DNA from: Schmidtea polychroa
Taxonomy: Eukaryota
NCBI GenBank assembly: GCA_044892525.1
Contig: CM097885.1
Span: 6,264,001 to 6,328,000, forward strand
DNA: 64,000 nt
Direction: 5' to 3'
The notes under the pieces were generated by a model. That model was given only the letters and a program-made list of their open reading frames with translations. It searched no databases and was not told where the DNA came from. Shown piece by piece: positions 1 through 64,000 of the stretch. Within the stretch, counting starts at the first letter, position 1. Each line of letters begins with the position of its first letter. A program made the translations under genes and the position numbers.

Positions 1-239
1 AAAGGACAGTGACGAAAATTCGTGAATATCAAAAAACGTCAATATATTTACTGATTCATTGTCAACTTTCTTATATATACAATGTCAATTGAAAAGAAAT
101 CAGAGGTGAAAATCGAAAGAAGTTCTTATAATTAGATGTTTGTTGAAACTATCTAAATTCAAGGCCATCTTACGTTAAAGAACAGAAAGTCAAATTGAAT
201 TTACATAGCATAAAATTTAAAAAATTAAACTAGTAAATT

Positions 240-582
240 TATTATTTTTAAAAAAATTTAAACATTCAAAATTTAATTTAATAATTTAAAAAATTTTATT
301 AATTATTTAATTTAACACAACAATCAATACATACAATATACAAGAAAAAAATTATTTAAAACATTTAAAACACAAGTATTCACTGCATTCTGCATATTAA
401 TTTTTGGATTCAATGACTTTATCAACAACGCCTCACAAATCACACGTTCCCAATAATTATCGAAATTTTTTAATAAAATTTTAAAATCAGACATACCCAT
501 TTTAATCTTACAGCCCTTATTGTGCTCACTAATATGGGTCAAAGCCTTCGGTCTACAATGTTCTCGAGCTCGAATACAAATT
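240..582 (-). mobile_element. Penelope-like element 3' fragment (C-terminal part of GIY-YIG endonuclease), family A
   Basis: ORF 324..542 (HISEHNKGCKIK...WERVICEALLIKSLNPKINMQ) has the GIY-YIG C-terminal R.I.EAL.I....P..N motif. Near-identical to copies at ~17000-17360 and ~45400-45730. Confidence 0.8.
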
Positions 583-3070
583 TAAGAGCATGGGAAATTT
601 AGTTTTGTTGACAATGACAAACTCCAAAAAATATATAAAATTTATTGATACTAAATTTCATACAACAAACTATTGCATTTGATCTGACAAGTAATTTTAT
701 GCATATTAAAAGTATTTTTTGTCTTGGGAAATAATTTTCAATTTTGGCGTTTAGGATCCTTCTTGATTTGTTTCTCGTCTACCAGATTAAACTTGCGTCT
801 TAAATCATTATTAGCATCAATTTTAATTTAATATTTAAATTTCAAAACCTATGATTATTTACCGGAAATTGCTTTTCAACAATGTGAGGACAAAAGCGGC
901 GAACATTTGACTGATGTTATTTTTAAAAGAAAATGAAATAAAATGACATCATATGTACAGTTAATTAATAAAAATATTTTTTATTTATTTATTTTAATTT
1001 GGTTTAATTTAAATTTCAAATGTGTCAGATCATTTTGTCCCACCCTGTATATATAAATTTTGTGTTTTATATATGTAAAAATGTTATATTAACCCATTAA
1101 CTTTTACTGTACTCACATGATACACTTGTTAAAGGCATGATTTCATGACTATGGGATTTCCTCCATATTTGTTATTATAAATGTTATAATTTACCCAATA
1201 TGTCATAATAAATAACGATTAAAAGTAATTTATACGTGTAGTTTTCTTTTGGGCGTTAATTGGTTAATAAATTTCCAGTTACAACAGAGCTTCCGTTAGA
1301 AAAATGCACTGGGGGTAATTGGGTTGATTGTATGTACTTTTTTGTGTCTGTGTGCTTGCGTGTATGTATATATATATGTGTGTGTGTTAGACATTTACAT
1401 CTACTACTTACAATATATAAAAAGCGAATTGGAAAGTATTAACAATTTCTATAAACAAAACGAATGGAAAAATGAAAATTGTTAATTTTTAACGGGAAAA
1501 AAATGTTGAATTTACAAATTATTCCAGTTCTTTCCAAATACGAATTTTTTTCAGGTTTATTACTATAACGAAAATAATATACAATAAGGAGGGGGTATAT
1601 CAAATAATAATAACATAAAAGTTTTTGTATTCATCTTTTATTAGGTTCTGATCTAAACAATTTTCCATAATAAAGATAATCTGGGAGTCAATTAGCACTT
1701 TTAATTAATTTTATTTATTACAAATTTTATTTATTTTCATTATCAAATCATTCCATTCACCTTTTACAATGAGAATTTTATTTTGAATTTTTTTTCTTTT
1801 TTAAAAATTTTTATAAGCTCCAATAAATTCTTATAAATTTTTAAAATTTCTTTTTAATTTTGTTATTTATTATTAATTTTTAATTTATTTTATTTTTATC
1901 TCTATTTAAATTTTTAGTTTTTTTTAAAGGTTTTATATTTATTTAATATAATAATAATATTATTATTATTAATGCTATTTAGCATACTATTTTATAATAT
2001 TTTTTACGTGAGGAAAATTGATAATTTTCTAGCAAGTACAGAAAAAGAAATGGACTGTTATTTTTTTTTCAATTTCCCTCATATTTTTCAGAGAAAAAGG
2101 GATGTTTAATAAATTTAACTGGGCTTTGAATCACTTTCCTGATTAAAACAACTCGGTGATTACTAGTCCAATTAATTTTCCTAGAAACAAAGAACAACAA
2201 AAACATTCTGTGAATAATTTTAAAAACAATTTTAAAATACTCATTAAAACAAAAGAAAATAATTTTAATTTAATTTCATGTAAAAACTTCTGTTAATTCT
2301 GTTTTTAATTTTCCTAAGATGCTTCCGAATTTGACAAACATTTATTGATTTAATGCAGTTTTATAGAATTCACTTTTTAATCGATATAATCTTTGATTTT
2401 TTTTTCACTATCGATTTCTACAAATTCTACAAATGAATCTTTTACTTTTATATTAATATTTTTTTATTAATTGAGTTAATAATCTAACCATGTCACTATG
2501 ACCTTGATGTATGACGTATTACGATGTGATGTTGTGTGTATGTATATAGATGTGTGTGTAATGACAGGAGATATGTGTGCATGCGTATGAATGATATGTA
2601 TCAATAACAGGATTTAAACCCATAATAGATTATGAGATATGAGATTCTAAAATGTTCTTCGATTGTTTTTTGAGTTTAAATATTATTAAATATTGTTATT
2701 TAATGTTCTTTAAAATGTTATTTATGTTATTTAAAATTCTTACAATTCTTATCAAATAATATTATAATTATTTTTATTCTAAATATTAACTCACATGAAC
2801 ATTTAAAATTAAAATATTTATTAAAACTGATTAACAATTTCATAATGAATCTTAAAAAAATTTCTCAAGAGTTGAAATTGTACGAAACTCCATTTTAATT
2901 AAGACATTTCTCTCAATAACTAAGAAAATATATTTTTTATTTTAAAAATTTATAAAGAATTTTGAAACAGTTTTTTTGTTTATTTTGTGTGTTAAAGATA
3001 TGAAATGATGATAATGGAATTTGTCTGGGTTGAGTTACAGCAAGGGAATTCATTATATTAATTGACGTTG

Positions 3071-3179
<109 letters not shown>

Positions 3180-3220
3180 TTATTTCTTCCAATTTCACCA
3201 CTGATTATTTTTTCCATTGA

Positions 3221-3376
3221 ATTTATTAAAAAGAGAGTTACAAGACTATAAATCAATAATATATCGATGTTTGTTGATACTCAAGTGAATTTGAAGGCAT
3301 TGCCGAAAATTCGTGAGTATCAACAAACATCGATATATTACTGATTTATAGTCTACAAACTCTCTTTTTAATAAAT
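3221..3376. mobile_element. Palindromic (foldback) MITE-like element of ~156 bp; partial arms at 1-80 and ~20850-20900
   Basis: The arm atttattaaaaagagagtt...atatcgatgtttgttgatactc is mirrored by gagtatcaacaaacatcgatata...aactctctttttaataaat. Related single arms occur at the window start and near 20850. Confidence 0.7.
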
Positions 3377-3397
3377 ATTAATACTAATAATAATAAT

Positions 3398-3469
<72 letters not shown>

Positions 3470-3850
3470 GCAGTTTCCTATATTTTTAATGGCTGATATT
3501 GTGATTATGGTCCTAGAATAATTATTCAAATTATCTACTGAAAAATGAGTCTCCCATTAATTTATGTCTATTTTGTCTCTATAAAAAAATGAAAAATATT
3601 ATTTTAAAATTGTTGCGTTATTATCTATAATTATTTGATAATGCTGAATTTAAGAATGGATTTGTGAAAATTATTTGTTTTTACGTGTTAATAAGTTATA
3701 AATTATATATAGATATGATAAAAATGCTAGTAGTGGACATATTCCACAAACGATGACCCTGTTAATCATGAGTGAACCGTGACCCTTTAAGGCCTATTGT
3801 CATGCATGTCCTTGAATATGCTCATTTTTTTAGGTCAAATATTTGTTTAG

Positions 3851-3888
3851 TGTCTGATGATGACAGCCCTGCTGCGAGTTATATTGCA
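3851..3888 (+). ncRNA. Degenerate minimal hammerhead ribozyme motif (AUAUAU class)
   Basis: tgt CTGATGA t gacagc cct gctgc gagt tatat tgca: intact CUGAUGA box and stem II, damaged GAAA box. Resembles the 45833 motif. Confidence 0.4.
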
Positions 3889-5521
3889 AAAATATATTTT
3901 AAATAATATTGTTCTTTTTTATTTTAGGAAAAATCATTATTGTATTTTAAAAAATTTTTAATTAAATAAATAAAAATTTTTTATTAAAATATTATAAAGA
4001 GAAAGAAGACATACCTTAATTATCAAGGACATTCTAGATCTCTTAACTTATCATAAAGTTAATGTTCAATCTCACAAAGATATTCAGAAGGACAGGCCAT
4101 TGTCAAATTGCTTCTGACCGACAGGTTTAAATATTCGACTAATCATGAAAAAATAAATCAAAAAATATTCCTTATTGAGTGCTTATTATTCATGGGAGGC
4201 AAAATGGTTTCTTTACAAGACTAAATGATTGATGGGAACTCCAAGTAAGAAAATTAAAACAGATCTAAAGATCGGAAATCTTAGTGTTACATTTGGAGCA
4301 AGTAAAAACCAGTTTTCATAGAAATAAAGGAAACAGAAAATTGGGGAAACTGACAATAAGGTCAAGTAGGAATTATGAGGGAACCTTGATCATTTTGATT
4401 GAATTTCTTTAGAGCTCTCACACAATATTGTAAAAATAAATTTAACAAAATGTTGACTTATTTATTTAATTATTTATTCATTTATTTATTAATAATAATA
4501 ATATCGGGTCACCACTAGGTCGACACCAGTTCTTATACATGTCCAGAGGATGAAGGTCATTCACAGAAAACTCCAATGCTGATTTGCGAACTCTAGTTGT
4601 ACTCCACATGATCGTTCTCACGTCATAAAACCCATGATCTGCATCATGTTGGTAATGTGCGGCGAAATATTGTGAAACTGGTGATCCTCTGCCTTAGGAA
4701 AACTCTTTCACTATACTTTCGGCTTATCCCTTTCTGACGGTCGATAGAAGGTTTTAAGTCTAGTCTCATTTTTGTATCTGTATTCTAAATTGTTGCTGGT
4801 AGAGAATTATTCTCCGTATGGACTCTGCCATATTATTCTCACACGAATTTGTCAATTGGCTTAATGCAAACGATTATGATAGAGTGGTCGGGACCTGATG
4901 TGCGAGTGTTGTTGTTCACGCCTATTAGAGTTTGTTGTACGGTGACATGGTGAGTGCGTAATCAGGTATCTCGTGTTTTTCTGATAGTGTTATCTATTCT
5001 GAGGTGGATTTATGTTCTCTACAAATCAACTACGTTTTGAGTAGTAGAAATTCTCATGTTATTCTTATACACCAAACATCACTGAGATATATTCTCTATA
5101 GTGGTGGTTGGCGTGTAGAGCAATTGTTCACAATTGTTCATATTTTGGAAATTTATTTAGCCAAAAAAATGTATTTTTCTAAAACATTTTGGGAAAAAAC
5201 GACGAATATGAATAAAATGATTTTTTTAATTTTTGTAACTTTTTTTTCTGAGCTCGATATGAGGGGATTCTTTCAGGAAATCAAATCTGGATTGAAAAGA
5301 CATTGAACCAAATTCATCTGCTCTTGATATTTTCATTAAAAATATAATTTTAAAAATTTTCAACTATCTTTTTTTCTAAAAATTGTCTAAAATAAAGTTA
5401 TTATAGAAACGTATCTCAGCGTTACATTTCTACGAATCAAATGTTTCTATGTGTTTTTTAGTATGTGTTGCACTTGTGTGCAGTTTTTAATTTTTCTTCC
5501 ACTTTTCAGATTTCTATAGTA

Positions 5522-6304
5522 CACCCGTTTGCAGTGAACAAACGCATCTATAATATAAAAATAAAATCAATACGTGTATATTATATAAACATACAAACTT
5601 ACCTGTGTGTTGATTTTTAGCGTTGCAATGAACAAACGCATTTATAGCGTTTATAGAAAGTGAGAAAGTGGTAGAAAAAATAAACTGACACACACACAAA
5701 CAAAACACTTAGTAAAAAATTGATGCAAATTTTCGATATGTATAATAGTTGTAATGAATAAACGCATTGTAATAAATCATTTACAGACATTTTTAGAAAT
5801 TTTTAAAAAAAAATAACCAAAAAAAGTTTGACAAAAATTCCGAAAAATCAACTTTGAGTTGTATAAAAATCAACTTTGAGTTGTATAATAAAGATATTAT
5901 TTCGTAAGATTTATCTTCAATTTTTAATAAAAATCTGACTTACATTATATCGAAATAATTCCAAAAAACTTCATTTCATAACTTCATTTCATAAAACTTA
6001 ATTTCATAAAAATCCTAAAAATTCTGAAATTTAATTATAAATAATTTATAATAAAAATGTTTATAAAAAGTAATATTTAAGAGTTTGAATAATGATCTCA
6101 TATCTATATCATATCAAGTTTTAAAATTTACTTTAAATAAAAGAAATTACTTGAAAACCATTTATAAAATGGCTAAAATAGTTAATCGTAAATTATATAT
6201 TTCATCAGAAATACACTAATTATTTCTGATATAATGTAGTGACGCATCTATACTTGTGCACACCAACCCAGATTATGGATGCGTTTGTTCACTGCAAACG
6301 GGTG
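5522..6304. mobile_element. Tc1/mariner-type non-autonomous element (MITE)
   Basis: Perfect 27-bp TIRs cacccgtttgcagtgaacaaacgcatc / gatgcgtttgttcactgcaaacgggtg with TA on both flanks. Internal partial TIR repeats (aacaaacgcat). Confidence 0.85.
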
Positions 6305-7929
6305 TATAAGATGTATCTCACTGAGCTATACACAAAAGCGTATTTGATTATCATTAATGAGACATTCATTTAGCAATGTCAATTGAGCTTTGTTTTGGTT
6401 ATGAGTTATATTTTAATTTTGGTGTTAAAAGAATGAAAAAAGAAGCAAGATATTTATTTATTTAAATATACATTAAATTTTTCATAGTTCACCTAAAATA
6501 TCCAGTTTCTTCAAGCATTTCGGGAAGAATCTTTAATATTATTGTTTAAATGAATATATGATTTTTGAAATTACTATTATCTGGTTTTTTGAAGTTCCTC
6601 ATTAACTGCTTGGGATATTGCAGTTAATCAGTCATTGAAGGTAAATCTGTCTGCTAAATCCATCAGCCAAAGAAACTTTAGTTCTTACCCCATTTTTAAT
6701 TTTGCTAAACACACTTTTGATGGGGTTCACAAATGGATTATATGGCAACTTTTCAATTTGATTATTCAGTGAAGATATATTATGGTGGATGGATGCATTA
6801 TCGTGGATCAAAGTGAATCCATAGCCATTGTTTCACAGTCAATTCGGTTATAAATGACTGATATGATTCCTTTTAAAAGAGCTAATAATAATTTGTCAAT
6901 GGATTGGCCCATCTTTGGATATTGCCAAAACTAGAGAAATATTTGGAGCTTGAGTTGTCGCATATTGCTATAAATTCGATTGCCTACTCGTGATCTACCG
7001 AATCTCTTGTTCGTCCATGTATTGAAAGTGCATTCATCTATGAATCTTTTGACATGGAATAGTCAATTCTGATGAAACTTCTGACATATCCTCATACCTT
7101 TTTTTATAATTAATTAATTTAAATTGAAAATGTTTAGCTAATCAAATGTCCGTATGCGAAATCAATGTCCTGTTGTGTGTATTTTTTATTATAGAAATCT
7201 TATATTATAAAAAAGCCAAATCAATGTCCATTCGCTGATAATCAATTGCCGGTTGGTGTAAATGAGAACATCAACGTGAAATCAAAGTAAGTATGTATGT
7301 TTCTATAATGTAAGATTATTGATTTTTTTGTTGTATTATAGAAACGGTTCTCAGTAGTGTTTGGTGTAAAATGACAGGTTTTTATCTATCTAGCTATTGG
7401 CTGTTGATTCAGAAGTGGTCAGATCGAAATGAAGACATTATTATTTGCAATGTGACGGTATAGAAGATTTTAAGCGACATTTAGAAATGATTGAAGAATT
7501 CATGGAAATTTTCGTCAATCTCATCTGGAAAGATTTTTTGACAAGTCTTATGTTGCAAATCAAATACTGCGCAGGCAAGTTTCTCTTAGATCTCTTACCC
7601 ATCATCATACTCCTACGAACAAGTCTATTTGAACTTTTCTAGAATTTCTCAGATTATATGTTCAATCTCTTTGCTATGCTTGATATCGGACGCTGTACTA
7701 ATGCGTGCTATGTGACGATGTTTAGAAAAAATCGGATGAACTCTCATGATATTATATTGTTGAATGTGACTTCGAATATGTCGTTGATCAATAATTTCTA
7801 CGTGAAGTGCTGTATTTAGCAGACTATTGTGCTGAGGATGGAGGAATTGAAGCGCTTTGTAAATCTGGTTTTACGGAATACTACCATACATCTAAAATTC
7901 TAAAACATGAATCATCGCCACCCGTCACT

Positions 7930-9500
7930 CTATTGTGACATTTGACACTTTTTGTCGTGACACAGTTCTGAAATGTTTGCCTTAATATTTGATGTTGCCA
8001 CACGAAGTTGATTTGAAAGATTGTCATCAGTCAGCCTGCACCTGTTTTTGCTTTTAGTGAGTTTCATTTTTGAAAAAACTGTTCGAATATATAGGTGCTA
8101 GGAAAAAGTAATACCACTTTAAGCGCATGAAATCGAATTGATGGAAATGTTGCAGGGGAAACATAAAGTTTGTAAAATTGAATCAAAAATGTGTCGTGAT
8201 GTTTTCTTTGAAGGTTACTGTTGCACTGAAGTTCAATCAGTTCCATTTGAACTGAGTCTGGTGCAGCCTTTGCATTAAAATTGAATGGATCTGAAAATAA
8301 TTTGAAATCATGTTCATGAGCTGTGAAATCTGAAAATATTGTGCTGAACTCTGTTCTCAGAATTGAAATTTGTTCAGTATACTTCTTAATTTTCTCCAAA
8401 TCTTCATTAGTTTTTTTGCATCTAGTCAGACTTGGAAGTGCACTGTGTCACCTTTCGAAAACTGAAATTGCCTTAGTTTGAGTTTGGCTTGAAATGCTTT
8501 CACATGATCATAAAGATTGTTTACTAGTTGATTTTTACCTTGTAATGCTATATTAAGGTTATTCATCTATTCATATCATCTATTCGTCTTGTCACTGTCA
8601 TTCGAGACAGACTGATGCTCGAGAAAAGTTGTTTCTTTTCTGGGCAAAGACAATCAACAACTGCATCAATGCATTCTTTAATAAATTCGCCATCAGAAAA
8701 TGGTTTCAGTTTTTAAGCAATGATCTCGCTTATTTCAAAACTCGCCTTGGTTACACATTCCACATGTTTGCTGTCTTGAGAGTGCTGCCGTGAGGTTCTG
8801 AATTTTATCCTTTCTCAGCTGGCCATTAAGCTCGTCAAATATTTCTGCATGCTGAGTCTGGTAATGCCGCTTTACATTAAATTCTTTTCTAACAGCAACA
8901 GTTTGTTGACAGATTAAGCAAACCAACATATTCCTAGATTCAACAAAAAAATATTCTGGAGTCCACCGTTCATTAAATAAACAGCATTCACTGTCTATTT
9001 TCCTCTTTTTTATTGAGTTCATTCTTAGTGGTTGTAAATTTTATTAATTAATACTAAATACTAAATATAACAATAGTACAATGTAATTTAATTTTTAATC
9101 AAGATAGAACAAGATTTTAACAAAAAAGCCAATACTTCATACAAAAATAACCAGAGAAGAAGCATTGATTGGCTGCTTGTATACAGTTACAGAAAACCTA
9201 CATGATATTGTGGCTCATATTAATCACTAATTGTAGGACTGTAGTTAAACATAAGGGGTGATATTTGGCCCACATCAAATACTTACTACAGATACACTGC
9301 TGTAGGACAGTTGGCAAGCAAATACAAACCAGATATGATTTTGATGGCCTGACTAATCACAGCAAGACTTTTTAATGATAATATTCTTGTTTGTCAACGA
9401 AGGGTCTGTTTACTGGCTTTTTATTCTAGCTGCCAAAGGGTCGGATAAAAACAGTTGGCTGGCCGGGTCCGGCCCACCGGCCGTAAGTTGAGCATGCCTG
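7930..9500 (-). mobile_element. Decayed hAT (Charlie/SPIN, GTF2IRD2-like) transposon with internal deletion
   Basis: ORF 8735..9022 (KKRKIDSECCLFNERWTPEYFF..CLICQQTVAVRKEFNVKRHYQTQH) matches the SPIN/GTF2IRD2 N-terminal zinc finger. ORF 8064..8399 (LFSDPF..VQMELIELQC..LFPSTYIFEQFF) matches the hAT C-terminus. The 5' TIR CAGGCATGCTCAAC ends at 9500. Confidence 0.85.
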
Positions 9501-9880
9501 TTATATAGGTTTCTCGCTACTATTTGGACCAATCAGAATAGAGTGGTCGTATTTTATTTATTTTATTTTTAAATATATATTTTATTGTTGGTTTTGTTGT
9601 CTTTTTCATATTTCTTTTTCATTATTTTTAATTTTTTAAATATTCTTATTAAATTGGTAGCCTTATTGCTTTTTAACAGTACTTTGATGCTTTTTCATTT
9701 ATCGATTTCATTTAAATTTTATATTTTATTTTTCCTATGTTTCATTTCATTATTGTACTTCTCTTATTTTTACGTTATTCTTAATATTAAAATATTTTTG
9801 GGTATTCCTTACTGTTTCTCTTTCTATGCTACTTTTTAGGCTTATTTTCTTATTTTGTTCCCTCTTTAATTCTTAGCCCA

Positions 9881-10075
<195 letters not shown>

Positions 10076-10709
10076 TAAAATATTTTAAAAAAGTCTAATA
10101 ATTAGTCGCGTTAAAAACAATAAAAACATTTAAATTTTATTTTTTAAAGTTACAGTGATAGTCGCTATTTTGCGCTAAATAATATTTGCTTAAACAAATA
10201 AATTTATTTAATTAGAATTTTTGGAATAATAATTTATGTGAAAAATAAAAAATCTCAATTGATAAGAAAATAATTAACGTTTATGATTAATGAAGCGAAT
10301 GGCGAATCAATTGAAGAATTTCACGCATGGATGAATAAATTTTCAAATGTCAGCAACGCTTTTGTAATTCACTTTATGAACATGTAATTTATAATTGGTA
10401 TTTATTTATTTATTATTTTAATTATTTTTATTTGATTAATCAATTACTTTGTTTAATTCTTTTTTTTAATTTTTAATTATATATTTTTATTTAAATCCAT
10501 TTTATTTATATTAATTATATATTTTATTTATTTTCCATTTTTAGTATTATTAATAGTATTACTTATTATTTTTATTATTATTTTATGTTTTATATATTTT
10601 TAATATTCATATACATAATGGCTAGTCAGTTTATGTACCAAAATTATTATTTAAAATTGTAACAATAATAATCACAAATTAGTCAATGATTTTAAGAACA
10701 GTTTGATGA

Positions 10710-12250
10710 TTATTCTGAAATTTTTCCACTACTGGTTATAATGACCATAAACCAAATTTTCATTCTTTCATCTTTAAATTTTCTGATTACATAGTCTAAT
10801 GTTTTGTTGTATAAAGGATGAGTTAAATCATAGTTAGATGTATTCAATAGATTATCATTGATCATTGCAGGTAAAAGAGTTTCAAGTTTAGAATTTTTAA
10901 TTTCTAAAAAGAATGAATCTGTGTCACCATGACAATATTGATATTGCAATTGAATTAACTTCGATATGTAACTAATTTCACATATTGAAGATCACAGATC
11001 CGCAGTTTAAATAAATTCAAAACTATTTGAGCGATATAACTTCATCTCTCTAGACATACTGATTCTTTATTCTGTATCGCTGCAACTAAATCATCTTTCT
11101 TTCTTTTCTTTAAATTTTCTTCAGTCTTGTCGTATAGACTAATATTGAGCAGCGTGTGATAATTTTTATCCAAATTATTTGTTGATTCAACTCTGAGTTT
11201 GGTGCTAGTATCGATATACCTTTTGAAAATTTGACTTTGCTTGAATCTAAAATCCCGATGAATACTGACAACTTGCATCCCTAAAGATAGATATATTTTC
11301 TCTAATGCACTGCATAATTCTGCTTTGGATTATGTGTCAGCAATAATTTCTCTACTTTTGATACGAACTTCTTTTCTCACAGATATTGGAAAATCATCTA
11401 ATAAGTCATGAACGTCATCAATGCCGAATTCTACCACATACTGGGGATTTCAAAGAAATTCATAGGTTCCAATTAGTTATGATTCAAAATTGCTGAAAGA
11501 AATCAGCTAATAGAAGAACATAAAGTTTCAAATACACAATCATATAATCCAATAATTTGGTACAATTCGTTTCGTTCATATTTTCTTTGGTTTTTGGTAT
11601 TCATCTTCTGTTACTCCATCCAAAATTTGTGGTAATTCATATGTAGTTTCTAAAAAACTTCCAAATATGTCACGAAATTATATAGGAATAAGCCTTTTGA
11701 ATCAACCTTAGATCCATTGAATACCGTTCTTGTCAAGGGTAAACTGTTCAATGACATGACAGCTCAAGCAAATAAGTCATTTACAAACTCGAATGAGTCA
11801 ATAAACTGTATTCTAAACCCACCCACTTGTACCATAAGTGACAAATGATTTTCACTACTAATTGGGTAAATAATAAATTTCAATTTGGAAATATATTTAA
11901 TCCATATTTGAGGATATAATGCAAGTCATAACCTCGCAAATTATGAAAAGCTACAGGTACTAATTCTATGATTTTTTAGATATATTACATTTTTTACATA
12001 CAGGACCAATATATAACCTTATCTATTGCCATTTTCTTGTATAAATAATTAATTTCACATGTAACAAATGAAAATTCTTTATCTGGTGTAAGTGATAACA
12101 TTGGTTTTTCCTCCTCTTCTCTGTAATTCGGAAGTACAAGTATAACATAATCAAAAGATCATAGAATACTTCTGCGTCATCATAAGTTGATTCATTGGCT
12201 TAAAATCTTCCATCTTCATCATTGGTTCCACAAGTTGCTCCTTCAACAGA
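10710..12250 (-). mobile_element. Polinton/Maverick-type protein-primed DNA polymerase B remnant, heavily deleted
   Basis: GDTDSFF (motif C) and NTSNYDLTHPLY..IRKFKDE in ORF 10710..10949. HRDFRFKQS..LLNISLYDK (motif B remnant) in 11042..11278. VAFHNLRGYDLHY near 11920-11960. Homologous to the 21.5-24.1 kb copy. Confidence 0.8.
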
Positions 12251-12397
12251 TTCTCAACATCCATATTTAAGTCATCAAAATTAATAATAAATAATTCTTC
12301 AAAGATTACCAATTTTCATATTTCTTTCAATACCCGATCTTGCAATTAAATTGAGAGGCTTAAAATTAATAATTAAAAATAAATAATTAGAAATTTA

Positions 12398-12450
12398 TTT
12401 TACCAAGCTTTCGACCATATCTTCGACCATTCAAAACATTTCTTCGGAAT
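12398..12450 (-). ncRNA. Degenerate minimal hammerhead motif (AAGCUU class), probably a Penelope pLTR remnant
   Basis: Minus strand reads cCGAAGA...ggtc GAAAGCTT ggtaaaataaa. Core damaged and stem II disrupted. Confidence 0.3.
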
Positions 12451-13063
12451 GAGTTCCTTTTAAAAGTTGTTGATATTAATGATATTAAAATGAAAGCCAT
12501 TTGCTTATATAATAAGTGATTACACACCAACCAATTAAAATTGAGTAAGGGTTAAGAAATTATTGAAAATCAATTAAATATATGGTGTACCATACACACA
12601 CATACATACACCCCACAACAATTAATCAAAATCGTGCATTGATATTGTACTTATAGTGTACATATGAGTAATAACACTATAAATTTATTTACACATTAAG
12701 TTTTTCATTACTTTATTTTAAACTATATAGTCAACGTTAAATAAAATTATAACAAAATAATAAATTATGTAGGCAAATAACAAAAATATAATAAATTATT
12801 TAATCAAATGGTATCAAATTAATAAATCAAATTGCAACAAATATTTAAGCAAGTTACATCTAAATAATAAATAATTTCACAAAATTCCAACAAAGTTATA
12901 AAATTGTGTAAGTGAGTTGCTACAAATTAATAACATATTTCAGTAAATTTTAACAAAGTTATGGATTATTTATCAAATTGTAACAAAATAATAAAAATAT
13001 TGCAAGTAATAAAATATTTAAACAAATTACCTGAAAATTTACTAATATATAACTAATATAACT

Positions 13064-13152
13064 AATCTTCGCGTCTCCTGCATAGTACTGATAAGAGCCA
13101 AAAGCTCGAAACTAGTCTACTATTGGGATTTGCACTGGGTATCACAAAGCTT
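13064..13152 (+). ncRNA. Short hammerhead-ribozyme element, copy A (type I, minimal stem III, GUC site)
   Basis: atagta CTGATAA gagc caaaa gctc GAAAC ta GTC tactat: stem I atagta/tactat, stem II gagc/gctc, palindromic ACUAGU stem III. G8>A change in the core. Closely similar copies at 20576 and 48863. Confidence 0.8.
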
Positions 13153-13161
13153 ACTCTATAA

Positions 13162-13324
<163 letters not shown>

Positions 13325-13687
13325 AGAATATTTCAATAATTAATGGAAACTGGAAATGAAAACTCAAAAATTAATTGAACAAATATTTATTAATATTAAT
13401 TAAATAAAATTTCGTGGCAATTTTGGTTATTTATCATAAAAATATATTTCTGATGAATTACTAAACTTTTCTGGAGAAAAGTTGATGTTTCTCCTCGTCA
13501 GGATTAAATAACAAATTAAACTATTGGAGGAAATTTCTTTTACCACTCTCTTTTCAATTATTATTCACTTTCCAAACATTCTTAAATTTACTCCCTAACA
13601 ACAGACTACGTATTTCACTAGCTGAATTTTATCCACAGAATTCGGAAATTTTATGTATTTAATGTATATAATATTCAATGCTAATTA

Positions 13688-13799
<112 letters not shown>

Positions 13800-13849
13800 C
13801 TAAATGTCAAAAAATTATGGCCCATTTTTAATAAAAACTTACAGGCCAA

Positions 13850-14350
13850 ACAAACGAAATATATATCAAGGACATTATCATTATTTTCAATAAATTTGTT
13901 GCTGAGTGAATGTAAATTGTGTGGGATTGGGATTTATTCGCAATGCGTCACGTAATATTCTTTCCCCCTTGTTATAAAAGGTTTTATTTAAAATTTGAAA
14001 ATCTTTCAAGTCAGTTGGCCCTTTATGCTCAATACTATGACTCACACCTTTCAATAGGCTATGCTCCTGAACCCTAGTGAGTACATGACTGGAAATCTTT
14101 GAAATCTATGTATTATTGCACGCAATACATGGAAACCTATATACTAGGTCAGCCACAAACCTAATAGAGAATGTAATGTATTCCTAAACATGTTTAATGA
14201 TTTTTAAAATATTGACACTATTTTAAATATATTAGAATTGCCTAATGGTTTGATGAGAGAAAACCTAAAAATTTTAAAGCCTTCCGAATATGGATTAACT
14301 ATAACATGAGATTTTAAATGTTCATCAACATTAAATAAACTGCTATTTTC
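13850..14350 (-). mobile_element. Decayed Penelope-like GIY-YIG endonuclease fragment, family B
   Basis: Minus strand gives VADLVYRFPCIACNNT..SRHVLTRVQEH..DLKDFQIL..GERILRDAL, parallel to family A SDLVYQFTCNVCNATYIGE..RAREH. Confidence 0.6.
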
Positions 14351-14680
14351 ATTGTTTTCATCAGGCACAATTCAAAGGCAATCAGTGATTTCCTCAGTCA
14401 ATATTTCTCCAAAAACATTTTTATATCCATTTTTATTCAAAAAAGAAATTTTGCTATATTTTTCAAACGTAGATGATAATGACCAAAATCTAAGAATCAA
14501 ACCCTTAATCAATACACCGTTTAGTCAGAAGGATCAAAACCCTGAAAAACGAATTGAAATGAATCCCAACACTCATAATCCTTTGAAATTGAAAAGTTTT
14601 AAAATGGAGTCAAGACCTTTGCAATATTATGCTGTATTGAACTTAACATGGAAAAAACCGGTCGCACTGGAACATATTAA

Positions 14681-14755
<75 letters not shown>

Positions 14756-15242
14756 AACAATAAAATGATAATTTAAGCCTTTTGCTGCAAATAATGTATT
14801 TAATGAAAGAATTTTCGACTATACGATAGTCCTTGTCAATCTCCTGGAATTTAGCAATGTTCTTCCCCAAAATACCTTTCAATCTTTCTTTGATTTCCTT
14901 TCTCTTAATTCTCATTGGTTGTAAATATAATGAATTGTTTTACTAAAAACTTTTAAAATTTTTTACATTTAAAATTTCAAAATGACACAAACTAAAAATT
15001 TTTAAATTTTTTTACAGCTTCTATAATTAGCTTCTAGAAGCCTAATAAAATATTTGAAAATATTTTAAATAAAGCCTCCAATAACTACTTATATATGCTA
15101 TTTAAATATTTCAATAAATGTGTCAATTTTGATTTTCAAACCCTATTTTTTAAAATTTTTTTTTTTATATTATTCTAATTATTACTTTTTAATTTATTCT
15201 ATTTTTTTTAATTTCTTTATATATTGTCAGTTATTCTCAAAG

Positions 15243-15666
15243 TCAATGACAACAGATCAAATTCATGATTTCATTGATTTCTTCTTTAGTGTTGATCTTT
15301 GGCTGTCTGTTTATGATGAGAATTGCTTCTTTGATTCTGACATTTTTCTTTTGGATGTTTCCATTAGCTATGATTTCTATTGAAATATTTTTTTCTTTCT
15401 TCTGTTGGCTGACACTGCCGGAGATGTCTGCCCAACGAGGATGTTCCACCAGGATCTAGATGTTCTTTAACTCTTTGGTGCAATGTCCTGAGGGTACTTC
15501 CAATGTAGATTTCATTGCATACATTGCACGTGATGCAATAGACGATGTTTTTTCTAAAGCACATATCTTTCGGTGTCTGGCAGTTTTTCATTGTGCCATT
15601 GTTTTCTCTATTTATGTTGCCTGCCAGAGCCCTTCTCAATGTCCAAGATTTATGTGCAATCATCAT
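15243..15666 (-). mobile_element. Penelope-like GIY-YIG endonuclease fragment, family C (frameshifted)
   Basis: NIVYCITCNVCNEIYIGSTLRTLHQRVKEH (GIY-YIG core), continuing after a frameshift as ..RIKEAILIINRQPKINTKEE. Confidence 0.85.
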
Positions 15667-15744
15667 TTTATATTATTATTATTATTATTATTATTATAGA
15701 GTGATGATTTATTGGTAGCAGCATTAATTAAATTTTAAACAAGC

Positions 15745-15787
15745 ATGAAATTGAAAAGAGCTATCTTATAGTCGAAAGTTTTTTCAT
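15745..15787 (+). ncRNA. Degenerate minimal hammerhead motif (AAGCUU-like class)
   Basis: atgaaa [ttgaaaa] gagctat ctt atagtc GAAA gttt tttcat: stem I atgaaa/tttcat and stem II are kept, but the CUGANGA box is mutated. Confidence 0.35.
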
Positions 15788-16824
15788 TTGTATTAAATAT
15801 TTAATTTTTGAAGCAAAGGGATTAAATTATCATTTAATTATTTAATATTATTACTTTTTTATCATTATTATCATTATTATTATTATAAAAATTATTATTT
15901 TTTTTAAATGTCAAATATTTTTAAATAATTTTTTAGTTGAAAAGAATTTATTTACAACTGTAAAATTGTAAAATAGTAATCACAAATTAATGATGTTTAA
16001 TAAATTATGATTTTACCTAATTCAAACAAATTGAATATTTAATTTGAAATTGGAAAACGCCAGCAACAAATTTTTTTCTGTAAACATAAATTTTATACAA
16101 AATTAATTTGCTGATTTCATAAAAACAATTAATAATTAATTTTAAGTTGCATTATAATTACGCGTACGTTTAAATTTCATTCGATTTGATAAATTATTCC
16201 ATATAACTTGTGTTTATTCTCAAATGTGACGGTTGGGATGAAGTATCTCAAGTTTGTCCTTTGACCCCCTTCAGCGCTTGAACTGATAATATAGTAAAAT
16301 AATATAATAAAATAAGAATCTTTTTTTTGGTTTCCTCTTTGATCTATTTTTAATTCAAAAACTTTCATATTAATATTTGTAAGACTATGGATCAAAATAA
16401 TATATAAGGTACTCAATATTTCAGCACAGCCTTTATCAAGTGTGTATTTCAATCGCTATATAAATTTACTTTACAAAATTAAATATCTTTGTTGTTCCAC
16501 TACCAGGTACCTCTGTTTTACCATAACCATGCCTAAAATGCGACGAAACCTACATTATTGAAACTCATAACACTTTTCTCGGCCGAATCAATGAGCGCAT
16601 TAAAAATAAACTTGTAATTTTCACGAAAAATGGGGAAATGACAGAAGAGTATTCCATTTATAGACAAATCAAAATGTCGACTTCTAGCTTTTTAAAATCC
16701 TTTTTTTGTATAATTCAAAAGTAAATTTAATTAGATTTAAATAAGAATTCAAATTAAATTATAATCAAATTTAAAATAAATTTTAATTTAATTAATTTCA
16801 ACCAATAAAGTCACTTTAAAATGT

Positions 16825-17460
16825 ATAAGAAAACGCCAAACAAACATTCGTATCGACAGTTTTCCTATCATCATCAGGTAGTAATTAATAACTATATAAA
16901 TTAAGGATTTAAAAAAAAATTTAATAATTTCATTAATTATATAAAAAAAATTCTTTTTAAAAATTATAATTAAATTAATATATTATTTTTAAATTTTAAC
17001 ATTTAGAATTTAATTTAACAACAACAATCAATACATACAATATACAAAAAAATATTTAAAAACATTTAAAGTACACAAGTATTCACTGCATTCTGCACAA
17101 TAATTTTCGGATTCAATGACTTTATCAACAACGCCTCACAAATCACACGTTCCCAATTATTTTCGATATTTTTTAAAAAAAATTTTAAATCAGACATTCC
17201 TATTTTAATCTTACAGCCCTTATTGTGCTCACTAATATGGATCAAAGCCTTCGGTCCATAATGCTCTCGGGCTCGAATACAGAGATGACGGGAAGCCTCT
17301 CCAATGTATGTGGCATTACACACATTACATGTAAACTGATAAACGAGATCGGAACACAATTAGACCAGAGTTTTAGACTTATTAATAAACATATTGCGTA
17401 CTTTCCATGAATTTGACTCGCTGAAATTTATTGTACCTTATATATTGTTTAGATCTAGTC
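16825..17460 (-). mobile_element. Penelope-like element 3' end, family A (GIY-YIG plus pLTR with degenerate hammerhead)
   Basis: ORF 17066..17359 (DLVYQFTCNVCNATYIGEASRHLCIRAREH). The minus strand near 16850-16885 reads ctacCTGATGAtgataggaaaactgtcGATA, a damaged copy of the 45833 hammerhead. Confidence 0.85.
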
Positions 17461-18269
17461 TTACAAATATTAATATGAAAATTATTGAATTAAAAATGAT
17501 GTTTGATATAAATCAATCAAAGGGATTAACGGATTAAGTGGTCAATGAAAAGCAAAGACAATTAAAGAACCAATGAAAATTTGATTAATAGTGATTAAAT
17601 ATTATTTAAATTAAAATGGTCTCGTAGATTAAAACAAAACACGATTGTGAAATTTTTTAATTGAAAATATAATTTAACTGTAAAGAATTTCAGTAAACAA
17701 ATTAATGAATTATTATTTTGCAAAAAAAAACAGATTTTCTTCATAAATTATTCACGGATAAATGACTTTTGATCCCCTGAGACTGGAACAATAAAACAAC
17801 TCTTGAAAATCCCCCCAGCAAAATCAGTACAAAACGATTTTATTTACCGCATTATTTAAATTTTTGAAAAGATTTATCAAAATTTATAATTTTTTATCAC
17901 GAACTGTTTCCGATTAGATAAATTTCCATTGGGAAGAAATTCCTTGTTGATAGGGAGATGGGAGGATAATATGAAGGAATTGAATGGTGATATCTGCAAT
18001 CCTCTCTGTCAACATTGTTCCTATCTCTGTGTCAATATGTAGAATTTCTTTATTTTTCACTTTATATGGGTTTCATATTTATTGTTTAAATTGTTAGATA
18101 TTATTGATTTTTGGACGGTGAAATATGATTCAGAGATTTCCTGGACCCCGGGCAGGTTTATGTAGAGCTCTAATAAGAAACAGACTTTATTTAAACAAAG
18201 AAAATTGCATTTTTCAAATGTTGAAAAAAAGATGATTCTTACTTTGCAAAACAATAAAAAAAATAGTAA

Positions 18270-19264
<995 letters not shown>

Positions 19265-20575
19265 CATGTATATTATGTATGATTCGATAGAGAGAAGTCG
19301 ATTTGCAGATAACATTGGTCAATTTTGATAGATTTTTAAAGATTTAAATTAAATTTAAAAAATATTTTTATTAAATAATATTTTTAAAAAAAACTGAAAT
19401 TGAGCATTTTTAAAAAATATGTTTATCGAAAAATATTTTAAAAGGAAAATTGAAATTTGTTTAAATAACAAAAATAAGGAAGAAAAGTTTTTTTGAGTGT
19501 AAAATTTATTGAATAAAATTTATGGAATTATTTAGTGATTTGGAATTATTTAATGTTGCAACGGATGAGAATCCTAATATTGTCAATTACAATCTATTAA
19601 AATTTTTAAATTGTTATATAGTAATGTCTCGTTTAATGTCACCCGTAAAACGTTATTTCACTTGGATATTAAACTAAAATTTAAAATAATTTTTTTATGA
19701 AATTTTGATGAAAAATAAATTTTTTATTTTGTTTTAAAAATTATTTTTTGATGAAACAATAAAGTTTTTTTACATCTTTGCAACTTGTATGATGATGATT
19801 AGTTTTTTTTTATATAATATGTTCTGGGTCAGAAATAACCCCCTTCAATTTCTTCAATTTCGTGTTACTTCTTTATCCTTGACACACTGTGTCAGAATGC
19901 ATTTCCTCTTGATTCCAAGTGTGCGAAATCAATCTTTTCGTCATTTTTTAGTATTTCCTCAATAAATACTTCAGATTTTTTATTCCTTTGATCTTAGTCC
20001 ATTGTCACTTTTAGATCATTCATTAATTATGTCAGTCATTGAAATGCCAGGCTTTTCTTTTGCCGTTTGGTATTCATCAATCAACGCTATGTCAATAATA
20101 ACCAATATTATTTGGATCTTTAACCAATGTCTTTATTTTGAAAAATCTCTGACAGCCTTTGATGAATAGTTCTAAGTCCTTGTGGAATTTGTCTGGAAGT
20201 AATCTTCCGTTGAAGTAGTCACTATATTATAAGCTATAACACTTAAGTATTCATAAATAATTATTATTAAAAACACATATTTTCGAGATATAATATTTCT
20301 AATATCGACAATTTTAACTGACATTTAAAAATTTCAGCATTCAACATTTACAAGTTAAAAATGCTAAAGGTTTACGGATGCACTTGTAAACAGTTTCTGT
20401 GCATGACGGTGTCTCCAGAGGCGAATATGATTTTTCATACGTCATGTTTACAAGTTTGCAGATATTTGTTTCTGTGATTTAGCGAATTTGCAAGTGATGT
20501 GATTTTCAGTGTACCCGGAAAAGTATGCAATAGAGTTGAATCAGCAATATTGTATACTTACCTGGCGCGAAGAGA

Positions 20576-20664
20576 AATCTTCGCGTCTGCTGTATAGTAG
20601 TGATGAGAGCCAAAAGCTCGAAACTAGTCTACTATTGGGATTTACACTGGGTATCACAAAGCTT
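20576..20664 (+). ncRNA. Short hammerhead-ribozyme element, copy B
   Basis: atagta GTGATGA gagc caaaa gctc GAAAC ta GTC tactat (C3>G change). Preceded by the hairpin gcgcgaaga-GAAA-tcttcgcgt. Confidence 0.8.
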
Positions 20665-21114
20665 GTAATGTTTATCTTATTTCATTGTTAGACATCCGTA
20701 AAAAAATATTTTAATCCCTTTGAAACTGTAGTTTATATTTTAAATTTTAAGCATTTATTTTTCATTTTAAATTCCTTTTAGATGAAAACTTTAAAAATTT
20801 ACTTTTTAATTATTAAAACAATTCTTATATATTGTATTTATTAAAACATTGACTATGAATCAGTAAAAATATCGATGTTTATTTTATATTCATGAATTTT
20901 CAATAATTTCAATTTTAATTTGTGTTTGGTAATGTTTCTCGCCACAGCTATAATTAATATCTGCTAAATAATTTCTATAATCTTTCAAACAATAATTACC
21001 TCTGATTAAATCTCCAAAAATTGCTTTTTGACAATCAAATAAAACGTTAATTACAATCTAGATTTCCTAACTATCATAATCAAAGTATAAATTGATGATT
21101 TTTGGTAGCAGCAT

Positions 21115-24100
21115 AGCAGATGGATTTGGCCCCGCAAACCCAGGGGCCCACTAGACCACCCCCCGTTATAAAAATTTTTAAATAAACGTTTTTTTTCAAG
21201 GTCATATTTTTGTAATTTTAAATTTACAGAGTTCCAGCCAACGGAATTTATTGAACGATGGCTCATTTTAAACTCCAGAACAAACCTTTCGAATGAGCTA
21301 TATATATATATATAATCATTATTATTTCTAAAGATATTATTATTATTATTATTATTAATATCAAGTTTTATAAAATTTATTACAAAGTTTTATTATTAAT
21401 TTTATTATTTTTTGTACATTGTCTTATTCACAGCTTTTTCCAAATTTTTTATACAAGATTTTATTACAATGTTTGGAATATATCAAAATATACAAGTTTT
21501 TATAATATTTTATCCAAGTGCAACATTCTTAAATTTGAGAGGAGAAATCCTGATTTAAATTTATCTATAAATGTGTTTTCATTTAATCCTACCAGTTCTC
21601 ATCCCAATATTTCCGACGATTATGTAACTCACCACCCTCATCTTAGTATAATACATCGTTCTAAGGTTATCGATGGTAGGCCGATTTAATTATTACTTCT
21701 CAATAACAAAGATAAATATCATTATACGGCCGTTAATGATTTAGACAAGTTAATGAAATGTCATTTAAATGAGGATTGTAATGTACGAATAAGGTGTAAC
21801 TGATGCCCACATTGCCTTAATAGGTTCAGATATAAGAATGCTTTTGATCAGCATGTTGCTCTATGCTGTAAGAATCAGACTGGCACAACACTTTATACAC
21901 TCCCCAAAAATAAAGATTTATTGTTTACTGACTATTCAAAAACAGTTGCACCTCCCTTTGTGATTTATGCCGATTTTGAATCGGTTTTACCAGAACATAT
22001 CATACATCATCAAATTCATTTACCCATATCAGCAGGTCTTTTACTTATAAATAATTACAATCACACTAAATTTTATTTTGATTTTTTTGGAACAAATTGT
22101 ATTTTGGAATTTTTAAGGAAGGTGGAGGAAATTGCTACAATTGCCCTGCTATATTATGAGTCAAAGGTCATAAAGGCATGTCTACTTTGTCTTTTGCTCA
22201 GGAGCGTGCTTTCGGGTTAGCACTATTTGTTATTTGTGCAAAAAAGATATAATTAGTCCTGTTATAGATCATTGTCATTTCACCGGTAGATATTTAGGAG
22301 CTGCATGCAGGAAATGCAATGTCTCTCGTAGGATTAATAAATTATTACCGATAGTTTTTCATAATTTATGAGGCTATGATTTGCACTATATTTTGAAACA
22401 TGGCCTCAGTGATTTTGCCGCTTGGGAGTTGAATATTATACCTACCTCAACAGAGAAATTTATTTCTTTAATTGCTTATATTAACAAATTGCCTGTTCGT
22501 TTTATTGACAGCATGCAATTTGTTAATTGTTCTTTAGCCAAAGCTGTGAAAACTCTTACTACTTTTCCTTTAACGTCGTCTGTCTTTCAGAGGTCGATAA
22601 TTCATTCGAAAGGTATCTTTCCGTATACTTTTGCTACTTCTTTGGATGTGCTTGAGTCTACTTTGGAATTACCCCCTATTTGGTCTGATGTTACGGAAGA
22701 TGAGTACACTAAGGCTCAACTAATTTGGAGACAGCATAACTGTAATAATTGGTTAGATTGCATATTAACGTATCTTAAATTAGACGTATACCTCCTTGCA
22801 GCCTATTTTCAGAAATTCCGTGGAAAGGCCATTGGAATTCCCGGTATGTCTTGGGCCTCTAACATTAACGGAACCCATAGAACTTCTGCAGGACATGGAA
22901 ATGTATAATTTTTATGAGGGAGGTATACGGGGTGGGTTAACATTTGTTAACAAACATTACATTGCTACTTCAAATAATACAGAATTATTGTAAATAGATA
23001 TAAATAATCTATATGGTTGGGTTCTTAGCCAAAATCTTCCGTATGGTGATTTTTCTTAGGTGAATGATAATCTGAATGATGTTTTGCTTGAATATGTGAA
23101 CACGGATATTGATAACCTTCCATATGGGTATACAATGGAGGTTGGTATCGATATTCCGGAATGTGTGCACGATTTCTTGAATGATTTTCCGCTTGGGCCG
23201 GAAAAGTTGTGCCCGATTATTCAAAAGTCGAGAAGCTTATGCTTACGCATTGGCCAAAGAGGAACTACGTTCTTCACTGGAGGCTTCTTAAATTGTACAT
23301 AGAATTAGGTAGGGTTGTTGTAAATATTCATAGATGTATTAAATTTAAGCAAGCGCCTATATATTTAAAGCATATATAGACACCAACACAACTTTAAGAT
23401 CACAGTCTACTAGCAAAATATATAGGGGCTTGTTTAAATTAAATAATAATAGCCTGTACGGTAAATCCATAGAGAACCTCAAGAAACGAATGAATTTGAG
23501 GATCTATCTGAAATCTATCTGAAAAGATGATAGTATACGCCTCAAAACCGACTTTCCGGAAATCAATAAGAATTGACGGTGATCTGATAGCCACTCATTT
23601 AGAAAATGGCTCTATATGTTTAAACAGATTAAGACTAGTTACATAGGTCAAACAGTATTAGATCTGTCTAAACTGTGGATGTACCAGCATAAAAAATATT
23701 ACCAATAGCTTCTTTCTAGAGAATAAAAATCTCAAATTAGATGTCTTATTACCTCAGATGATCTCAGATAATTTATTGGACACATCTAACTATGATCCAA
23801 CACACCCCTTATATAATAGGAACCTTGACTCAGTCATCGGGAGGTTTAAAGATGAGAGCCAGGGATTAGGTTATTCAGAATGGATTTTCTTACACCCAAA
23901 ATGTTATAGTCTTTCAGACAGTAACATTTAAAGCAAAAGGGGTTAAATTACCTTGGACATCAATAAACCACCAAACTTATCTAGATTGTTATAACACAAA
24001 TCAGGTGATTTCTGAACTACAGACTAGAATAGGTACTAGAAATCATCAATTATTTACATTTAAAAACTCGAAAATTGCCCTATCAAATAATGATGATAAG

Positions 24101-24353
24101 CGCGCGTGGATAGGGTAAAAAAGGTTTTGCATTTGGTTACTATTTAGGAGTTGATGACATTAGCGATGTTGATGACGATGATGAATTCGGTCCAGCTACA
24201 AGTACCAGTTTCGATGACAGCTTCTGGGATGAAGAAGATCAATGAAAACTTATATATTGTGATAAAAACTTGTATAAAAAAGTTGTAAAAAGCTGGGAAT
24301 AAAAAAAAGTACAATGGGCCCCTGGTTTTGCGGGGTTTAATCCATCTACTACT
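21115..24353 (+). mobile_element. Compact Polinton/Maverick-derived element with TIRs, a 6-bp TSD and only a degenerate pPolB gene
   Basis: Left end agcagatggatttggccccgcaaacccaggggccca; right end (reverse complement) agtagtagatggattaaaccccgcaaaaccaggggccca. Flanks are cagcat / tagcat. Confidence 0.8.
21500..24145 (+). pseudogene. Protein-primed DNA polymerase B (Polinton/adintovirus type) pseudogene
   Basis: Motifs in order: FERRNP..INVF; PPFVIYADFES (ExoI); DHCHFTGRYLGAACRKCN (endonuclease VII-like insert); VFHNL*GYD; RFIDSMQF; KGIFPY; GIRGG; DINNLYG (motif A); KLNNNSLYGK (motif B); DTSNY..GRFKDE; ALSNNDDKR. Several stops and frameshifts. Confidence 0.9.
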
Positions 24354-24564
24354 TAGCATAAATTAAATGTTAAACAAATAAATAATAAAATAAGCCTTTT
24401 GCTGAAAATTCTGCATTATGTGAAAATAATTTCTAATGCTTTTTTATCTCATTTTTTATCTCCTTTTTTTAATGTTCTTTTAAACTCATTTTCTACCTTT
24501 TGATTAAATGAAATAAATTTATTTTCATTTTTTCCTTATTTTTAGTCATTAGTTGAAAACGTGA

Positions 24565-24612
24565 TTTGCAGTCTGAAGGAAGACTGATAAGTAGTCGAAA
24601 TATATAGCGCGA
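24565..24612 (+). ncRNA. Minimal hammerhead-like motif (AUAUAU class)
   Basis: ttgcagt CTGAAGGA agact gataagt agtc GAAA tatat a gcgcga: stem II gact/agtc, palindromic AUAUAU, one extra nucleotide in the core. Confidence 0.5.
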
Positions 24613-25466
24613 TGTTGTTTAATAAGCTTAGTTTATGTTTTTTTTTATTATAATATTTAGTGCATTTTCATACAAAACCAATCCTATCAATTTTTTACGA
24701 TCCTCTACTCTATTCCTGATCCATTTCTAGATATAAATTCCAATAATTAATTATTTAATGATTTTCTGTAAATCCACTGTTCGGGGTCTTTCTCGTCTAG
24801 ATATGCACTTGCTGACAATTTTGTTGCTGTATATCCTCTCTTGACATCGTTTTTGTTTAAATTTCTGATAATTTTGTTTTTTGAATTATTTTGTTTAACC
24901 TTATAAATTTATTATTTAATATTAATTCAATTATATTGGAGAAAAGACATGAGAAAATTTGTCTCATATCGGAACATTGTTTCGAGTCAGAAGAAATGAG
25001 GAATGCTGGGGAAAAATGGTCAGAATTCAAAGAAAATTGATGTTTTTAATTAATGAATAACACAAGTAGATATTATTTATTTATCCCATCTATGGACTGT
25101 CTCAATTCAACCCGCTCAGAGTCATTGAAACTTTACATTAAATTGAAAAAATAATGTTGATATCATCTTATATAAATTAAAGGGTGAACAATTTTAATCA
25201 CAAACCAAATATCGTGAAGAATATCAAAGTTTTCAGGGGCCCCATAACATAGCCTAAGTAATCTAATGGCAAACTACTTTCTTGCTTATTTGGTTGTTAT
25301 CGTTTGGAGTTACTTATTACCATCGGATTCGATTACAAGCTTTAATTGTGTTTACATCTATTGGAGACAGAAATTACATGAATTGTTTATTCATTTAGTT
25401 TTTATGATATTAAATGTAAGGATATACATATGATAATAGAAATACAGAAAGTGTGGTATTTGATAC

Positions 25467-25580
25467 GGCTTGATGGTGGAGTAGTTAGATTCTTGGATCA
25501 GGTTACAAATGTAATGGATTCAATTGAGTTTATTACATGGTGCTGATGACAGCCTAATAAGCTAAAAACTAGTCTGTTAT
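25467..25580 (+). mobile_element. Degenerate tRNA-like head followed by an ACUAGU-class hammerhead motif (SINE-like)
   Basis: A-box-like tggtggagtagtt (25474) and B-box-like ggattcaatt (~25516), then CTGATGAc agc ctaataa gct aAAAC ta GTC. Confidence 0.45.
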
Positions 25581-26144
25581 TAGAAAGTTAGACTGATCAA
25601 CCTTTAGCACAATTTATTCATATTTTAGGATTCTAAAATGATATTTTACTTTAGACATTTAAAAGAATGAATTGATTAATAATGAAAGATCCGCAATCAT
25701 TTATTTAAGGACCCACGTATAGTTAAAGAATTTACAGATAATAATATTTATATTTTGTTTTATTTGTTGTGTTTCAGTTTATTATTTTGTATCTAAAACT
25801 CGCTAAAATCAGATGAATAAATCCTCACCGGAAATAAAGTGACTTTATCAAAGAGAATATCTCGGGAAATTGATCTTTTTGGGGTTCTCAACATGCATTG
25901 ATAATTGTAGAACTCTATTTACTTACAGTAGAGAAAAGATTTATCGAAGCAAGAAAATATTTGCAAGTTAATTTTTATTAAATGTAAACTAACCGCATAT
26001 ACCTCATTTTGGTTTTATGTCCCAAATTAATATATGAGTAGGTAAATATCTAAACACTGGAACAAGACCATCTGGTGTACCTCCAACCCTATTTCAATGT
26101 TAAGCATTCAGACACTGCCGCAATGTCTATGTGAAACACTATAG

Positions 26145-26928
26145 CAAGGGTGGGCAAAAGCCTGCCTTTTTGCTTATTTTATCCGGCCCATGGAAAAATC
26201 CCGCATGAAATTTTTTCAATCTCTTTCATGTGATTTTGTTAAAATCAACAGTATTAGTGTGCGTAGTGTACATATAAATAATGAAAAATATAAATAATAA
26301 ACAGTATTATAATTTTGAACAGCTGTAACCATACTTCTTTAATGTATGCAACATACTCTCACAAAGTGCGTGGTTGGCTGACTACATAAAATTGAACGTG
26401 TACTCCTCTCACTCTTCGAGGGATGACAGGTCACAGCACACGTACTGTTTATTTTGATTTAGCACTGGTCACATACTAGTCATCATTTCTTTTAAAATCC
26501 CGTTTCGCATTAACTATAAGTATTCTATTTTAGCGTTTGATGTTTGTCTTTTCTTTTTAAAATTTTATTTACTATTATATTTACAAAATGCAATATAAAC
26601 ATAAAAATGTAATAACTATGTATCAATATTAAATATTTTGGTATCGTTAAGATATAAATAAATAACAAAATAAAATCTGTCATTAACTGTTTTATTAATT
26701 GATAATTAATTTAATATAATGCATCATATTTCTTTAAAAATTACGTGTCATATTTTATTGGCACAAATTGTTCGCATGTACACCCAAGTAAGACAATTTC
26801 TTGGGCAGGAAAAAAACTCCACCCAAAACATTCGCGTGTGCAAAGCGTAAGCGGTATAGTTCTCCGGTCCGGGAGACAATTTGAAAATTTCATTTTGGTC
26901 CGCGCTTAAAAGTATTTGCCTACCCCTG
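26145..26928. mobile_element. hAT-type non-autonomous element
   Basis: TIRs caagggtgggcaaa / tttgcctacccctg; 8-bp TSD cactatag / aactatag; subterminal ccggccc-like motifs. Confidence 0.75.
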
Positions 26929-27209
26929 AACTATAGTGTAGGGATATTTTGGTCCCAAGATTTTAGTACAGGAATTTATGGTATGTCAATTTGAAGCACT
27001 ATAGTGAGAGAATAGTTTTGCCTAATGTTTTCCAGATCAAAATGAACTAGAGTGTAAAGGCCAAGTTTATTTATTCAATCAAAATAAATTATTTACTACA
27101 TTTTATTAGAAAATTCTTATTAACTTGAATCATTCATATTTAAACTAATTAATAGCTCGAATGATCAGTATTTAAGATTTATTTTTTTTCTATAATCATA
27201 ATAGAATAA

Positions 27210-28598
27210 ATGAAATATCATAAGTTTAAAAAAAAGGAGCTCAAAGCAGGCCTTGTTACGAACAATGAAACACTGGACGGAAACGAAAGCATTACAGTGA
27301 ACAAAGAACTAGTAACCGACCTCACAAATTGTCTATCCAAAGGTGAAAAAGGATTACTTTCACTAGGACCAAAGTTCAGTATAAACAGAGAAATAGATGA
27401 AGCAGCCATCCTCAATTTCAGAACAGCTCTTTGTCGCATTGCGTACCAGATCAAATGGAACAATACAATACCGCATGAAAATGAAAATAGCGAAAACCAG
27501 CTCCCAGTATACATAAACACAGATAAACTCTATCAACCAAATCCTGATGCAGAATTAGATTCAACACTCTCAAAGGTCTGTCACAAAATCATGGAGATAG
27601 TTGAGAAGGAAAGAAGAAAACCATATCTCTCAAACCTAACGAAAGACGAACAGGCAATATTAAAATCCCTTAAAAAGAAACCGTACGTTTACTTACCAAG
27701 TGACAAGAGGGGAGAATTTTGCATTATAGAGAAGAATCATTACTGTGAAGCTGGTTACGAACACCTCGGCAACATCGAAACTTACAAGAAAGGCAGCCGC
27801 ATGTCACCAAACACCATCGAAATGAAGATCAACAAAGTATGGAAAGCCATAGCTTTGGAAATGAGGCTCAACAACAGAATAACCAACAGCTTCGTCACAA
27901 AAAATTCTGATCTTCCTAACTTCTACCACCTAATTAAAACTCACAAAGAGGGTCCTGGTATCAAAATTAGACCTATAGTGTCCAACAAAAATGGACCAAC
28001 AACTAAAACAAGTTGGCTCCTTGCAAAGATCTTGAAACCTTTATTGGACACGATACCACACCATCTTCAAAGCAGCGACTGCCTTATGACAAGACTAAAT
28101 AATAACATGACTTGTCATAGAGAATTCCAATACCCATTTAGTCTTGATGTCGTATCACTATACACATCTATCGAACCAACAGAGGCTATTCAATGTTTAG
28201 AAAAGAAATTAAGAGAAAGCAACTTGTTAATAAAGGAAATGAATATCGAGAATATCACCAAACTACTTACTGTTATCCTCGAGAACACCTATTTTACCTT
28301 TGAACAAAATATCTATAAACAAGTTAAAGGTCTGCCTATGGGTTCTAGCATATCAGGACTGCTAGCAATCATCTTTATGGATAACCTCGAACGACAGACA
28401 CTGAGGACCATACAACCCATCGGTTTCTATGCAAGATATGTAGATGATATCTTCATCACGACCAAAAACAGAAAAGAAGCGGAGGAAATATTTCATACAT
28501 TCAATGCGGCTCATCAAGATATTAAGTTCGAAATCGAATATCCGGAAGAAGATGGATCCCTCAATTTATTGGATTTGATCTGTTTTTGTTTTTCTTAA
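27210..28598 (+). mobile_element. Penelope-like retroelement reverse transcriptase ORF, 3'-truncated (no GIY-YIG)
   Basis: Uninterrupted 462-aa ORF with PLE motifs LLSLGPKF, SNLTKDE, PSDKRGEF, FYHLIKTHK, IRPIVS, SLDVVSLYTSI, QVKGLPMGS, RYVDDIF and SLNLLDL. Confidence 0.92.
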
Positions 28599-29126
28599 TA
28601 TTTTTTTTATAGATCAACTTAATTTCCAGTGTAACCCAAATTTTCGGTACTGCTTTAAGTGTGTAATAAAATGTGATCTATAATCGTAATGAAAATAAAT
28701 GAAATTTCAAAATTTTTGTAATCATTGAGTGATTATTTATTCTTCGCATATTAAATGAATATTTTAAAATTATGTTTCATTATTTTATGTTCTCCTTATT
28801 CGCTCGTCCCTCAAAATCCATTATTTAATTTTTTAATTTTGTTTGTCAAATGAAGATTTTATCCAAAATTTCTATTAAAATGATAATTTTAAAAAAATTC
28901 TATTGGTGGATAAAAAAATTTAATTTTTGCGTGTCAACCCGTAATTATTATTTCTGATGATTTTGTGAACATCTTGATTACAACGACAGTTACTGAATGA
29001 AGGAATATCAAATTATAATGATGGAAATAGTTTGTTCATTATAATTAATTGAATTATACTAGAATTGATTGGACGAAAAATAAATTTTTAATAATTAATT
29101 TGGAATTAAGCCAAATTAAAATTTAC

Positions 29127-29128
<2 letters not shown>

Positions 29129-29201
<73 letters not shown>
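29129..29201. repeat. (TA)n microsatellite, followed by a hAT-like terminus CAGGGTTGCCA
   Basis: Directly visible. No partner TIR found. Confidence 0.9.
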
Positions 29202-29204
<3 letters not shown>

Positions 29205-29616
29205 GGTTGCCAGTTTTCCTAAATTATATATCGGGATTTAATAAAAATTTATTTAATCTAATTTTTTTTTATTTAAAGAATAAATCTGTTATCAATAATA
29301 TATGTATTTATAAAAAACAAAAATAACATAAACAAAACATTCATTGTACCTTATATATAAAAACACAACTAAAAGAAAATAAATATTAGTATTGCATTAA
29401 ACTTTCTTTTAATATTTTTCATTTCCTGGGATTTTTTTAAAATTCTCTGCTCTTTTTCTTCTTTTAAATTAATTCTAAACTCTTTGCATGCCATTATCAT
29501 TATCATACTGAAACTGAACGCATATAAAAATTGATAAATTTACATGCAGTTCTTTTATTATTTAACGTAAGATGACGTTAAATTTTAAAATTGTACTGCT
29601 CAACTTAAAAATTTTT

Positions 29617-30096
29617 TTAATATATATGTTTAAATGTCGAACGCAACATGTTGGCTCTGATAAACTCGCTCTTGTATTGAGCATCATCTTCTTTCGAAGC
29701 ATCAGTTAAAAGCCTTTGACTTGATTCCTCATATAGTAATAACTCATGTTCGGGGCTAACAGCAAGCATAAAGACCAATTTATAGAGATTCGTGTCCAAA
29801 TTTCCATGCGTCTGTTCCAGTTTTATTGTTCGAATATATAGAAATTCATATTTGGATAATGGATCAACTATCCGCTTAAAGTCAATCATTTCTGAACCTT
29901 CAACTGATTTGAATTTATTCAACTTTATTTGATCAAGATTTAATTTCCATATGGTTACATAATCACATAAATCCACAATTCCAAGGAATGAGTTAGTTTC
30001 GTTGATTAATTTCGTTTTTGATTCTGAATGTCCATATAATACATCACTCTGTTTGCCATCTTCTAAACTCCATACAATCATAATATCCTTTTCCAT
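29617..30096 (-). pseudogene. Intronless 159-codon ORF with WD40-like N-terminus; probable host-gene remnant
   Basis: IMIVWSLEDGKQSDVLYGHS and DYVTIWKL resemble WD40 repeat ends, and the composition looks coding. Parent gene not recognised. Confidence 0.4.
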
Positions 30097-30295
30097 TTGA
30101 AATTAATAAACGAATGTTTAAAACCTTTGTATTTTCAAAAAAAACCCACAAATCTTGCCAAATTGAAACAACTGATATAATTCACATAAAAAACCAATCC
30201 AAAATTTTCAGCTAAATATATCAAAATCGATTACAAAATCAAACCTCGATGCAACTCGACAACATCGATAACGAAATGCTCCAAAATTACACTGA

Positions 30296-30359
30296 TCGCG
30301 TATGTGTGCGCATACAAACACAAACACCATCTCCGAATCCAACGCGCACACAGACACGA
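30296..30359 (-). promoter_or_regulatory. GC-rich dyad element (TCGCGTCTGTGTGCGC...GCGCACACAGACGCGA family), copy 1
   Basis: 16-bp arms pairing 14/16 around a ~32-nt spacer similar to the 41643 copy. Lies ~200 bp upstream of ORF 30096(-). Regulatory role is inferred. Confidence 0.4.
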
Positions 30360-30393
30360 ATTAAGGTCAGGTTTGACCATATATATTGTCAAA

Positions 30394-30569
30394 AATTTGT
30401 ATTGATTTATTTAAAATAAAATTTAAAGTTTTCAAAAAAAATTTAATTATATTAAAAATATTTTTATATTTAATATATATAATTAAAATTAAATATAAAA
30501 ATATTTTTAATATAATTAAATTTTTTTTGAAAACTTTAAATTTTATTTTAAATAAATCAATACAAATTT
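30394..30569. repeat. Near-perfect AT-rich palindrome (~80-bp arms) flanked by the 8-bp direct repeat ttgtcaaa
   Basis: Both strands translate to the same KICIDLFKIKFKVFKKNLIILKIFLYLI. ttgtcaaa occurs at 30386-30393 and 30570-30577. Confidence 0.85.
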
Positions 30570-32097
30570 TTGTCAAAGAAAATTTTGTTTCCATAACTCC
30601 GGAAAAATCCATGGAAAATTCGACAAACAGAAAATACAGAATAAAATAGACTAAATAAACCCCACCAAAAAAATCCCAAAAATTTTCACATTGGGATTAG
30701 CGTAAGCTGCAAATTTTTTGAAAAGAATTTCTTTTTTATTTGTTAAAAAAATTTTTAAATTATATGAATTATTCACTTTTTATTTGTTGGTAAATGTGAA
30801 AATCTGGGTAACTGAAATTATGATTTGATGAAGCCGTAGAAAAATATTTTTTTTATTCTAATTAAATGGATTTGAGAAACCCGAAAAATATTTCTTTTTC
30901 ATTATTTTTTTCTTCTGTTGTATTTTGTTTTCATAGTCAGTAACTTGATCTAAGGATCAATCAATGATCCGTTATCCTCTTTCAGGAAGACAGCTAAATC
31001 TCTAGTTAAAGGCATACAAGCGGATAATTAATAATTTAATAAATAAATTAATTAATTTAACAATTATTATGAATAATTTAATGAGTATGCATGATACTGC
31101 ATGTTTGAACTTTGTATGAATTTTATGTGAAGAAATAAAAGGTAGATTAATATTTATTTCTAATTACACGAACTGTTTTTCAAATACTGCATTTTTTCGA
31201 AAGTAATACATAATTGGTTGTAAAACAATTACAATATTAATTTAATTGTCAAAATCGCCAATTTAGTATGAACTAAAATTATCATAACGGCCAAAGCAAT
31301 ATCATTGGTTGATTCGATTAAAATAATGTTAGCACGTTGACTACTTAAAGGAAATGTAACTAACACACTTTGATTAGCTAACTAGTCTCTAGTAATCAAC
31401 GTTTTTATATATTATTAATTAATATAATAAGATATTTATCAGAAACTACATTTTAAAAAATAGTACAGATTTATATAGATTGCTTGATATTTTTGCAGGA
31501 CTTGACTCGGATTAAAACAACAGTTGTCAGACATACGTTCAACGTGCTAAAATGAAGATATAGAAAATATTTTTCTTTAAATTTTTATTTGGCGTTTTTG
31601 ATGCTTTATTTTATTTGTTCGATTTATTTTGTCACTTAATTCATTCCTTCAGACCCTGAAAAGGCTAAATTTCCGAGAGAAAATGTTTAAAATGCTGTTG
31701 ATTCAAAATAAAAAAAATGATAAAATTTTGATACAAATAATCGTTTGGAAGATTTATTCATTAAAATGTCATGGAATATTTTAATAATAAAAACAACACG
31801 GTTTTCTTTTGCAATTAATAGGAGAAATGGTTGAGGAATGATAATTGAATTTGAGGGAAATCAAATTACATAACAGGCCTGGATATGGCAATGGGCTACT
31901 GGGAGAGAAAATGAAATGGGAAATAATTTATCGTTTGATTGACCACATAACCATTGTATTATTCTTTGTTCTTTTGTTTTGTTCTCTTATCATAAAAGCA
32001 TGAAAAAAATTGAATTATGTTTAAAAAAATTTTAATTCGGCGAAAAACGACAAATTTATTCTTGGGTATCTTTTACTTACATTTTGATTAATGATTA

Positions 32098-32384
32098 CAG
32101 CGCCAGCTGTAACCTTTAGGGGACCTGTGCTGACACTAAAAAATTTTTTTAATTTTATTGCATTCATTTTTATTGATTTTAATTTAAAAAACAATACAAA
32201 GAAATTACAATTGGTTCAAATTAAATCGTAGCCAATCAGATTTGTTTGAAAGTTAAACGAATTTTGAATTTTTATTTTTGTTTTTTTCTTTCAATTCGTG
32301 ATATTTTTTGGTATTGGAGAAGTTTTTCTAATGTATTTAATATTTGGGGGCCCGTCAAAAATAGGATGCACTAGCACGGTGCTG
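32098..32384. mobile_element. hAT-like MITE
   Basis: Ends cagcgccagct / agcacggtgctg; 8-bp TSD aatgatta / tatgatta; ggggccc subterminal motifs. Confidence 0.55.
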
Positions 32385-32532
32385 TATGATTAAAGTCCTT
32401 CCGAGAATATTTTATTTGTCATTTATCGCAATTGCAATGCAGCATATAGAAAGATGTTTTGACATTGTTTTTAACATTTATCTATTATCGAATGTATGAA
32501 GTCATACCAAATCAAATGAAAGAATTTTTTTA

Positions 32533-32870
32533 TTGGATTCAGGAGAACAAGACGAAATTTTTTTTCTCTCTTTGGTCAACAGTCGAATCATGATTATAGA
32601 ACCAGACGAAAAGATTGTATATGAATTGAACATTCAGTCTAGCTCCTACTCTTTTCTCGCTGTTATACGTAATCGTGGCAGACGATTCGTGTTACCGGTT
32701 ATGAATTCTCTACTACCAAACAAAAATAGAGGAACTTACTACCAATTGTTTGAAGTTATTAAAACATTGCGGCCACATCTCAATCTGTCGTCAATTTCTA
32801 TCAACTTTCTGCAGGTCACATTTGGAGCGGTACAATCAACGTTTCCAAATTGTGAAATACATGGAATACA
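32533..32870 (+). mobile_element. MULE (Mutator-like) transposase fragment
   Basis: VLPVMNSLLPNKNRGTYYQLFEVIK..SISINF..AVQSTFPNCEIHG fits the MULE pattern LP...LLP.K...TY...F / I..DFE.A...A....FP...I.GC.FH. Confidence 0.7.
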
Positions 32871-33279
32871 ATTTATAATGAAAAATCTAGTTTACGATTT
32901 CCCGACTTCGCAAAACGCTCAATCACATTGTCAACATTTACAGGAATGTCTCTGTGTACATTAAGTAGGACTAATCCAACTAGTCTGTTTTCTGTCATTC
33001 GTGTTCTCAGCCAGGTTTTTATTCTTCGGAGGGTTGAGAAGCTACGTTCAGCATTTGAAACACTTACAGGACACGTTTAAATAATTTGAAACAACTTGTG
33101 AGTGATTGGATATTGCATTTGGTCACACAAATCAAAAACAACAGAAAGATCAGTAGGCAGTGATTTGATTCCTCCCTCTTCCTTCATCCTCATGCATTTG
33201 CACTGCCATAGTTCAACTTCCTATATAAATTCTGGCGCAGGTAAGTTTTGGATACTAAGCGCGTGTAGATTGATGATTT

Positions 33280-34672
33280 TAATATTTATATTTGAAAAAC
33301 TTGGACATGCATGTTTTGAGGATTTTGCTAAGGCAGATATTGAAGAATCAATGGCTGATGAAGAACTAAATTAGGATGATTTAGTTAACATTATTCATGG
33401 AACAAATAAACATGATGAATAGAATGATTCTGGTGAAGAGCAATCTGAACCAATCGCATTCACGGCAAGAATCATGAGCGTATGACTTGAATTAGGAAGA
33501 AAATTGGGTAATCATTTTTTACAATATGACACGAATGTTGAACGAGCTCACCGATTCCAGCGTGGTGTTAGCAAAAAAATATAGGCAATTGTTAATTTCG
33601 GATTTCATTACAATGTCTTGTCGATCTGAGATCTTTCCTAATTCATCAACTATTAAACCAGAATTGCATCAAGACCTATCAAGTTACATCATACGACTCA
33701 GGAAGAAAAGACAAATAGTTCATGAAACTGGTGACAGTAATTAAACTTATTGTTGAGTTTTCAATTAAATAAATATTAAAGTCGCTGTTTCTGACACCAC
33801 GTGTTCTAAAAAAACAATTAGACAAACATTACTCAACGTATATTTGTATTTGAATTCGTACAATTTACAAAACTGTGAATATCGCAAACAAAAATGTCTA
33901 TTCTGACCATTCAATCAGTCTCACTGTGACCGCTTTGGTCCGGCACGTTCTACAACAATAATAACCTCTTTTCTTTAACCCGTTGTCTTAACTTGATCCC
34001 TTTTTTTCTCTTTCGCTAATTCTGTCTTATAATTTAACAATGTTTCCTTTAAGGTCGTTTTCTTCTTCCCTACCTGTTTCTAAATTTGAGTTTTTTTATA
34101 TAGTTAAAATAATCGCATTGATTAATGGCAATTTTTGCCTAGCGGCCTTTTTCATTTTTTCGTCATTGTAGGAACAAATTAATTGTCCCACCATGCGTCT
34201 CCTTTGTGGTAATCTTTTTCAATTTTTTCATTACTCATGCTGTCATGATAATGGTTTTTACAATTTCGAGTTTGTTTACTTCTTTTTCTGTTTACTTAGC
34301 TCGAGCTTCCCTTAATTAATTAATTGATTAATTAACTATTTTCTGTTTTTCTACGATTTCTTGCCTATCGACCCTTTCTGGACATAATCTCATAAATCCA
34401 TTCTCGCCATGATCTTTCCCATCATCTCATCCGCATCTGATCCGCTTTTCAAATTTTAATTCGATGATTTCTTGATTTTAAATTTTCAAAATTTTAATTA
34501 TTTAATTTTAAATTTTAACAAATAATTATATTTTTACGATGTATTACGTTTGCTTTAGATAAATAATTGGCTAAATTATCACATTTTAGTGTTTATTTCG
34601 TAGCATAATCCAAGGATTCGATTTACACGGTTTTGTGCGGAGTTCATCTTGCGTATAAATCGAGGGATATGT
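33280..34672 (+). mobile_element. Tigger/pogo-like transposon remnant (C-terminal acidic region and 3' terminus)
   Basis: FEDFAKADIEESMADEELN*DDLVNII resembles the Tigger C-terminus. A subterminal pattern cgatttacacgg...cgtataaatcgaggga lies at ~34619-34668. Boundaries uncertain. Confidence 0.45.
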
Positions 34673-35451
34673 GTGTTACTTAAATCAGATTTATATCCAA
34701 TGAAAATACAGATAATATATCCAGCGCTGTGATTAGTTAATTTGCCGCTTGTGTGCTATTAATTATATTGAAATGTTTATGTATTAATTTTATGTATTTT
34801 ATTCAGGGATTATATTATGTGATTATTTGCATTTATAATATATTGATACAGATGGAATTGGTGGGAATTTTACATTACTCTTTAATATACATATTAGTAA
34901 AGTAGTGAAGGGAAACATATTTTGACAGTGGGAACCATGGGAGCCCTGAAAATACATATAAAAATCAGAAGCACATATTGCTAGAATTCCTGCTAGAATA
35001 ATTGAAAATTCTTGCCTAATAAAAATTACAGTAAAGGAATTATCCTAACATGAAATTTGTGTTACTACCAAGAAACCTTAATAATTAATTACTAGTAATC
35101 ATTACTAGTAATTGAAAATCTTGAAGTTGGGAAGCACTAAAGTGAAAGTTTTTAATTGTTAATCTTAGAATGGCATTAATGGAGAATGAAAATATAAATA
35201 TAATTGATAAAAATTTTATTGTGTTGTAATTAGTGAAAATGAAAAATTTTTAAATTAAATTTGATATCTAATTAAAAATTTATATTAAAATTCTATAATT
35301 AAGAAAAAAACAAATAAAATTAATTTCAACATGCGGCATATTTGTCATTGAAAATATCAAAGATCAAAATAAAAGGAAACGCAACAAGTTGTGAGAAATT
35401 TCATGAAATGATAAAAGAATTGAAAGAAATCCCATTGATTTTGTATAATTT

Positions 35452-35757
<306 letters not shown>

Positions 35758-36583
35758 GGACAATACATCTTATGGCTTTTCTAACGAAGCAAATTTCCTT
35801 CAAAAATTCTGAAAGTCTAGCTCAACTAGTTTAGATAGCCTCCAACGTATTATTATTTTCATTGAGGATTTTCTGGGAGAAATTAAACTTAAAATTATCA
35901 TTTATTGAAATTTACTAATAATAAAAAATTGACAAATATTATTCTCAAGTTTCATAAATTGCGCCGTCAGCTATAGAATAATAAAATTTATTAAATCCCA
36001 TTCAATGGTACATAGGCTGACCTAGAATGGGCTTGATGTTATAAATAATAATGCCTCCCGGTAGGAATTGAGATCGGATAGTATTCACAACAACTCTTTC
36101 ATAATAAATCAACAAAATTTCTTGTTAATAATTTCAAGTTGATTTTGACAATTTTATTCACTGGATTCTCCCTGTAATTGCTGTTGATAAAAGTTGAGAT
36201 GGGCTTGGGATAATTCCCTCCACAAATCCTTCATCAAATATTCACACTTGGACTTTCTCACTTTTCTCTCTAGCTCTTTCCCTTGTCCTTAGAAATGAAA
36301 CGAAGTTGATAATGTTGTCGGTACTTTGTTTCAATTTTCTCAATTTTTTCTGTTACAAATCTCTTCGATTTCTAGCGAAATATTTTCCAGGGCTTTTTAA
36401 TATCATATGTAAAAATAATGATAATTTTTTAAGATTATTATTATTTCTTTCATGGAGATTGTTCAATGTATTAATTGCAGTCGAACATATCCGTTCTAGG
36501 AGAATACGAAACAGGATATCCGTTAAAAATGTGCATTATTGTCAAAGGATATATTTTTTCAAAAAGTATGACAACTAGAATAA

Positions 36584-37043
<460 letters not shown>

Positions 37044-38823
37044 AAGCTTAAATTGTCCTAAGTTATAATTAGGAATTTTATTCTAAGTTACAATATAATG
37101 ACATTTTTAGTATCATAATACTAAAAACTAATAAAGTTTTTGTTTATCTAGCACAGGTTAAATCACTATTTTTTGTCACTATCTAATCAATGAGATGTAC
37201 TTAAAATCGATATTTAATACAATATTACTTGACTGTCAAAAATACAAACAAATAGATCCTGTCTAATTTTAAAAGTCAAAAATTTTTATTAAAATAAAAT
37301 TTGTCTAATTTTCTACTATTAAAATTAATTTTAATAATTCTATTAAAAAATAATTTTTTATTGAAATAAATTTAAAAATTGTAAAAATAACCTATAGAAA
37401 TTTTAAATTTTAAAATTTATTAAAATAAAATTTTACTTACATTTTAGAGAACTTAAATAACTGCTGAAAAAGTAATTATGATAAAAATATGAAATTTTTA
37501 AAATATATTTCTTTATTGTTCTTTAAATTTGACTTGTTGTTTTAATCGTCCAATCAGCGGCAATGAAAAACTGTTGACATACACCAATTTATTTAAATTT
37601 TTATTTTTTGTTTTTTTTTCAATTGTTGTTCAAAGTTCGTTGAGAAAATACAAAAGATGTTATCTAATCTTATCATCGATGATTATTTGTTCAAGGAGAT
37701 GGAGGGACGAAGTTTCGGGTATCTGAATAAATAATATTTGTATTATTTTTTATTTTTAAATTATTATTAATTGTTTTGGAATCTGACTCCTCGTGTTCAA
37801 TAATAAAGCAAACCAAACTCGAATCCCAACAAAATAATTTTATTTCAAACAAAACTAAATAAACTTGACAATTAGTATGGATAAGGCAGATCCCAATGTC
37901 CCATTTGTTATCCATTCCATATTTGGTCTAATTTTGATGAATGATTTATCACCCAATTACGCTAGTGTAAAACGTAAATCCGATTTTATTTATTCAGTTA
38001 AATTCTCCATGATTTATGGGCTTGCCCTAATAGTCAATTATCATATTTATCTTTTGGTTTCATCTTTGATTTTTTTATTCAATAATTTACATTTTAAACA
38101 ATATCGTGTACCTTATATATTGTTTTGATCTACAGTCTTTAAATTATTAATACGAAATTATTGAATTAATTAATTAATTTGTTTTTTGTTCCTGGACCTT
38201 CTAGGAACATTTCATCTTCCTCCCCTAGAAATATATTTTTTTTAATTTTAAATAATTTTTAATTAATTTTACTAATTTGAAATTTTCCATTTTTTATTTC
38301 ATACACTTCGTGCATCCCCAAATATTCCCCCCTCTCTAAAGCTTCAATTTTATATACTTCCGATTTAACAAATCGGTTGCCTTTTGTGCTATTTGAAAAG
38401 AATTCACCTTATGGCGATTCGATCAGGTGTTTATCACCTGATTCCAACAGTATTTTAATACGTGAGGCTCTATGGACAGAATTTAAAATAAATAATATTT
38501 CTGAAATCATAGATATCCCTGAATACTAACATTGATATTGACCTTTTTAATAGAGTAGGGTCTCCTGTGTAACCTGGTATTAGGTGAACCTGTCGTATCA
38601 ATTGTTTCCAATCTAAAAAGTCTTTGTAATTTTAGAACTTAGGATAGTCACTAGTTGCATTTGACCTGGGATTTTCAAAACGTTCTTCAATTGAATTATT
38701 ATTTCTTTGGGAAAATGTTTTAAAAATGGCTTTGAAAAAGAATTTGATGACGTCCTCAAAGATTTGAACTTTATATGCGTAATTAGTCATAGGACAATTG
38801 GTCATAAGGACAATTGTAATAGG

Positions 38824-41241
38824 TAGGACACCGAAAACTCTAATTTCGGATTTTTCGGTTTCGACCGAAAAATAAATTTATTTATAAAAATTTGTATTAC
38901 TTTAAAGATTGAATTTTTTACTTTTAAATCTATTGTTAAAAAATTGTTAAAAAATTTTTATACTTTTACTTTTTAATTTTATTCCAGTTATTTCCCATGA
39001 ATAGTTCGAATTCAAAAAAAGGAGTGAAGTTTGGAATTATTTTGAAGTCGATGAAATAGAATAAAATATTGCAATTTGCAATATTTGTGGAACAGAAGTT
39101 AAACGAGGCAAAAGAGGATGTCCGAGGCTTTTTACAACGAGTTCCTTGGAATACCATTTAAAATCAAAGCACGCGATAAATTTAAAGTTGTTAAAGGGAT
39201 CTGACGAAGATATCGATCTGGGTAAATTGAAACAAACTACTTTGGTTGATATTTTTAAACCTTGTAATATTTGGGAAATAGAAAATCCAAATTCAATAAA
39301 AATTTCTATTGCGATTGCAAAAAATGATTTCATTAGATCTGCAACCATATCAATTGTCGAGCAAACAGGATTTAAAAATCTTCCTAAAGTTCTTGAGCCA
39401 AGATATATAATTCCTTCTAGAAAGTACTTTTCATATAATATGATTCCATCGGTTTTCGAAAATTTAAAGAAAAATATTAAAAATCAGCTTAAAAGAATCA
39501 ATTGCGTCTCATTAACTACTGATATGTGGACAACTGAGTTTACAACTTTTTGTTTCATGTGCTTCACTGCACATTGGGTTTCTGAGGAATTTGAAAGAAA
39601 AAGTAGACTCAGCTCATGCGAGCCTTTCAATTTACAACATACTGTTGATAATATCGGTAATGAATTTGAAAATTCATTGATCGAATGGAATTTATATACA
39701 AAATGTTCTTTTATAGTACATGATAATCCAGCAAACGTTCAAAAGGCGTTTAGAACCAACAGGGCCGTAACAAGGGTGGTGCGAGCGGTGCAGTTGCACA
39801 GGGCGCACATCTGAAAGGAGCGCAAAATTGGGATATACCACTTTTTTAATGTCACCAAAAAATGAAAAAATATAAATAAAAAATAATAAATTACATGAAC
39901 GAAAAAAAAACGACATCCTAGCTAGCCTATCTTTAACATTACTGATTGGACAGGTCATTAGCGTGCCTTCGTAGGTGTGTATTTTATAAAATGTTAGTCC
40001 ACAAAATGGGTTCCTGTCATTTTTTCAATTAGCAACAGAATTTTAAGAGCATAATAGCTGGAGATGAATACATAGTCAACAATCTTAACATGAACATTAT
40101 AATGATTATAGTACACTGTTTTGAATTCGCGTGTTGGGGGCGCCAGATATATAAACCACACAGGGCGCAATAATGCCTTGTTACGGCCTTGAGAACCAAA
40201 TATATCGAAGAAATTCTTTGTTTTTCGCACACGTTACAATTAGTGATAAAAGATCCTATTTATAATTTTGATGAAATTCTAAAAATTCTATTTTCCATTT
40301 GAAAAATTATTGGATATTTTAATAGTTTTTAAGAATTACTAAATCAATTTGTCGCAAAAACAAAAACAAAAGTAGACTATTGATTAATAAAATTTATTGT
40401 TGTTGTGAATAATTATTTATATTCGTATAAATTTTTTATGTAAGACCCTACCCTCGCGCTAAGCACTGGTCAAACCTCTGAGCTCGCTGACGAGGTGAGG
40501 CGTCGATGCCTTACGATACTTTATATAGTAGAGCGCGGCTCAGCTACCGAAAATTAAATCATAGCGCAAGTGGTTAAATTGAATTTATCATTGATAGCAA
40601 GAAGTGAAAATATAATTAGCAATCCTATTTATATTATTTCAACTTTGCTAGATCCAAGATTTAAAAACAAAATATTTGATCCAGCAAATTTTAATTTAGA
40701 TTTAATTAAAAAAGAAATGATTAAATTTTTTCCTAAATTTGAAATCGAAAAAACTGAATTAAAAAATGAAATTATTTTTGAAAAAAATTCAAATATTTGG
40801 AATTTATTAGATAATTTTGATTCTTCTATTGAGATTGCTAATTGCAAATATTCTTATTCAGCTTTTGAATCCGAGATAAATAATTATTTATTTGTAAGCT
40901 TATCTCCAAAAGATAAAGATATAATTAATTACTGGAAAATTATTTCTAACAGGTTTTCTTACTTTCTAACCTAGCTAAACAGTTTCTATCGTGCCCTTCG
41001 ACTAGCGTTCAATCTGAGCGTGTTTTCAGTTGTGCTGGAAATGTAATAACTGATCAGAGCTAAAATTCTTTCTGAAAATGCTGAAAAAATAGTTTTTAAA
41101 AAATTAAACAATAAATTTTTAAGTTAAATTTTTTTAAAAGTGGTTGTAAAAATTTTTTTGTTTCAAAAATTTAATATAATGTTGTTCACAAAAATTTTCG
41201 GTTTCGGTCGAAACAAAAAAACTCAATTCGGTGCACCCATA
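38824..41241 (+). mobile_element. hAT (Ac/ZBED1-ZBED4-like) transposon with both ends, interrupted by nested insertions
   Basis: 8-bp TSD gtaatagg (38816-38823 and 41242-41249); ends taggacaccgaa / ttcggtgcacccata. BED finger VWNYF..AICNICG..HLKSKH; SLTTDMWT; CFTAHW; VHDNPAN; CFSHTLQL after insert removal; TLLDPRFK; CPSTSVQSERVFS dimerisation domain. Confidence 0.9.
39760..40191. mobile_element. hAT-type MITE nested in the transposase gene
   Basis: TIRs cagggccgtaacaagg / ccttgttacggccttg with a perfect 8-bp TSD agaaccaa. Removing it restores ..QKAFRTKYIEEILCFSHTLQL. Confidence 0.9.
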
Positions 41242-41642
41242 GTAATAGGACAATGGATCATAACAAATCGGTCATATTAATAATATATACTAATAATTTT
41301 ACATTAATTAAATATTAAATAAGTTAGGATAAAATGTCCAAAATGTTTATGTATGGGAAAGATAAGCTAATGCGCGTAAGTATTTTATCTCATTGGTTTA
41401 TTCGAAGGTTGCCATTGCTCTACCAACTATATCGCGGAGAATGCAATAACGCTTGAGCGCTGGTTATTTTAAGCCTGTGTACCTTGGAGAAACGACACTC
41501 TGTTTCACATTGTTAGGTGGCTGCACTAGAACAGCACCTGAAGATCATTGTGCCACCCTTCAACAGCATATGTAGTGGGCGCAATTATCCATTTTTTTAA
41601 TATAAGGGTATGGATATCTGTTTCGGCCGATTTCGTTTTTTG

Positions 41643-41705
41643 TCGCGTCTGTGTGCGCGTGGATGTTGGAATTGTTTTCGTGTTGGTATGCGCACACAGA
41701 CGCGA
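41643..41705 (+). promoter_or_regulatory. GC-rich dyad element, copy 2
   Basis: Perfect 16-bp arms tcgcgtctgtgtgcgc / gcgcacacagacgcga, followed by a candidate intron gtacgt(41713)...tttttag(41834) and the cofilin-like ATG at 41867. Regulatory role is inferred. Confidence 0.45.
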
Positions 41706-41866
41706 GGAATTGGTACGTTTTATTTTTTATTGTAATTAAAAAATTGATTATTGTTTGCTTGTAAAATTGTAGATTAGATTTTCTAGAAGTTGATTAAACA
41801 GTTGTTTTAGTGTTACAAGGATTTAAATTTTTAGAACAAATCAATTGATAAAGTTCCTTTGTTAAA

Positions 41867-42175
41867 ATGACTTCAGGTGTTAAATGTGACCCTTAAGTTG
41901 AAGAATATCTTAATTACATTAAATTACAACACAGATTTCAATATGTAATCTTTGGACTCAACAAAAAGAAGGATAGAATTATTCAATTAGAAACTGGGAA
42001 ATTAGGTACTCCTTATGAAAAATTCAGATTACACATGATGGGAACATATGTTAAAGAAGGTTGCTATGCATTATATGACTATCAAGGTACTTTGGCGTTT
42101 ATTTCATGGAAACTAGAAACAATGAAAATCAATAGTCGTATGATTATGGCTGCTTCAAAATCAAACATTGCAACC
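41867..42175 (+). pseudogene. Cofilin/ADF-family fragment (N-terminal ~100 aa, one stop at codon 10)
   Basis: MTSGVKCDP*VEEYLNYIKLQHRFQYVIFGL..YEKF..EGCYALYDY..LAFISW..TMKINSRMIMAASK fits the ADF-H pattern MxSGV..K....RY.IF..C.YA.YD..L.FISW.P....K.KM.YA.SK. Confidence 0.75.
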
Positions 42176-42415
42176 AACAGCCTTATTTCTGCATCAAGGA
42201 ATAAATCTAGGATTATTTAGGATGACTTTGAAAGTGATGCTGTTATGTCAAATGATGGTCAATTTTCATTGTCTGGATCATGGGACGGGACTTTAATGTT
42301 ATGGGATTTATCCAAATTTATCTTCTCGCCAAACATATATTGGCTATGTGCTGCAACTGGATCGTCTATCCAGATTTGGGAGTCGGAAAATAAAGTTTCG
42401 GTTGGAGACTTGAAA
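42176..42415 (+). pseudogene. RACK1: RACK1 fragments (end of WD1, WD2, WD6) collapsed together
   Basis: LISASRNKSRII* ~ [41 protein letters not shown] ~ [59 protein letters not shown] ~ [31 protein letters not shown]. Confidence 0.85.
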
Positions 42416-42457
42416 GCCTATTCTAATGAAATCTATTCAGTTCTAATTTTTCTTAAA

Positions 42458-42628
42458 ATGTCGTTAAATTGTTCTGTTTCCAACGAAATTCTTGAAGTTC
42501 CAGTTCTTAATAGATTATCAGGACATGTTTCTGAAAAAAGGTTAATCGAAAAACATTCGATGACAAGTGATCTAGATCCTATTATTGGAATACAGTTTTC
42601 TGTAGATGATTTGATTGAAATTAAAGTT
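42458..42628 (+). pseudogene. PRPF19: Prp19 N-terminal U-box fragment
   Basis: MSLNCSVSNEILEVPVLNRLSGHVSEKRLIEKH...DPI...FSVDDLIEIKV ~ Prp19 [33 protein letters not shown]...DPI...LSEEQLIDIKV. Confidence 0.85.
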
Positions 42629-42795
42629 CCAATGCATTTTCTTTCTTGTATTCACTCGATTCAAACTGTATTTTAAACGAAAATCAATAAATCATTAACA
42701 AAAGTAAAACTTATCCATAAACATTGATGGGAATGTCAACACAAATGAAATTTAGAGAATACACTCAAATTCTGTATATATCGCGCAGTCAAAAA

Positions 42796-43250
<455 letters not shown>

Positions 43251-45319
43251 AATGAAGATCTGTTTAGACTTGTCACATATAGCTACAGTGGGAGGATAAA
43301 TTTCTATACTGGCCTTCATTTGAGTCGACTATCGAATATCGAAAATTTATGTGGTGCGTCCAATAAGTAGTGAGACTCGTATAGAAATAAATAAATGAAC
43401 GCAAATATCTTTCGTATTTACAATAAGCAATTCATGTAAAGTTTATTTCTAAACTAATTTCCAGTTATATTGACACATTTTCCTCAGAGTGTAATCAAGA
43501 TCTTGAAGCCAATTTTGATGCTTAAAAGGGCTTTTAATTGATTCTGGTCTAAAAATTGGATGCCAATTGAAAAGGAATCAGTGGTGAAAATCGAATGAAC
43601 TTCTTATAATCTTCAGGGACAGTCCTGTAAATTCCTGATAGAAAATATTTTCTTTAATTTGTTGAAAAATATTTAATAAATTCAATTATAATTAATATAA
43701 TTAAAAGAGAAAATAGTGAAAAAAATAACTAAATTTAATAATTTTTACTAAATAAATAAATACAGTTTATTTGATTTTAGTTTTTAGTTTATTATAAACT
43801 TCAAACATCCTTTTGAAATGGAAAGTTATCCAGGAAATAATCAATCTGCTGTGTATCAATTTATTGGAGGGGGGGGGGGGTGTTGAGAAATGAAGTGAAA
43901 ACCAATAATTACAATTTAGCGACTTTTTTTCAAAATTTAAAAATATGTTTAATCATTACGTAATCTTTTGATCCAGAATGATTATGTAACTAAACACTGA
44001 GTGTTTGCAATTCCAGAAACCAATTAGAGCTACAAAAAAGGTATTTGGAAAAGAAGCTTTAAAAAATTAAAAGTTTCTGGTTGATCAAGACCAACGAATC
44101 AGCCGTCCAATGTTTGTTATCAGTTCAATCTGTAAATTCTAACATTTGCCTAGCCTCCACTGTCATGGAACCAATATCCGCCAGTGACTTCCGGAAAATC
44201 TCTTTACCAAAAGAAAACTTTATTAGCCTTATGCAAACCTTCAGGCCAGATAATGGAACATTTGGAAAATCCAAATTTTAATCAACTCTAAAATGAGAAA
44301 ATTCATAACCTTTTCAGTAAAATCCTTTATTTAAAACCCTTGAAAAGGCAGTGCTAAAGATTTGTGTTATACTGTTGGAATAATTGGATCGATAATCGTA
44401 ATAAAAATAAATGAAAATTTCCAATAAATATTTTAATAAAAAATGAAATAAATATGACTGTCACGTTCAATAACAAATAATATTGTTGCGGTATGATCCT
44501 GGTGTGGGGAGTCTCCATAAAACCGAACACCAACGACATCAATCACTTTCTGACGGTCTCTTCTCAGAGATAATAATAATTATTATTATTAAATCTTGTT
44601 TTTTCATAGTAGAAATTTTACTCAACCCAGTTTCTCTGAGATTTTCGTATTCTTTTTCGTCCAGTTGGCAGTAAACTGCTGTTTGTTCACTATTTTCAAT
44701 CCCAATTTAACAGCGATTCCCTTGTTTTCCAGTTTGGCAAAATGAGGTCAAAGAAATCTTAACGGGAATAACAGATTTCGGTAAACAAATCTGTAGGGAT
44801 TCTAATGAGCAAAACTTGGGCGACTGTAACTGGGGAGGGTCATCCAAGCTGCGGTTAATTAGGAAATGGCCAACTAGGCGGCAGAAATGTTAAAATGTTT
44901 GTAAAAGTAACCAAAATGTAAAAGTAACATCTCAATTAATTTTAAAACCACAAACTAAATTAAAAATTGATGTAACTTGGAGGAAACAGGAATGTATGGA
45001 TGGCAAATAATGAGACAAATACAAATACAATCAAATCAAATCAATGGAAGTCCCTAGAAAAAGATATTCAAAAAATACAAATTAATTAAAAATAAATAAA
45101 TAATTTAGTTGCTATTTGAGAAACCCGAGCGAAAAATGAGAAAATAATGACATTAACCGTTTCTCCAAAATCATTAAAAAGGTTAAGTTTCGCAAAATGA
45201 AATTAGCTGTGGATTGAAAGTGTGGTTAACAATATTGTAAGGAAACAATATTGTTTGGAAATTTAAACTATAGGATAGTGTCAACTTCATGGAAAGTACG
45301 CAATATGTTTATTAATAAG

Positions 45320-45900
45320 TCTAAAACTCCGGTTGGACTGTGTTCCGATCTCGTTTATCAGTTTACATGTAATGGGTGTAATGCCACATACATTGGAGAG
45401 ACTTCCCTTCATCTCGGTATTTGAGCTCTAAAACATTATAGACCGAGGGCTTTTACCCATATTAGTGAGCACAATAAGGGCTGTAAGAGTAAAATAGGAA
45501 TGTCTGATTTTAAAATTTTATTAAAAAATTTCGATAATTATTGGGAACGTGTGATTTGTGAGGCGTTGTTGATAAAGTCATTGAAGCCAAAAATTAATGT
45601 GCAAAATGCAGTGAATACTTGTATTTTAAATGTTTTTAAATAATTATTTAAAAATTGATTGTTGTGTTAAATTAAATAATTAATAAAATTTTTTAAATTA
45701 TTTAATTAAATTTTGAATGTTTAAAATTTAATTATGATTTTTAAAAATAATTAAATGTTTTTATTAAAAAAGTTTTTATATAATTAATAAATTTGTTTAA
45801 AATCCTTAACTTACATAGTTATTATATCCCACCTGATGATGACAGGAAAACTGTCGAAATATATGTGAAAAGAATGTTTGATTGGCGTTATCTTATAATA
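45320..45900 (+). mobile_element. Penelope-like element 3' end, family A (GIY-YIG plus pLTR)
   Basis: LCSDLVYQFTCNGCNATYIGETS..HISEHNKGC..WERVICEALLIKSLKPKINVQ. Reverse-complement homologue of the 16825-17460 copy, including the 3' non-coding tail. Confidence 0.85.
45826..45870 (+). ncRNA. Minimal hammerhead ribozyme motif in the Penelope pLTR (AUAUAU class)
   Basis: cccac CTGATGA t gacag gaaaa ctgtc GAAA tatat gtg: both core boxes intact, 5-bp stem II, palindromic AUAUAU. The cleavage-site nucleotide is unclear and may be lost. Confidence 0.7.
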
Positions 45901-47479
45901 TTGTAAAAATTAGATTTAGTTTCAATAAATTATTCTTCATTAGGTTTTATTAAATCAATTGAGACAAAGAGCAAAAGGAGTCAGAATCAGTGCCGACTTT
46001 TAATAAATACTAACCCAACATAATTATTAAATGTAAATAATTAAAACAAATGTCAAATTTTGTTAACCGTAAAATACTAGATGTCAGTCTTAATAATAAA
46101 ATAAATTTGATAATAATGATAAATTTCACTAGACAAAATATAATTATTTTTCCTAGAAATCTCAAAAGTTTTCCCGATAATTTTTCGCGACAAATACAAT
46201 TCGGAAAATGAATATCAAAATTGATTGTCCATAAATCTTTTTGAACAAAAACCATTTACAAATTTAAACTTCACGCTCGAATGGAGCTCTATTTCGAGTT
46301 TTCCAGTTGAATTTAATTACAATTTAATTTAGTCAACAAAACAATTAATGGAAAAATTATTTTGTAATTATTTTTAGCTATGAAAAAAAAATTCCACTTT
46401 GAAAATTGTTTTATTCTTCTGTTGAGTGCTATCGGAAGTTGTTATTACCAATCTAAATTAAGAAGCAGAATTATTTCTGAAAAGAAATCAGCCTTTTACT
46501 GTGATTGGCTGTCGCTCTTTTTGCAAACGCAAAACCTTTTAATGGCACAATTTAATGAACATATCAAAAACTTAACCCGGAAATACTTGAACATAAGAAC
46601 TTCACCTTTAATCAGAATAAAATTAAAGGTTTTTCCACTTTATATGATAATTGGTGTTTATAAGCCATTAAATTCATAGAGACTAAAATTAGCCATTTTG
46701 GACATTTCTACTTTGTTAAAATATGACGCACCATTTTGTCCGCCATGTTGACCCTTCCGTTAGGATTGGTATAATGCTGTGGTTACACGATACCGGCTCG
46801 TGTTACACGATTACGCTTCCAGTGTTCCGCGAAAAAATCCAAGAATTCAACTGTATTTTATTAAATAAATAAATAAATATTAATTATAAATTAAAATTAT
46901 TTTGACTCGAAAAAAAAATTATTGATTTTTATTAGCATTTGATATAAAATAAAGTAATTAAAATTGATTTTTATTCATCGTTCTAAAATCACAGACCAAT
47001 AAATAAAATATTTTTTCTCATCCCAAAATATTTTTAGGAATGAGTTTGTGGGATAAAATAAAAAAATACAATAATAATAAATTTTATTTCGATTTTGTTG
47101 TGGAATATCACAGAGTCTTTGAAATGAAATCAATAATAAATAAATTATTAAATTTTTATTATTATCTAATTAATTTTTATTTAATTAATGTAAAATCCAA
47201 TAAAATCAACAAGGAAAATTTTGTCTACTACATAAATTCATCTCAATCAGGATTCCCGGGTCTCCTAAGATGCCTTAGAGGTCTTAATATGGAGCCGCAA
47301 AATATTTCTGTAGATTTAAATTTAAATTAATTTTTATAAAAATGCATTTTTGTTGAGGATTAAATTAAATGTAAAAATTAAATGCAAAACATTAATTAAA
47401 TTAAATTTGACAAATAAAATTAAAAGAAATCAATTTATTAGAGGTAGAGTTTGCTGGTAATTAAGTAAACTCGACTCAC

Positions 47480-47715
47480 TACTAAGAATCATTTTGAAGA
47501 AATTTTCAAAAATTTCAAAGCGGAAGCCCTAGGTGGGCTCGATAACTCATACTGATTTTGAAACGTGATTTTATCCACCTTCTCAAAGAGATTCAAAAAG
47601 AATTTCTTCAGTAAAGATGAAGTTCATAAAATTCGCTACCATTTGACTCCATATCATCCTCTGTTTAGTGATAAGGTTGAGAGTTTCCACCGAACAAGCT
47701 TAAAGTCGTCTATAT
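47480..47715 (+). mobile_element. Gypsy-like LTR-retrotransposon integrase core scrap
   Basis: ..IRYHLTPYHPLFSDKVESFHRTSLK ~ integrase TPYHPQSNG.VERFHRTLK. Confidence 0.5.
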
Positions 47716-47796
47716 TTGAGATGAATGTAGGAAGGGACTAAGTTGCCAATAAATTAATATCAAATATTAAACTTGGTTTTAAATCATTATTTATAA

Positions 47797-48830
47797 CAGG
47801 GCTGTCCAACCTCGGGAAACCAGAGGGCCGCAATGCAAAAAAAAACTATTCGGGGGCCGCACACAATGCAAAGAATTTGTATCTAAAATAAATGGCTAAG
47901 GATAGCAAAACGCCTGCCTGTACGGAAAATTTTGGACTCAACACCTTCAGTTGTTACTAATGTATACTCTGGCGCTTGTTTTGAATTCATTGGATATTTC
48001 TGTCTGCACGGCCTGTCTTAGGACCGCACACCAAAATTAAAAAATAATATTATGTTAATAATTAATTGTACTAATGTTTAAGAAATATTATATGGTAAAT
48101 ATTTGATATTAGATATAGATATTGTCAAGAAATGAAAAATGTTATATTTCAATGAGAAATTTTCGGTAGCTTTGCATCGTTTACCAGTGTATCGATATCA
48201 ATTTCAATGTTTGTTGGCGACCCATTCATTTTCGCAAAACATTCAAATAATAATATATGTGTTGTTATAATAATACAAATAAAATGTGCAATGAAGACAC
48301 AGCATATATATATATATATATAAATTGGGTAGAGGGTTTACATATTACTTCTCGATGATCATAAACATATACAACCTGCCGCGATTTATGAGTTGTACAT
48401 TATGTGGGCCATATACCAACTTATAAGCGGGTAGTAATTTGTGTCGTAAATATTTGGCCGAACAGTGTTTACTTATTTAGTAATATCGAGTAAATAAACA
48501 GAATAAAGAATGGTAAAAAAATTGTCCGCTAAGTATAGATTGAAGAAAAGTTTACAATCCGCGGCAATAACGCATTTTACATCTTTTTTTTACTGATGTC
48601 CTTCCGTATAACTTCACGACCAGTAGAGTTCGTTCGCAAAGAGAGACGCGAACGCCACATGAAGTCTTCATTTGGAAGAAAAAAGTTTCATAACATTGTA
48701 TTATATTTTAATATTAATATAAGTTTTTCGTAGCAATAAAAGTATTTACGTAAATAAGATGGTATCAAATTATAGAGAAGTTCGCGGGCCACACAAAATT
48801 ACTTCGCGGGCCGCGGTTTGGACAGGTCTG
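47797..48830. mobile_element. hAT (Charlie-like) non-autonomous element
   Basis: TIRs cagggctgtccaa / ttggacaggtctg; perfect 8-bp TSD atttataa; repeated gggccgc subterminal motifs. Confidence 0.85.
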
Positions 48831-48862
48831 ATTTATAAAATAAAATTTTTACAAAGTCTACA

Positions 48863-48952
48863 CAAGTTATGTGATACCCAGTGCAGGTAGCAATAGTAGA
48901 CTAGTTTCGAGCCTTTTGTTCTCACCAGTACTATGCAGGAGACGCGAAGATT
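48863..48952 (-). ncRNA. Short hammerhead-ribozyme element, copy C
   Basis: Minus strand: aatcttcgcgtctcctgc atagta CTGGTGA gaac aaaag gctc GAAAC ta GTC tactat tg...tgcactgggtatcac (A6>G change). Confidence 0.8.
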
Positions 48953-49352
48953 TAAATATTAAATATGCACGATTTCCAAGATTGCTACAATCATCACAAA
49001 AGAGGACATTTGAGAGATTGAGAGAGGGATTATTTCATGAAATTAAGTTGATTTATTGTAAGCAGTCTCTAGTGATGGTTGATCAAAGATCACTGTATAT
49101 AAAGGTTACTAACTTACTTCCGGTTGCCAGTTTTTTTGTTCAAAAGCAAGACAAAGTCAAGAAAATATGTTATACTTGAGAATTCCCTAGCAATATCAAA
49201 TTTGAAACATTTAATTATTGTTTTGTAGAAATGGTAGCTTTTTAAAGTTATAATAAATTCAAGTTGTGCAAAATATTTTTGTAGAAATAAAATATTTAAT
49301 TTGTTGAGTCTCAATTATCTTTGGAGAAGTTTATTACAAGTCTATCAATTAA

Positions 49353-49867
49353 CCCTTTGAACCCTGAGGCGCTCATTGTACAAGTACGCTAACCCTGAGT
49401 TCCTGAGTAATTTATACTAAGAAAATATTAATTTATCTCCAGAATTCAATTTTCTTGAAATACCGAATAAGAAAGATGATGATCACAAAGTCAAAGAATA
49501 CTCCCACTGTTCATCAGAGCTTAATTGAATTACCTCAAATTGCCATTCATAGCACTGTGTCACAAATCGATAGTTGGATTCAGAAGAACTGCCTTGAATT
49601 CATATCCACGTATGACTAACTCGGATCAGGAGTGGAGAGAACTGATCGTAACTTAATAAAAATAGTTTGGACCAACATCGCCAAATTCATAAAGGACCTT
49701 CAATGATCTTCAAACATAAAAATACATATTAAATATTATTTCATTCACGAGCCGGTATTCTGGGTCGGAGTGGAATGAGGATATATATGTTAATGCAGGT
49801 AATCTCGCTATTAGGGTATATGCGTCGCTAAGTCAGGCTGGTTTACCGGCATATAGGGTTCAAAGAG
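49353..49867. mobile_element. piggyBac-like MITE
   Basis: ttaa|ccctttgaaccct ... agggttcaaagag|ttac: CCC-type TIR (12/13 match) with TTAA-like flanks. Confidence 0.65.
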
Positions 49868-50915
49868 TTACTAAAAGAATATTTTATAATTACTTTTGAT
49901 TAAAATCTTTGAGCATGTCCTCAATGATGGGAGAGTGAAAGGGTTTCGACATATATTCAGTGCGATCATTCCATTATATATTTCAATTACTTACATCGTT
50001 TTCATTTCTGGGTTCTACTTATAACTTGTTATTACTTCGCATTAAAAGGAAGTTCTTGGATATCCTGATTTAGAAAGACCTAGTGTTACATTTTAATGTT
50101 TTGGTAGTCAAAGGCATAATAATTGATTTTGTTAAATTGGCATAAAAGTATATTGAGACCCCAATGTACAAAAAGGATTATAAAATATTTAGAAGTGAAT
50201 TTTTGAGTGGATTCATATAAACATAGGGCAGCTTACCAGGAGGAGAATACAAAATCAGAATCAAAATAAAACCACTATTAATCTTTTCTAAATAATTTCT
50301 GGGCCAGAATTCTTTCAAAACTAAACGAATGTTTTTCCAAACTAGTCCGTGAAAATGAGAATCTAGTTTTAATTGCAGTTTTAAACGATATAATATTTAT
50401 ACCCTTCTCTCTATGTAAAGAAGTGCATCATTTCCAGTGCAAATCAAAGTGATAATAAAAAGATGCCTAGTGCAAAATGTCCAAAGGTTTCTTATAAAAG
50501 CTACATGTGAAAGGTTTTACACACAATTTCAAAGAGATTCTATTAAGCTATCTTACTGCCTCAAAGATTTTACGCCTTTGGCTTTAATAATTTCAATTCA
50601 ATGATCTGTGATCTATCTACAAATCTCCATTTCCAATTCTTTGGGACTACCACATCAATGTGTTAGGTTCTGATCTGGTGGATAGATTCTTCCTAAAACA
50701 GACTATATCTAACTCTAAAGATATATGACACGCATTGATATGCATTTACTTTGACCATCATCGTTAAATTTTACTAAGTTTATCGTTGCTTTTATACACT
50801 GTTATGGCATTAATCACCTCAATTATGGGAGTTGTTTCAATATTTTGCCTCTTTTCAAAAATATTTTTAAATCAATAGACAAAGTATTTACTATTTTATA
50901 ATAAATTAAACAAGC

Positions 50916-51098
50916 CGTAGCAGGACAAAGTGACAGTGGACAAAGTGTCACGGACAAAATGTCGTGGTCAGAATGTCGTTCTCAAAATTTGACACTTGAA
51001 TAAAAAAATAATAGATTTTACTATTGTTTATATATGCATTTTTTACTATTTGTTTTTTCAATGTTGACATTTTGACCACGACATTTTGTCCTAGAACC
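50916..51098. mobile_element. Small MITE with repeated ggacaaaatgtc subterminal motifs
   Basis: ggacaaaatgtcgtggtca is mirrored by tgaccacgacattttgtcc; 8-bp direct flank aaacaagc on both sides. Confidence 0.7.
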
Positions 51099-53397
51099 AA
51101 ACAAGCTGCTATTGTGTTTTTAAAATTTGGTGATTTTATTTTCCACTAGAAATGATTAAAGAGTCAATAAGATTTTAAATAATTAATTAATTAGTATGTA
51201 TTTTTGTAATTACATCTATTGGAAACTCTTCATTGATTATTAAATTCATTTTCGATTTTTAATTTGTTACCTACTTCCATACTTTCTTGAAAAATACATT
51301 AACAATGTTGCAAAAGACTATGAAATTGTTACCAATGCTATGTATAGTGAGTTTCTTGCTATTAGTGAAAAGTTCTGCGAACTAATATACGAACTAAAAC
51401 GTCCAGTAATAATATTTTTCAATAAACAAAAAATTTTGTCCAAATATTTAGTGTTTTTATTTACCTGATTTTTATTTATATTTCACTTTTAATTAATTTT
51501 GTATTTTCTTACATGTTTTAGCAAGTAGGGTAATGAAATTGACTCCTCTATCATGTTTTCATTTAATATTTGTTGATGATAATGTAAAGAAATTTCAATT
51601 AAAATAAAAAAAGTATTTGATCAGAGGTAATTGTATTATCCTCCTTAGTAATAAAAGGGTTATTACCCTGTTTCAAAAAGTTTGTTATAACTTGAATTTA
51701 TTGAGTGTAAAAGTATTCGAGTTAAAAAACGCCCTTTTTGTTAAAAAATGAATTGAAAGCTTAAGTTGCATTGTAAATAAAAATACAAAATAATTACAGA
51801 GAAAAAACTTGAAAACCTTATTCAAAATATTTATTTTAGAAAAATTTCTCTACAAAAAATTATTTGCACATCGTCGTGTGTAATTTTGAAATTTTTCAAA
51901 TAATTGAGTCCCTGCTTTTTGTGTGCCGGTGATGATTTCTTTTTTATTAACAAATTTTTTGTGTGTAAAATAGAAAATTTAGCAAAGAAAATAGTTACAA
52001 GTTTCGCTAATTGTAAATAAAAGAAAAGTTGAAGAATACGGTTATGTCAATAAAATTTTAAGAGTTAATAAAAATAACAATTCGGTAACATTTGAATTAG
52101 TTTCATATTTCCCAAACTCATGAAATGTTGAATCCTTTCATGTTTCAATAAACAATGACTACAAAGCGGCTAACAGAAAAAGGTAAAAAAAACAAAATTT
52201 ACAAAAGTTTAAAATTTCATGTCGCTTACTAAACAGAATGGTAAACAAGGCCATAGCTAATACAAATTGGTTTTTACATGTTTGAGGAGTATTTATTTTA
52301 TAAATTAATTTTTTAAATCAACGTTCCCTGTGTCATATTTCAATGTTATTCAGTCGAAGTCTAGCATTTTAAGCAAATTTTTTCATGATATTTTAGTAGA
52401 ATTTTTTGAAATACTGATAATAAAATTATTTACACCTAGACGTATCTGGGAAGCATGGCTAGTTACACGCGAAAACTGTATTTCAAAGATATCCATCAAC
52501 AATAGCAACCAAAAAATACTCAACTCAAATTTTGTCCCCAATCGGTTTTATGTGTCCCTAATTTTTGTAATGTAAATTCTTAAATAAAAATAATTGTAAC
52601 ATTTTATTTTTTACTTGCTTTTATGAAATCTATTCTGGCAAAATTTACAGTTTGAAAAATTTGGTTAAAAATATTTTAGGTAAACAAATAAAAAAAGATG
52701 AAAGAAAGGAAGCAAAATAAGTAGTCAAATTAAGAAAATAAAAAGCTAAATGAATATTTTCTTAGGTTTTAATTCGGATGCTGACATTTTTAGAAATATT
52801 TGTACGGAACTTTAATTTTACAATTTCCAGTATAATTTGCAACTTCTTAAAATCTATAGGCTCTTTTTTTGAAATATTAGTACATGTATCATCATTTTTT
52901 CATTACTATTTTCTGAAACAATAATGAACATTTTTGGAAAGACTAAATAAGTCACTAAATTTAAAATTTTAATCTTGAAAAAAATTAATTTCCCAAATTT
53001 CAAATACTCATGTAAACTAACTAAACGGATAAAATAAAAAGCATTAAAGGAAAATTCAAAACTTGTTTAACCTCGAAATACTTTTTATAATTTTACACTG
53101 CATTTTACGTTTAATAATGTAACTTGAAATATATTAACTTAATATTAAAATATTAAATTATTATGTGGCTTTTAATCTATATAAAAAATTGCTTGAAATA
53201 AAATCATTATTGAAATTCTTAATGAATTGTATTTTAGATATTTTAAAATTTCGTTTTTTTTTGTTATATAATATATTAAAAAATACAGAAATTGACTATA
53301 AAAAGGTTTGTTTAAATAAATTATATTAATAACAATTTTTAAGTAATTTATATATATTTTAAAATTGGTTTATCGGAAATTTAAATTTTAATTCAAA

Positions 53398-53748
53398 ATG
53401 GACATTTACAATGGATCCTCTGAACCAAATAACTCAAAATACTTACAAATCGATAAAAATTTAATAAATGACCCACTTCAATCTTCTGATTGGGCATCCA
53501 AAAAGTTGATTTGGATACCAGATGACTTAAATGGATATGCAATTGCTCAAATTTTTAAAGAAAGTGTTGAAGAATGCATTGTTCAGATACCAGAAACTGG
53601 AAAACAAAAAGTGATTTTAAAAGATCTTATTCAAAAAATGAATCCGCCAAAATTTTCAAAATCAGAAGACATGGCGAATTTGACTTACCTCAACGAAGCG
53701 TCTGTATTAAGCAATATCAAAGAAAGATATTTCAGTGGATTAATTTAT
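53398..53748 (+). CDS. Myosin II heavy chain coding exon 1
   Basis: ATG to ..FSGLIY|gtaagt. Confidence 0.92.
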
Positions 53749-56700
53749 GTAAGTTATTTTATCAAAGTAATTGCATATATTTATTATTTAGACATATTCT
53801 GGTTTATTTTGTGTTGTATTAAACCCATACAAAAGACTTCCAATTTATAACGATGAAATTATCGAATGGTATAAAGGACGAAAACGTCACGAAAGGCCAC
53901 CTCACATATATGCTATAGCAGATACAGCATATAGAAACATGTTACAAGACAGAGAAGATCAATCAATTCTTTGCACGTTAGAATCATTGAGTTTTTAATT
54001 TCAAATAAATAGAATTCGGTTTTTTCAGTGGTGAATCAGGAGCTGGGAAAACAGAAAATACGAAAAAAGTCATCCAATATTTAGCATCAGTTGCAGCAAG
54101 TATGAAAAACCAGAAACTCACCGCCTCAAATGCCATTGCTCAATTTCATGTAAATTTTAATTAATTTCCATTTAAATTTTCCATTAAATTCAACTAGGCA
54201 AGCGCGATTAATATTGTAAGTGGTTTTTATTTGACTTATAGTTGTCTTTCGATGTTTAATTTGCAACGCTTTCCATATTAATGAGCTGCCATTGGAATGT
54301 TTGTTGTGATGCTGATAATGCTGCTGCTGCTATTGCTATTATTGCTGCCGTTTGTATTATATAATGGGATTTATTAATAATTTATATTTAATTATTATTA
54401 TTATTATTATTATTATTAAATTTGCTAACAAATCAAGGTTCCATTTGTCGATTTGTTGGTTGATATTGATGCCACTACACAATCAATGAATACGCTGGAA
54501 TGAGTCAGTGGAATTTATAATAATAATAATAATAATTATTATTATTGCTTCTGATACATTCAATGATGATTATTTTGCTGCTGACGTTCTCTGTAATTGG
54601 CCGGTGATCGATGTTGCCAGCAATTCAACACACACACACACACACACAAGCAAATACACACACACTCGACTGTGATTCTGACATGCAATTCCACAAAAAT
54701 CGTGCTGGTGTGTGTGTGTGTGTCAAACACATCTGCACAATTTCTCTCTCATTTCATTAGTTGGAAATTTTATTTAAATTTTTAATTAAATTTTAAATTT
54801 CCTTGATAATATTAAAATTACAAATTATGTTATTGGTCGATATCGGTGATTTGTGTAGGTTTTGGGGCTTGTGTAACACACATTGTCATTGGTTATTGTT
54901 ATTATTGTTATTTATTTCGGTTCTTTTTGTTAGGGCGAGTTGGAAAAGCAATTGTTGCAGGCAAATCCGATTTTGGAGGCTTTCGGGAACGCAAAAACCA
55001 TTCGGAATGATAATTCATCCAGATTTGTTAGTTTTTCTAATTGGTGATTGAATTGAATGTAATTTAGGGTAAATTTATCAGGATCAATTTCGATAGTTCC
55101 GGATTCATCGCCGGTGCTAATATTGAAACATGTAATATTTTAATTAATTTTTTTACAATTAATTAAAATATAATTTTTATATATAAATGAAAATAATATT
55201 TTTTATGATTAATTTTACGTACAAATTATTTTTTATTTCTACAATTAATTTATAATTAATTATTTGTAAAATAAATTAATTAAAATGAATTCATTAGATT
55301 ATGCGAACAAAATATTTTAAAATTTACATTTAACTTCAAATTAAATAATTAATTAATTAAAATAAGTTAAAAAAATATTTTAAAATTTTAATTCTTAATA
55401 AATATTTTTTAATAATTTATTTTTTTTACAATTAATTTTTCTAAATTAATTAAAATATAATTTTTATTATTAAATGAAAAAATATTTTATTATTGATTAA
55501 TTTTATGGACAAATTATTTTTTATTTTTACAATTCATTTATAATTAATTATTTGTAAAATAAATAAATTAAAATTAATTCACTAAAATATGCGAAAAAAA
55601 TATTTTAAAATTCCACATTTCCAACTTGTTCTCTGTCCAAAATTTTTTAAAGATTTTAATAAAAATCGTGAAATTTTTTTTTAATTAAAAAAATATATTT
55701 ATGGCGTACCTAAATTGAAAAATTTTTATCTTTAAAATTATTCAAGTGTAAAAAAATATTTGGTATCGATTTAAAAAATTTAATAATTTTTGATATATTA
55801 AAAAATTTTTGTCGTTAAAATTATTATTAGTTAAATACAATTATTTAATTTTATATATATATTTAAAATTTTTATAATTCCACATTTTCAACTTCTCTGT
55901 CCAAAATTTTTTAAAAATTTAAATAAAATTCGTAGGAATTTTTTTAAATTAAAAAAATATTTTTATGGTGATCCATTTATGTTCCTGCACCGCGTACCTA
56001 AATTCAAAAATTTTTATCTTTAAAATCATTCAAAAATTGCACTGAAGGCTAAAAAAATATTTGGTATCGATTTTACAAAAATCGAGTTGATCCATTTTCC
56101 CAAGCGAATGTTACACTAAATACTTAATCTATATAGTTCACAAATATATTAACATATCAAGCATATTAAATAAATTTAATTTTAATTGTTGCTAATGAAG
56201 GCATATTTATTTGGTATCGATTTTTATTTTTACAATTTATTAAAATTAATTTTTTAAAAAAATTTATTTTAACTTCAAATTAAATAATTTAATTATTTTT
56301 ATGATTAAGTTTAATTAATTATTAATTTTTCTGATTTAATTTAAATTGATTAAATAAATTTTTTATTTCTACAATTTAATAATTTTTGACAAGTTAAAAA
56401 TATTTTTATTGTTAAAATTATTATTTATTAGTTAATTACAATTATTTAATTTTATACATTTTTAAAATTTTTATAATTCCACATTTTCAACTTGTTCTGT
56501 GTCCAAAATATTTTAAAAATTTAAATAAAATTCATGGGAAATTTTTTAAATTAAAAAATCCCGTAAAATTATAAAAAAAAATTTTAAAAAAATTCGAGTT
56601 GATCCATTTTCCTTGGCGAATGTTACATTAAATACATAGTCTATGTAATCAAAAAATATATTTACACATTAAGCGTATTAAATAAATTTAATTTTAATAT

Positions 56701-58635
56701 TTATTTTAATTTTAATATTTATTTAATATTTATTTTTTTATAATTCGACATTTTTGACTTGTTCTCTATCCAGAAAATTTTTAATATTTTTTTTAAATTA
56801 TAAAATAAATTTATGGTGAACCGTTCCAAAAAAACAATTGAAAATAAAATTCTTTTTATTTGTTAAATTATCCAAAAAATGCGTTGAAGTCTAAAAAAAT
56901 TAGTTATTGATTTTCCCAAAATCCCTAACATCCCATTTTGTTCTCATCCCTATTCTCATCACTGTTTCACCTACGGACAAAAATGTACATGACAAAAAAC
57001 ATTTTATTCAGATAGAATTTCTAATTCCAATATTCAAAATTTAAGGTAAAACGCAAATTGCAATCGAGGTCATGAAAAAATTTCATTTGAGGTGAGTTAC
57101 TAATCCTTGCACATGCTTTTAATCCACTTGAAATTATTTTGATCAACTTAATCATTGTGTTATGTTGAAATAAGTTTAACCATATCACGTAACTAATAAT
57201 GCTGTTATATCTGAGGGTAACTTTTAATGCGCATTTTAGTTATATAATTTTTCAAACTCAAAAACTCTGTATAAATCCGATATAAATCCACAATACAAGG
57301 AAGATTATAGTCTGTTAATTTTATCAATAACCTTTGCCTTTGTAGGAATTTCATTGAGAGACCGAATCGGGATTTTCGCAATTAAATTTTAAAATCTAAA
57401 ATGAGCTGTAAAATGAAAAATGTGGCGAGGGATTTAATTTTAAAATTTTGTTTAAATGAAGTGAATTTTTGTTTTTTTGTTTTAATGAATTTTTTTAATT
57501 TCATTAAAATTTCTGTATTTTCAATAAAACTAATAAATCTTCTTTCGTGCATTGAATTTACAAGAAAATCTAAATTAAAAAATTGTTAATTTTATATTTA
57601 ATTTCTAATTAAATATTTAAATATTAATTATTATTAATAAGTCAATAATTTTATTTTAAATTTTATTTTTAACTTCAAATTAAATAATTAATTAATTTTA
57701 ATTTTTAAAATTTAATAAAATCGATTATTTTTTAAATAAATAATTTAAAATAAGTGAAAAAAATATTTTAAATTAAATAATTAATTAATTTTTATGATTA
57801 AGTTTTTTGGGAAAATATTTTTTATTTTTAAAATTTAATAAAATCGATTATTTTTAAAATAAATAATTTAAAATTTAAAATATGTGAAAAAAATATTTTA
57901 AAATTAATTAATTAATTTTTATTATTTAGTTTTATTGATAAAATGAATAAATTATAATGAATAATTTAAAATAAGTGAAAAAAATATTTTAACATTAAAT
58001 AATTAATTAATTTTTATGATTAAGTTTATTAATTATTTTTAAAATAAATTAATTAAAATAAGTGAAAAAAAAATTTTTTCTAAATTTTTCTTAGTATTTT
58101 TCATTGTCGTTCGCTTCATATGTTCTAATTCTTTTGTCAATTGTTCACTAGCTTTTTATTTATACACAAAATTACAGTTAATTATATATGGAAGTATAAA
58201 AAGGAAAAGCAGGACTTATGGAAGATATAATTAATTCTTTTTAGTTACCGACATTCGTGAGACGAGTATTCTAAATTCATTTCTTGCTCCCTATTATTGA
58301 TGTGTTTAAATAAAAAAAGTTCACAACTCTACTAAAACATCTGAAATAAAAAATTAAAATTACAGATTTGCTCGAAAAAGCTCGAGTTATTCGACAGGCA
58401 TCTGAAGAAAGATCATTTCATATTTTCTATCAGTTATTGTCAACCAAATCGGAGATGAGAAACACTTTATTGCTATCTGAAATGTCTGCTTATAGATTTC
58501 TTTGTGAGGGTTCTGCCTCAATTTCAGGAATTGATGAGGTGCAAGCATTTAATGAAACTGTGGAAGCGTTAAAGATAATGGGAATCACTGATGAAGAACA
58601 AGAATGTAAGCCTCATTTTTTAATTTTTAATAATA

Positions 58636-58692
<57 letters not shown>

Positions 58693-58745
58693 TATTAATA
58701 AAATTTATTATTATTAATATTTATTATTATTATTTATTCTTATTA

Positions 58746-58801
<56 letters not shown>

Positions 58802-58870
58802 CATTATTATTATTATTTATTAATAAAATTTATTATTATTAATATTTATTATTATTATTTATTCTTATTA

Positions 58871-58915
<45 letters not shown>

Positions 58916-60482
58916 AATTATTTATTATTATTAATTATTTATTATTATTTATTATTATTAATTATTATTATTATTATTATTATTATTTTTATTTATTAAT
59001 TATATTTATTTTCATTATTTTAATTTTTGATATTCTTGTCATAATTACCAATTAAAATTGAATATCAAATAATATAAAATCCAACAAGCAATAAATATAT
59101 TATTTAGCTTGATAATATTTAGTGTTTATATTTATTATCGGAATAATTGATAAGAAAATTCAACCGCATTACATGAATAGTGAGAATTATGGGACTAAAT
59201 TAATTATATTTATATGATTTGTTTGCGTATGATTAATAATGGCCTACATTGCAACTTTTGGCTTATATTCCACAAAACTTGAATTGAATCAATTTTCCAA
59301 CTATTTGATGACTGTAAATATACCCAAAAAATATATATACGGTTGTCATGGAAATCAAGTGATTATCTACAAGTGATCTACATAATTTGACCAAAATCCT
59401 ATGGTAAAATTCTACTACTTCTTAATGTTCACAAATTTGAGAACCCCTGAGAAAACCAATGACAAGTTGTATATAATTTATTATCAAGATTTATTTAATA
59501 AATTCATGCATGATTAAAATTTATTATTACCAAATCAAAAAGTGGCATAAGTTAATGAAGTTTTGAATATTTCTCCAAACTATCTTGATTCTGAAACATT
59601 CTACAGTTTTCAATTTGGTCTGATATATCATGATTGGATATTTGAATTCAGGCATATTTCGAGTTATATCATCCGTAATGCTAATGGGTAATATGGAATT
59701 CAAACAAGATCGTAATTCCGATCAAGCTACTCTGCCAGACAATTCCGGTATAACAAAAACCCAAAACTTTTCTATTAAGTAATTGATTTTCGATAGTTGC
59801 TCAAAAAGTTGCCCATTTACTGGGCCTCCAAGTCACAGACATGACGAAAGCATTTCTCAAACCTCGAATCAAAGTCGGCCGTGATACGGTGTCAAAAGCT
59901 CAAACCAAAGAACAAGCTGAATTTTCAGTTGAAGCTATTAGTAAAGCCATGTATGAAAAAATGTTTAAATGGCTCGTAACAAGGATAAATCGCACCCTGG
60001 ACAAGGATAAACGACAGGGGACGAACTTTATTGGAATCCTCGATATTGCGGGTTTTGAAATATTTGAGGTATTTGGATGTCACAACTGAACCTCTAATGA
60101 TGAGTTTCCGTTCAATTTTACAGGTGAATTCATTCGAACAACTCTGCATCAATTACACCAATGAAAAATTGCAACAGTTATTCAATCACACAATGTTCGT
60201 TTTAGAACAAGAAGAATATCGCAAAGAAGGCATTTCCTGGGAATATATTGACTTCGGACTTGATCTTCAACCGACGATTGATCTCATAGAAAAGGTATCT
60301 ATAATTCTATTTTTAATATTTCTTGCATATTGAATGACCTCGGTCTTATCACATTTTATAATAATAACATTTCATTTATTATTATTATTATTTTATTATT
60401 TTTTTATTATTATTTATTATTTATTTAATATTATTTATTTATTTTTTATTATTTATTATTTTTTTTATTTTTATAACATTTC

Positions 60483-60555
<73 letters not shown>

Positions 60556-62195
60556 TTATCATTTTTTTATTATTAATATTTATTATTCCATTATTTTATT
60601 TAATATTATTTATTTATTTTTTATTATTATTTATTTATTTTTATTATTATATTTTTATTATTTAATATTCATTATTCCATTATTTTATTTTTTTATTGCT
60701 AATAATAATAAATAAATAATAACAATAAACGTTATTTGTAATTATTATTTTTATTATATATTATATATTTTTTATTATATATTTTTTATTTTTAATTCTA
60801 ATTATTTATTAATTTAATAATTATAATTTCTTACCATTATATTGAGTAATTTAAAAAATATTGAGTCTCATAATTGGACAGGATAATGATGGTGATACTA
60901 GTTATGAATGTAATGGGTTACATTTCAATATGGTGAGAAGTGTGCTTCTGTATTTATATTTAACTATTTTTGGTGTTTATGTATCTACATAATACACAAT
61001 ATAATCAATAATAATCACAAAATCACAAACAATATTGTCCTCACCTGAATATCATTTGTGATTTGCTTCAATTTTGTTGATGTCAGAAAAAGCGCTCAAT
61101 AATAACACACCTAAATTTGAATATAGTTTATGATTTATCAGTGGTTCTCAAGCGTGTGATCGTTGGGGAGGGGTAATGTTTGTTCCTATGAATATTTATT
61201 TAATTTGAATTTGGAACCTCTTCATAATATTAATGAAATTAGTATTATCATCAAAAAATAATATAAATTTACCAAAAGGAAATGAATTTCGATTTTAGTT
61301 TGCTGAATTTTGCACATATTTCCAAAGACAAATGTTGATTTTTATCTAAATGTTAGATTTTTCATCCCTGTTTAAATAATTGCTATATGAGTTCGATTTC
61401 CACTAAAATTTATTAAAACCCACGGAATGAAAAATATTTGGATATTGTTTGTATAGTCTTTCTCATTCTCGATAGTCAAAATAATAATTGATTACACTTG
61501 ATCAAGTTATTATTATTATTTCAACTATCTTTAATATTTTTTAATTATTCTGTATCGACTAACAACTTTGGATGCTCCTTTAATTGGTGATCTCAGATCC
61601 TTCATAAATGTTGTCTGCTATACAGAGCCAACAATTCTTATTTGAAGGAATAATACTCATCCGAATGGTTCTTTAATAGATCTTTTCAATTCCTCTATCT
61701 GATATAACATAATAAATACACTATGAAATATATCCAAATTTATAAGGCATTCCTTCTCTAACTCATTAATAAAGAATCATTTACACTTGTAAGTCCAATC
61801 TTTCATTAATACCATGAATGTAGAATATATTCGGCAACCAAAGGTAATTGTAATACCCTGTATGTCTTACTAATCCGGACTAATAAACCAAGTGTTGTGC
61901 TTGATTTTATGCTGCCGAACGAGTCTGGCATACGAGGTATTATATTTTATTTCAATAATTTCCTGATGATATTATATTTTATTACTATATATAAATATAA
62001 TGCCGGCTTCCCACTAAGAATTTCAGAAATTTGGAAAAATCTACACTTTTGTTGTGAACATTGGATCTGAATACAATTGTATAAACTATACATGAAATTT
62101 GAATCTTTTTTCTTGGTATTTCAATAAATAAAATAATTGGGCCCAAATAAAGATACCCATTAACATATTTTTAACATTATATTATTTGCTTTTCG

Positions 62196-62255
<60 letters not shown>

Positions 62256-62257
62256 TA

Positions 62258-62290
<33 letters not shown>

Positions 62291-62843
62291 TATTATTATT
62301 ATTATATTATTTCATTATTAGCCAATGGGTATATTGTCTCTTCTTGATGAAGAATGCTTCTTTCCAAAAGCCACTGACAAAAGTTTTGTGGAAAAATTAT
62401 TAAAAACTCAAGAAAAGCACCCAAAACTCACAAAGGGTGAATTCCGTTCCAATGTCGACTTCTCTGTCGTACATTATGCCGGTCGCGTAGATTACGTGGC
62501 AGATAAATGGTTAGAGAAAAACATGGACCCATTGAATGAGAATGTAGTTCAATTGCTACAAAAATCAAACGTGCCTTTTGTCCAGGTAGCTATACTCCTA
62601 AATGCTCTTTCAAGGTTTATTCTTGGAATTATTTTCCATTAGTCCATTTGGAAAGACGCTGAAAACTTTGTTACTTTATCAGCGACTGCTAATCAAGAAA
62701 CTCAGTTTGGATCTAGAACTCGCAAGGGAATGATGAGAACCGTCAGTCAACTTCATAAAGAATCTTTGGTCAAATTATTGAATGTCCTGAACAATACAAA
62801 TCCACATTTTGTGCGTTGTATAATTCCTAATCACGAGAAAAGG
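53398..62843 (+). CDS. MYH10: Non-muscle myosin II heavy chain (zipper/MYH9/MYH10-like), first 12 coding exons (692 codons); gene continues beyond the window
   Basis: Exons 53398-53748, 53792-53976, 54029-54149, 54198-54215, 54934-55026, 55068-55131, 58366-58605, 59652-59747, 59797-60068, 60124-60294, 62322-62585 and 62643-62843 are all GT-AG and join in frame. Motifs: [25 protein letters not shown]-loop GESGAGKT, switch I NDNSSRFG, switch [30 protein letters not shown] and RKGMMRTV point to the non-muscle class. The symbol indicates family, not strict orthology. Confidence 0.95.
53792..53976 (+). CDS. Myosin II heavy chain exon 2
   Basis: ttag|[22 protein letters not shown]|gttag. Confidence 0.93.
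54029..54149 (+). CDS. Myosin II heavy chain exon 3 (P-loop)
   Basis: ttcag|[22 protein letters not shown]|gtaaat. Confidence 0.92.
54198..54215 (+). CDS. Candidate 18-nt loop-1 microexon (ASAINI)
   Basis: actag|gcaagcgcgattaatatt|gtaagt; phase 0-0 and frame-preserving. Confidence 0.7.
54934..55026 (+). CDS. Myosin II heavy chain exon 5 (switch I)
   Basis: ttag|[31 protein letters not shown]|gttag. Confidence 0.93.
55068..55131 (+). CDS. Myosin II heavy chain exon 6
   Basis: ttag|[21 protein letters not shown]|gtaat. Confidence 0.92.
55140..58080. repeat. Intronic AT-rich imperfect tandem duplications
   Basis: Recurring blocks, e.g. aattccacattt..caactt..tgtccaaa (55610, 55876, 56476, 56741), cgagttgatccatttt..gcgaatgttaca (56083, 56595) and aataagtgaaaaaaatatttt (57749, 57970, 58057). 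Confidence 0.7.
58366..58605 (+). CDS. Myosin II heavy chain exon 7
   Basis: acag|[27 protein letters not shown]|gtaag. Confidence 0.93.
59652..59747 (+). CDS. Myosin II heavy chain exon 8
   Basis: tcag|[31 protein letters not shown]|gtata. Confidence 0.9.
59797..60068 (+). CDS. Myosin II heavy chain exon 9 (switch II)
   Basis: atag|[29 protein letters not shown]|gtatt. Confidence 0.93.
60124..60294 (+). CDS. Myosin II heavy chain exon 10 (relay helix)
   Basis: acag|[26 protein letters not shown]|gtatc. Confidence 0.93.
62322..62585 (+). CDS. Myosin II heavy chain exon 11
   Basis: ttag|[30 protein letters not shown]|gtagc. Confidence 0.93.
62643..62843 (+). CDS. Myosin II heavy chain exon 12 (loop 2)
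   Basis: ttag|[37 protein letters not shown]|gtaat. Confidence 0.93.
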
Positions 62844-63118
62844 GTAATAATTATTATTATTATTATTTATTAATATTATTATTATCATTATTTATTATTA
62901 TTAATATTATTTAATATTATTATTATTATTTATTATTTTAATTATTACTATTAATATTAAAATTATAATTTTTTTTATTTATCACCATTCATTTTCATTT
63001 TTAAAATATACTTAAATAATAAATATTGATTTATAGTATGAAAAGAAAATCAGATAAATGAAATTTATTTTAAAATCACTAAAAATATAAATTATATGGA
63101 AAATTAAATTCTCTAGAA

Positions 63119-63593
63119 CCGGGACGCGAATTACTTTACTATATATAAAACAAAAATTTTTTTTGCAAAAAAAACAAGACTACAATAACCCATACATTTT
63201 AATATTTTACAATTTCTAATTTTCTAAAATTTTTAATGCCATTTGCGACTACATATTTATGTGAAACAGGATTTTCTGCAATGACTGCGATGAAAACCAA
63301 GTATAGAGCTTTGCTGGACATTGAATTGGATCTTCACCTTAAACTGACAAACTTTGAGCCCGATATTTCTTCTTTAGTTAATAATAAACAGGGCCAACCT
63401 TCTCACGAACTATTTTTAAGACAATATTGTATTTTATTTATATGTTTAGCTTTCAATATATATCCCAAGTTACCTGTCTTTAATACAAATCTCCATTGCA
63501 TTTAATACATAAAAATAATTAGGTTTACACGTACGCCATCAAATATACGCCAAAAAATCAAGTACGGTACTATGAAAAGGTTGGGAACCCCTG
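63119..63593 (+). mobile_element. Intronic hAT (Charlie/Buster, ZBED5/8-like) deletion derivative
   Basis: PFATTYLCETGFSAMTAMKTKYRALLD..EPDISSLV..QPSH matches the Buster-type C-terminus. 3' TIR aaaggttgggaacccctg; CTAG-type flanks ctctagaa / gcctagaa. Left end degenerate. Confidence 0.8.
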
Positions 63594-64000
63594 GCCTAGA
63601 AGGCTTGGGGAAATTACATATTTTTCAAATTCTCAGTTCCTTAAAGTTATGATGAAATTTATTTGTTTATAACACTCGTGCATCATTTAGTTTAATTTTT
63701 TTAGAATAATTGGACGAAAAATTCAATTTTTAAATATATAAGTAAAATTAGATTTAATTAAATATTTCAACAAAAACTAAAATTAAAATTGATAATTATA
63801 AATTCACAAAATCAAATTGAAAACGAAATATTGATAAATAATTTGAAAAGAAATGAAGATAATTTAATGGAATTATGATCAATAATAATATAAAATGTAT
63901 TTTATTTAGCTAATCATTTATAAAAAGTAAATTTTTTTACCATTTACATTGTGCATCACATTGCCTCATCCAATGACGTAACAAAATTAAAACTTGCTTA

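Follow-up and report, generated by a model that had tools for sequence, protein, structure and literature searches.

The window, a stretch of 64,000 nucleotides from Schmidtea polychroa (GenBank assembly GCA_044892525.1, contig CM097885.1, positions 6,264,001 to 6,328,000 of the forward strand), contains three copies of a repeat with a hammerhead ribozyme motif. The copies that the first-pass annotation had listed are all present, at 13064 (+), about 20576 (+) and 48862-48953 (-), and a 20-mer that they share has three matches in the window as opposed to none in 100 shuffles. The copies and their parts are as follows.

13064..13160, + strand: copy 1, 5'-truncated within the loop of hairpin B, with a tail resembling that of an older subfamily
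13082-13123, + strand: hammerhead of copy 1, core CTGATAA (G8A)
13162..13323, + strand: (ATT)n microsatellite, read from the sequence, at the 3' end of copy 1; the family has a bias toward microsatellites
20348..20717, + strand: copy 2, one complete 370-bp retrozyme unit, circularly permuted
20486..20495, + strand: snRNA-promoter-like 10-mer of copy 2, at -68 from the U1-like start; also an arm of the long stem, paired with the 3' tail
20521..20559, + strand: hairpin A of copy 2, whose upstream arm pairs with and masks the U1 tip
20523-20532, + strand: second snRNA-promoter-like motif of copy 2, at -31 and 71 nt ahead of the first hammerhead base
20554..20572, + strand: U1 snRNA 5' end (bases 1-19) in copy 2, by sequence match
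20564..20587, + strand: hairpin B of copy 2 (10 bp, GAAA loop), whose 5' arm is U1 bases 11-19
20594..20635, + strand: type I hammerhead of copy 2, core GTGATGA (C3G), predicted to be cut after 20629
20594..20635, + strand: helices of the copy 2 hammerhead as read from the sequence, with helix I of 6 bp, helix II of 4 bp and a palindromic helix III
20636..20717, + strand: 3' tail of copy 2, with the family's two preferred 3' end sites at about 20679 and about 20720
48862..48953, - strand: copy 3, 5'-truncated and more decayed, 85% identical to copy 2
48893-48934, - strand: hammerhead of copy 3, core CTGGTGA (A6G), with helix II broken

The sequence confirms that each copy has one different core substitution (G8A, C3G and A6G) and a GUC site, and that no ORF of at least 100 aa with a Pfam match is attached, both as annotated; all three copies are predicted to be inactive. 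The initial description of an element of about 90 nt does not hold, because copy 2 is a full 370-bp unit (20348-20717). The copies were also said to have nearly the same ends, but only copies 1 and 3 have starts near the same base, and copy 2 is far longer. The U1 5' end at 20554 had been missed. Elsewhere in the window, a separate family of dispersed repeats is represented by three copies with 88-92% identity (345-578, 17048-17417 and 45280-45649). Relics of mobile elements include an RT fragment (27210-28595), a fragment of a B-type DNA polymerase (22372-22905), a zf-BED match (39065-39811) and a Spin-doc zinc finger (8738-9040), and host exons lie at 41897-42673 (cofilin/ADF and WD40 matches) and 53392-60086 (myosin head exons). 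Fragments of the end repeats of the main autonomous Penelope-like element (PLE) family, which has a minimal hammerhead with a U3-A8 core, are found at 14746-14845, 15173-15248, 15681-15851 and 24355-24433.

The three short repeats of the window are decayed or broken pieces of an abundant non-coding repeat of 370-383 bases. A search of the 781-Mb genome found full-length matches on all four large contigs, and in the flanks of these matches the sequence that follows the hammerhead runs back into the sequence that precedes it, with tandem periods of 370, 371, 375, 378 and 383. The look for tandem copies that had been proposed with the annotation thus returned head-to-tail units of 370-383 bp. One triple of consecutive units (L051-L053) has no differences across the 280 nt compared. 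The two ends of copy 2, 20717 and 20348, are joined to each other in contigs of runs X1 and X15; these runs, like X2, X4, X6 and X7, are assembled contigs of guessed or unknown kind, whose depth was not used and which tell nothing of strand, ends or circles. Counts in the genome are high, with none of the corresponding reversed-pattern controls giving a single match: there are 2097 23-mers within one mismatch, 989 exact copies of the U1-like 19-mer (all 20 of those sampled lie inside the element) and 640 perfect 40-nt ribozyme cores. These 640 cores are intact, whereas each window copy is mutated. The unit has a GC content of 37% and folds far better than its shuffles (z -9.35 and -7.53, with none of 100 shuffles as good). 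At least three subfamilies can be told apart by variants of the tail and the upstream part. By its intact type I core, its tandem units in the range of about 170-400 nt and its non-coding, low-GC, self-paired unit, the family fits a non-LTR retrozyme. Units of the 383 type have an Sm-like T run situated in a hairpin. The copies at L055/L056, L127, L185 and L238 lack the U1 segment or hairpin B, or have other sequence in its place, in what look like single-locus events.

The hammerhead has a 4-bp helix II closed by a CAAAA loop and a helix III formed by the palindrome ACUAGU just before the GUC site, and its helices match the canonical layout of metazoan type I hammerheads (PMC4209133). Rfam hammerhead models made no call over the cut-off in the window, and RF00163 made none on the genome; the ribozyme was therefore assigned by comparing the sequence directly with the description of type I hammerheads in PMC4209133. 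The hammerhead is predicted to cut as a dimer. Energy estimates give -6.2 kcal/mol for self-pairing of the helix III palindrome, and a cost of 5.7 kcal/mol for closing helix III in the monomer. A more distant hammerhead-like match lies within an inverted repeat at L125:239-268 (minus strand), and possibly belongs to another family.

Evidence for the mode of mobilization came from the anatomy of the insertions. The element was mapped at 85 non-redundant loci, which all lie on contig C1 and come from the first 100 entries in the list of 640 cores; each locus included 1.5 or 3 kb of its upstream DNA. Rows L052 and L053 (the array of L051) and L056, L184 and L206 (duplicates) were dropped before counting. 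The 3' ends form two classes about 40 nt apart, with 51/85 at +77 to +96 and 24/85 at +112 to +144 from the start of the core, and the 5' ends of the 85 loci are scattered. At least 360 bp is spanned by 28/85 loci, 52/85 copies reach at least 68 nt upstream of the U1 start, and an inverted 5' segment is found in 21/85. Of 41 5' ends within a 211-nt range, 18 coincide with the positions of these two 3' end sites in the preceding unit (p 2.5e-5, for windows chosen afterwards), an enrichment that is expected if the reverse transcriptase (RT) circles its template once. Microsatellites contain the 3' ends of 40/85 copies, as compared with 162/2737 background windows (5.9%), and flanking direct repeats of at least 8 nt are found at 11/40 non-microsatellite loci versus 12% under the null. 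Partial tandems, an inverted 5' copy, a tail of 30-40 bp and a bias toward microsatellites are marks of PLEs (PMC8557442), and the anatomy of this element, with partial tandems, an inverted 5' copy, a tail of about 40 bp and microsatellite targets, fits them. These data, together with the lack of an attached PLE ORF, support the suggestion made in the first-pass annotation of a non-autonomous retrozyme that was probably mobilized by Penelope, and make such mobilization likely.

The best explanation, to which we give a probability of roughly 80%, is that the repeat, which combines a type I hammerhead motif with a U1 5' end, is a non-LTR retrozyme whose tandem transcripts would self-cleave as dimers, circularize and be recopied into AT-rich DNA by a Penelope-like RT/endonuclease. 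The steps of this model are drawn by analogy from published retrozymes. Tandem copies would be transcribed by RNA polymerase II (Pol II), either by read-through or from an internal snRNA-type start. Adjacent hammerheads would then pair through the helix III palindrome, cleave after GUC as a dimer and excise the unit RNA, which a host RtcB-type ligase may close into a circle; closure of retrozyme RNA by a host ligase was shown for the retrozymes of axolotl and mussel (PMC7229834). Finally, a PLE RT/endonuclease would begin on the tail, primed at AT-rich nicks, and its product would comprise a partial unit, a single unit or several of them.

The same insertion anatomy would be expected if the repeat were the solo or tandem pLTR of an autonomous Penelope family outside the loci sampled, and retrozymes have been proposed to derive from pLTRs (bioRxiv 10.64898/2026.07.22.740005). 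GIY-YIG elements are common in this genome (143 matches among the 150 scored of 2572 candidates), and some of them have open ORFs of the RT/GIY-YIG type with lengths of 776-856 aa. The end repeats of the PLE families examined bear minimal hammerheads that are unrelated to that of the retrozyme, one of them with a U3-A8 core; most of these motifs were missed by a strict hammerhead descriptor and recovered by a relaxed one. However, the tail of the element is followed directly by the upstream part of the unit, and PLE protein hits in the retrozyme loci (5/85, leaving out the tblastn hits at six loci of the L139 and L141 ORFs, which were not shown to be PLE) are antisense or end at least 1.1 kb upstream, with none continuing into the element. 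Across the 85 loci there is no shared upstream flank beyond that of one neighboring pair. The annotation had named an autonomous Penelope family with this segment as its pLTR as the finding that would overturn its proposal; the element flanks an RT-GIY-YIG ORF as a repeat in 0/85 element loci and 0/50 GIY-YIG loci. The 50 GIY-YIG loci do contain two copies of the element (L097 and L127), and both are separate insertions. Similarity between its tail and six PLE pLTR tails is not significant (p 0.05-0.65), in a comparison for which most PLE candidates were unscored. Since the loci all lie on C1, with 1.5 or 3 kb of upstream sequence, and 150 of the 2572 candidates were scored, a rare autonomous relative can be missed. 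Given these data, we consider it quite improbable that the copies are pLTRs of such a family.

The annotation likened the element instead to Sm-alpha, as a tRNA-derived SINE transcribed by RNA polymerase III (Pol III). The resemblance was seen in part in the string ctggcgcga, which is in fact the end of the U1 snRNA 5' match. Consistent with such an element are a weak A-like box (+10), which is followed after 53 nt by a B-like box, and the position of the main class of 3' ends, near the first T4 run. Exact A and B boxes are absent, and upon the 5' extension that had been proposed, the best pair of boxes had three mismatches to the consensus and was equalled in 250/400 shuffles, that is, at chance level; moreover, the B-like box is part of the hammerhead. 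ARAGORN found no tRNA in 4/4 loci, the 383-bp unit contains six runs of at least four T, and the 52/85 copies noted above extend at least 68 nt upstream of the supposed head. A Pol III SINE is the least likely of the readings considered here.

The retrozyme unit matches the U1 snRNA of the genome from base 1, starting 76 nt before the cut site. The match is 16/16 with the U1 genes L031 and L033 and 18/19 with the arrayed L041 type, and none of 300 shuffles was as good; four other U1 loci have no significant match to this tip. The motif is found at the expected spacing in 25/30 loci that were selected by their cores, and it is carried by copies of the older subfamily. Its 19 columns contain no subfamily variants, which is not significant, other stretches also having none. 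The arm that pairs with the tip carries three shared variants, with the tip kept in three subfamilies, and in some copies the upstream arm of hairpin A resembles a 5' splice site. In folding of a long RNA the tip is paired with this upstream arm, whereas folding from +1 leaves the first 10 bases of the tip unpaired. Contigs of run X6, labelled organism B, match the unit from U1 base 3 through the tail at about 83-86%, with other sequence upstream.

The pairing of the tip with a donor-like arm in its own unit raises the alternative that the match is not U1-derived and arose incidentally, when a 5' splice site was copied as a fold-back, the more so as the part kept in organism B is the complement of the donor consensus. 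Identity continues beyond base 11, though, through U1 bases 12-19, which a splice site leaves unexplained, and the donor-like arm is the variable side of the pair. A splice-site origin is improbable, to much the same degree as the pLTR reading. We favor a U1 origin, most likely through a single capture of the tip from a U1 variant in the common ancestor of the three subfamilies. Either an RT template switch or insertion at the start of a U1 gene could have brought this about, and the fold-back arms that pair with the tip would then have fixed it.

The genome contains other U1-related sequences. A U1-like start that is 18/19 identical to the tip lies at L034:1313 (running downward, minus strand) in a U1/U5 cluster on C1, with a promoter-like word at -76 and a body that Rfam does not call; this could be an unlisted small RNA or a U1 variant, close to the donor type, that has decayed. 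Several U1 variants with altered 5' splice-site-binding ends and very divergent bodies are found at L034, L035, L036, L038, L039 and L040. Tandem arrays on C4 and C2 carry U1 (L041, 1771-bp unit), U4 with two U1 variants (L144, about 2.07-kb unit) and U2 (L077, about 1014-bp unit).

The U1 tip is most likely a structural relic, a reading that we put at about even odds; that it is a working snRNA-type start is a tentative second. The latter would refine the main model, in that the unit would have captured the start of a U1 gene along with its promoter, and each unit would drive Pol II from the U1-like A. Among 13 snRNA promoters of U1, U2, U4 and U5 genes, a motif of the ATGYAAA type is found at -69 to -78 in 9, or in 11 with a variant. 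The best-scoring site for this promoter motif in the 371-bp unit is at -68, close to the position in the host genes, with 7.9-9.8 bits and a shuffle p of 0.003-0.006, for a window that was widened after the site had been seen. The match to U1 begins exactly at base 1, the organism B contigs (9 and 3) stop matching upstream of U1 base 3, and 8/44 5' ends fall within -7 to +5 of the U1-like start (p 0.04). These observations are consistent with a captured promoter, but a strong hairpin near +1 could also stop RT there. The -68 motif is good in one subfamily, but it scores 2.4 bits in 11/17 young copies of the 383 type, and older copies have other sequence in its place; the motif also pairs with the tail, and with matrices 12 or 14 wide it is not the top-ranked site. 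The sequence upstream of the tip has no homology to any of the 13 snRNA promoters (p 0.2-1.0). Lastly, the similar motif at -31, which is without a shared subfamily variant, would place the start at the hammerhead instead. We regard a captured promoter as possible, though less likely than not.

A stronger version of this proposal has the retrozyme taking over the U1 gene start, such that each unit is the snRNA-type promoter for the next, and cleavage frees a capped 76-nt mini-U1 whose tip, unpaired in the linear form but masked in the circular one, could compete at 5' splice sites. We regard this combination as unlikely. Slightly less likely again is the proposal that the tip functions as RNA, with a transcript from +1 cut by the hammerhead to give a 76-nt U1 decoy with a free splice-site-binding end. 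The folding described above, in which the first 10 bases are single-stranded from +1 and masked by hairpin A in a longer RNA, is in line with such a decoy, and the tip is kept in organism B as well as in three subfamilies whose pairing arm has three shared variants. However, a 76-mer would be without the rest of U1, including the loop of stem-loop 1 and the Sm site, conservation of the tip is statistically no different from that of the neighboring stems, and the decoy depends on the putative start at +1.

The retrozyme has parallels with several known systems. Metazoan non-LTR retrozymes (PMC7229834; bioRxiv 10.64898/2026.07.22.740005) likewise have a type I hammerhead and tandem units of 170-400 nt with GC under 45%; they are highly self-paired and non-coding, and co-occur with PLEs. 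Platyhelminths are named among the carriers of such repeats (same sources). A difference is the U1 5' end inside the unit of the present element; the main texts of both sources are without mention of an snRNA or a promoter in this sense. In Schistosoma, Sm-alpha and Sj-alpha are also high-copy flatworm repeats with a canonical type I hammerhead (cited in PMC2770079 and PMC2220036). They are cited as having a Pol III promoter, whereas the retrozyme has no tRNA and no significant A or B boxes, in a comparison made by description. The pLTRs of EN+ PLEs (PMC4209133; PMC8557442) share the partial tandems, the inverted 5' copy, the tail of about 40 bp and the microsatellite targets. Unlike these pLTRs, the element is without an ORF, has a canonical rather than a minimal hammerhead and is unrelated to the pLTRs of the PLE families examined.

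Two further systems provide precedents for the association with snRNA. Newt satellite 2 is a hammerhead repeat of about 330 bp with a short helix III and dimer cleavage (PMC7229834); according to Coats, Zhang and Epstein 1994, as cited in PMC2220036, it contains an internal Pol II promoter of the snRNA type. In the present element, by contrast, the snRNA link is U1 coding sequence and the promoter is putative; satellite 2 was compared by its description. Crocodilian SINEU (Kojima 2015, PMC4494074) is a non-autonomous retroelement with U1-derived sequence, which was ascribed to template switching. SINEU heads form the 5' end of linear SINEs mobilized by Tx1, with no ribozyme reported in the available text (PMC4494074), whereas the 16-19 U1 nucleotides of the retrozyme lie inside a circularly permuted hammerhead unit that, in 52/85 copies, extends at least 68 nt further upstream. 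As far as these sources go, each half of the arrangement thus has a precedent, SINEU for U1 capture and newt satellite 2 for the snRNA promoter, and U1 inside a retrozyme is unusual. No published description of a U1-bearing retrozyme was found in a search that ran outside subscription journals, Repbase, Dfam and supplements.

The circular RNAs of animal retrozymes are reported to be highly expressed, but the route of their transcription is largely open. Only a circularly permuted element, of which this retrozyme is an example, can carry along an upstream snRNA promoter. The exact U1 start, about a thousand intact tips and the identical tandem copies lead to a precise predicted start (+1) and a precise predicted product (76 nt). 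Should the promoter fail, the element would still show that a Penelope-type system can capture snRNA sequence, as a parallel to SINEU.

What the first reader, a model, noticed from the sequence alone, without database searches (positions are those of the whole stretch)
41867..42676. Cofilin + RACK1 + Prp19 U-box joined in one reading frame
Seen: from ATG 41867 to TAA 42676 a single frame encodes a cofilin/ADF fragment, three non-contiguous RACK1 pieces (WD1 end, WD2, WD6), a 14-codon linker and the Prp19 U-box. It is broken only by two stops (TAA 41894; TAG 42218, where RACK1 has Trp). All four junctions keep frame, roughly (1/3)^4 by chance if independent. A candidate 5' intron (41713-41834) and an acceptor-like ctaat..ttcag before the Prp19 ATG suggest DNA-level copying rather than retroposition. 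Inference: (a) a once-translated chimeric gene linking actin-binding, WD40 and E3-ligase modules; (b) cargo of a gene-capturing transposon; or (c) a deletion-collapsed duplicate of a tight cofilin-RACK1-Prp19 cluster or operon. Any of these would be notable.
Basis: partly seen in the sequence, partly recalled or inferred. Interest (0 to 1): 0.82.

Follow-up and report, generated by a model that had tools for sequence, protein, structure and literature searches.

The report
Retrotransposon repeat stitched from host mRNAs
The cofilin-RACK1-Prp19 frame is real but is not a host gene: it lies inside a lone, decayed terminal repeat of a Bel/Pao jumping gene and was pieced together from spliced host messages, and in related elements such host-derived frames run on through a ubiquitin into the capsid protein, which likely lets the element carry ever-changing host pieces that host enzymes would cut off.

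Summary
The fused frame is real, but it lies inside a 1,045-bp solo LTR (41619-42663, TG...CA) with at least 67 dispersed relatives. Two-LTR relatives carry the same cofilin-RACK1 junction in both LTRs, then a tRNA-Met primer site, ubiquitin and Bel/Pao Gag. The parent genes are unlinked, and the window copy lacks two cofilin and two RACK1 introns exactly. Capture was therefore through RNA, likely by template switching: the cofilin-RACK1 joint is the longest word the two genes share. Across the family, LTRs carry many other host pieces, open in the primer-site frame (55 of 90 loci; other frames 1 and 0), and often run into ubiquitin-Gag-Pol. Shared substitutions show no amino-acid constraint, so the frame is kept but not the domains. 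Likely mechanism: Gag translation starts at a host-derived AUG in the LTR, and a di-glycine ubiquitin would let host enzymes cut the leader off (untested). Distant Bel/Pao polyproteins with ubiquitin, host domains and the primer-site peptide form one clade. The scan noted this family four times before on other DNA of this genome; those notes, as shown, concern this genome only.

The parts
41619..42663 (+). Solo LTR of a Bel/Pao retrotransposon family (1,045 bp, TG...CA)
   Evidence: The same 5' start and 3'-end type flank internal Ub-Gag regions in two-LTR element L076 and precede the PBS in L124 and L141
41614..41618 (+). Left copy of a decayed 5-bp target duplication (ATATC)
   Evidence: Empty-site copies L224 and L225 show the two flanks adjacent
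42664..42672 (+). Four extra bases (AACT, same as the spacer and first PBS base after 5' LTRs of this type), then the likely right target copy GTATT
   Evidence: Origin of the four bases is inferred
41624..41717 (+). Conserved LTR 5' block with a long stem-loop (GCGTCTGTGTGCGC...GCGCACACAGACGC), seen in the LTRs inspected
   Evidence: Fold -47.6 kcal/mol, z -7.4, 0 of 200 shuffles
41713..41846 (+).
   Evidence: No match to the cofilin gene; variable among copies
41847..42174 (+). Cofilin mRNA piece: 20 nt of 5' UTR, ATG 41867, codons 1-102 of 133; both host introns (54 and 42 nt) absent; stop at 41894
   Evidence: 94.5% to spliced host cofilin L064
42165..42174 (+). Cofilin-RACK1 joint on the longest word shared by the two host coding sequences (10 nt, same frame in both)
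42176..42222 (+). RACK1 piece 1 (end of WD1); host intron 1 absent; stop at 42218
   Evidence: 85% to spliced host RACK1 L056
42227..42310 (+). RACK1 piece 2 (WD2)
   Evidence: 89%
42318..42418 (+). RACK1 piece 3 (WD6); host intron 2 absent
   Evidence: 91%
42434..42637 (+). Prp19 mRNA piece: 5' UTR, ATG 42458, U-box codons 1-60
   Evidence: 88% to host Prp19 L025
42620..42625 (+). ATTAAA hexamer 38 nt before the LTR end, supplied by Prp19 coding sequence; candidate poly(A) signal
   Evidence: Sequence. The hexamer lies 20-60 nt before the PBS in 63 of 90 family loci versus 1-12 of 90 in control windows. Function inferred
41867..42663 (+). LTR leader frame; 797 nt from ATG to LTR end, which is the register of the PBS (GSRAW) frame in L124 and L141

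Best explanation
The locus is a decayed solo LTR of a Bel/Pao retrotransposon whose LTRs carry spliced host mRNA fragments, likely gained by template switching during reverse transcription and likely kept in frame because Gag(-Pol) translation would start at a host-derived AUG inside the LTR and run through the primer site and a ubiquitin that host enzymes are predicted to cut. Shown: LTR anatomy, primer site, polypurine tract, Bel/Pao Gag/Pol, exact intron loss, unlinked parents, a joint on shared words, stepwise intermediates (RACK1 alone; RACK1+Prp19; cofilin alone; cofilin+RACK1), and frame bias towards the primer-site frame. Inferred: (1) The cargo lies in a long R region, transcribed at both ends of the RNA; this follows from the frame bias and from the poly(A)-like hexamer near the LTR end. 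(2) The donor-like AAG|GTA 40 nt into the primer-site region would silence the 5' poly(A) site. (3) An out-of-frame capture would act as an upstream ORF that blocks Gag synthesis or triggers decay, so only in-frame captures spread. (4) Cleavage after the conserved L-x-G-G would free Gag from any leader, which is why leader content can turn over with little amino-acid constraint. The window copy itself is a dead remnant.
For: Ends and TSD: perfect 5-bp duplication in 9 of 15 copies with both ends located (5 of the 9 are in AAT microsatellites and so weak) and 6 of 18 in a second set (two overlap the first set; four new ones are in unique sequence). There are 67 exact copies of the 17-nt end, control 0. 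Two-LTR elements: L076 has cofilin+RACK1 in both LTRs (97.7% alike), then PBS, Ub-Gag and PPT; L074 and L075 carry cofilin; L077 RACK1; L186 Prp19. PBS: 430 exact copies, control 0, complementary to a genomic tRNA-Met(CAT) 3' end. Pfam of one 2,189-aa frame that starts in the LTR: ubiquitin, DUF1759, RVT_1, Peptidase_A17, integrase, DUF5641. Intron loss: 2 cofilin and 2 RACK1 in the window; Prp19 intron 1 in L022-L024. Frame bias: >=100 open codons upstream in the PBS frame at 55 of 90 loci versus 1 and 0 in the other frames and 0 on the reverse strand; 17 of 19 among young pairs. The PBS frame is longest in 23 of 29 unrelated LTR types. Ubiquitin lies in that frame in 48 of 72 loci. Ubiquitin tail ends GG in 73 of 85 matches. 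Large shared indels in the window family keep frame in 6 of 6 versus 14 of 39 private (p 0.005; two adjacent alignment gaps merged by hand). Distant relatives: 7 of 120 Bel/Pao hits carry ubiquitin, all in one clade with this family (11 leaves, FastTree support 1.0). A PBS-like GSRxW/GSRAC peptide precedes Gag in 5 of 10 clade members versus 1 of 110 others.
Against: No transcript start, poly(A) site, translation or cleavage was observed. No two-LTR element carrying all three cargo pieces was found. In 24 of 72 loci ubiquitin is out of the PBS frame, including two young elements, L074 and L075. Methionines also occur just after the PBS, so an LTR AUG is not strictly needed. One control frame is closed near the PBS by the AATAAA itself, so the fair contrast is 23 versus 5 types. 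Two small shared indels (1-2 nt, in simple runs) break frame. The window copy's TSD is imperfect and offset by 4 nt. The ubiquitin tails are diverged (LCGG, LAGG and others), and cleavage is untested. The 90 loci are 90 of the first 100 listed of 430, all on contig C1. The 18 pol-bearing loci were chosen for long frames or high scores. For the distant proteins no DNA was seen, so their leaders are placed in LTRs only by the PBS-like peptide; P0143 lacks it and could be a gene-model fusion.
Confidence: 0.8

Rival explanations
1. The leader peptides are functional. The element expresses pieces of host proteins (cofilin, RACK1, U-box, proteasome alpha, DUSP12, Rab, CCT) as decoys or inhibitors that favour its replication in stem cells, and ubiquitin cleavage releases them.
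For: Cargo is dominated by abundant housekeeping and protein-turnover genes. Frames are kept open. No nonsense change among 45 variants shared by >=5 copies versus 30 of 433 singletons (p 0.10). Host-versus-family differences are 25 N and 20 S, below the singleton ratio of 3.5 (p 0.002).
Against: Shared variants within the family have N/S 2.2-3.6 versus 3.5 for singletons (no significant drop). The host-versus-family excess of S includes the host gene's own purifying selection. Domains are truncated or cut internally, one subfamily has lost most of the U-box, and leaders differ wholly between subfamilies.
Confidence: 0.12
2. The cargo is selected at the RNA level: host-like sequence shields the LTR from piRNA silencing or supplies strong host start contexts. 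The open frame is a by-product of in-frame microhomology plus avoidance of nonsense-mediated decay.
For: Captures often include the host 5' UTR and ATG: cofilin, RACK1 in L057 and L141, Prp19. Short words shared by two coding sequences are somewhat frame-biased (44 of 96 at >=6 nt). LTR elements are piRNA targets in planarians (PMC8532177, passages).
Against: A joint in frame between two cargos does not explain being in frame with the PBS and ubiquitin. No small-RNA data were examined. This reading can coexist with the best explanation.
Confidence: 0.2
3. A host chimeric gene, once translated for its own function, later pseudogenised.
For: Single frame across all pieces; no column's commonest codon is a stop among 37 copies.
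Against: The frame is bounded by LTR ends and has no stop of its own inside the repeat. It is dispersed in dozens of copies at 80-96% pairwise identity. None of 26 checkable copies is open. The same junction sits in both LTRs of L076.
Confidence: 0.02
4. DNA-level capture by a Pack-type DNA transposon or Helitron, or collapse of a duplicated gene cluster (options b as worded, and c).
For: Short imperfect terminal inverted repeat (TGTTTCGG / rc TGAATCGA) and a target duplication.
Against: Five host introns lost exactly. PBS, PPT and Gag adjoin the same repeat type. Parents are on two contigs, and the two on C3 are 53 Mb apart.
Confidence: 0.01

Closest known systems
LTR-mediated retroposition in metazoans (Tan et al. 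2016, PMC5131818; passages read)
   Same: Partial spliced mRNA copies, microsimilarity at joints, chimeras of two or more genes (including one in a Pao element), and further rounds of retrotransposition.
   Different: There the retrocopy replaces part of the internal ORFs and makes a non-autonomous element. Here it sits inside both LTRs, occurs in elements with unbroken Gag-Pol frames, is in frame with Gag, and turns over across many subfamilies.
Bel/Pao superfamily, possibly the Flow lineage of cnidarians and a planarian (de la Chaux and Wagner 2011, PMC3118150; passages and section 12 read)
   Same: Single Gag-Pol frame with DUF1759, RT, Peptidase_A17, integrase and DUF5641; about 8 kb.
   Different: That paper's main text has no occurrence of 'ubiquitin' or 'additional domain'. 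Flow membership could not be tested without reference sequences.
Yeast Ty1 (PMC5454406; passages read)
   Same: The tRNAi-Met primer site lies inside the translated GAG frame, after a 53-nt 5' UTR.
   Different: Ty1's stretch before the PBS is short and the element's own. Here it is 150-300 codons, host-derived, hypervariable and followed by ubiquitin.
Ubiquitin insertions of cytopathogenic pestiviruses, BVDV Osloss, CP1 and CP Rit (PMC8310069; passages read)
   Same: A captured cellular ubiquitin inside a polyprotein serves as a host-cleaved processing signal that frees the downstream protein; it works like the step proposed here.
   Different: RNA virus, sporadic insertions, cleavage shown. 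Here it is a fixed, clade-wide feature of a retrotransposon, and cleavage is untested.
Burro giant Gypsy elements of planarians (PMC6431247; passages read) and maize Bs1 (PMC13317346; passages read)
   Same: LTR elements carrying host-derived domains or gene fragments; Burro includes a Ubi2/SUMO-like motif.
   Different: Burro is Gypsy-type with fixed extra domains after Gag; in Bs1 the pieces form a chimeric gene carried by the element. Neither passage describes host pieces in the LTR read into Gag.
U1-mediated silencing of the 5' LTR poly(A) site in HIV-1 and foamy virus (review PMC12789967; passages read)
   Same: Poly(A) signal in R with a splice donor just downstream; a donor-like AAG|GTA sits at a fixed place in 69 of 90 loci here.
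   Different: Only the layout is matched; no function was tested.

Membership tests
Solo LTR of an LTR retrotransposon | TG...CA ends | tested here: met
   41619 TG, 42663 CA; shared by copies
Solo LTR of an LTR retrotransposon | Short target-site duplication around the lone repeat | tested here: met
   Perfect 5 bp in 9 of 15 and 6 of 18 copies. In the window copy it is decayed and offset by 4 nt; the empty site was found
Solo LTR of an LTR retrotransposon | The same repeat occurs as a direct pair around an internal region, with PBS and PPT | tested here: met
   L076 (cofilin+RACK1 type), L074, L075, L077, L186. No pair with all three cargo pieces was found
Bel/Pao retrotransposon | Bel/Pao Gag (DUF1759) and Pao RNase H region (Peptidase_A17), with RT before integrase in one polyprotein | tested here: met
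   Pfam on L144 frame; DUF1759 in L074 and L075; nearest database relatives are Bel/Pao polyproteins
Bel/Pao retrotransposon | tRNA primer-binding site | tested here: met
   18-nt complement of a genomic tRNA-Met(CAT) 3' end plus CCA
Flow lineage of Bel/Pao | Placement in the Flow clade of a Pol tree | not testable with these tools
   No labelled Flow sequences were at hand; the tree has unlabelled neighbours
LTR-mediated retrocopy (Tan et al. 2016) | Host introns precisely lost | tested here: met
   Cofilin 2, RACK1 2, Prp19 1
LTR-mediated retrocopy (Tan et al. 2016) | Microsimilarity at joints | tested here: met
   10-nt longest shared word at cofilin-RACK1; 8-nt in-frame word near the WD2-WD6 joint. 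The RACK1-Prp19 joint has 15 unassigned nt instead
LTR-mediated retrocopy (Tan et al. 2016) | Retrocopy replaces internal ORFs between intact LTRs | tested here: not met
   Cargo is inside both LTRs, and internal Gag-Pol frames can be unbroken
Pack-type DNA transposon | Captured fragments keep introns; long terminal inverted repeats; no PBS or PPT | tested here: not met
   Introns lost; only a short imperfect terminal repeat; PBS and PPT present in relatives
Functional chimeric host gene | Intact frame under purifying selection | tested here: not met
   0 of 26 checkable copies open; shared N/S 2.2-3.6 versus 3.5
Functional chimeric host gene | Transcribed and translated | tested here: inconclusive
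   No RNA holder on record; only contigs of runs guessed to be RNA, laid on a relative, not on the window
Ubiquitin processing-signal fusion (pestivirus type) | Ubiquitin in frame ahead of the released protein, ending in di-glycine | tested here: met
Ubiquitin processing-signal fusion (pestivirus type) | Cleavage by host hydrolases | not testable with these tools
   Needs a biochemical assay

The most novel reading that the evidence does not exclude
An old Bel/Pao clade, spread over distant hosts, has turned its LTR into a translated, hypervariable cassette that continually samples the 5' ends of abundant host mRNAs. A fixed ubiquitin lets host deubiquitinases free Gag from whatever was sampled, so the element can swap host start sites or host-like shields without cost. 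It would be a retroelement with a built-in, renewable exon-shuffling leader and a steady source of mosaic open frames across the host genome.
Probability: 0.4. Interest if true: 0.88.

Novelty: new variant of a known kind. Interest (0 to 1): 0.73.

Why it matters
Host-gene capture by LTR elements is known as a rare accident that disables the element. Here it is routine, sits in the LTR itself, coexists with unbroken Gag-Pol frames in young copies (LTR pairs 98.5-100% alike), and is filtered for frame. That gives a natural series of template-switch events whose intermediates are preserved, and a testable reason (a cleavable ubiquitin) why capture is tolerated. It also has a practical cost: this genome holds at least 187 RACK1-like, 108 cofilin-like and 16 Prp19-like matches. 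Most of those inspected are LTR cargo. They can inflate gene-family counts, confuse read mapping and RNAi design, and could feed small RNAs against essential genes. The window copy itself is a dead remnant; the interest lies in the family.

Tried and rejected
A pattern joining the window's LTR end directly to TGG found no primer site (1 near match); the spacer is 3 nt in this type. The pair of ends 35.6 kb apart on contig C95 is a 100% identical 8.4-kb duplication, not an LTR pair. L087 looked like the cofilin parent but is another LTR copy with an insertion; the parent is L064. No Ub-Gag sequence lies near the window copy. A database search with the ubiquitin-bearing region returned polyubiquitin-type proteins in the 120 rows listed of 265. 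RNA: no RNA holder listed. Contigs of three runs guessed to be RNA and one of unknown kind cover much of a related element but show no clean splice joint, start or end, and the LTR-cargo contigs run on into unlike sequence as a host mRNA would; this is no evidence on expression. Splicing from the donor after the PBS to the nearby acceptor-like sites would shift frame by my reading of L075, so it was not adopted as the route to Gag. Literature: nine of ten searches (the tenth was for the pestivirus analogy) returned no listing that describes a Bel/Pao element with host pieces in its LTR fused to ubiquitin-Gag. Grohme et al. 2018 is not held. The Repbase report of a planarian BEL family cited in PMC3118150 was not seen. 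In PMC11410931 the main text has 0 hits for Pao or ubiquitin and 3 supplementary files have none, one file being unreadable. Unseen supplements and Repbase entries may describe the family. No fold prediction was run: the pieces are truncated and a fold would not decide anything. The host taxon was not established by my calls (one search gave no names); planarian papers were read as the likeliest place for a prior description.

Full report
Observation. Pfam finds cofilin at aa 15-103, with weaker WD40 and U-box hits. Solved-structure sequences assign RACK1 to aa 118-184 and Prp19 to aa 198-255. The genome is 781 Mb and AT-rich; I did not establish its taxon.

It is a repeat with LTR ends. A search with 41600-42780 scored 40 of 1,306 candidates and all matched (the window itself, and 39 others at 76-91%), many over 41614-42664. 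The shared unit runs 41619-42663, begins TG and ends CA. A perfect 5-bp duplication flanks 9 of 15 copies whose two ends were located, 5 of them in AAT microsatellites. It also flanks 6 of 18 in a second set, four of them new and in unique sequence. The 17-nt end occurs exactly 67 times, control 0. In the window the duplication is decayed: empty copies of the flanking repeat join the two flanks, and four extra bases follow the LTR.

Two-LTR relatives. L074 and L075 have direct repeats 99.4% and 98.4% alike, each holding cofilin. A primer site follows the first repeat and a purine tract precedes the second, around a ubiquitin-ubiquitin-Gag (DUF1759) region without pol. L076 has the window's cofilin-RACK1 junction in both repeats (97.7%), the window's 5' start and a like 3' end, a primer site, Ub-Gag and a purine tract. 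L077 carries RACK1 and L186 carries Prp19 in both repeats. The window's own end type is followed by AAC and the primer site in L124 and L141. No pair with all three pieces was found. The primer site occurs exactly 430 times, control 0, and complements the 3' end of a genomic tRNA-Met(CAT). Of 18 pol-bearing loci, chosen for long frames or high scores, 17 have LTR pairs 98.5-100% alike. In 11 of them one frame of 1,928-2,238 codons begins inside the 5' LTR and crosses the primer site. One such frame has ubiquitin, DUF1759, RT, Peptidase_A17, integrase and DUF5641: a Bel/Pao polyprotein.

Capture went through RNA. The parents are cofilin at C3:125.09 Mb, RACK1 at C1:38.26 Mb and Prp19 at C3:72.30 Mb. 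The window copy aligns without a break to spliced cofilin (94.5% over 329 nt) across introns of 54 and 42 nt, and to spliced RACK1 across both 44-nt introns. Sister LTRs with more of Prp19 lack its 41-nt first intron. The cofilin-RACK1 joint falls on the longest word the two coding sequences share, 10 nt and in frame in both, as template switching predicts. The RACK1-Prp19 joint has 15 unassigned bases instead. Intermediates survive: nearly whole RACK1 (L057), internally deleted RACK1 (L077, L079), RACK1 with Prp19 set into it (L092, L093, L141), cofilin alone (L074, L212), and cofilin with RACK1 (L076). The likely order is RACK1, then Prp19, then cofilin at the front (inferred).

The family does this routinely and in frame. 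I examined 90 of the first 100 listed primer-site loci (of 430), all on contig C1. Upstream of the primer site, 55 of 90 have at least 100 open codons in the frame that reads it as G-S-R-A-W, against 1 and 0 in the other frames and 0 on the reverse strand. Among pairs at least 98% alike the count is 17 of 19. Collapsed into 29 unrelated LTR types, that frame is longest in 23, the second in 5 and the third in 1; the third is closed by the AATAAA itself, so 23 versus 5 is the fair contrast. Pfam names cargo in 17 of 23 leaders scanned, three of them below the curated cut-off: proteasome subunit, dual-specificity phosphatase, CCT, Ras/Rab, adaptin N, Hsp70, EAP30, U-box, cofilin and a zinc ribbon (one weak BLUF hit not counted). 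Ubiquitin was found downstream at 72 of 90 loci and lies in the primer-site frame at 48; 30 of 72 have a leader of 100 or more codons open all the way to it. Against this, 24 of 72 are out of frame, as are the young L074 and L075. The window's ATG-to-end distance (797 nt) puts it in the same register.

Frame, not protein, is conserved. Among 37 window-type copies (80-96% alike), indels of 4 nt or more shared by three or more copies keep frame in 6 of 6, private ones in 14 of 39 (p 0.005). I merged two adjacent gaps of one lineage by hand, and two shared 1-2 nt slips do break frame. Substitutions show no amino-acid constraint: N/S is 3.5 for singletons and 3.4, 3.6 and 2.2 for variants in 2, 3-4 and 5 or more copies (none significant). 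Nonsense changes are 30 of 433 singletons and 0 of 45 in the last class (p 0.10), and no column's commonest codon is a stop. Host-versus-family differences are 25 N to 20 S (p 0.002 against singletons), which includes the host gene's own selection. None of 26 copies with a locatable ATG is open today.

How it likely works. A poly(A)-type hexamer lies 20-60 nt before the primer site at 63 of 90 loci (controls 1-12), a donor-like AAG|GTA at +40 in 69 of 90, and the ubiquitin tail ends in GG in 73 of 85 matches. A strong hairpin opens the LTR (z -7.4). I infer a short U3, a long R holding the cargo and a very short U5. Reverse transcriptase crossing this long R would switch onto co-packaged abundant mRNAs and back, often taking their 5' UTR and AUG. 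Scanning ribosomes would start at that AUG, so only captures in frame with Gag would spread. Cleavage after L-x-G-G would then free Gag from any leader. The donor would silence the 5' poly(A) site as in HIV-1 (PMC12789967, passages). None of these steps was observed, and expression could not be judged.

Beyond this genome. Of the 120 best database relatives of the Gag-RT region (of 364), 7 carry ubiquitin before Gag at 39-44% identity. In a tree of 119 of them plus this family, all 7 fall in one clade of 11 leaves with support 1.0. The other three database members of the clade start at or after the ubiquitin tail. Their N-termini include kinesin plus Sec23/24, a TRAF finger and an HSP90 piece. 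A GSRxW or GSRAC peptide precedes Gag in 5 of 10 against 1 of 110 outside. Their DNA was not seen, so LTR location is inferred there.

Comparison with what is known. Capture by template switching, with multi-gene chimeras, is described by Tan et al. 2016, but as replacement of internal ORFs (PMC5131818, passages). A primer site inside a translated Gag frame is known from Ty1 (PMC5454406, passages). Captured ubiquitin as a host-cut processing signal is known from pestiviruses (PMC8310069, passages). Bel/Pao families from a planarian are listed without such features (PMC3118150, passages and one section). I found no description of the combination in the searches named under Tried and rejected; Repbase and Grohme et al. 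2018 were not seen. After reaching this reading I looked up the scan's notes: four earlier findings in this genome describe the same family. They agree with my result but are not independent support.

Verdict. A real feature and a member of the Bel/Pao LTR retrotransposons, not a host gene, operon relic or DNA-transposon cargo. The LTR-encoded, host-derived, hypervariable leader ahead of ubiquitin-Gag is a new variant of a known kind. Identity as a solo LTR with RNA-derived cargo: about 0.97. In-frame translation as the filter: about 0.8. Ubiquitin cleavage: about 0.6. Interest 0.73.

Noticed in passing
window 38825-41242: hAT-like DNA transposon with inverted ends (TAGGACACCGAAA / TTTCGGTGCACCCA), a zf-BED frame at 39065-39814 and two later insertions; it ends about 380 nt before the LTR.
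   Followed up: no
window 27210-28598 and 21804-22908: A 462-codon reverse transcriptase frame (RVT_1; Penelope-like by recalled motifs) and fragments of a type-B DNA polymerase, Polinton-like.
   Followed up: no
window 53392-58823: Exons of a myosin heavy chain (Myosin_N, Myosin_head).
   Followed up: no
L095:1391-1870; L076:2750-3100: A DEAD-box helicase fragment (Pfam; eIF4A-like by eye) is captured after the primer site, between it and the ubiquitin, in the same frame in L095; so capture is not confined to the LTR.
   Followed up: partly
L076:2146-2322 and 6501-6707: A ubiquitin-ubiquitin junction piece is inserted into the cofilin cargo of both LTRs, a capture nested within a capture.
   Followed up: partly
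L074, L075 (G000:C3:80.90 Mb; C1:242.68 Mb): Young elements without pol: two ubiquitins, Gag and a long acidic, Asn-rich tail in place of Pol; likely a non-autonomous branch. Ubiquitin is out of frame with the LTR leader in both.
   Followed up: partly
L230 (G000:C1:79.32-79.39 Mb): The priming tRNA-Met gene stands in a 454-bp tandem array; 1,228 exact matches of its 3' end genome-wide.
   Followed up: no
L078:1816-5995: Three cofilin-bearing LTR units in tandem at 1.3-kb spacing, about 99% alike.
   Followed up: no
L001-L020 flanks: Many copies are inserted in (AAT)n microsatellites, at one or both ends.
   Followed up: partly
LTR 5' ends, e.g. L163, L171, L201: The stem-loop block at the LTR start occurs in two or three tandem copies in pol-bearing subfamilies; its role (promoter, strand transfer, packaging) is unknown.
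   Followed up: no
window 42911-43300: By eye a decayed pogo-like transposase fragment after the (AT)n run; not confirmed.
   Followed up: no
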